From NCBI RefSeq assembly GCF_001997385.1, contig NZ_CP019633.1:2730001-2762000 (forward strand): 32,000 nt of DNA, read 5' to 3'. Below, one piece after another: positions 1 to 32,000 of the stretch. A model generated the notes under the pieces. That model did not search any database and was not told the origin of the DNA. It saw only the letters and a list, made by a program, of their open reading frames with translations. Origin of the DNA: Sedimentisphaera cyanobacteriorum. Lineage in GTDB: Bacteria; Planctomycetota; Phycisphaerae; Sedimentisphaerales; Sedimentisphaeraceae. Each line of letters begins with the position of its first letter. Positions within the stretch are counted from its first letter, which is position 1. A program made the translations under genes and the position numbers.

Positions 1-130
1 GTGGGTCTTCTGATGGGCCGGTATAGCTCGGGTACGGCTCAACAGGGGGCTTGGTGATCAGGAACGAGGGTGCCGCCGCCACCGCCCCAACTAAAGTGAA
101 CAAGATTAGTGAAAATAGTGCTTTCTTCAT
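1..130 (-). CDS. 5' end of a secreted-protein gene (signal peptide region only; continues past the window start)
   Basis: ATG at 130-128 on the minus strand follows an AAGGTG Shine-Dalgarno-like sequence about 5 nt upstream. The frame stays open to position 1. Hand translation MKKALFSLILFTLVGAVAAAPSFLITKPPVEPYPSYTGPSEDP has a Lys-rich n-region, a hydrophobic core and an Ala-rich cleavage-like site. It is too short to appear in the ORF track. Confidence 0.4.
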   Translation of the reverse strand, partial: MKKALFSLILFTLVGAVAAAPSFLITKPPVEPYPSYTGPSEDP

Positions 131-704
131 ACTTACACCTTTCAACAAAAAGTAACACTTAAAAGCATCCGCAACGCACGAACGCTAATGTTCCTGCTTT
201 GCATCGGGTCTTGCTGAATGAGGTTAAGGAAAGCCATGTAAAAAACTCAAAGAATTCTCAACCTTTGAATAACAATGCTGCCGGCCAATATCTGACGCTG
301 ACAGAAAACTTACAGCTAAGTAGCTTTCCTCATTATAAACTTATTTTTTCGGAGTCAAAGAGAAAATGTAAATTTACGAAAAATTTTAAATAAAGAGCCG
401 TTAATATATTAACATTTTTAATGAGCTGAAAACTTGTTAATTTCTGACGAGCGATAATAAAACATTTAATATGTCAGAAAAGATTAATTGGGGGAAACGC
501 TGTTCCCTGCAAGACGCTGAAGAGCATCTCAGTTCTTTGAAAATACCTTTTTTAATAATATTCTGAACAAAAAAAGGTGTGCATGCTTTTGATTTTTAAA
601 AAAATGTCAAAGTGCCGGCCTGTCTAAACATTACCTTACTATAAGACCCTGCGAGAAGTTATCGCTTGGTTGTGTAAATTGTATTACTTTTAAAGAGGTT
701 TATT

Positions 705-2828
705 ATGAGAAAATTATTATTTGTTTTAGCGTTAGCTGCCTTGCCGGCGGCAGCTTTTGCCTTTGCAGGCATAAATGAGCTAATTACTCACAACGGCTTT
801 GAAGAGCCCTACATTGAGGGCGGCGGTGTATGGGTAGATATCGTGGGCTGGGAAGACAAAAATGTTAATGGCCCGCTTGATTCCAAGCTTAACGATGACA
901 CGATTCCGGGAGCCGAGTTCGACAATCAGGTGCTTAGGCTTAAGCCTAATTTCTACACCTCTCAAGCCACTGGCGCCAGCTGGAAAGCTGGAGACCAGCT
1001 TCTGCTGAGCTTTAACGGTATTGAAGCCCGCTGGAAAGCTGGCAGTCTTGGCAATGAGTTCGATGCGCTTATTGTGGATACGGCAAACTTCGATCAGGTA
1101 ACTGGTAATGGAATTTTGTGGAGTGAGCGAGTAAACCTTGACGGCGCAAATGATAAAGTATCCAATGCACCGGACTGGCTTGATAAGCAGACTTTCTCTT
1201 ATAAGATTGACACCACCCAGTTCCCGCAGGAATATGAGGGGGGAGAGCTTACCCTAAGGTTAGAGGCAATTGGCGGCATTTGTCAGGTTGACAATTTTTC
1301 ATTAGGTTTCACAGGCCAAGCCTACGGCGGTTCTTACCAGCAGCAGCCGGGAACAACCGGCATTGATGTTGACCTTAGCTGGATGGCCGGCACGGATTAT
1401 ATGAACCCGGGTTCGGGAAATGATGTAAATCCGGCAATAGTCGATCAGTACGTTTATGTATCAAACGCGCCAGACGCAGAGCCGAATTTTGTAGGCGCTG
1501 TTGGTGCAGACCCGGGGCAGGTTCCCGAAAGCACCTATCAGGTTACAGGTCTGGGATACGACACTGAATACCAGTGGCAGATTGTTGAGGTTCTCGATAC
1601 CGCGGTTGACCCGCTGCCTGACATAGGCGACGGGGTAAACGAGCTGCAGAACGCTTCTGTACCGGAGGCTTACATCCCGAGCGAAAAGTGGAGCTTTGTT
1701 ACTATGAGCGATGAGCCTGTATTTGAATCAATTTCTTCCAGCCCAGACTTCCCTGCAGCGGGAGATGATGTTACTGTATCGGCGGTTATTGAAAGCGCGT
1801 CTTCTGTGCTGGCTTCTGATATAAACTGGAGCTTTGGCGGGGTGCCGATTTCAGAATCTACATTTACAGACAATCAGGACGGGACATACACCACTTCTAT
1901 AACAGTTGAAGATGTTTCTCTTGCTGATTCAGGTGAATACACTTGCTCAATAACAGGATTCTCACAGATAAGCAAAGCGCTTAATATCAAGAGGATGCTC
2001 GCACACTGGAAAATGGACAATGACCCTGCCAACTGGGACGGAACTTACCTGCTCGACGTATGTATGGAAGACCCGGTCGCATACAATGCAGACCCGAACG
2101 ACTATTTCAGCTTTGTTGACGGAGCCATCCCGGCCCAGACTAATCAGGGCATTACATGGAACGGACAAGTTGGCGGTGCTGATGTGCCCGGGCTTAATCC
2201 GCTTTCAGAAGAAGGCGATATGACTATTACCGGATGGGTTTACTACGAAGGAAACACTAACGGCTGGGGCGTAGTTGCAGCTCAGAAAATAAGTAATGAT
2301 GTAGGAGACTACTGGAGAATCGCTGTACAGCCAACAAGAGAACTGAGTGTTGGAGGACCTGGCGGGTCTGCAGTCAGCAGCGGAACATTGCCGCTGGATG
2401 ATTGGTGCTTTATAGCTGCTGTTTACGACAGCACCGAAAGCGGTATAGAGTGTTCAGCTTATATTATCCCCACTGACGGGTCTGAAATGAGCGTAGATAC
2501 AGACAGTGGCGGTGTAGGCGATGTTGAAGAAACTCCTGTTTTCTCTATTGGAAGAACTTCCAATGCTTATGAAACGCCTGCTAATATGTTCGGCAAGATA
2601 GATGATATGAGGGTGTTCAATTATGCTCTCAGCGAAGAAGAGATTGCACAGCAGTTCTACGATGCTTCAAATAATATCATCTGCGATCCTGACAGCGCAA
2701 ATCCAAATGATGTTGCCGGCCCTGATGGGCTCGGCCCAGACTGCAGCGTGGATATGTATGATTTCGCAGCAATGGCTGAAAGCTGGCTGAACTGCTCGCT
2801 TGTCCCTGCAGAAGTCTGCGATATGTAA
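705..2828 (+). CDS. Secreted multidomain non-catalytic binding protein: CBM-like beta-sandwich, FN3/Ig-like region, LamG (Laminin_G_3-like) and C-terminal dockerin-like repeat
   Basis: ATG 705 is preceded by AGAGG (694-698). Signal peptide MRKLLFVLALAALPAAAFA. The N-terminal block runs from NGFEEP to QVDNFSL, typical of the edges of CBM4/9-like jelly rolls. There is an Ig I-set-like GEYTCSITG motif. The LamG-like block reads MTITGWVYYEG ... DDWCFIAAVYD ... GKIDDMRVFNYALSEEEI. The C-terminal tail is GPDCSVDMYDFAAMAESWL. I recognised no catalytic motif. Confidence 0.85.
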   Translation: MRKLLFVLALAALPAAAFAFAGINELITHNGFEEPYIEGGGVWVDIVGWEDKNVNGPLDSKLNDDTIPGAEFDNQVLRLKPNFYTSQATGASWKAGDQLLLSFNGIEARWKAGSLGNEFDALIVDTANFDQVTGNGILWSERVNLDGANDKVSNAPDWLDKQTFSYKIDTTQFPQEYEGGELTLRLEAIGGICQVDNFSLGFTGQAYGGSYQQQPGTTGIDVDLSWMAGTDYMNPGSGNDVNPAIVDQYVYVSNAPDAEPNFVGAVGADPGQVPESTYQVTGLGYDTEYQWQIVEVLDTAVDPLPDIGDGVNELQNASVPEAYIPSEKWSFVTMSDEPVFESISSSPDFPAAGDDVTVSAVIESASSVLASDINWSFGGVPISESTFTDNQDGTYTTSITVEDVSLADSGEYTCSITGFSQISKALNIKRMLAHWKMDNDPANWDGTYLLDVCMEDPVAYNADPNDYFSFVDGAIPAQTNQGITWNGQVGGADVPGLNPLSEEGDMTITGWVYYEGNTNGWGVVAAQKISNDVGDYWRIAVQPTRELSVGGPGGSAVSSGTLPLDDWCFIAAVYDSTESGIECSAYIIPTDGSEMSVDTDSGGVGDVEETPVFSIGRTSNAYETPANMFGKIDDMRVFNYALSEEEIAQQFYDASNNIICDPDSANPNDVAGPDGLGPDCSVDMYDFAAMAESWLNCSLVPAEVCDM

Positions 2829-2890
2829 TTACTTGGCTCAAAAGAGCATAATTTGAGATTACTTTTTTAATTTTTACACGAGGTTTAACT

Positions 2891-5014
2891 ATGAAACGAT
2901 TATTTTTAATATTAATTTTAACTGCATTGCCCGCAGCAGTTTTTGCCTTTGCACCAAATAATGAACTCATAACACACAACGGTTTTGAGGAGCCATTCGT
3001 CGATGGCGGCGGTGTATGGGTAGATATCGTAGGCTGGGATGATAAAAACGGCACAGGCCCGCTTGACTCCAAGCTTAACGATGACAAGATCCCAGGCGCC
3101 GAGTACGACAATCAGGTGCTTAGGCTTAAGCCTAATTTCTTTACATCCCAAGACACAGGCGCATCCTGGCAGTACGGAGATCAGCTTGTGCTGAGCTTTA
3201 ACGGGATTGAAGCCCGCTGGAAAGCTGGCAGTCTTGGCAATGAGTTCGATGCGCTTATCGTGGACACAGAAAACTACGATCTGGTAACAGGAGACGGAAC
3301 TCTATGGAGCCAGAGAATGAACCTTGACGGCGCAAATGATAAAGTCTCCAATGCACCGGACTGGCTTGATAAGCAGACTTTCTCCTACAAGATTGACACC
3401 ACCCAGTTCCCTCAGGAATATGAAGGCGGAGAGCTTACTCTGAGACTGCAGGCAATCGGCGGTATTTGTCAGGTTGATAATTTTTCATTGTCTCTAACAG
3501 GCGCGGCCTACGGCGGTTCATCTACTCAGCAGCCGGGCGCAACCGGCATCGATGTTGACCTGAACTGGATGGCCGGCACGGATTATATGAATCCTGGCTC
3601 AGGCAATGATGTAAATCCGGCAATCGTCGATCAGTACGTTTATGTATCAAATGCGCCAGGCGCAGAGCCGAATTTTGTAGGCGCTGTCGGTGCAGCCCCG
3701 GGACAGGTTGCTGAAAGCACCTATCAGGCTGCAGGCCTCGGCTATGACACTGAATATGAGTGGCAGATTGTTGAGGTTCTCGATACCGCGGTTGACCCGC
3801 TGCCTGAGATAGGCGACGGGGTAAACGAGCTGCAGAACGCTTCTGTACCGGAGGCTTACATCCCGAGCGAAAAGTGGAGCTTTGTTACTATGAGCGATGA
3901 GCCTGTATTTGAATCAATTTCTTCCAGCCCAGACTTCCCTGCAGCGGGAGATGATGTTACTGTATCGGCGGTTATTGAAAGCGCGTCTTCTGTGCTGGCT
4001 TCTGATATAAACTGGAGCTTTGGCGGGATGCCGATTTCAGAATCTACGTTTACAGACAATCAGGACGGAACATACACTACTTCAATAACAGTTGAAGATT
4101 TTTCTTCTGCTGATGCAGGCGAATACACCTGTTCAATTACAGGATTCTCTCAGATAAGCAAAGCGCTCAATATCAAGAGGATGCTCGCACACTGGAAGAT
4201 GGACAGCGACCCTGCAAACTGGGACGGAACTTACCTGCTCGATGTGGGCACCGAAGACCCGTTCGCATACAATGCAGACCCGAACGACTATTTCAGCTTT
4301 GTTGACGGGGCAATCCCGAGCAAGACTAATCAGAGCGTTACGTGGGACGGCGCTGTAGGCGGTGCTGATGTACCCGGTCTTAATCCGCTTTCAGAAGAAG
4401 GCGATATGACTATCACAGCGTGGGTTTACTACGAAGGAAAAACCAACGGCTGGGGTGTTATTGCAGCTCAGAAAGAGAATAATGAAGACAAGAACTACTG
4501 GAGAATCGCTGTTCAGCCAGACGACAGAATCTTGGTTGTCGGCGGAGACAACGGCTCTGTTTATGGAAGCGGGGTATTGCCGCTTGAGGACTGGTGCTTT
4601 ATAGCAGCTGTTTACGACAGCACAGAAAGCGGTCTTGAGTGCTCTGCTTATGTAATCCCGACTGATGGTTCGGATATCACTGCTGATACAGGCAGTGCCG
4701 GACTTGGCGATATAGCAGAACAGCCGATCTTCTCTATCGGAAGAAATTCTCAGCCGGCAGACCCATCAAATATGTTCGGCAGAATAGATGATATGAGGGT
4801 GTTCAATTATGCTCTCAGCGAAGAAGAGATTGCCGAGCAGTTCTACGACGCATCGGAAGTTCCAATTTGCATTACAGCAAATGCAAGCCCGGGCGATGTT
4901 GCTGGGCCTGATGGAACCGGACCGGACTGCCGAGTGGATATGTATGATTTTGCATCAATGGCGCAAAGCTGGCTTGATTCCACGATTCTTCCGTCTCAAG
5001 CAGGCGATATGTAA
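2891..5014 (+). CDS. Tandem paralog of 705-2828 (same CBM-like/Ig/LamG/dockerin-like architecture, also 707 aa)
   Basis: ATG 2891 is preceded by GAGG. Signal peptide MKRLFLILILTALPAAVFA. It is collinear with the upstream gene at a 2186-nt offset, and most residues look identical by eye. Tail is GPDCRVDMYDFASMAQSWL. Confidence 0.85.
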   Translation: MKRLFLILILTALPAAVFAFAPNNELITHNGFEEPFVDGGGVWVDIVGWDDKNGTGPLDSKLNDDKIPGAEYDNQVLRLKPNFFTSQDTGASWQYGDQLVLSFNGIEARWKAGSLGNEFDALIVDTENYDLVTGDGTLWSQRMNLDGANDKVSNAPDWLDKQTFSYKIDTTQFPQEYEGGELTLRLQAIGGICQVDNFSLSLTGAAYGGSSTQQPGATGIDVDLNWMAGTDYMNPGSGNDVNPAIVDQYVYVSNAPGAEPNFVGAVGAAPGQVAESTYQAAGLGYDTEYEWQIVEVLDTAVDPLPEIGDGVNELQNASVPEAYIPSEKWSFVTMSDEPVFESISSSPDFPAAGDDVTVSAVIESASSVLASDINWSFGGMPISESTFTDNQDGTYTTSITVEDFSSADAGEYTCSITGFSQISKALNIKRMLAHWKMDSDPANWDGTYLLDVGTEDPFAYNADPNDYFSFVDGAIPSKTNQSVTWDGAVGGADVPGLNPLSEEGDMTITAWVYYEGKTNGWGVIAAQKENNEDKNYWRIAVQPDDRILVVGGDNGSVYGSGVLPLEDWCFIAAVYDSTESGLECSAYVIPTDGSDITADTGSAGLGDIAEQPIFSIGRNSQPADPSNMFGRIDDMRVFNYALSEEEIAEQFYDASEVPICITANASPGDVAGPDGTGPDCRVDMYDFASMAQSWLDSTILPSQAGDM

Positions 5015-5030
5015 TCTTTAAAACTACAGG

Positions 5031-5057
5031 GGCGGGCACCTGCCCGCCTCTTCTTTT
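5031..5057 (+). terminator. Rho-independent terminator after the second LamG paralog
   Basis: GGCGGGC (5031-5037), loop ACCT, GCCCGCC (5042-5048), followed by TCTTCTTTT. It lies 17 nt after the stop codon at 5012-5014. Confidence 0.75.
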
Positions 5058-5106
5058 ACTGCAAAATTAACTTTCATTTTAAAAGATTTACCGGAAAATT
5101 ATCTTT

Positions 5107-5640
5107 ATGAATAAAGATTCTCAAACAGAAGACTTCGTTAATCTGCTGCTCAATTCACAGGGTAGGATTTATGCGTATATCCTCAGCCTTGTCGGAAATC
5201 ACGACGATGCTGAGGATATAATGCAGGATGCAGTTTCTGTAATGTGGCAGAAGTTCGACAGCTTCGAGAAAGGAACTAGCTTTATCGCATGGGCATTTAC
5301 GATATCTAAGTATCAGGTGCTCAATTTCAGGAGAACAAAGGCTCGCCACTCTGAGAATCTATTTGCCGACAATGTTTTCGAATTAATTGCAGAGCAGGCC
5401 GAAACTGAAAGCTGCGATAATGAAAAAATGGAATGTTTGGGCGAATGCGTGGCGAATTTAAAAGAAAACCATTTCAATATACTGAAAATGAAATACTTTT
5501 ACGGTCTTTCCGTAAGAGAGATAGGATCAAGAGTCGGGCTCGGCAAAACAGCGGTTTACAAAAGACTTTCGAGGCTTCATGCTTTTCTGAGAGACTGCGT
5601 TAAGAGGAGATTGAAGGCGAGGGGCAGGATAGATGGATAA
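5107..5640 (+). CDS. ECF-type RNA polymerase sigma-70 family factor
   Basis: 177 aa. Region 2-like sequence DAEDIMQDAVSVMWQKFDSFEKGTSFIAWAFTISKYQVLNFRR. Region 4 HTH-like sequence LSVREIGSRVGLGKTAVYKRLSRLHAFLRDC. It resembles the expanded Rhodopirellula/Verrucomicrobium ECF group; the group assignment is from memory. Confidence 0.9.
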   Translation: MNKDSQTEDFVNLLLNSQGRIYAYILSLVGNHDDAEDIMQDAVSVMWQKFDSFEKGTSFIAWAFTISKYQVLNFRRTKARHSENLFADNVFELIAEQAETESCDNEKMECLGECVANLKENHFNILKMKYFYGLSVREIGSRVGLGKTAVYKRLSRLHAFLRDCVKRRLKARGRIDG

Positions 5641-7306
5641 GAAAACTTCAATAGAATTAAATTTCCTGCTTGCCGGCGGCATGGAAGGCGGGCTTACTGA
5701 TGAGCAGCGAAGCAGACTCAATGAGCTTTTAGAGAGAACCCAAGAATCAAGGAGCTATGCACTTGAGATATACAGGATATCAGCAGGACTTAAAAAATCA
5801 GCCAAGGCTGCTGAAGCCTTCAGCCAAAGAGAGAGCCCGGAAGATTTTACGCAGAGATTTATACTCGATAATTCAATAGGCAGCCCCGAGCTTTTAAGGC
5901 TTGGAAAAAAAGAGCAGGATAAGCCCGAAGAAACCGAGCCGGATATTTGCGAGTGTGCCGAGCAGAAGAGAAAAGTGAGTATGCCCAATCTTATTTTAGC
6001 GGCAAGCTCAGCAGCAGCCCTTATCTTCCTTCTTCTATGGGCAAACCTCGCCCCGGGAAGATTGCCCTCCGAGCAGGTGGGTGTGTTGAGCGAGGCTATG
6101 GACACAAGCTGGGCAGAGAAAGCTGAAGTGTTAAATGTTGGTGATGATGTCTTTACAAACTCTGCTGCAATCGCGCTGGATGAAGGCTTTATTGAGATAG
6201 AATTGAACAGCGGAGTAAGCTTTACAGCAGAAGGCCCGGCTTCGTTTGAAGTGATTTCTGACGACCAGATTGAGCTTAGCTACGGCGAGTTATATGTTAC
6301 TGTTCCTAATCAGGCTGTGGGGTTTCAGGTAACAACGGAGAACTCCAAAATTATTGATCTGGGCACTGAATTCGGTGTATCTCAGGAGATTTCCGGCGAT
6401 ACAGAGGTGCATGTAACAAAGGGGAAAACGAGTTTTGTAACAAGGAAATTTGTAAGTACAAACCACATTAATATTAACGAAAAAACAGCGTATTGTTTTG
6501 ATGTTTCAACAAAAAAAATCCTGGAGGTTAATTTCCGGGAAAACAAATTTGTTAGGGAATTTGATACCGATAAGCGAATTGTATGGAGGGGCGGGCCTAT
6601 AAAGCTCGCTGATATCGTTGCAGGCGGGAACGGAATGAATAATCTGAACGTTAAAAGAGAAGCCATCAGCCCGGGTACTGGCAAGGTTTCTCAGAGTCTG
6701 CTTTTGCGGAACTACGTCAAGGAAAGCATTGAACTAAAAAAAACCCATTTCGCTTTTCATCCGGTAGAGTCTAATCCTTTTGTGGATGGCGTTTTTGTGC
6801 CTAAAGGCGGCGAAGAAACCTGTACTGTAAACAGCAAGGGGCATATCTTCCAAGAATGCCCGCCTACAGACGGCAGATACTGGACTTACATTTGCAATAT
6901 ACAATCTTATAATTTAGATTTTCAGGGATGGAAAAAACAACGGGAGCTGAATAATTTCAGAAGGGCTTCCAGACATGCCGGAATTTTTATCCATCCAAAC
7001 GCCGGCATAACTTTCGACTTGAATAAATTCAGGGAAATAACCGAAGCCGAAAAATTCACTTTCAAATTCAGCACGCTTATCTCAAGCTCCGACAAAACAG
7101 ATAACGGCAAAGCGGATTTTTGGGTGCTTACAGACGGCGAGCTTCGATACAAGAGGTTAAAAGCTACAGCTGAAATGGGCGTTGAAAATGAACAGATACA
7201 TATCGATTCAGACACTGACTTTCTCACTCTCGTAACAACCGGCGGCGGCAACGGCAACGGAAATGACAGGTGCATATTTGAAGAGCCTGTTCTGATTGCT
7301 GAATAG
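5633..7306 (+). CDS. FecR-type transmembrane anti-sigma factor with a long unassigned C-terminal extracytoplasmic domain
   Basis: The start ATG 5633 overlaps the sigma stop codon by 8 nt (ATGGATAA), suggesting translational coupling. One predicted TM helix, PNLILAASSAAALIFLLLWANL. FecR-like beta region GELYVTVPNQAVGFQVTTENSKIIDLGTEFGV. About 250 further residues have no motif I can assign. Confidence 0.8.
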   Translation: MDKKTSIELNFLLAGGMEGGLTDEQRSRLNELLERTQESRSYALEIYRISAGLKKSAKAAEAFSQRESPEDFTQRFILDNSIGSPELLRLGKKEQDKPEETEPDICECAEQKRKVSMPNLILAASSAAALIFLLLWANLAPGRLPSEQVGVLSEAMDTSWAEKAEVLNVGDDVFTNSAAIALDEGFIEIELNSGVSFTAEGPASFEVISDDQIELSYGELYVTVPNQAVGFQVTTENSKIIDLGTEFGVSQEISGDTEVHVTKGKTSFVTRKFVSTNHININEKTAYCFDVSTKKILEVNFRENKFVREFDTDKRIVWRGGPIKLADIVAGGNGMNNLNVKREAISPGTGKVSQSLLLRNYVKESIELKKTHFAFHPVESNPFVDGVFVPKGGEETCTVNSKGHIFQECPPTDGRYWTYICNIQSYNLDFQGWKKQRELNNFRRASRHAGIFIHPNAGITFDLNKFREITEAEKFTFKFSTLISSSDKTDNGKADFWVLTDGELRYKRLKATAEMGVENEQIHIDSDTDFLTLVTTGGGNGNGNDRCIFEEPVLIAE

Positions 7307-7326
7307 TTTTTGAAAATATTTTGACG

Positions 7327-10300
7327 GCAAACTTTGAGAATAATTTTAATGGAGAAAAAAATGAGCAAAACTTTCGCTTTCTATATCTTTACGTTTATAT
7401 TTTGTGCAGCAGCATTTGCAGCTGACGATTCTTGGACATTCGTAGGCTGGGCAGACCCGCATTATGAGGCCGCAGACCTTACGGGCAATAATCCCGCGGG
7501 CACGCCCGCAGCAAAAGGCTATCCCGAAGCCACTGAGGGCTTAAACGGAACAACTGATTTAGTGGAGAAGGATATCTCAGACAGGATCTCCCAGATGGCA
7601 GCTCACAATCCGGAAGCCGTGATTATCCCGGGCGATTTAGGAAGCTACCGTTTCGATGCAGACTGGGCGAAGGCGGCCTTTGCTCCGGGCGGAACTTATG
7701 AAGAGACTGTTCAAAACGCTGCGGATATCTACAACGGCCAATGGTACTACCGCTTTGCCTCCCAGATGCCCATGGTGCTTATGGCTGTAGGCGACCATGA
7801 GGTTGGCGATAACAATTGGGATGTCGGAAAGCCGATTTCTCATCTTGTTGATGAGTTCAGGCTGTCCTTAGCTCAGGCTTTCAATATGGATAATTCGGGA
7901 AGTTTCCGCTTTGACGACCCGATTGGCTCAGTAAGCTCACGACCTTTAGGCACGCCATACGAGAACACATCATTCGCCAAACAAGTTCGCAATGCACTGT
8001 TTATTTCTGTGGATGTATTCAGGCAGGACTCCCCGGATAAGAAGCTGAACGTAATTACCGGCTCGGTAACAGCAGATGTAAGCGGGGCTCATTTGAATTG
8101 GCTGCAAAATGTGTTAGTTGCCGCTGATAAAGAACGCACAATTGATCATGTGTTTGTTTTTGCGCATATCCCCGTTCTTGAGCCGGTGAGAAAATGGGCT
8201 TCAAGCGGTATGATGTTTGATAACAGGGATGATTCCGACTTCTGGGCAGCTCTTCGCAGCTCAAGCAAGGTGCGTGCGTATTTTGCCGGCGAAGTTCATA
8301 CGGTAACAGCCTCCAAAGATACCAAAAGCGACATACTCCAAATTGTTCATTCAGGATATATCAAGGCGGATGTTTACGAAGATAAGATAGAGTTCACAAA
8401 CTACAGATTCCAAAGTAAGGACGCCGGCTATACTGAGAAGTATTGGTCTAAGAATAAAGTAGCGTCTTTCAGTAAAAAGGCCGCACCGGAAATTAAGAAC
8501 GGCTCTATCACTGCTGATTATTCAAGAGACAAAGCAAGCTTCAGTTCTTCAGGAATATTTGAATTGATGGATCAGAAAGGCCTGTTGGTTCATTACAGCT
8601 TTGATGATGACTCTGAATCAAAAATAACAAACCACGGCTCAATGAAAACAGAATTTTACGGCGGAGTAAGAATGGGTTCGGGCTTCGGCGAAGGAGCTAT
8701 GGGCAAAGCAGGAACATTCGACGGTAAAGATGATTACATTACCAGCAAAAGAGGCATTTCTCCTGTAACAGGCTCTGAGCCTAGAACTGTCTCAGCTTGG
8801 ATAAAAACAAAAAGCTCTGAGAAAATGACAATAGCCGGCTGGGGCGGAGCTAAATGGGGAATTCTCGGAAAGTTCAATTTCGATTTAATTGACGGTAAAA
8901 TCGGGCTCTCTGCAGAAGGCACTCAGACACGGGCAGAAGGCTGCCCTAATCTTGCAGACGGGAAGTGGCATCATGTTGCTGCGGCTTTCCCCGGAAGACC
9001 CGCGGGAAAAGACAAATTGAAGGATTTGATATTTTTCGCTGACGGGCAGAAATATAAGCCAGAAACCAGCTCCGAAGATGTGATAATGACTAATTCGAGC
9101 GTTAATAATTTATATGTGGGCAGGGGAGCTCGAAATCGCGGCCCAAATTTCAAAGGCAGTATAGACGAGTTTGCTATTTGGGGCTCTCAGCTCAGTGACG
9201 GCAAGATTAAATCACTTTTTGCAGCTGCGAAAAATGAAAAACTCAATTACAATGCCTCCCAGATGGAAAAGCTGTTTGATTTGTACAATAAGCAATCAGG
9301 CTCAGCAGTTATTAAAGGCAGAAGGTGGCAGTGCATCTCCGGTCTTTCAGGTGCCCAGGGCGATTTGGTAATCCATAACGGCTCGCCGGCATTGATTTTC
9401 AATCAGCAGGGCAGAGGCGTCTTGGGTCTGTAATTTATAGCTATCCCCTTTCGGAGAACGCTAATCCAGCAAACTTTGAGATTTTACACGGAAGATAAAA
9501 TGAAAAAAAATTTCGGTTTTTTAATTTTAATGTTTACATTTTGTTTATCAGCATCAGCTGCAGATTCTTGGACATTCGTAGGCTGGGCAGACCCGCATTA
9601 TGAGGCCGCAGACCTTACTGGCAATAATCCCGCGGGCACGCCCGCAGCAGAAGGCTACCCAGATGCCACTGAGGGCTACAACGGAACAACTGATTTAGTG
9701 GAGCAGCATATCGCAGACAGGATCTCTCAGATGGCAGCTCAAAACCCCGAGCTGTTAATTGTTGCGGGAGACCTCGCTAGCTACCGCTTTGATGCAGACT
9801 GGGCGAGAAATGCGTTTGCTCCGAACGGTACTTATGAAGATACTATAATAAATGCTGGCGAGATTTACAATAATCAGTGGTATTACCGCTTTGCCTCGCA
9901 GATCCCGCTTGTGCTTGCAGCTGTGGGCGATCATGAAATAGGTGATAACAATTGGGGTGTTGGAAAGTCGATATCCTATCTGGTAGATGATTTCAGGCTC
10001 TCTTTCGCTCAGGCATTCAATATAGATGATTCGGGAATTTTCCGCTTTGACGACCCGATTGGCTCGGTAAACTCACGCCCAATAGGCACGCCATACCAGA
10101 ACACTTCGTACGCCAAGCAGGTTCGCAATGCCCTGTTTATCTCAGTAGATGTATTCAGGCAGGACTCACCGGATAAGCAGCTCAGTATTCTCTCCGGCTC
10201 GGTAACAGCGGATGTAAGCGGGGCTCATTTGAACTGGTTTCAGAATGTTCTTAATGCTGCACAGAACGACAGCACAATAGATCACGTGTTTGTTTTCGGT

Positions 10301-11572
10301 CATACGCCAATACTTGAGCCTGTGAGAAAGCATGCTTCCAGCGGGATGATGTTCGATAACAGAGAAGATTCAGATTTCTGGGCAGCTATGCGCAGCTCAA
10401 GCAAGGTGCGCGCTTATTTTGCCGGCGAGGTGCATACGGAAACCGCCTCTATAGATGCCCAGAGCGGTATCCTTCAAATCGTACATAAGGGCTATCTCAA
10501 GGCTGATGTTTATGAAGATAAGGTTGAGTTCACAAACTACAGATTCCAAAACACCGGCGCAGGCTATACTGAAAAGTACTGGAGCAGAAATTCTATAGCC
10601 TCTTTCAATAAGGTTGCATCTCCCGAAGTGATGAATGGTTCATTAATTGCCGACTATTCAGGCGTTTATCCGGAATTCAATGATTCAGGTATATTAGAAC
10701 TGGTCGATCGGAAAGGCCTTGTTGTTCATTACAGCTTTGAAGATGAATTTTCATCACGAATAATAAACCACGGCTCGCTCAAAACAGAATTCTACGGCGG
10801 GGTTAAAATGGGCTCAGGCTTCGGCGAAGGAGTTTTGGGGAAAGCGGGAACATTCGACGGTGAAGGATACCTTACTACCAAAAACGGGATATCTCCCATT
10901 ACCTGCTCTGAAGCAAGAACTGTATCAGCTTGGATTAAAACTGTAAATTCCGAGCAAATGACAATTGCCGGCTGGGGCGGAGCTAAAGGCGGAGTTCAAG
11001 GGAAGTTCAATTTTGATTTAGTCAACGGGGAAATCGGGCTTTCCGGAGAAAATTCCCAAACTCGAGCAGCAGGTTCGCCAAACCTTGCAGACGGCAAATG
11101 GCATCATGCAGCAGTTGCTTTCCCCGGGCGAAGCGCAGGCAAGGAAAAACTCAAAGACCTTATATTCTTCGTTGACGGCCAGAGGTATCCCGCAGAGTCT
11201 AACTCTGATGATCTTCTGGTAACTGATCCGGGATCTAATAGGCTTTACGTAGGCAGAGCTGCAAGAGATCACGGGCCAAATTTCGAAGGCAGTATAGATG
11301 ATTTTGCGATATGGGGCTCTCAGCTGAGCGATGCAAAGATTAAATCTCTATCGCATGCAGGCGAAAGCGAAACCCTCGGCTACAATGCTTCCCAGATGGA
11401 AAAGCTTTTCGATTTGTTCAACAGAAAATCCGGTTCGGTATTTATCAAAGGCAGAAGGTGGCAGTGCGTATCCGGTCTTTCAGGTGCACCGGGCGAACTT
11501 GTAACCAGCAGCGGCGAGCCTGCATTCGTTTTCGACCAGCAGGGCAACGGTGTTTTGGGCGAGATTACTGAT
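7327..11572. repeat. Tandem duplication of the metallophosphoesterase-LamG gene plus a short leader (offset about 2137-2142 bp)
   Basis: The proteins are collinear over about 690 aa. The leader motif GCAAACTTTGAGA is shared (7327-7339 and 9469-9481). The tract 7427-7513 vs 9564-9650 is near-identical, with one mismatch by my reading. Confidence 0.85.
7361..9433 (+). CDS. Secreted calcineurin-like metallophosphoesterase fused to a LamG domain
   Basis: I prefer ATG 7361 (GGAG at 7351-7354) over the track's TTG 7334. Signal peptide MSKTFAFYIFTFIFCAAAFAA. Phosphoesterase motifs appear in order: WADPHY (DxH), IPGDLGSY (GD), AVGDHEVGDNNW (GNHE-like), VFVFAHIPV, YFAGEVHT (GHxH-like). The LamG-like block reads RTVSAWIKTKSS ... 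GKWHHVAAAF ... GSIDEFAIWGSQLSD. Confidence 0.8.
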   Translation: MSKTFAFYIFTFIFCAAAFAADDSWTFVGWADPHYEAADLTGNNPAGTPAAKGYPEATEGLNGTTDLVEKDISDRISQMAAHNPEAVIIPGDLGSYRFDADWAKAAFAPGGTYEETVQNAADIYNGQWYYRFASQMPMVLMAVGDHEVGDNNWDVGKPISHLVDEFRLSLAQAFNMDNSGSFRFDDPIGSVSSRPLGTPYENTSFAKQVRNALFISVDVFRQDSPDKKLNVITGSVTADVSGAHLNWLQNVLVAADKERTIDHVFVFAHIPVLEPVRKWASSGMMFDNRDDSDFWAALRSSSKVRAYFAGEVHTVTASKDTKSDILQIVHSGYIKADVYEDKIEFTNYRFQSKDAGYTEKYWSKNKVASFSKKAAPEIKNGSITADYSRDKASFSSSGIFELMDQKGLLVHYSFDDDSESKITNHGSMKTEFYGGVRMGSGFGEGAMGKAGTFDGKDDYITSKRGISPVTGSEPRTVSAWIKTKSSEKMTIAGWGGAKWGILGKFNFDLIDGKIGLSAEGTQTRAEGCPNLADGKWHHVAAAFPGRPAGKDKLKDLIFFADGQKYKPETSSEDVIMTNSSVNNLYVGRGARNRGPNFKGSIDEFAIWGSQLSDGKIKSLFAAAKNEKLNYNASQMEKLFDLYNKQSGSAVIKGRRWQCISGLSGAQGDLVIHNGSPALIFNQQGRGVLGL

Positions 11573-12646
11573 ATGATTACAATCCTCCAGCAGCCTGAAA
11601 ACACAGCCGGAATTGAGGGCAAAGAGATTTCTCTAAGCGTTTCAGCTTCTGGTGCTGAGCCGATTGAATATCAGTGGTTCCATACGCAAGACAGCACTCC
11701 CTCGCAGGATGATACAGCGAAAGGCTCAGGCAGCGCTCTTGAGCTTAGCTTGAATGAACAGACTGAAGGCTATTACTACTGCAAACTTCAAAATCCCGAA
11801 GGCACAGCTTACACGAATACAGTAAGCGTGCGGCTGACGCATAAAATGGCTCACTGGACTCTCGATAATGATTCTGCCGGCTTCGATGGCAGCAGTTATC
11901 TGGATATCAGCTCATACGGCGAAAAAAGAGACGCCCTTGTAGAAGGCAGTTCTGAATTTGCAGATGGTGCATGCCCACAGCTCGGCCAGAGCGCTTTAAT
12001 CCAGAGAAACGATGGATACGCTTATGCCGGCGGCTGGAACCCGCTTGAGACAACCGGCAAATTTACAATGACACTATGGCTCAAGTGGAAGCAGAACCTC
12101 GGCAACTGGCAGGTGGTAACAGGGAAGAAGGATACCGACGGCGAGCTCTTCAGGCTTTCAATCAAGCCCGATGAATCTCTTCTCAATCTCGGAAAATCCA
12201 GCGGGGCTAAGGTGTTTGCGCCCGGGCCTCTGCCTGAGGGAGAATGGGTGTTTGCGGCATTCTCTATAGACTCGACAACTTCTCAGTCCACAGGTTCAAT
12301 TTATATGATAACTGAAGATGAAGGGCTCAGGAAGAGCTATTCTGAAACTTCGCTCGGCGAAAAAACAGACGCTGCTTTTGGAGTGGGCTCTGTGAAGGCC
12401 TCTTCAAGCTTTAACGGCTGGCTCGATGATGTTAGGGTTTATGATGCTGTTTTAGACGAAGAGGATATAACGACGATTTACTACCAGTCCTGCGGCAAGA
12501 CCGTATGCAATCCAGGTTCATTAAGCTTCGATACATCCGGCCCCAACGGGGAGCCGGATTGTGTCGTTAACTTATACGACTTTGCCAGCCTCTGCTTCAG
12601 CTGGATGGAATGCACCCTTCTGCCTGCTCATGAATGCATCGAATAG
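9500..12646 (+). CDS. Paralog of 7361-9433 (metallophosphoesterase-LamG) extended by an Ig-like, second LamG and dockerin-like cassette
   Basis: I prefer ATG 9500 (MKKNFGFLILMFTFCLSASAA) over the track's TTG 9476. The same five phosphoesterase motifs are present (AVGDHEIGDNNW, VFVFGHTPI, YFAGEVHT). First LamG: RTVSAWIKTVNS ... GSIDDFAIWGSQLSD. Then an Ig I-set-like EGYYYCKLQN motif and a second LamG (FTMTLWLKW ... GEWVFAAFSID ... GWLDDVRVYDAVLDEEDI). Tail is GEPDCVVNLYDFASLCFSWM. Confidence 0.85.
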   Translation: MKKNFGFLILMFTFCLSASAADSWTFVGWADPHYEAADLTGNNPAGTPAAEGYPDATEGYNGTTDLVEQHIADRISQMAAQNPELLIVAGDLASYRFDADWARNAFAPNGTYEDTIINAGEIYNNQWYYRFASQIPLVLAAVGDHEIGDNNWGVGKSISYLVDDFRLSFAQAFNIDDSGIFRFDDPIGSVNSRPIGTPYQNTSYAKQVRNALFISVDVFRQDSPDKQLSILSGSVTADVSGAHLNWFQNVLNAAQNDSTIDHVFVFGHTPILEPVRKHASSGMMFDNREDSDFWAAMRSSSKVRAYFAGEVHTETASIDAQSGILQIVHKGYLKADVYEDKVEFTNYRFQNTGAGYTEKYWSRNSIASFNKVASPEVMNGSLIADYSGVYPEFNDSGILELVDRKGLVVHYSFEDEFSSRIINHGSLKTEFYGGVKMGSGFGEGVLGKAGTFDGEGYLTTKNGISPITCSEARTVSAWIKTVNSEQMTIAGWGGAKGGVQGKFNFDLVNGEIGLSGENSQTRAAGSPNLADGKWHHAAVAFPGRSAGKEKLKDLIFFVDGQRYPAESNSDDLLVTDPGSNRLYVGRAARDHGPNFEGSIDDFAIWGSQLSDAKIKSLSHAGESETLGYNASQMEKLFDLFNRKSGSVFIKGRRWQCVSGLSGAPGELVTSSGEPAFVFDQQGNGVLGEITDMITILQQPENTAGIEGKEISLSVSASGAEPIEYQWFHTQDSTPSQDDTAKGSGSALELSLNEQTEGYYYCKLQNPEGTAYTNTVSVRLTHKMAHWTLDNDSAGFDGSSYLDISSYGEKRDALVEGSSEFADGACPQLGQSALIQRNDGYAYAGGWNPLETTGKFTMTLWLKWKQNLGNWQVVTGKKDTDGELFRLSIKPDESLLNLGKSSGAKVFAPGPLPEGEWVFAAFSIDSTTSQSTGSIYMITEDEGLRKSYSETSLGEKTDAAFGVGSVKASSSFNGWLDDVRVYDAVLDEEDITTIYYQSCGKTVCNPGSLSFDTSGPNGEPDCVVNLYDFASLCFSWMECTLLPAHECIE

Positions 12647-12662
12647 CTGAATCGCTCTACAT

Positions 12663-13589
12663 CTAATCAGCCCAAAGCCATTCATCTGCGAATTTCGCTA
12701 GATCCTTTATCCCAACTTCATTATCGTTATTGAAATCCTGCCGTTTTCTGTGCTCAATTGTAAACACCAGATCCCCGCCGGCAGACCCGTCATTATCTCC
12801 ATCCATTGGGTTGCCGGTCTGCTTGCTTGTTACTGTATCTGGTACAGTAATTGTGTACTCATCACCAAGCAGCGCCTCGGAAAATGTGATTATCATAAAT
12901 CTGCTCCCGCTGCCGGTGGTTTGCGAGGAAATACTGACCTCGTCTTCGTTTTCAACAGATGCCTCATCAGCCCCAAAGATAATCGGTTCGTTGAAGAGCA
13001 GACGAACAGAGCCCACGCCGCTTTCGTTTGTGTGTACGCCGTTAACTGCCGCCTTAGGATTTCTCATAAGAAGCTGAGGCCCCAAAACTGCTGGCTCTGA
13101 GGCTGTGATAATCCTTGCATAATCTCCCGGCGTACTTGCCCCAAGGTCGAATGATACTGTATAGCTCTCATCAATCACTGCTGAATCCCCGCTTTCAAGC
13201 CCCCGCATATACGGGTTAAGGTAGTTTGTTCCGGGGAGGCCGAGAAAATCGCTTGCGTTGAGCTTCTCCGTATCGTAAATCAGCCCGGCCACCAGCTCAT
13301 CAGTTACAACAGTGCCCGCTATCCTGGATTGGTCTTCAGGGTCGTAGATGATGTAATGGCTGCTCACAGTTGCTCCGGACGGAATTACAGAGGCGGGAAA
13401 GTCCAGCTCAAGGTCGCTTTGCAGTGTAGCATGCTGGCGTTCGTTGAAGCCGAGAAGCTCATCAACCTGATGATTGTCCTCGCCTGTATTCAGCGGCGGG
13501 CTTATCACTGTAACCGACCCGCCAACGATTTCTGAAAAACACTGAGCTGCGGCAAGGAGCAGTAATGCTGTAAATAGTAAACTTTTCAT
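12663..13589 (-). CDS. Secreted protein of unknown function with an Ig-like region and a C-terminal dockerin-like repeat
   Basis: I prefer ATG at 13589 (MKSLLFTALLLLAAAQCFSE signal peptide); the track starts at a TTG two codons upstream. Its C-terminal third reads GNPMDGDNDGSAGGDLVFT and then DFNNDNEVGIKDLAKFADEWLWAD. It is convergent with 9500-12646, with only 16 nt between the stop codons. Confidence 0.7.
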   Translation of the reverse strand: MKSLLFTALLLLAAAQCFSEIVGGSVTVISPPLNTGEDNHQVDELLGFNERQHATLQSDLELDFPASVIPSGATVSSHYIIYDPEDQSRIAGTVVTDELVAGLIYDTEKLNASDFLGLPGTNYLNPYMRGLESGDSAVIDESYTVSFDLGASTPGDYARIITASEPAVLGPQLLMRNPKAAVNGVHTNESGVGSVRLLFNEPIIFGADEASVENEDEVSISSQTTGSGSRFMIITFSEALLGDEYTITVPDTVTSKQTGNPMDGDNDGSAGGDLVFTIEHRKRQDFNNDNEVGIKDLAKFADEWLWAD

Positions 13590-13680
13590 AACCAAAAACC
13601 TTTCAAATAACAGCAGTTATAATTTAATCATACCGAATTTTTAGGCAGGATTCCAAGAAAAAAAGCATTTTTTTAAATTT

Positions 13681-14835
13681 TCAGCTCAATTTTTTATTGT
13701 TTTTTCGAAACTGTGCAGGAGTTTCTCCTGTCGCCTTCTTGAAATATCTCGACAAATGATCCGGCTCGCAGAACTCTAAATCGTTCGCTATCTGGTATGC
13801 AGGCAAATCTGTATTCAGCAGTTTATTCTTAATCAGCTCGATTCTAAGTTTACGGATTTCGCTTTTAACAGATTTACTGATGTGTTTTCGGAAGAGCCTT
13901 TCGATTGTTCTCCTTGAGGTGCAGCAATGTTCAGCAACGTCCTGAACGGTTATAGGTTTCTTAAAAATATGTCTGATGTAGATCAGTGCCTTCTGGACAA
14001 TTGGATTCTCAACAGCAAAAACATTTGTTGACTGCCTCTCGATTATCTGCACGGGATTAATATTTATAATTCTCGGATTGACCTTGTTTTCTATAAGCTC
14101 TTCAAGATGCTCGGCAGCCTTAAAGCCGGCATTTTCAAAATTCAGCTCAATGCTTGAAAGAGATGGTGAAGACAGCCTGCATACAAGCTCGTCATTATCC
14201 ACACCGAGAACAGCTGCCTGTTCAGGGACTTCAATACCCGCAATCTTGCATGCCTCAAGAATATACACTGCTCTGTCGTCGTTGCAGGTGAATATCCCAA
14301 CAGGTTTTGGTATATCAGCAAGCCACTTTGCTGTTTCTTTTATTTCTTCGTAAAAAATCTGAAAGTGATGAAATTCTTTTAGTCCGACACTGGTCTGAGC
14401 AATTCCCTTATCAGCTAAGATTTTGCAGAAGCCTTCAAAACGCTTGCCTGACCAAGGCAGATTGGGGAAGCCGCAGTATGCGAAATTGTGAAACCCTTTG
14501 CCAATGAAATATTCTGCAGCAATTCGGCCAACCTCGAATGAATTTACCGCAATTGTAGATTCTCCCTTTGCGTATTCAATTTGAGTATCTAAGATTACCT
14601 TAGGAAGGCTGAATTCTAATAATTCAGATAATCGGGAAGGGTCATAAATAAGCAGGCCGTCAAAATCTATCAGCTCGCTGGATCGACCTAAACCTTTAGC
14701 AGGCGAATTGACATAAGCAGGCGGGTTAGCCAGTACTTGCCAGTCTGAGTAGTTCGAGCAATACCGCTCAACACCGGCAAGAAATTTTCTTCCAGAGGCT
14801 CTCGAAGTGTCTATTTCTATAAGAATCTTTTTCAC
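13681..14835 (-). CDS. XylR-type transcriptional regulator (periplasmic-binding-protein-like sugar sensor domain plus AraC-family HTH)
   Basis: GTG start at 14835. The overall architecture and many blocks resemble E. coli XylR, e.g. GIFTCNDDRAVYILEACKIAGIEVPEQAAVLGVDNDEL ... IIERQST ... the AraC HTH ITVQDVAEHCCTSRRTIERLFRK ... DHLSRYFKKATGETPAQFRK. The ligand is unknown, so I assign no gene symbol. Confidence 0.85.
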   Translation of the reverse strand: MKKILIEIDTSRASGRKFLAGVERYCSNYSDWQVLANPPAYVNSPAKGLGRSSELIDFDGLLIYDPSRLSELLEFSLPKVILDTQIEYAKGESTIAVNSFEVGRIAAEYFIGKGFHNFAYCGFPNLPWSGKRFEGFCKILADKGIAQTSVGLKEFHHFQIFYEEIKETAKWLADIPKPVGIFTCNDDRAVYILEACKIAGIEVPEQAAVLGVDNDELVCRLSSPSLSSIELNFENAGFKAAEHLEELIENKVNPRIININPVQIIERQSTNVFAVENPIVQKALIYIRHIFKKPITVQDVAEHCCTSRRTIERLFRKHISKSVKSEIRKLRIELIKNKLLNTDLPAYQIANDLEFCEPDHLSRYFKKATGETPAQFRKNNKKLS

Positions 14836-14858
14836 TGAAAACCTTTTGTCGTAATTTG

Positions 14859-14873
14859 GCGGTATTTTACCGC
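14859..14873. promoter_or_regulatory. Perfect 6-3-6 palindrome in the divergent regulator/operon intergenic region; candidate operator
   Basis: GCGGTA ttt TACCGC at 14859-14873. It lies between the regulator start (14835) and ATG 14947 of the divergently transcribed operon. Confidence 0.3.
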
Positions 14874-14946
14874 ATTCTGGGCTTTAAATCAAGTTTTGCC
14901 GTGAGATAATAATATAAAATTATCATTTAAAGGAGAATTTAAAATT

Positions 14947-16035
14947 ATGAATTCCAGAGAAAATCTTCTCAGCCTTTATCGGCGAAAAGGATTCCAGAAA
15001 GCTCCAGCAGGGTTTAGCCTGTGTCCGAGCAAGATTGAAGAGTTTCGCAAGCGATACCCGGAAGAAAAAAGTTATCAGGATTTTTTTGAATTTCCTTACA
15101 GAATCGTTGTTGACCCGGGCTTCGGGTGGGCATTTGAAAATAACGGTCTCCTGCCGGAAAGGAATGTTGACTGGAATAAATTTTATCCTGAGGGTTTCAG
15201 TCATCGCGTTGATTTTGACATCTGGGGAGTTGCCCATGAGGAAAACCCGAATTCAATGCATATGACTGAGATGCATCATCCAATGAAAGATTTTGATTCT
15301 GTTGAGCAGATTGAAAATTATCCTTGGCCGGATTTCACGGGTGTTGATTTTGGTCAGTTTTCGGATTCTTGCAGAAATATAAGAAGCAGGGGGCTTGCTG
15401 TCTTTGTATGGATGGAGTGCACGATTTGGGAAACAGCCTGGTACATAAGGGGAATGGATAATCTGATGGTCGATATGACATTGGGCGATCCTAAAGCCTC
15501 TAAGCTGCTCGATATTATCACTGAAAAGGCGTGCTGGAGAGCAGAGAAATTTGCGGCCATGGAAACAGATATCTTAGGTCTCGGCGATGATATCGGGATG
15601 CAGAATACAACTATTATGTCTTCACAGATGTATCGTGAATGGCTTCAGCCGCGGCTGAAGAAGGTGATTGATGCAGCAAAATCGGTAAATCCTGAAATCC
15701 TGATAAGTTATCATTCCTGCGGGGATGCTGCCGGCCTTGTTCCTGAGCTCATTGAAGCCGGTATAGATATCCTGAACCCTGTGCAGCCTGAATCGATGGA
15801 TTTTGAAAAGGTTCACAGAGATTTCGGCGATAAAATTTCGTTCAATGGAACAATAGGAACCCAGCAGCTTATGCCCTTTGGTTCGCCGAAGCAGATAAAA
15901 GATCAGGTAAAACACAATTTGGATATAGCAGGCGAAAAGGGCGGGCTTTTCTGCTGCCCATCGCATGTTATCGAGCCGGAGGTGCCTTGGGAGAATATTG
16001 AAGCCTATGTTGAGGGTTGCAGGGAATACAAATAG
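14947..16035 (+). CDS. URO-D-fold protein of the MtaA/MT2-like (zinc, corrinoid-dependent methyltransferase-like) type, not HemE
   Basis: AAGGAG lies upstream of ATG 14947. URO-D-family C-terminal half: ISYHSCGDAAGLVPELIEAGIDILNPVQPE ... FNGTIGTQ ... GGLFCCPSHVIEPEVPWENIEAYVE. H256-x-C258 (nt 15712-15720) plus C336/C337 (nt 15952-15957) fit the H-x-C-x(n)-C zinc motif of MT2 enzymes. Confidence 0.75.
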   Translation: MNSRENLLSLYRRKGFQKAPAGFSLCPSKIEEFRKRYPEEKSYQDFFEFPYRIVVDPGFGWAFENNGLLPERNVDWNKFYPEGFSHRVDFDIWGVAHEENPNSMHMTEMHHPMKDFDSVEQIENYPWPDFTGVDFGQFSDSCRNIRSRGLAVFVWMECTIWETAWYIRGMDNLMVDMTLGDPKASKLLDIITEKACWRAEKFAAMETDILGLGDDIGMQNTTIMSSQMYREWLQPRLKKVIDAAKSVNPEILISYHSCGDAAGLVPELIEAGIDILNPVQPESMDFEKVHRDFGDKISFNGTIGTQQLMPFGSPKQIKDQVKHNLDIAGEKGGLFCCPSHVIEPEVPWENIEAYVEGCREYK

Positions 16036-16058
16036 AAATTTATTTAGGATTACTCAAA

Positions 16059-18986
16059 ATGAAAATCAGGGAAATTGTTTTTTTAATCTTTTCAGCTCTC
16101 TTACTCAGTGGATGTATGACAGGCAAGCAGAACCAGAAGTTTACAGTGACGGGCGTAGAGAAGCCTGTAATATCGCTAAACGGCGTATGGAAATTCTCCA
16201 TAGACCCTCCCGAAAAATTCTGGCAGAAAGAACTGGACAGCTCCGAATGGTCTGATATTAATGTTCCGGGCGAGTGCCAGATGCAGGGGTTTCCGATAAA
16301 AGCAGACATTCCCTTTGCATACAGGACAAGATTTGACGTCCCCGAGGATTATGCAGGCAGGAAGATAATGCTGAATTTTCACGGGGTTTACAGTTATGCC
16401 CGCGTTTGGGTGAATGGTGAGTTTGTACGCGAGCATTTCGGCGGGTTCACCAAATGGAGCTGTGATATTACCGAATTCGCAGAGCCCGGCGAAACAGCCC
16501 AGCTTGCAGTAGAAGTGGTTGACAGAAGCGATGATATCTCCGGAGCAAGCGATTATGCAAAGCATAATATCGGCGGGATCCTCAGGGATGTTGAGCTTTC
16601 TGCTCTTCCCGTTCAGCATTTTGAAAAACTGCACATAGATACAGAGCTGGACGAAGAATATCAAAACGCTCAGCTCAATATAGACTACAGCCTTTCTTCC
16701 TCGAAGCCCTCAGATATTTTATTCAGACTCTTTGATGCCCAAGGCAGAATGATTAAAAAGGCAGAAATCCCTCAGGCAGAAAAGCAGGGCAGCGTAAGTA
16801 TGGATATCGAATCGCCAGAGAAATGGAACAGCGAACATCCATACCTCTACACCCTCTCGGCAGAGATTTCAAAGGACGGTAAGGTTCTTTGCAGCGTTCC
16901 AGAGAAGGTGGGCTTCAGGGAAGTGAAAGTTAGAGGCGAGAAGCTTTATGTAAATGGCGTAGAGGTAAGGCTTAGAGGTGCCAATCGGCACGATATACAC
17001 CCAAAGCTTGGCAGATGCGCAACTGCAAAATACGATAAGCTCGATGCTCAGCTCACAAAGCAGGCTAATATGAATTACATCAGAACATCCCATTATCCCC
17101 CAACAGAGAGATTTCTCGACTACTGCGACCGTTACGGGATTTATGTGGAGGATGAATCGGCCGTTTGCTTCCAGTACGAGGGCATCTCGTCGAATAAGGA
17201 TAAGTTTACAGACCGCTATCTTTCGCAGGTCAGAGAAATGGTAAACAATCATCGAAACCATCCGAGCGTTATAATTTGGTCTGTGGGCAATGAAAGCAGC
17301 TACGGAAAGAATTTCCAGAAATCCTACGACTGGATCAAGGCCAACGATAAAACAAGGCCGGTGATGTTCAGCTTCCCGAATACTGTACCGAAAAATAAGA
17401 AGGTGTACGATATCCTAAGCCTGCATTATCCAAAGTGGCATGGCAATGATAAGGTGCATGGTTTTCAAATCAAAAATTTCGACCGCAGCGGGATGCCGGT
17501 GATATACGATGAATGGGCTCATGTACCCTGCTACTGCACCGACAGCATCAAAGAAGAGCCGAACATAAGGGCGTTCTGGGAGAGAAGCCTTGATAAGATG
17601 TATGCCAATCTGCTCAAATCAAAAAGCGGGGCAGGCGGAGCGATTTGGGGAATGATAGACGAAACTTTCTTCCTGCCTGAAGACCTTCCCGGCAGGGGAG
17701 ATATCTGGGATAATCAGGGTGAAAACGGCAGCACCGAAGCCCTCGGCCCCGCAATAGGCTATGGGCAGTGGGGCATTGTGGATTCGTGGAGAAGAAAGAA
17801 GCCGGAATTCTGGAGAACGAAAAAGGCATACTCGCCTGTCAAGATCCTTGATAAGCAGGTTGATCAGTTTTCCCCGGGCGAAAAGCTTAAGCTCAAAATT
17901 CATAACAGATTCAATCATACCAACCTCAGCAGGACGTCTATAGAATGGAATTATATGGGCAAATCAGGCTTGGCTTTTGCAGATATAGCCCCCGGAGCGA
18001 AAGGTCATCTCTTAATGCCCGAATTGAACTGGCAGGAGGGAACAAAGCTTTCAATCGAGTTTTTCAAAGACCGCAGACTCCTCGATAAGTACAACATCCG
18101 AATTGGAAAACAGGGCAATGAGCTGCCTCAAATCAAAAAGCAGGGCAGAATAACTCTCAAGAACAGCTCTTCGAAAACTGCAGCTGAAGGCGAAAATTTT
18201 GAGTTCGTTATAGATAAAAATGACGGCCTTATAAAAAACCTCAAACTCGGCGGGGAGCTGGTTATAAAATCCGGGCCTCATCTGCACCTTACCATATTTG
18301 AAAAGCTCGGCTGGAACAGCCCGATCAAAAACCTTGCAGCCGGGGAATGGGAGCTCAAGTCTTCGAGCAGTTCACTGAAGCAGGGCGTTCTTCACGTACA
18401 GATGAAGGGCAGTTTTGGCAAGGTCTCAGCAGAATTCAATATTCGGATTAACGGCGTAGGCACAGCAGAGATTGATTGCAAAGCATCAGGAATCCCTGGA
18501 GGCAAACACATAAAAGAGGCAGGCTTCAAGTTTATAACTGCTGCCGCTGAAAAAATCAGCTGGGAGAGAAAAGGCTATTTCACTGCATACCCTGCTAACG
18601 ATCTTTCACCTGAAAAAGGCTCGGCAGACCTTTCATACACCCCTGAGATGAAATATAGACAAAAGCCTGAACACTGCTGGATATACGATTCAGAGGATTA
18701 TTTCTATTTCGGTCTTGATAAAACCCTCCCGCTCAGCATGCTCGCACGCGGGCTCAAAGAAAATATCTTCCGCTACAGTGTCTTTTATAACAGGGGGGGA
18801 CGTTTGGATGTGCTGAGTGATGCCGAGCTGGGCTGCCGCTATGAAAGACAGGCCGGCAAAGATTCGCTTATTATAAACAGCATCTGGGACTACCCCGACT
18901 TGCAGTGGGGCAACTATGCAGAATTTATAAAAAATAAGAAAAGCTTCTCAGCAAATGCAGTGTTAGAGCTTAACAAAGACTATTAA
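16059..18986 (+). CDS. Glycoside hydrolase family 2 (LacZ-like beta-galactosidase or related) lipoprotein
   Basis: I prefer ATG 16059, giving MKIREIVFLIFSALLLSGC (lipobox LSGC), over the track's upstream start at 16017. GH2 blocks: RGANRHD, NYIRTSHYPP, the acid/base region IIWSVGNESSYG, and the nucleophile region PVIYDEWAHVPC (compare LacZ ILCEYAHAMGN). The C-terminal region resembles LacZ domain 5. It starts 23 nt after the upstream stop, so it is likely co-transcribed. Confidence 0.9.
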   Translation: MKIREIVFLIFSALLLSGCMTGKQNQKFTVTGVEKPVISLNGVWKFSIDPPEKFWQKELDSSEWSDINVPGECQMQGFPIKADIPFAYRTRFDVPEDYAGRKIMLNFHGVYSYARVWVNGEFVREHFGGFTKWSCDITEFAEPGETAQLAVEVVDRSDDISGASDYAKHNIGGILRDVELSALPVQHFEKLHIDTELDEEYQNAQLNIDYSLSSSKPSDILFRLFDAQGRMIKKAEIPQAEKQGSVSMDIESPEKWNSEHPYLYTLSAEISKDGKVLCSVPEKVGFREVKVRGEKLYVNGVEVRLRGANRHDIHPKLGRCATAKYDKLDAQLTKQANMNYIRTSHYPPTERFLDYCDRYGIYVEDESAVCFQYEGISSNKDKFTDRYLSQVREMVNNHRNHPSVIIWSVGNESSYGKNFQKSYDWIKANDKTRPVMFSFPNTVPKNKKVYDILSLHYPKWHGNDKVHGFQIKNFDRSGMPVIYDEWAHVPCYCTDSIKEEPNIRAFWERSLDKMYANLLKSKSGAGGAIWGMIDETFFLPEDLPGRGDIWDNQGENGSTEALGPAIGYGQWGIVDSWRRKKPEFWRTKKAYSPVKILDKQVDQFSPGEKLKLKIHNRFNHTNLSRTSIEWNYMGKSGLAFADIAPGAKGHLLMPELNWQEGTKLSIEFFKDRRLLDKYNIRIGKQGNELPQIKKQGRITLKNSSSKTAAEGENFEFVIDKNDGLIKNLKLGGELVIKSGPHLHLTIFEKLGWNSPIKNLAAGEWELKSSSSSLKQGVLHVQMKGSFGKVSAEFNIRINGVGTAEIDCKASGIPGGKHIKEAGFKFITAAAEKISWERKGYFTAYPANDLSPEKGSADLSYTPEMKYRQKPEHCWIYDSEDYFYFGLDKTLPLSMLARGLKENIFRYSVFYNRGGRLDVLSDAELGCRYERQAGKDSLIINSIWDYPDLQWGNYAEFIKNKKSFSANAVLELNKDY

Positions 18987-19056
18987 TCCCAAAGCTCAAA
19001 GGCTTTCAAAGAAAAATATTTTCAGCGCAGATGAAAAAGCTCGATCACTTCGATTC

Positions 19057-19524
19057 TTATGATTCTGCGCTGTCAACTTTGCTTATCACAAGCTCGAGGA
19101 GCTTATCGAGCCCGTCCCATGCCTTTTTGCTGAAGGTGAAGGTTTTAGTTTGCCCCTCGCTGGTGTATTCAACAGTGAACTTCCCGTCAGACTTAAACTT
19201 GGTGTAGTCCACCGCTTCGATCTGATCGAATGCTATCTGACGGTCTTTGTCTATTGTGATCTTTTCATCGTCCGCATAGAGGCGTTTTTTCCTGAAGAGC
19301 ATATATCCTGCTGCCGAGGCGATTGCTGCCGGCAAACCGAATATCCAGAACTGCTGATTGAAGATCAGGGTATGGTCGGGGCTGCCGTCAACTGTATGCT
19401 CATCGATGAATCCCTGATTCATATAACCATCATAGGTGAACCAGCCAGTAAGAATCAGAAATACTATTGCAGCAATTCCCCAATTGCCCACTCGATACGA
19501 ACTGTACTTTATTTCAAGAGTCAT
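19057..19524 (-). CDS. Small membrane protein (two predicted TM helices plus a soluble C-terminal domain), function unknown
   Basis: ATG at 19524. The hydrophobic segments are WGIAAIVFLILTGWFTY and FWIFGLPAAIASAAGYMLF. The C-terminal region of about 70 aa is charged and rich in beta-type residues. I recognised no family. Confidence 0.55.
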   Translation of the reverse strand: MTLEIKYSSYRVGNWGIAAIVFLILTGWFTYDGYMNQGFIDEHTVDGSPDHTLIFNQQFWIFGLPAAIASAAGYMLFRKKRLYADDEKITIDKDRQIAFDQIEAVDYTKFKSDGKFTVEYTSEGQTKTFTFSKKAWDGLDKLLELVISKVDSAES

Positions 19525-19593
19525 AGAAACCTCACGTTTAGACCGAAAACTGCGGGTAATCTTAGCAAAGCATCTGTTTTAATCAAGTTAATA

Positions 19594-21081
19594 TTAAAAC
19601 TCTTTCCACTGCGAAGCGAATTCTGCAAAATCAATAATGTTTACTATATCATCAGGCACAGGATACGGAGCGAGATCAGCCTTCTGCACATAACCGGGCT
19701 GGCCGTATTCAGTGAGCCAGTAATTGCGGAAGAAATCGAAATCCGCCATATCAACCATTCCGTCAGGATTTTCGGGGGCGAAATCAGCAGGCACGAAAGG
19801 AACGTTACGCGGGATAAAATCGATTGAAGGATCGTCTTCAAATCCTATTCCGCCTCCGTTTAATACCAAATTGAAATCGTTGAACAGATTCGTCCCGATT
19901 ATCCCGTCCAGCGTCCCCCCCTCGGGCGAGGGCACATCATGCACTACCACAGGAACGTTTGTAAATTCGAGCCAGTTGCCAAGAGCCGGAATCGTAACTT
20001 TATCTATCACAAAGCCCGGCAGCATTATTATCTCGCCGGTAACGCCGGATGCGTACAGCTCGAAATCCGGATTCATCGGGTCTAGCCCGAGCCTCGCTGC
20101 AACCCTGCTGCCGACTATTGTAGCCTGAGCTCCGGTATCGAACATAAATCTGTCTTTATCATAGGCGAGGTTGCCGCTGTGTTCCATATCAACAGCAGAA
20201 ACAAACATAAGGCTCTGAGAGCTCATACCTGTGATTACCGAAGGCGAAGTAGGGCTGAAATCTCCGCCGAGCCCGTCAAGACTCGGGGTGTAGGATATCA
20301 TCGCAGCCCCCAGCGGCCGGAGCTCAAGCGGTATGCTGTTTGGATAATCCGGTATCTCCGGGTCGTCGTAATCGAACACCTCCAGCTTAGGCCCGGAGTA
20401 GCTGAGTGAATTCTTGTCCAATGAAATCTGCGTGTCCATATTTATAGTAACACTCCAGCTTGCCGCCATCGGGCAGCCTATAACAGTAGGCAGATCGGGT
20501 TCGTCTTCAGCAGGGGGTTCGCCTGCCAGTACGGCAAAATTTGAAAGCCCAACCATATCATCCAGCGATAATTCGCCTGTTTGTTCGTCTATAGAGCCAA
20601 GACCTGCGATATAAACGCCTATGGGCTTGGAAACAAGGGTGTCCACGAATCCTGCAATACCGCCTATTGTCATGTAATTGCTTGTCATATAGTAGTAGTC
20701 GAGGCCGAGATTCATACGTTTTTCATATCCGAAAACCATTGAAGATGCTCCGGTATCAAACACGCCCACCTCATAATTCTGATTTGGATCCGAAATCAGC
20801 GGGCCTCCTCTAACATAATGTTCCTTAACCGCCTCATACTCCAGATCCTGCTTCCTTTGGTTTGTAAGCGTTATGGCAGCATAAGGCACAAACCCGATAA
20901 CCGAAGGTGAATCTATAAGGTAAGGATTATCCGGAGACTCGTTCATAGGGGAGATTGCGGATTTCTCGGAAAGCCATCGCACAGCCTTTATTTCAAGCCC
21001 GCCCGGCAGATACCCTTCGCTTGTTTTGGCCGAGCAGACGCCTGCAGCAAAAGCCAAAACAAGAAATGATAATTTCTTCAT
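19594..21081 (-). CDS. Secreted protease with two retropepsin-like aspartic protease lobes and a C-terminal double dockerin-like repeat
   Basis: GAGGAAA lies upstream of ATG 21081. Signal peptide MKKLSFLVLAFAAGVCSA. Two D-T-G-A motifs are present: VGVFDTGASSMVFG (D109, nt 20757-20749) and RFMFDTGAQATIVGSRVAARLGL (D315, nt 20139-20131). Tail reads PDGMVDMADFDFFRNYWL ... DDIVNIIDFAEFASQWKEF. Confidence 0.75.
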   Translation of the reverse strand: MKKLSFLVLAFAAGVCSAKTSEGYLPGGLEIKAVRWLSEKSAISPMNESPDNPYLIDSPSVIGFVPYAAITLTNQRKQDLEYEAVKEHYVRGGPLISDPNQNYEVGVFDTGASSMVFGYEKRMNLGLDYYYMTSNYMTIGGIAGFVDTLVSKPIGVYIAGLGSIDEQTGELSLDDMVGLSNFAVLAGEPPAEDEPDLPTVIGCPMAASWSVTINMDTQISLDKNSLSYSGPKLEVFDYDDPEIPDYPNSIPLELRPLGAAMISYTPSLDGLGGDFSPTSPSVITGMSSQSLMFVSAVDMEHSGNLAYDKDRFMFDTGAQATIVGSRVAARLGLDPMNPDFELYASGVTGEIIMLPGFVIDKVTIPALGNWLEFTNVPVVVHDVPSPEGGTLDGIIGTNLFNDFNLVLNGGGIGFEDDPSIDFIPRNVPFVPADFAPENPDGMVDMADFDFFRNYWLTEYGQPGYVQKADLAPYPVPDDIVNIIDFAEFASQWKEF

Positions 21082-21155
21082 AATTTCCTCTCGAAGTTTT
21101 TTCAGATTATAACACGCAGATGCCTTATCTGAAAATTATATTTCCCTGAAGACAC

Positions 21156-21186
21156 AAAAAAAGGGCTCCGAATCCGTCCGGAGCCC
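21156..21186 (-). terminator. Rho-independent terminator downstream of ldhA
   Basis: On the minus strand it reads GGGCTCCG gacggatt CGGAGCCC followed by TTTTTTT (the A-run at 21156-21162 on the plus strand). It lies about 55 nt after the ldhA stop. Confidence 0.8.
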
Positions 21187-21240
21187 TTGCCTTGTTACAT
21201 TGCCGTGTTTGATGCACGAAGGAGATTCATTTTCATTAAT

Positions 21241-22242
21241 TTATACGCACTTGGGGCATATCTGGTTCGGGCATTGCTCGCCTCTTTCCACCATCGCAAC
21301 GTTGCTCAGAGTGGTATCTGCGATCTGTTCGAGAGCGTTTTTCGTAAAGAATGCCTGATGCCCTGTTACCAGCACATTAGGGAACATAAGAAGCCTTGCG
21401 AAGGTGTCGTCTGTAATAATCTCATCAGAGAGGTCTTCAAAGAAAAGCTCTTCTTCCTCTTCGTAAACATCGAGCCCGAGGTATCGTATCTTTCCGCTTT
21501 TTAGCCCTTCAATTGCAGCCTTGGTATCAATCAGTGCCCCGCGGCTTGTGTTTATAAGCATAACATTATCGCACATCTTATCTATTGCATCTTTGTTGAT
21601 CATATGATGAGTCTGCTTTACAAGCGGACAGTGAAGGCTGATGATGTTGCAGGTTTGCAAAAGCTCATAAAGCGGGAGATACTTCACCCCCATCTTCTCG
21701 CATTCCTCGTTTATATACGGGTCGTATGCGTAGAGCTCGCATTCAAAGCCCTTGAGGATCTTCAGCACAATCTCGCCTATCTTCCCAGTGCCTATTATCC
21801 CTACCTTAGACTTGCTCAAGTCGAATCCCAGCAGCCCCTTGAGCTCGAAGTTGCCTTCTCGAACCCTCGTTCTCGCCCGGCATAGATTCCTGTTGAGGGC
21901 GAGAATCATAGCAATTGTGTGCTCTGCTACCGCGTTCGGGGAATACGCCGGCACGCGCACAACCTTTATATCATGCTTTTTAGCAGCGCAAAGGTCAACG
22001 TTATTGTAGCCTGCGCAGCGAAGGGCGATGGCTTTCACTCCCCCCGCAGCGAGCTTATTAATAGTCTCTTCTCCGAGCTCGTCGTTTACGAAAGCACATA
22101 CGGCCCCGCAGCCCTCTGCCAGATGGGCTGTTTCGGGGTTCAGCCGATCTTCGAAAAATTCAATCTCATGCCCGTAGCTCTCATTTAGCTTCTGCATAAA
22201 ATTCTGCGTGTAGCTTTTGTTGCTGAATAATGCTATTTTCAT
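21241..22242 (-). CDS. ldhA: D-lactate dehydrogenase (NAD-dependent D-isomer-specific 2-hydroxyacid dehydrogenase)
   Basis: It aligns by eye along its whole length with E. coli LdhA, e.g. AVCAFVND, IALRCAGYNNVD, VVRVPAYSPNAVAEH, the NAD motif VGIIGTGKIGE, SRGALID, LDVYEEE, VTGHQAFFT. Confidence 0.9.
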   Translation of the reverse strand: MKIALFSNKSYTQNFMQKLNESYGHEIEFFEDRLNPETAHLAEGCGAVCAFVNDELGEETINKLAAGGVKAIALRCAGYNNVDLCAAKKHDIKVVRVPAYSPNAVAEHTIAMILALNRNLCRARTRVREGNFELKGLLGFDLSKSKVGIIGTGKIGEIVLKILKGFECELYAYDPYINEECEKMGVKYLPLYELLQTCNIISLHCPLVKQTHHMINKDAIDKMCDNVMLINTSRGALIDTKAAIEGLKSGKIRYLGLDVYEEEEELFFEDLSDEIITDDTFARLLMFPNVLVTGHQAFFTKNALEQIADTTLSNVAMVERGEQCPNQICPKCV

Positions 22243-22321
22243 ATTTTCCCCGTTTTGACCGAATATTACACAATCCGCTACGAGACCGAGCGAATGAAGT
22301 TCTAATACTTTCTCTCTGAGA

Positions 22322-24265
22322 TTAGGGCGTAGGCTTGAGCTCCCTGCGGTCTTTATTTACTTCAATGCCCTTTTCCTTGTTTTTCTCTGTGTAAAGCTCG
22401 GAAACAGGCAGTTTTCCCAGATTTATCAGGATAGCCCGAACCTTTGTGTCATTTTTATGCTTCTCAAACAGTTCAGCCTTTTCCATCAGCTTCTGTTTGG
22501 TCTTTTCGTGCCATGTCATAGTTTCAAGCGAGGCGAATGCATAATTACTTTTATCTTCAATAAGCGAATCAACAAGTTTGTCGAGAGCCTTCTCGTATTT
22601 CCCGTAATAGCAGCAGGCCTCAGCAGCCATCATAGCCACCTGCTCATTTTCATCATCCATTGCCTTCTGCAGCTCTGTCGGGCACATCTCCGCTGAGAGC
22701 TCATTTTTCGATGCAATCTCAGCAAAGCCCACTGCCCCCCAGAATTTTACTGACGGGTACTTGCTCTTCAGCCTTTCTGAGAAGCTTGATTTGTAGTATG
22801 TTTTGGCTTCTGATGCTTGTTCTGCCGCTTTGTGCAGTTCATCGAGGGGGTAGTCTGTTTTGCGAACCCAGCTGTATAAATCAATGCTTTTGTCTCGGGT
22901 TGATTCAGGGAAGAAACCTAAATCCCCGGATTCTCTTATGTGCTCTGAAATCTTACCCCTAAGCTCTATCAGCTTCTGCTTGTGCTTGCTGTCTTCAGCA
23001 AGGTTGTTGAGCTCTTTGGGGTCTTTCTCGACATCAAAAAGCATCTCGTAAGGTCCGGGCCTGTAGGGCTGGAGCCATTCGTCGTTCTTCCCGCCTGAAA
23101 GGACGTATTCATCCCAGCCCAGATTTGCAGGCATCCCCCACTGGTAGAAGTTTCTAAGGCAGCGGGGCTTATGCGGGATATAGCTTCGGATGTATTTGTA
23201 TTTCCCGTCGGTAACGGTTCTCGCCGGGTCGTAGTGGGCAGACTGATTGCAGCGGAAGCCAAACTGATACTCCCGTGGAGGCTCTGCATATTTGCCCATA
23301 AACGCCTTGCCCTGCATATGGCTCGGTTTCCTCTCGCCTATGATGCTGAATATAGTCGGTGCGAAATCTACGAATCCTACAAGCCTGTCTGAAACCGTTC
23401 CGGGCTCGAATTCCACAAGATGCTGCCACTTCGGCGGAACGTATATTATCAGCGGAATATGAAGGCCTGTATCGTAAACAAAGCCCTTGCCGCGTGGCAG
23501 GCAGCCGCCGTGGTCGCTGTAGAAGAAGATTATCGTGTCCTCAGCGAGATCTTTCTCGCGGAGGTGCTTGAGGAATATTCCAACCCACTTGTCAATATCC
23601 TGAACGCCCTCAAGATGGAACGCATAATCAGAGCGGGTTTCTTCAATGTCCGGAACGTGTTCGGGCAGGTCGAGCTTTCTGGGCATAATCCCGTCTTTGG
23701 AAAAGTCTCGCCGTCCTTCTAGGGTGAACGAACGCACGCGCCCCATGTGAGTTGCCATTGTATTGAATATCGAGAAAAATGGCTTGCCTTTAGGCCTTTT
23801 TCCGCTGTCGTAGGAGGCCTTCTTCCAGCACTCATCCCACATCTCCCAGTGGTTCTGTTTGGTGTTGTAGTCGGTCTTTTTGTTGTTGGTGCAGTAGTAG
23901 CCGATTTCGCGAAGGTAGTTCGGATAGAAGATACCGTCCGGCGTTTTGAACCGTCTTCTGTGAAAATCCATTCCGTATTTCGTTGCGTAGCAGCCGGTAA
24001 TAAGGCTCGAGCGTGCCGGAGAGCACTGAGGCCCTGTTGACCAGGCATTAGTAAACTTTATCCCCCTCTCTGCGAGTGAATCAATATTCGGGGTTTCAAC
24101 GGTTTCGTTGCCGTAGCAGCCAAACTGGTAGTAGCTTGTGTCTTCTATTGTAAGCCATAGGAAATTCGGCATATCCTGCCCGCCTTGAGCAGAGAAAACA
24201 TTTCCAGCGAGCCCCGCAATACCCAAACCAACTGCATTCTTGAGAAAACTTCTTCGGCTTTGCAC
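22322..24265 (-). CDS. Tat-exported Cys-type (formylglycine) sulfatase with a C-terminal alpha-helical HEAT-like extension
   Basis: GTG start at 24265 with AAGGAG about 5 nt upstream. Twin-arginine signal MQSRRSFLKNAVGLGIAGLAG. Sulfatase signature CSPARSSLITG, plus FFYSDHGG. The last 190 aa or so are helical repeats (VAMMAAEACCYYGKYEKALDKLVDSLIED). Confidence 0.92.
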   Translation of the reverse strand: MQSRRSFLKNAVGLGIAGLAGNVFSAQGGQDMPNFLWLTIEDTSYYQFGCYGNETVETPNIDSLAERGIKFTNAWSTGPQCSPARSSLITGCYATKYGMDFHRRRFKTPDGIFYPNYLREIGYYCTNNKKTDYNTKQNHWEMWDECWKKASYDSGKRPKGKPFFSIFNTMATHMGRVRSFTLEGRRDFSKDGIMPRKLDLPEHVPDIEETRSDYAFHLEGVQDIDKWVGIFLKHLREKDLAEDTIIFFYSDHGGCLPRGKGFVYDTGLHIPLIIYVPPKWQHLVEFEPGTVSDRLVGFVDFAPTIFSIIGERKPSHMQGKAFMGKYAEPPREYQFGFRCNQSAHYDPARTVTDGKYKYIRSYIPHKPRCLRNFYQWGMPANLGWDEYVLSGGKNDEWLQPYRPGPYEMLFDVEKDPKELNNLAEDSKHKQKLIELRGKISEHIRESGDLGFFPESTRDKSIDLYSWVRKTDYPLDELHKAAEQASEAKTYYKSSFSERLKSKYPSVKFWGAVGFAEIASKNELSAEMCPTELQKAMDDENEQVAMMAAEACCYYGKYEKALDKLVDSLIEDKSNYAFASLETMTWHEKTKQKLMEKAELFEKHKNDTKVRAILINLGKLPVSELYTEKNKEKGIEVNKDRRELKPTP

Positions 24266-24295
24266 GATAATCTCCTTAATATTCGTTTCAATAAA

Positions 24296-24304
24296 ATATT
24301 ATCA
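24296..24304 (-). promoter_or_regulatory. Candidate extended -10 element (TGaTAATAT) for the downstream sulfatase gene
   Basis: The minus strand reads TGATAATAT about 31 nt upstream of GTG 24265, inside the duplicated and conserved leader. I saw no convincing -35 element. Confidence 0.25.
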
Positions 24305-24447
24305 TAACATTTTTACAAGATTCTGACAAATCAGCAGTTTTAATTTTTTCTGCTTAATACTGCTGTATTCATTTTATACTTTTATGCGTTAAAAAATGAT
24401 TCAGCAGACATTTCGAGGCTAAAAGCTTTGAGTCCTTGAATAATTTT

Positions 24448-26391
24448 CTATGGAGTAGGCCAAATTGCTCTTCGCTTTTCATTCACTTTGATGCCCTTTT
24501 TCTTATATTTATCTTTGTAAAGCTCGGAAGCAGGGAGCTTGCCCAGATTTACAAGAAGCGCACGAACCATGTTGCTGTTTTTATTTTTTTCAAGCAAGTC
24601 AACCTTTTCCCTAAGTTTTTGCTTAGTCTTTTCGTGCCAGGTCATCGTTTCAAGAGAGGCGAATGCGTATCCATTATTGTTCTCTATCAGAGAATCTAAG
24701 AGCATATCAAGGGCATTTTCGTATTTGCCGTAATAGCAGCAGGCCTCAGCGGCCATCATAGCCACCTGATCGTTGTCATCATCCATTGCCTTCTCTAGCT
24801 CTTTCGGGCACATATCTGCTGAAAGTTTATTCTTAGAGGCAATCTCAGCAAATCCCGCAGCTCCCCAGAATCTAATGGATGTATATTTGCTCTTAAGCCT
24901 TTCTAAAAAGCTTGTTTTGTAGGACTTTTTGCCTTCAGATGTCTGTTCTGCGGCCTTGTGAAGCTCTTCAAGCGGGAAGTCTTTTTCACGAACCCAGCTG
25001 TATAAATCGATGTTTTTATGGCGGGTTGATTCCGGGAAAAATCCTAAATCGCCTGCTTCTCTTATATGATTTGAAATCGCCCCGCGCAGCTCCTTGAGCT
25101 TCTGCTTGTATTTTTCATCTTCGGCAATATTATTGATCTCTTGAGGGTCTTTTTCAATATCAAAAAGCATCTCAGGCTGCCCGGGCCTGTAAGGCTGCAG
25201 CCACTCGTCTTTCTTCCCGCCTGATAAAACGTATTCATCCCAGCCCAGATTCGCCGGCATCCCCCACTGGTAGAAGTTTCTAAGGCAGCGGGGCTTATGG
25301 GGGATATAACTGCGTATGTATTTGTATTTTCCGTCGGAAACAGTTCTTGCAGGATCGTAGTGAGCACCTTGATTGCAGCGGAAGCCAAACTGATACTTCC
25401 GGGGCGGCTCTGAGTATTTGCCCATAAACGCCTTGCCCTGCATATAGCTGGGCTTTCTTTTGCCTGCGATGCTGAAAACCGTGGCGGGAAAGTCAACAAA
25501 GCTTACGAGCCTGTCTGATACAGTTCCAGGTTTGAAATCTACCAGATGCTGCCATTTCGGCGGGACATATATTATCAGCGGTACCTGCAGGCCTGTATTG
25601 TAAACAAATGCCTTTCCGCGGGGCAGGGAGCCGCCGTGGTCGCTGTAGAAGAAGATTATTGTGTCATCAGCAAGATCTTTCTCTCGCAGGTCTTTTAGGA
25701 ATAAGCCAACCCATTTATCAACATCCTGCACTCCCTCGAGATGAAATGCGTAATCGGAGCGGGTTTCATCGATGTCCGGAACGTGCTCAGGCAGATCGAG
25801 CTCTTGCATTTCAATTCCATCTTTGGAGAAATCTCTGCGTCCTTCAAGAGTGAAAGAACGCACGCGCCCCATATGGGTAAGAAAAGTGTTGAATATAGAA
25901 AAGAAAGGTTTGCCTTTCGGTCTTTTTTTGCTGCTGTAAGAGGCCTTATTATTGCATTCATCCCACATTTGCTTATGGTTTTCCTGGGTGTTGTAGTGTG
26001 TCTTATGGTTGTTGGTGCAGTAGTACCCGATTTTACGAAGATAGTCTGGATAGAATATATCGCCCGGCGTTTTGTACTCCCTTCCGTGATAATCCATTCC
26101 GTATTTGGTAGCGTAGCAGCCGGTTATAAGGGTTGATCTTGCCGGCGTGCACTGCGGACCGTTAGACCAAGCATTGGTAAACCTTATTCCTTTTTTTGCG
26201 AGAGAATCGATGTTTGGGGTTTTAACGGTTTTATTGCCGTAACAGCCAAATTCATAGGCGCTTGTATCTTCTATTGTAAGCCAGAGGAAATTCGGCATAT
26301 CCTGTTCGCTGCGTGCCGAGAAAACATTCCCCGCGAGCCCCGCAATACCCAAACCAACTGCATTCTTGAGAAAACTTCTTCGGCTTTGCAC
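24448..26391 (-). CDS. Tandem paralog of the Tat-exported Cys-type sulfatase (also 647 aa)
   Basis: Same GTG start and AAGGAG context. The first 26 residues are identical (MQSRRSFLKNAVGLGIAGLAGNVFSA). Signature CTPARSTLITG. It is roughly four-fifths identical to 22322-24265 by eye. Confidence 0.92.
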   Translation of the reverse strand: MQSRRSFLKNAVGLGIAGLAGNVFSARSEQDMPNFLWLTIEDTSAYEFGCYGNKTVKTPNIDSLAKKGIRFTNAWSNGPQCTPARSTLITGCYATKYGMDYHGREYKTPGDIFYPDYLRKIGYYCTNNHKTHYNTQENHKQMWDECNNKASYSSKKRPKGKPFFSIFNTFLTHMGRVRSFTLEGRRDFSKDGIEMQELDLPEHVPDIDETRSDYAFHLEGVQDVDKWVGLFLKDLREKDLADDTIIFFYSDHGGSLPRGKAFVYNTGLQVPLIIYVPPKWQHLVDFKPGTVSDRLVSFVDFPATVFSIAGKRKPSYMQGKAFMGKYSEPPRKYQFGFRCNQGAHYDPARTVSDGKYKYIRSYIPHKPRCLRNFYQWGMPANLGWDEYVLSGGKKDEWLQPYRPGQPEMLFDIEKDPQEINNIAEDEKYKQKLKELRGAISNHIREAGDLGFFPESTRHKNIDLYSWVREKDFPLEELHKAAEQTSEGKKSYKTSFLERLKSKYTSIRFWGAAGFAEIASKNKLSADMCPKELEKAMDDDNDQVAMMAAEACCYYGKYENALDMLLDSLIENNNGYAFASLETMTWHEKTKQKLREKVDLLEKNKNSNMVRALLVNLGKLPASELYKDKYKKKGIKVNEKRRAIWPTP

Positions 26392-26421
26392 GATAATCTC
26401 CTTAAAATTCGTTTCAATAAA

Positions 26422-26430
26422 ATATTATCA
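26422..26430 (-). promoter_or_regulatory. Candidate extended -10 element (TGaTAATAT) for the upstream sulfatase gene
   Basis: The sequence and spacing to the GTG at 26391 are identical to the copy at 24296-24304. Confidence 0.25.
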
Positions 26431-26620
26431 TAACATTTTTACAAAAAACTGGCAAATCAGCGCATTAAAACCATCGTCTATACTGCTTTGTTATGTTAAT
26501 GTATTGAGCAGGGCATTAACAGACATTTTTCCCCCAGCGCAGGCGCGATTTGTCTTAATCTCAAAGTTCAATATAATTGCTCTGCTCCAATTTCAATATT
26601 TTATTATCACAGGACAATCA

Positions 26621-27253
26621 ATGAGAACTGTAAATCAGTTAAGCGAGAATTATATAATAAAACCGGAAGATTATGAGGGCTTCATAGATTTCAGCGGCGA
26701 TGTTTTCGCCCGCCAAGCCCCTCTGCATATTGAAATCGGCTCTGGGAAAGGCACTTTTCTCGTCCATCAGGCATCTGCTGAGCCGGAGGTGAATTTTATC
26801 GGCATCGAATGGGCGAGAAAATACTACCGGTATGCCGCAGACAGGATGCGCAGATGGGGGCTCGCCAACGTTCGTATGCTTCGTACCGATGCCGCTGTTT
26901 TTATCCGGGCGCACGTAGCAGACCGGAGCATTGACTGCTACCATATCTACTTCCCCGACCCCTGGCCCAAGGCAAAGCACAATAAACGCAGGTTTATCAG
27001 CGACAAGAACCTCCCCGAGCTTCTCAGAACGCTCAAGCCCGGCGGGATTATAAACGTCGCTACAGACCACAGCGACTATTACCAGCAGATATGCCAAGTG
27101 CTTTTCCAGAGCGGGCAGGGTGAGCTGGAGGAGATTGATTTTATAAAGCCCGCTGGAGCTGCAGAAGGCGAGAAAACAGGAACAAATTTTGAGCGTAAGT
27201 ACATCCCTGAAGGAAGAATTACTAAAACAGCTGCCGTTAGAAAGAGAGAATAA
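26621..27253 (+). CDS. trmB: tRNA (guanine46-N7)-methyltransferase
   Basis: I prefer ATG 26621 (MRTVNQLSEN), giving 210 aa. The track ORF begins at a TTG at 26366 that overlaps the sulfatase gene. SAM motif IEIGSGKGTF and the highly conserved TrmB block YFPDPWPKAKHNKRRF are present. Confidence 0.9.
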   Translation: MRTVNQLSENYIIKPEDYEGFIDFSGDVFARQAPLHIEIGSGKGTFLVHQASAEPEVNFIGIEWARKYYRYAADRMRRWGLANVRMLRTDAAVFIRAHVADRSIDCYHIYFPDPWPKAKHNKRRFISDKNLPELLRTLKPGGIINVATDHSDYYQQICQVLFQSGQGELEEIDFIKPAGAAEGEKTGTNFERKYIPEGRITKTAAVRKRE

Positions 27254-28023
27254 TGATGCCGGAATTACTCCCAGATAAATGCCCGCTGGAAGGGCAGAAA
27301 AGATTAAAACTCCTGTGCTGCGAAGCTCTCAGACGCGAGGCTTATCTATGTGCAGCAAGAAGCAGGAACATTGTGGATATTCAGTTTCTGCGGAGAAGCC
27401 TCCATGATACACCGGAAAAGCTGAACGAAACTCTCGCCGAAGCCTTGGCCGGCACAAAGGACAGCGAGGGCAATCAATATGATGCAATCCTGCTGGGCTA
27501 CGGGCTCTGCAGCAACAGCGTACTGGGTATCAGATCTGAGCTCCCGCTCGTTATCACTCGCGCCCACGACTGCGCCGCTATACTGCTCGGCAGCAGGCAC
27601 CGGTATCAGGAACTTTTCGATTCGGAGAAGGGGATATTCTGGTATTCACCCGGCTGGATTGAAACCTGCCTTATGCCGGGGCAGGAAAAGCACGAGAAGA
27701 TGAGGCAGGAGTATGTCGAGAAATTCGGCGAGGACAACGCTGAATACCTCATGGAGATGGAGCAGAGCTGGATAAAGGAGTATTCGAAGGCGTTTTTTGT
27801 GAAGTGGCCGGAGTTTGATACGAAGGAATACGAAATCTATACCCAGAAATGCGCCGAATACCTCGAATGGGAGTATCGAAAGATCGAGGGCAGCAGCAAA
27901 CTTTTCCAGAAAATGCTCGATGCCCACTGGGATGAGGATGAGTTCCTCATCGTTCCGCCGGGAGAAGTGATTCAGGAAAGCGTTTGCGATGATAAAATAA
28001 TGGGCAGCACCGATGAAAACTGA
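27253..28023 (+). CDS. DUF1638-like protein
   Basis: The ATG overlaps the trmB stop codon by 1 nt (TAATG). The pattern CCEALRRE ... LHDTPEKL ... DAILLGYGLCSN ... VITRAHDCAAILLGS matches my recollection of the DUF1638 (PF07796) family. This needs confirming with an HMM search. Confidence 0.55.
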   Translation: MMPELLPDKCPLEGQKRLKLLCCEALRREAYLCAARSRNIVDIQFLRRSLHDTPEKLNETLAEALAGTKDSEGNQYDAILLGYGLCSNSVLGIRSELPLVITRAHDCAAILLGSRHRYQELFDSEKGIFWYSPGWIETCLMPGQEKHEKMRQEYVEKFGEDNAEYLMEMEQSWIKEYSKAFFVKWPEFDTKEYEIYTQKCAEYLEWEYRKIEGSSKLFQKMLDAHWDEDEFLIVPPGEVIQESVCDDKIMGSTDEN

Positions 28024-28072
28024 GCCGACCTATTTCGACTGATAAAATTGGAAAAATATGGCCTCTTTTTGA

Positions 28073-28101
28073 TTGACACAGACCAATTCCGCTGTTAGAC
28101 T
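28073..28101 (+). promoter_or_regulatory. Candidate sigma-70-type promoter upstream of the small lipoprotein/cdaA block
   Basis: TTGACA (28073-28078), a 17-nt spacer, then TAGACT (28096-28101). It lies about 60 nt upstream of ATG 28162. Promoter consensus sequences in this lineage are uncertain. Confidence 0.3.
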
Positions 28102-28161
28102 TACCTGTTATTGAAAAAGCGGTTTTAATAAAGCTTAAACCACAATCTGAAAAGGGAAAAA

Positions 28162-28368
28162 ATGAAAAAAGCAATCATTGTTATTTTTCTCGCTTCGGCG
28201 ATTACGGTTTTGTCCGGCTGCGGCAAAGGCCTCGGTATGACTGCTGCTGAGCGGCAAAGAGAATATATGAATATTCAGGACGTTGGAGCCAAGCAGCTTA
28301 ACGACGACATAAACGTTCTTCTGCATTCCGACCGTCCGTCAAGACTTACCGACAAATACATAAGATAA
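28162..28368 (+). CDS. Small lipoprotein, function unknown
   Basis: 68 aa. Signal peptide with a lipobox: MKKAIIVIFLASAITVLSGC. GGGAAAA lies upstream of the ATG. Confidence 0.55.
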   Translation: MKKAIIVIFLASAITVLSGCGKGLGMTAAERQREYMNIQDVGAKQLNDDINVLLHSDRPSRLTDKYIR

Positions 28369-28447
28369 TTTCATAATTCGCCGAAGAAATCGCACTCCAA
28401 GGGAATGGATGCGTTTTAAGAGTATTTCACTCAGAACAGGACTTTAG

Positions 28448-29284
28448 ATGGATCTGGCTCCTATCATATATTATTTGCAGAGAGTCGGCTCTTATGATCC
28501 TCTTGTAGTGGTTATAGAGTTCGTACTCATCGGCTCGATTATATGGTGGGTTGTCAATTTTCTGGAGGGCACAAGGGGCGAGAGGCTCTTCAGGGGCGTA
28601 TTCTTCATCCTGCTTGCCGGCGCTATAATCCTCAAGCTGTTTGTAGAGCGTTTTTCCCTTGAGAGGGTTGAATTCCTTTACAATGGCTTTCTGCTTGCAA
28701 TTCTCGTTACTGCTGTAGCGGCCTTTCAGCCCGAGCTGCGCCGTGCGCTGATACGCATAGGCCAGGCAGGCATATCTCCCTCAGCCCGTCCCGATGTAGA
28801 AAGAGCGCTTGAAGAGGTGCTCATTGCAGTGAACAATCTTTCAGAGCAGAAAACAGGTGCTATAATAGTTTTTGAGGGCAGAGTAGGTCTTCGTGATTAC
28901 ATAGAAACCGGCGTGCGTATGGATGCCGCAGTCTCCAGTCAGCTCCTTGAAACGATCTTCTACGAAGGCACACCCCTTCACGATTTGGCTGTGATAATCC
29001 GAGGTGACAGAATCGTCGCCGGAAGTATTCAGCTCCCGCTCGCCGAGATCGGCTCTCTTGATGATTCACAGCTTGGCTCGCGCCACCGCGCCGCTGTTGG
29101 TATCAGCCAGGCCTCAGATGCCACAGCTCTTGTAGTGAGCGAGGAAACAGGCACAATATCTCTCGCTGTGGACGGGAAGCTCGAGAGGAATGTCAAGAAA
29201 ACCGAAATTAAAAAACAGATTGCCGAACTCAACAAGCCGTTCACGGGAAAAGGCGGTTCCGTTAAAAGGGGCAAACGCCAGTGA
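28448..29284 (+). CDS. cdaA: Membrane-anchored diadenylate cyclase (CdaA/DacA family) with a variant DGA motif (DLA)
   Basis: Three N-terminal hydrophobic helices are followed by a DAC domain closely resembling Listeria/Bacillus CdaA: GLRDYIETGV ... TPLHDLAVIIRGDRIVAGS ... LGSRHRAAVGISQASDA ... VVSEETGTISLAVDGKL. The RHR motif is intact. The DGA motif reads D179-L180-A181 (nt 28982-28990, GAT TTG GCT). Confidence 0.85.
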   Translation: MDLAPIIYYLQRVGSYDPLVVVIEFVLIGSIIWWVVNFLEGTRGERLFRGVFFILLAGAIILKLFVERFSLERVEFLYNGFLLAILVTAVAAFQPELRRALIRIGQAGISPSARPDVERALEEVLIAVNNLSEQKTGAIIVFEGRVGLRDYIETGVRMDAAVSSQLLETIFYEGTPLHDLAVIIRGDRIVAGSIQLPLAEIGSLDDSQLGSRHRAAVGISQASDATALVVSEETGTISLAVDGKLERNVKKTEIKKQIAELNKPFTGKGGSVKRGKRQ

Positions 29285-30309
29285 AGTATCCAGATAAAAA
29301 AACAGTAGAGAAAAGTGCAAGCAAGATAGTAATTGTATCATTTCTTACGCTGCTTATATGGGTGTGGGCGGATCTGTCTAACGATACTATACTCAAAGAT
29401 AAGAAGGTGGAGATAAAGCTTGCCACTTCCCAGCCGGAGAATCTTTGGGTGAGCCTCGGGGATTCAGATTCCACAACCGTTCGGGCAGATTTCAAGGGGC
29501 CTTCTGCACGTATAGACGAGCTGAAAAGGGAGCTTTCAGCACTTGAGGTATATTTCGACCCGAGCGTTCTTGAAGGCAGGTCTGAGAGCTTTAAGTATCC
29601 CGTACGAGGGCTTATCCAGGATTCACCGAGGGTTCGAAGGCTCGGGCTTACTGTAGAGAACTGCCAGCCATCCTCGATTGAGGTAACAACTCAGCAGCTC
29701 CAGAAAAAACAGCTCGGGCTAACCTGCATAGACAAGAACAACAACTTAATTCTGAACGCAGTAACAGAGCCTGCTTCCGTTGAGATGTATGTCCCGCCGC
29801 ACTGGAGCGGAGATGACCTGAAGGCCGTTGTCAGCCTTTCTCAGCAGCAGATAAGCGAGGCCTCCGAAGACGCAGCTCAGGCAAAGGCCTATGTTGAAAT
29901 AGAACCCGGCAGAAGAACGTACTACGAAAATCCCGTCGAAGTCTCTATTCAAACAGAAAAGGGCAAGCTGGAAACATTCCTCCTGAACGGGCCGAGAATC
30001 GGGGTGCTTATGAATGAAAATATAGCAGAGCAGTACAGCGTTAAGATCATCTCACGAAGCGAAGCGCTTACTACAATACAGATTAATTCTACCCGTGAGG
30101 CCTACGAGGCCTATAAGGCCAAGCAGTATCAGATGATAGTGTATGTGTATCCTGAAGACCTTCCCGGTTCGGATAAAACCGAAAGCGAGCCGATAGAACG
30201 AAAAGTGCACTACTTCTTCCCGGAAGAATACCGGAAGGAAGACCTTATCTCGCCTGTGGAATCGGGAGTAGAGCCGAGAGTTACATTCAAGCTTATTTCT
30301 GTTGAGTAG
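29281..30309 (+). CDS. CdaR/YbbR-like regulator of diadenylate cyclase (N-terminal TM anchor plus repeated beta domains)
   Basis: GTG 29281 overlaps the cdaA stop codon (GTGA). TM segment KIVIVSFLTLLIWVWADL. There are YbbR-like strands such as VRADFKGPSARIDELK. The position immediately after cdaA matches the conserved cdaA-cdaR arrangement. Confidence 0.6.
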   Translation: MKYPDKKTVEKSASKIVIVSFLTLLIWVWADLSNDTILKDKKVEIKLATSQPENLWVSLGDSDSTTVRADFKGPSARIDELKRELSALEVYFDPSVLEGRSESFKYPVRGLIQDSPRVRRLGLTVENCQPSSIEVTTQQLQKKQLGLTCIDKNNNLILNAVTEPASVEMYVPPHWSGDDLKAVVSLSQQQISEASEDAAQAKAYVEIEPGRRTYYENPVEVSIQTEKGKLETFLLNGPRIGVLMNENIAEQYSVKIISRSEALTTIQINSTREAYEAYKAKQYQMIVYVYPEDLPGSDKTESEPIERKVHYFFPEEYRKEDLISPVESGVEPRVTFKLISVE

Positions 30310-30310
30310 A

Positions 30311-31483
30311 ATGAATATTGTCCACGTTATAACGCGTCTGATTGTAGGTGGCGCTCAGGAAAATACTATCATAACCTGCCGTGAGCAGGTAAAACGAGGG
30401 CACAATGTTACGCTGATAACAGGCCCGAGCCCAGGCCCGGAGGGCGATTTAATGGAGCAGGCCGAGAAGGAAGAATTTGACTTGATTCTTCAGCCTGATA
30501 TCCTCCGCCCGATTCTCCCCCTAACCGATATGCGTGCTTATACCGGCCTGAAAGAACTGCTCAAAAGCCTCAAACCTGATATCGTGCATACTCATTCGGC
30601 AAAGGCAGGCATACTTGGAAGGCTTGCGGGCTGGAATATAAAAGATGAAAGCTCCCGCCCCGCAGTTGTGCATACCATTCACGGACTTGCCTTTCACGAA
30701 TACCAGAATCCGCTCTTAAGCCGGATGTATATCGAGATTGAAAAATTTGCCGCAAAAAAATGCGATGCGATTATCTCTGTTGCAGACACTATGACGCGAA
30801 AATGCCTTGCCAATGGAATAGGAAGCCCCGAGCTTTTCAGCACGGCATATTCTGCTGTTGATGTTGAGGATTTTCAAAACCCTCCTTCACGCGAGCAGAG
30901 CGAAGAATTCTGCGAAAAATATTCTTTAGGCAAATCCAGCACCGTTGCCGCCTGCATAGCAAGGATTACAGAGCTAAAAGGGCATAACTATATCATTGAG
31001 GCCGCTGAAAGGCTCGTCAGCGAATATCCCGATCTCATCTGGCTCTTGGTTGGAAACGGCAGCCTCACCGAAAAGATTAAGGCCGATATCGAAAGGGCAG
31101 GGCTGAGCGATAATTTCCGTTTTACAGGCCTGCTTCAGCCCTCAGAGATACCTCTTGCCATCCATTGCAGCGATTTCCTCGTTCACTGCTCCCTGCGAGA
31201 AGGGCTCGCTAGGGTTCTGCCTCAGGCAATGCTCTGCGGGAAACCTGTGGTGAGCTTTGATATCGACGGAGCAGCGGAAGTGGTGAATGAGAATACCGGA
31301 AGGCTCATTGCTCCGATGGATATTGAAGGGCTCACCCGCGCGTGCAGTGAGCTTGCAGAATCCCCGCAGCTTCGCGAACAGCTCGGCGCAGCAGGAAGAG
31401 AGCTTGCAGTTAAGCTTTTCAGTCCTGGAAAGATGCTTGAATCTATCGAAAATGCCTATCGCAGGGCCGGTGCTGCTATCTAA
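30311..31483 (+). CDS. Glycosyltransferase family 4 (GT-B, Glycos_transf_1-type)
   Basis: I prefer ATG 30311 (MNIVHVITRLIVGGAQENT, a typical GT4 N-terminus), 1 nt after the upstream stop codon. The C-terminal half reads LVGNGS ... FTG ... FLVHCSLREGLARVLPQAMLCGKPVV. Confidence 0.85.
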   Translation: MNIVHVITRLIVGGAQENTIITCREQVKRGHNVTLITGPSPGPEGDLMEQAEKEEFDLILQPDILRPILPLTDMRAYTGLKELLKSLKPDIVHTHSAKAGILGRLAGWNIKDESSRPAVVHTIHGLAFHEYQNPLLSRMYIEIEKFAAKKCDAIISVADTMTRKCLANGIGSPELFSTAYSAVDVEDFQNPPSREQSEEFCEKYSLGKSSTVAACIARITELKGHNYIIEAAERLVSEYPDLIWLLVGNGSLTEKIKADIERAGLSDNFRFTGLLQPSEIPLAIHCSDFLVHCSLREGLARVLPQAMLCGKPVVSFDIDGAAEVVNENTGRLIAPMDIEGLTRACSELAESPQLREQLGAAGRELAVKLFSPGKMLESIENAYRRAGAAI

Positions 31484-31489
31484 AGCCCT

Positions 31490-32000
31490 CTAATATTCAC
31501 TAAGCCACCAATTCGCACCGATTGAGAAGTCTGTGATATCCACTGTCCCGTCTCGGTTGAAATCGGCCTCCGCTGGGGTTTGGCTCAGCCAGTTATAGGC
31601 AATATGTATAAGGTCGTCTCCATCTACGTAGTTATCGAGATTTATATCCACTCGTGATATCTGAACCGGATACCTGCCCGGGCTTAGATGCCAGAGCGTC
31701 CGCCAAGGCCAGTCGGCGTAATTTGAGCGGGTTTTCATCTGCTCGGTAGTTCTCGGGTAAGCAGTGATTCCGGCATTCTCAGCCAGCCCTGCAGAGGGCT
31801 CTTCAGCGCTGCCGGGAGCCATAATGGAGCTGTCCCAGTATGAAGAGCTGATCTGAGCGTTCCTCACAGCCCCTGCCAAAGGCCCCGCATAGTACGAAGC
31901 TTCAAGACCATCTGTTGCAGAGAAGCACAGCGTAAGATCTGCCCCCGAGCTCACCTCTCCAGCAATTCCGCCGGCATACAGAGAGGCGATTATCGTTTCC
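31490..32000 (-). CDS. 3' part of a secreted-protein gene ending in a double dockerin-like repeat (5' end lies beyond the window)
   Basis: The frame stays open upstream of the track's GTG at 31954 through to position 32000; I checked these codons by hand (...ETIIASLYAGGIAGEV-SSGADL...). The C-terminus reads DINLDNYVDGDDLIHIAYNWL ... DFNRDGTVDITDFSIGANWWLSEY. Confidence 0.7.
   Translation of the reverse strand, partial: ETIIASLYAGGIAGEVSSGADLTLCFSATDGLEASYYAGPLAGAVRNAQISSSYWDSSIMAPGSAEEPSAGLAENAGITAYPRTTEQMKTRSNYADWPWRTLWHLSPGRYPVQISRVDINLDNYVDGDDLIHIAYNWLSQTPAEADFNRDGTVDITDFSIGANWWLSEY

Follow-up and report, generated by a model that had tools for sequence, protein, structure and literature searches.

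What do an alternative sigma factor and its membrane anti-sigma factor regulate when they are encoded among secreted LamG-domain proteins, as in a six-gene block of the anaerobic planctomycete Sedimentisphaera cyanobacteriorum, and which of those proteins belong to the circuit? The reading we consider probable is that the pair forms an ECF switch responsive to extracytoplasmic glycans, at the head of an operon that encodes secreted LamG-tagged enzymes. A preliminary description of the window (the whole 32,000-nucleotide stretch of DNA analyzed) had interpreted the block as a single self-contained sensing and response module, and this interpretation is supported in part, although several of its labels and the one-unit view need correction. 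The six ORFs, the 8-nt overlap between the sigma and anti-sigma genes, the gaps of 54 nt (anti-sigma stop to gene 5) and 66 nt (gene 5 to gene 6), the terminator, and the two tandem pairs were all found again where it had placed them, and the features are collected in the table.

Features of the S. cyanobacteriorum block, in window positions
Feature	Position	Strand	Description
Conserved proximal region upstream of gene 1	597..704	+	Candidate promoter/5' leader
Gene 1	705-2828	+	707 aa, pair 1 copy A; secreted product with orphan head (aa ~22-210), FN3-like segment, Ig, Laminin_G_3, and four-Cys C-terminal tail
Gene 2	2891-5014	+	707 aa, pair 1 copy B; tandem paralog of gene 1
Intrinsic terminator	5028..5058	+	Closes the pair-1 transcription unit; conserved in S. 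salicampi
Sigma gene	5107-5640	+	177 aa, ECF sigma factor, PVC subfamily TIGR02989
Anti-sigma gene	5633-7306	+	557 aa, single-pass FecR-family, C-terminal CBM51/NPCBM-like domain
Conserved 13-mer GCAAACTTTGAGA	7327..7339	+	21 nt before gene 5 ATG
Gene 5	7361-9433	+	ATG start, longest ORF from TTG 7334; secreted variant metallophosphoesterase-fold head, Laminin_G_3, and ~75-aa C-terminal segment
Conserved 13-mer, second copy	9469..9481	+	18 nt before gene 6 ATG
Gene 6	9500-12646	+	Longest ORF from TTG 9476; gene-5-like metallophosphoesterase-LamG unit fused to pair-1-like Ig-LamG-Cys-tail chassis

The layout departs from the one-unit view in that pair 1 forms an upstream transcription unit of its own, ending at the only terminator of the block, which is placed before the sigma gene and consists of a 10-bp stem with eight G-C pairs (5028-5051) followed by a T-run. 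Because of the 8-nt overlap, the short gaps, and the lack of any terminator between them, only the sigma gene, the anti-sigma gene, gene 5, and gene 6 look like an operon, as judged from the sequence. The candidate leader of gene 1 sits in a ~570-nt divergent intergenic region (136-704), of which about 110 nt upstream of gene 1, including ACCCTGCGAGARGTTATCGCTTGGTTGT, can be aligned with the sister species S. salicampi; farther upstream no alignment between the two species was found, and an Rfam search of the region upstream of gene 1 gave no match.

The assignment of the regulators as an ECF sigma factor and a FecR-family anti-sigma factor holds up under profile searches. The sigma factor matches Sigma70_r2 (2e-12) and Sigma70_r4_2 (3e-7), scores 140.2 bits against TIGR02989 (cutoff 124.55), and is 88% identical to its S. 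salicampi ortholog. Pfam places FecR at residues 210-265 of the anti-sigma factor (29.8 bits, cutoff 24) and NPCBM at residues 449-553 (33 bits, cutoff 23.9), but finds neither an RsgI N-terminal domain nor the FecR C-terminal (DUF4974-type) domain, the CBM51-like domain being present instead of the latter. The AF2 model (mean pLDDT 80.3) contains four N-terminal helices, a helix at 117-139, and beta-rich regions at 148-300 and 450-556. Its periplasmic domain matches the Bacteroidetes (Parabacteroides) anti-sigma structure 4m0n (TM 0.50 by target, rmsd 2.8 Å, 132 aa), and its terminal domain matches the galactose-binding CBM51 structures 2vmh/2vmg (rmsd 1.8 Å over 108 aa); residues ~446-557 are 20% identical to 2vmh, and the profile matches the CBM51 of 7js4 with an E-value of 1.5e-7. 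The motif DLGTEFG (G244-T245) is invariant among 35 anti-sigma paralogs, and all paralogs compared retain the CBM51-like module. We note that this terminal domain, missed in the preliminary description, is, together with the lack of a TonB-dependent partner, the most informative feature.

Apart from S. cyanobacteriorum, only S. salicampi has the exact six-gene block, and the proposed sigma-FecR-phosphoesterase-LamG synteny likewise does not extend to the other 82 loci surveyed. The coupling of the regulator pair to secreted LamG proteins is nonetheless conserved far beyond this genome, and the wider conserved order is sigma, anti-sigma, and then one or more same-strand secreted Ig-LamG-Cys-tail proteins. 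In 77 of 82 loci the sigma gene immediately precedes the anti-sigma gene, and in 74 of 77 the +1 gene shares their strand. LamG domains occur at +1 in 54%, +2 in 30%, and +3 in 21% of an 83-locus survey and at upstream positions in about 6%; Pfam Laminin_G_3 is present in 40/77 +1 genes, 21/72 +2 genes, and 6/77 genes upstream of sigma. With a custom LamG HMM the corresponding figures are 42/78 at +1 and 23/404 at upstream positions, a strong enrichment immediately after the anti-sigma genes of the family (Fisher p = 1e-22); the arrangement is not due to chance. The anti-sigma family comprises 3,578 clusters at 50% identity (E<=1e-30), and GTDB species representatives carry at least 586 genomic copies of it, several per genome. 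The S. cyanobacteriorum block represents a single copy of a regulator-plus-LamG cassette family that is very large in this order and of which we found no description in the open literature searched. Other loci have downstream genes for GH97, GH27/36 (Melibiase), GH43, GH31, pectate lyase, or sulfatase, which argues for control of glycan utilization, and in related loci the GH97 and GH27/36 (Melibiase) enzymes encoded downstream carry NPCBM domains as well.

All four proteins flanking the regulators have signal-peptide-like N-termini ending in AFA or ASA, read from the translations, in agreement with the secreted status claimed earlier, and the LamG calls stand, with Laminin_G_3 found in each (E-values of 2e-17, 2e-17, 3e-15, and 1e-31). 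The terminal motif proposed as a LamG signature, [IL]-D-[DE]-x-[RA]-[VI]-[FWY], is indeed present, although it is simply the generic last strand of Laminin_G_3. Gene 1 matches Laminin_G_3 (2.4e-17) and ig (5e-6), and Ig/Ig_3 profiles match pair 1 and gene 6. The two copies of pair 1 share 82.9% identity at the protein level and 84.8% at the DNA level, the least similar parts being the LamG domain (77%) and the tail (58%), and since their S. salicampi orthologs (87% and 92% identical) are closer than copies A and B are to each other, the duplication predates the species split. The chassis of pair 1 (aa ~215-707) resembles downstream proteins of many family loci, but the N-terminal head matches none of those proteins and a homolog search returned nothing, and we describe it as an orphan beta-rich domain. 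The "CBM-like" and "dockerin-like" labels applied previously lack profile support, as isolated segments gave no Pfam match even at E<=10 and further searches did not rescue them. An FN3-like segment lies between the head and the Ig domain and was overlooked in the preliminary description.

Between genes 5 and 6, identity is 74.4% in protein (over 687 aa) and 78.1% at the DNA level. Laminin_G_3 is found once in gene 5 (2.7e-15) and twice in gene 6 (1e-31), which also has Ig_3. The C-terminal half of gene 6 is 33% identical to the pair-1 chassis and resembles downstream proteins in up to 49 other family loci. The metallophosphoesterase call is upheld indirectly: isolated segments give no direct match to PF00149 (Metallophos) even at E<=10, but homologs carry PF00149, the motifs are conserved in variant form (D32, G91-D92, G144-D145-H146, H269, and G310-E311-x-H313 are invariant in 24 sequences, with N-to-D and H-to-E changes in two metal motifs), and the AF2 model (pLDDT 82.8) matches the dimetal phosphatase 2nxf, PhoD, GpdQ, and purple acid phosphatases with E-values of 1e-9 to 1e-7. 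Among the 83 loci examined this head is found only in Sedimentisphaera. The earlier guess of a sulfated or phosphorylated polymer gains some support, in that all three metallophosphoesterase-LamG relatives that could be placed lie beside sulfatases in glycan-degradation clusters and the window also encodes one GH2 and two Tat-signal sulfatases.

In the glycan-switch model that we favor, the TIGR02989 sigma factor would be kept inactive by the anti-sigma factor, whose predicted order is a cytoplasmic four-helix domain that binds sigma, a single membrane helix, an external FecR beta-domain with the invariant Gly-Thr, a linker, and a CBM51-like beta-sandwich standing where FecR has the domain that contacts its TonB-dependent transducer. 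The outer part would perceive a glycan outside the cytoplasm, probably a polysaccharide that is sulfated or otherwise esterified, either directly through the CBM51-like module or through the adjacent secreted LamG proteins. Perception may trigger FecR-style processing, with Gly-Thr self-cleavage followed by site-1 and site-2 proteolysis that frees sigma; in the case of FecR and FoxR, both self-cleavage and the Prc/RseP cascade have been established (PMC9249621). Freed sigma would transcribe its own operon, and would probably also drive pair 1, a link that we draw from architecture, as these genes are upstream of sigma and behind a terminator, where LamG proteins are found in only ~9% of family loci (7/78 at -2 and 6/70 at -3). 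The secreted products, with a common Ig-LamG-Cys-tail chassis and exchangeable heads, are predicted to bind or act on the polymer outside the cell.

The cassette resembles the anti-sigma systems of Bacteroides PULs and clostridial RsgI in logic, although its construction differs. As in FecI/FecR/FecA and Pseudomonas FoxI/FoxR/FoxA, an ECF sigma factor is encoded beside a co-transcribed single-pass anti-sigma factor/sigma regulator with a FecR domain (PF04773) outside the cytoplasmic membrane, and the Gly-Thr lies in a stretch aligning to the region of the FecR profile with the G181-T182 self-cleavage site. In contrast to those systems, there is no TonB-dependent transducer with a signaling domain, a ~250-aa extension ending in the CBM51-like module replaces the C-terminal partner-binding domain of FecR, sigma fits TIGR02989 and not the FecI models, and the neighbors are glycan-related and not iron-related. 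Bacteroidetes ECF10 (now ECF239/240) FecR-type anti-sigma factors are tied to carbohydrate-utilization clusters, with many paralogs per genome (PMC7826278). The PUL-linked pairs, with SusC-like transducers, share with the cassette the FecR-type anti-sigma factor, the many paralogs, the glycan clusters, and a 4m0n-like periplasmic domain, but here there is no SusC/SusD pair, the conserved neighbor is the secreted Ig-LamG-Cys-tail protein, the terminal domain is CBM51-like, and phylum and sigma subfamily differ. Like SigI/RsgI of Clostridium (Acetivibrio) thermocellum, the system has a membrane anti-sigma factor with a predicted extracellular carbohydrate-binding-module-type sensor, multiple paralogs, and proposed control of secreted glycan-degrading proteins (PMC11557425), and RsgI signaling, like the processing proposed here, includes autoproteolysis in the periplasmic domain (PMC11557425; PMC10328401). 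The proteins are however unrelated, sigma here being ECF-type and not SigI, and RsgI sensor modules vary between paralogs whereas the CBM51-like module is constant. In fold and sequence profile this module is like the CBM51/NPCBM modules of glycoside hydrolases (e.g., C. perfringens GH95 and GH98, ZmpB), but it is situated on a signaling protein rather than an enzyme, and its binding is a prediction.

There are other models to consider. The functional unit could consist of sigma, anti-sigma, gene 5, and gene 6 only, with pair 1 independently regulated and brought next to it by the tandem duplications and rearrangements that are frequent in this genome. We regard this as rather unlikely, although the strong conserved terminator, the conserved upstream region of pair 1 with no clear motif in common with that of sigma, the rarity of LamG genes upstream of sigma, and the presence in the window of three similarly diverged tandem pairs, including unrelated sulfatases, are all consistent with it. 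The ~700-aa head-FN3-Ig-LamG-tail architecture of pair 1 is exactly typical of +1 genes in the cassette family, its chassis is common to gene 6, and the arrangement has been kept since before S. cyanobacteriorum and S. salicampi diverged, all of which argue against independence. A very improbable alternative, which we disfavor, is FecIRA-type iron or siderophore signaling, or a generic envelope-stress system, with the LamG genes as bystanders. A FecR domain is present, and ECF sigma factors commonly respond to envelope stress, but the LamG genes, given their downstream enrichment, are not bystanders, the neighbors are glycoside hydrolases, sulfatases, and LamG proteins, and the CBM51-like domain replaces the DUF4974-type domain. 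Moreover, a profile scan of window ORFs of at least ~150 aa found no TonB-dependent receptor, Plug, or STN domain, and across 77 loci none of these appears in the 25 most frequent families at position -2, +1, or +2.

Another model, which we consider unlikely, is that the secreted Ig-LamG-Cys-tail proteins are the ligand receivers and not, or not only, outputs. They would take the part of a FecA/SusC-like transducer, with the locus-specific head binding or processing the polymer, the chassis contacting the outer part of the anti-sigma factor, and the CBM51-like end acting as a protein- or glycan-bridged docking module; as the chassis would contact a conserved surface, specificity would reside in the partner protein and not in the anti-sigma factor. 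Pairwise identity among anti-sigma paralogs is higher in the outer regions (FecR 41%, middle 36%, CBM51-like 37%) than in the cytoplasmic sigma-binding domain (23%), a pattern that would be surprising if ligand specificity were set by the CBM51-like domain alone in hundreds of paralogs beside different enzymes, although co-duplication of neighbors would also produce it. The neighboring proteins combine a conserved chassis with a head matching nothing in other loci, they are coupled very tightly in position to the regulators (+1 or +2, same strand), no TonB-dependent transducer was found to fill the receiver role, and FecR-family proteins receive their signal from a partner protein and not from a ligand (PMC9249621). 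Against this, a LamG protein is found within +1 to +3 in 53 of 77 loci but not in the other 24, some loci (L004, for example) have only glycoside hydrolases downstream, and the CBM51 fold binds carbohydrate wherever it has been studied.

For the regulon predicted by the glycan-switch model, k-mer enrichment and Gibbs sampling of 78 sigma-upstream regions revealed no shared promoter motif and no recognizable ECF-type promoter. The 13-mer preceding genes 5 and 6, which may be a promoter, a leader, or a processing site, is too near the start codons to serve as a -35 element. It is nevertheless exact in both copies and in both S. salicampi counterparts, although the genes themselves share only ~78% DNA identity.

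The analysis supports a model in which an extracytoplasmic, glycan-related ECF switch heads a cluster of genes for secreted LamG-tagged proteins. The ORF listing returns all six same-strand genes where the preliminary description had placed them, with the same overlap of the two regulatory genes and gaps of 54 nt after the anti-sigma gene and 66 nt after gene 5. A divergent intergenic region of ~570 nt precedes gene 1, and there is a single good intrinsic terminator on the + strand; because it lies between gene 2 and the sigma gene, the block reads as two transcription units, one containing genes 1 and 2 (pair 1) and the other containing the sigma and anti-sigma genes with genes 5 and 6. Pair 1 may belong to the sigma factor's regulon, as suggested by architecture and by synteny in just the two sister species.

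Genes of the six-gene block and the terminator that divides it (positions in the window)
Feature	Position	Strand	Remarks
Gene 1	705-2828	+	707 aa; ORF listing
Gene 2	2891-5014	+	707 aa; ORF listing
Intrinsic terminator with T-run	5028-5051	+	between gene 2 and sigma
Sigma	5107-5640	+	177 aa; ORF listing
Anti-sigma	5633-7306	+	8-nt overlap with sigma; ORF listing
Gene 5	7361 (ATG) to 9433	+	ORF listing
Gene 6	9500 (ATG) to 12646	+	ORF listing

The regulatory pair had been described as an ECF sigma factor with a FecR-type anti-sigma factor, and profile searches with Sigma70_r2, Sigma70_r4_2, and FecR agree with both identities. The sigma protein scores above the Pfam cutoffs for Sigma70_r2 (47 bits) and Sigma70_r4_2 (30.6 bits) and matches TIGR02937 at 74.9 bits (cutoff 42.9); containing regions sigma-2 and sigma-4 only, and with a length within ~170-200 residues, it is an ECF (group 4) sigma-70 factor. 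NCBIfam places it in TIGR02989 (Sig-70_gvs1, the Rhodopirellula/Verrucomicrobium ECF subfamily) with 140.2 bits against a curated cutoff of 124.55, the match spanning profile positions 2-158 of 158. The anti-sigma gene is adjacent, overlapping, and co-oriented, and a 100% identical entry from Sedimentisphaera cyanobacteriorum, a planctomycete of the class Phycisphaerae, is annotated at NCBI as "FecR protein"; no record turned up in exact-sequence lookups with the anti-sigma, with P0036 (its paralog in the same genome), or with P0136. Residues 210-265 match FecR (PF04773) at 29.8 bits (cutoff 24), and the protein has the layout of the FecR family, with an N-terminal cytoplasmic domain, a single membrane helix, and an extracytoplasmic FecR domain. 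In the AlphaFold (AF2) model (pLDDT 80.3) four helices at the N-terminus precede a membrane helix (117-139), after which come a beta-rich FecR domain, a middle region that is partly disordered, and a terminal beta-sandwich. Its periplasmic domain matches the fold of the Parabacteroides anti-sigma factor 4m0n (Foldseek), and by profile residues 8-62 bear a marginal likeness to the anti-sigma domain of RsiW (E 0.19).

The C-terminus of the anti-sigma, which the preliminary description overlooked, is NPCBM/CBM51-like (PF08305, 33 bits, cutoff 23.9). Foldseek matches the terminal domain to the galactose-binding CBM51 structures 2vmh and 2vmg, and to 2vng, with probability 1.0 and rmsd values of 1.8-2.9 Å, the best superposition (2vmh/2vmg) being 1.8 Å over 108 residues, and the family profile matches the CBM51 of 7js4 (E 1.5e-7). 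By profile and predicted beta-sandwich fold this end of the protein is a CBM51/NPCBM-like domain, with a putative capacity for sugar binding.

Relatives of this anti-sigma are numerous, with more than 200 scored among word-sharing candidates, at least 586 genomic copies in GTDB species representatives (some genomes having at least six), and 3,578 clusters at 50% identity in an exhaustive HMM search at E<=1e-30; among the matches listed, essentially all copies belong to Sedimentisphaerales, Anaerohalosphaeraceae, and other Phycisphaerae. We called ORFs at 83 family loci and counted the neighbors. A sigma gene of ~180 codons lies directly upstream of the anti-sigma gene in 77 of 82 loci, and the first gene downstream (+1) is on the same strand in 74 of 77. 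Pfam identifies Laminin_G_3 in 40 of the 77 +1 genes (together with Ig_3 in 28, the pseudopilin-like N_methyl in 15, and PEP-CTERM in 12), in 21 of 72 +2 genes, and in 6 of 77 genes upstream of sigma. With a custom LamG HMM the frequencies are 54%, 30%, 21%, and 16% at +1 to +4, versus 23/404 upstream (Fisher p = 1e-22), and 53 of 77 loci have a LamG protein at +1 to +3. Other downstream genes encode GH97, GH27/36-type Melibiase, GH43, GH31, pectate lyase, and sulfatase, and across these loci the regulator family is firmly coupled by position to genes for secreted LamG proteins and for carbohydrate-active enzymes. We also note that short +1 genes (~250-330 residues) usually encode prepilin-type N_methyl/DUF1559 proteins (15 loci) or PEP-CTERM proteins (12 at +1 and 13 at +2), and that loci with such a gene have the ~700-residue LamG protein at +2; no such additional gene is present in the window. 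One family locus, L002 (ENA contig_9), has two sigma/FecR-type cassettes back to back (2820-8346 and 9480-13900) with a transposase between them, and one of these is followed by a SASA esterase-LamG-Ig-LamG protein, similar to gene 6 in placing an enzyme head on a LamG chassis, with a different enzyme.

All four proteins flanking the regulatory pair are LamG proteins as originally proposed, with scores for Laminin_G_3, a family of the concanavalin A-like lectin/glucanase superfamily, of 63.9, 64.2, 57.2, and 110.5 bits against a Pfam cutoff of 27.6, the last of these (gene 6) coming from two stretches; Ig-type domains are found in genes 1, 2, and 6. The unit common to the downstream proteins across loci is a chassis of FN3-like, Ig, and LamG segments with a cysteine tail, and the N-terminal ~200 residues (the head) are locus-specific. 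In Pfam searches at E<=10 on isolated segments, no match came up for either head (phosphoesterase or pair-1), for the C-terminal tails, or for the C-terminus of gene 5, and PDB sequence searches with the two heads were likewise negative. Two earlier labels are without profile support. The pair-1 head had been called CBM-like, but it matches no profile, and a homolog search with this segment (residues ~22-210; a 189-residue query) found no relative; what speaks for the label is an NGFE motif at the N-terminus together with a terminal DNFSL strand, features typical of CBM4/9-type modules. The tails had been called dockerin-like. A type I dockerin has two tandem calcium-binding loop-helix repeats matching PF00404; the tail here is a single loop-helix with four cysteines, and the sub-threshold matches of some related tails (E ~0.03) cover just half of the dockerin profile. 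An HMM of the tail detects it in 171 ORFs of the 83 loci, at the C-terminus in 146 of them, and these ORFs are enriched at +1 to +4 (p = 7e-22). Elsewhere in the window a 154-residue ORF (31490-31954, minus strand) has a near-threshold Dockerin_1 match (21.8 bits, cutoff 22.9), which raises the possibility that dockerin-type modules occur in this genome, although the tails of the LamG proteins fall short of that label. The gene 6 stop is followed after 17 nt by the end of a convergent gene (12663-13595, minus strand) for a secreted 310-residue protein, which combines a Big_5 domain close to threshold with a dockerin-like DFNNDNEVGIKDLAKFADEWL tail and is conserved in the sister species S. salicampi.

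The metallophosphoesterase label for genes 5 and 6 fails by direct profile but appears to be largely right on other grounds, and the gene 5 head is a candidate enzyme with a predicted variant of the metallophosphoesterase fold. Its homologs often bear PF00149, and a 24-sequence alignment has invariant D32, G91-D92, G144-D145-H146, H269, and G310-E311-x-H313. Calcineurin-like metallophosphoesterases have an alpha/beta sandwich fold with five classical metal motifs, DxH, GD, GNH[DE], H, and GHxH; those of the gene 5 head are variant, with GDHE for GNH[DE] (N-to-D) and GExH for GHxH (H-to-E). An AlphaFold model (pLDDT 82.8) matches the dimetal phosphatase 2nxf, PhoD 2yeq, Lmo2642, GpdQ, and purple acid phosphatases with E values of 1.5e-9 to 1e-7 and TM scores of 0.38-0.50 by query. 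The same architecture (~600 residues; window 7361-8400 and 9500-10540) occurs in unrelated bacteria, consistently with GDHE and GExH motifs. In all three contexts retrieved for such relatives (L084, L085, and L086) one to five sulfatases adjoin on the same strand, five of them in L084, together with GH2, GH42, GH43, GH116, and fucose/rhamnose catabolic genes, and the window itself has one GH2 and two Tat-signal sulfatases. These neighborhoods lend some weight to a sulfated or otherwise esterified polysaccharide as the likely polymer. The metallophosphoesterase-LamG proteins may constitute an undescribed family of glycan-ester hydrolases, and may bring a new enzyme activity to the breakdown of sulfated glycans.

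The output step of such a switch would be regulated proteolysis of the anti-sigma, by analogy with FecR and FoxR, in which Gly-Thr self-cleavage is followed by Prc and RseP processing (PMC9249621). The motif DLGTEFG, with G244-T245, is invariant across 35 anti-sigma paralogs, and it is this invariance that points to regulated proteolysis; the segment around G244-T245 aligns with positions 142-198 of the FecR profile, an interval that contains the self-cleavage pair G181-T182 (PMC9249621), and G244-T245 is a candidate self-cleavage site. For the input, one option, suggested by the CBM51-like end itself, is that this domain would bind sugar directly, much as RsgI does in cellulosome producers (PMC11557425). 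The alternative, that the LamG protein is the ligand receiver, fits both the conservation of the anti-sigma outer regions (36-41% mean pairwise identity across the 35 paralogs, versus 23% for the cytoplasmic sigma-binding domain, its most variable part) and the pairing of a conserved chassis with a variable head in the adjacent LamG protein, although co-duplication of neighboring genes would give the same signal of anti-sigma/LamG co-evolution as physical interaction. The variability of the sigma-binding domain is also consistent with insulation among many co-resident sigma/anti-sigma pairs. In its broadest form the receiver model would have TonB-independent signaling through FecR-CBM51 anti-sigmas (thousands of paralogs), each fed by a secreted, surface-retained Ig-LamG-Cys-tail protein that acts as a modular co-receptor, not just an output, and whose exchangeable head sets the ligand, as the main glycan sensor of anaerobic Phycisphaerae, with the variant metallophosphoesterase-LamG head being an undescribed glycan-ester hydrolase class as a side consequence; we consider this broad form unlikely.

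Iron signaling of the FecIRA type can be rejected, given the missing transducer and the glycan-related context. No TonB_dep_Rec, Plug, or STN domain is present in the ORFs of at least ~150 residues scanned over the 32-kb window, or in the 25 commonest families at -2 (upstream of sigma), +1, and +2 at 77 loci, and whereas FecR in FecIRA has a C-terminal transducer-binding domain, Pfam gives just FecR and NPCBM on the anti-sigma. A Bacteroidetes polysaccharide utilization locus has a SusC/SusD-like pair, but neither the window nor the commonest neighbor families include one. The SigI/RsgI systems differ in having a SigI-type sigma and an RsgI N-terminal domain, whereas the sigma here is ECF-type and Pfam finds no RsgI-type domain on the anti-sigma. 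The glycan-related ECF switch has precedents in the ECF/FecR pairs found near carbohydrate genes in Bacteroidetes (PMC7826278) and in the CBM-bearing anti-sigma factors of clostridia (RsgI, PMC11557425). In the open literature searched, which takes in few subscription papers, we found neither a FecR-CBM51 family of anti-sigma factors described nor a report that such a family is coupled to Ig-LamG-tail proteins.

Anaerobic Phycisphaerae, the Sedimentisphaerales among them, are widespread in anoxic sediments and mats, where they break down complex polysaccharides that are often sulfated, and we know of no mechanism by which they sense these substrates. The locus is a compact example, in cultured strains, of a family that comprises roughly 3,600 clusters (50% identity) and is present several times in each genome. 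If these pairs are glycan switches, they provide an existing key for assigning regulons to regulators, and with it a way to predict which substrates these organisms use, and would represent a third independently built anti-sigma route to extracellular polysaccharide sensing, after the SusC-coupled route of Bacteroides and the clostridial RsgI.

The sigma-FecR-phosphoesterase-LamG synteny envisaged in the preliminary description extends to S. salicampi, which has all six genes in unchanged order and then matching neighbors, but the phosphoesterase head is in none of the other 82 family loci. Genes 1 and 2 are 87% and 92% identical to their S. salicampi orthologs versus 83% and 78% between paralogs, so that this duplication is older than the divergence of the two species. 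With genes 5 and 6 the reverse holds: the two S. salicampi copies are closer to each other (87%) than to their orthologs (~77%), which suggests partial gene conversion between the tandem copies. Pair 1 also appears mosaic: the gene 1 head (705-1335, compared with 2891-3520 and with 5066-7195 of family locus L001) is 86% identical to its paralog and 69% to its S. salicampi ortholog, and gene 1 shares with that ortholog 94% identity in the LamG domain and 92% in the tail, again suggestive of partial gene conversion. Sigma is 88% conserved in S. salicampi and the anti-sigma only 68.5%, with the divergence concentrated in the cytoplasmic linker and middle region. The window holds three similarly diverged tandem gene pairs (705-5014, 7361-12646, and 22322-26391, with DNA identities of 84.8%, 78.1%, and 80.6%), the third of which, on the minus strand, encodes 647-residue Tat-signal sulfatases with 81% protein identity. 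A second regulator (13681-14835, minus strand), with a periplasmic-binding-protein-like domain and an AraC-type HTH, is divergent from a URO-D-family gene overlapping the GH2 gene (14947-18986, plus strand), an arrangement that also follows the block in S. salicampi.

Intergenic alignment of the two species shows that the terminator, a ~110-nt leader ahead of gene 1, and the block CTTACTGCAAAATWAACTTTCATTTT preceding sigma are conserved. The leader is not a known riboswitch, as Rfam has no match to the whole block at E<=1. An identical 13-mer, GCAAACTTTGAGA, lies ahead of genes 5 and 6 in both species, but its distance from the start codons is too short for a -35 element, and AACTTT was rejected as a -35 element for these genes on the same grounds (no more than 25 nt from the start codon). 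A sigma-70-type scan gave 25 sites versus 17.5 expected, none of them convincing at gene starts. Searches of 76-78 regions upstream of sigma and of 76 spacers between anti-sigma and +1 genes, by 6-mer enrichment, by regular expressions, and with a Gibbs sampler of width 32, found no promoter motif, yielding just A/T runs and ribosome-binding sites. In a subset of family loci (L003, L008, L010, L054, L076, and L083) we spotted by eye a GT-rich element resembling GTGTGAAGTGTG in the anti-sigma/+1 spacer, ~60-100 nt upstream of the +1 gene.
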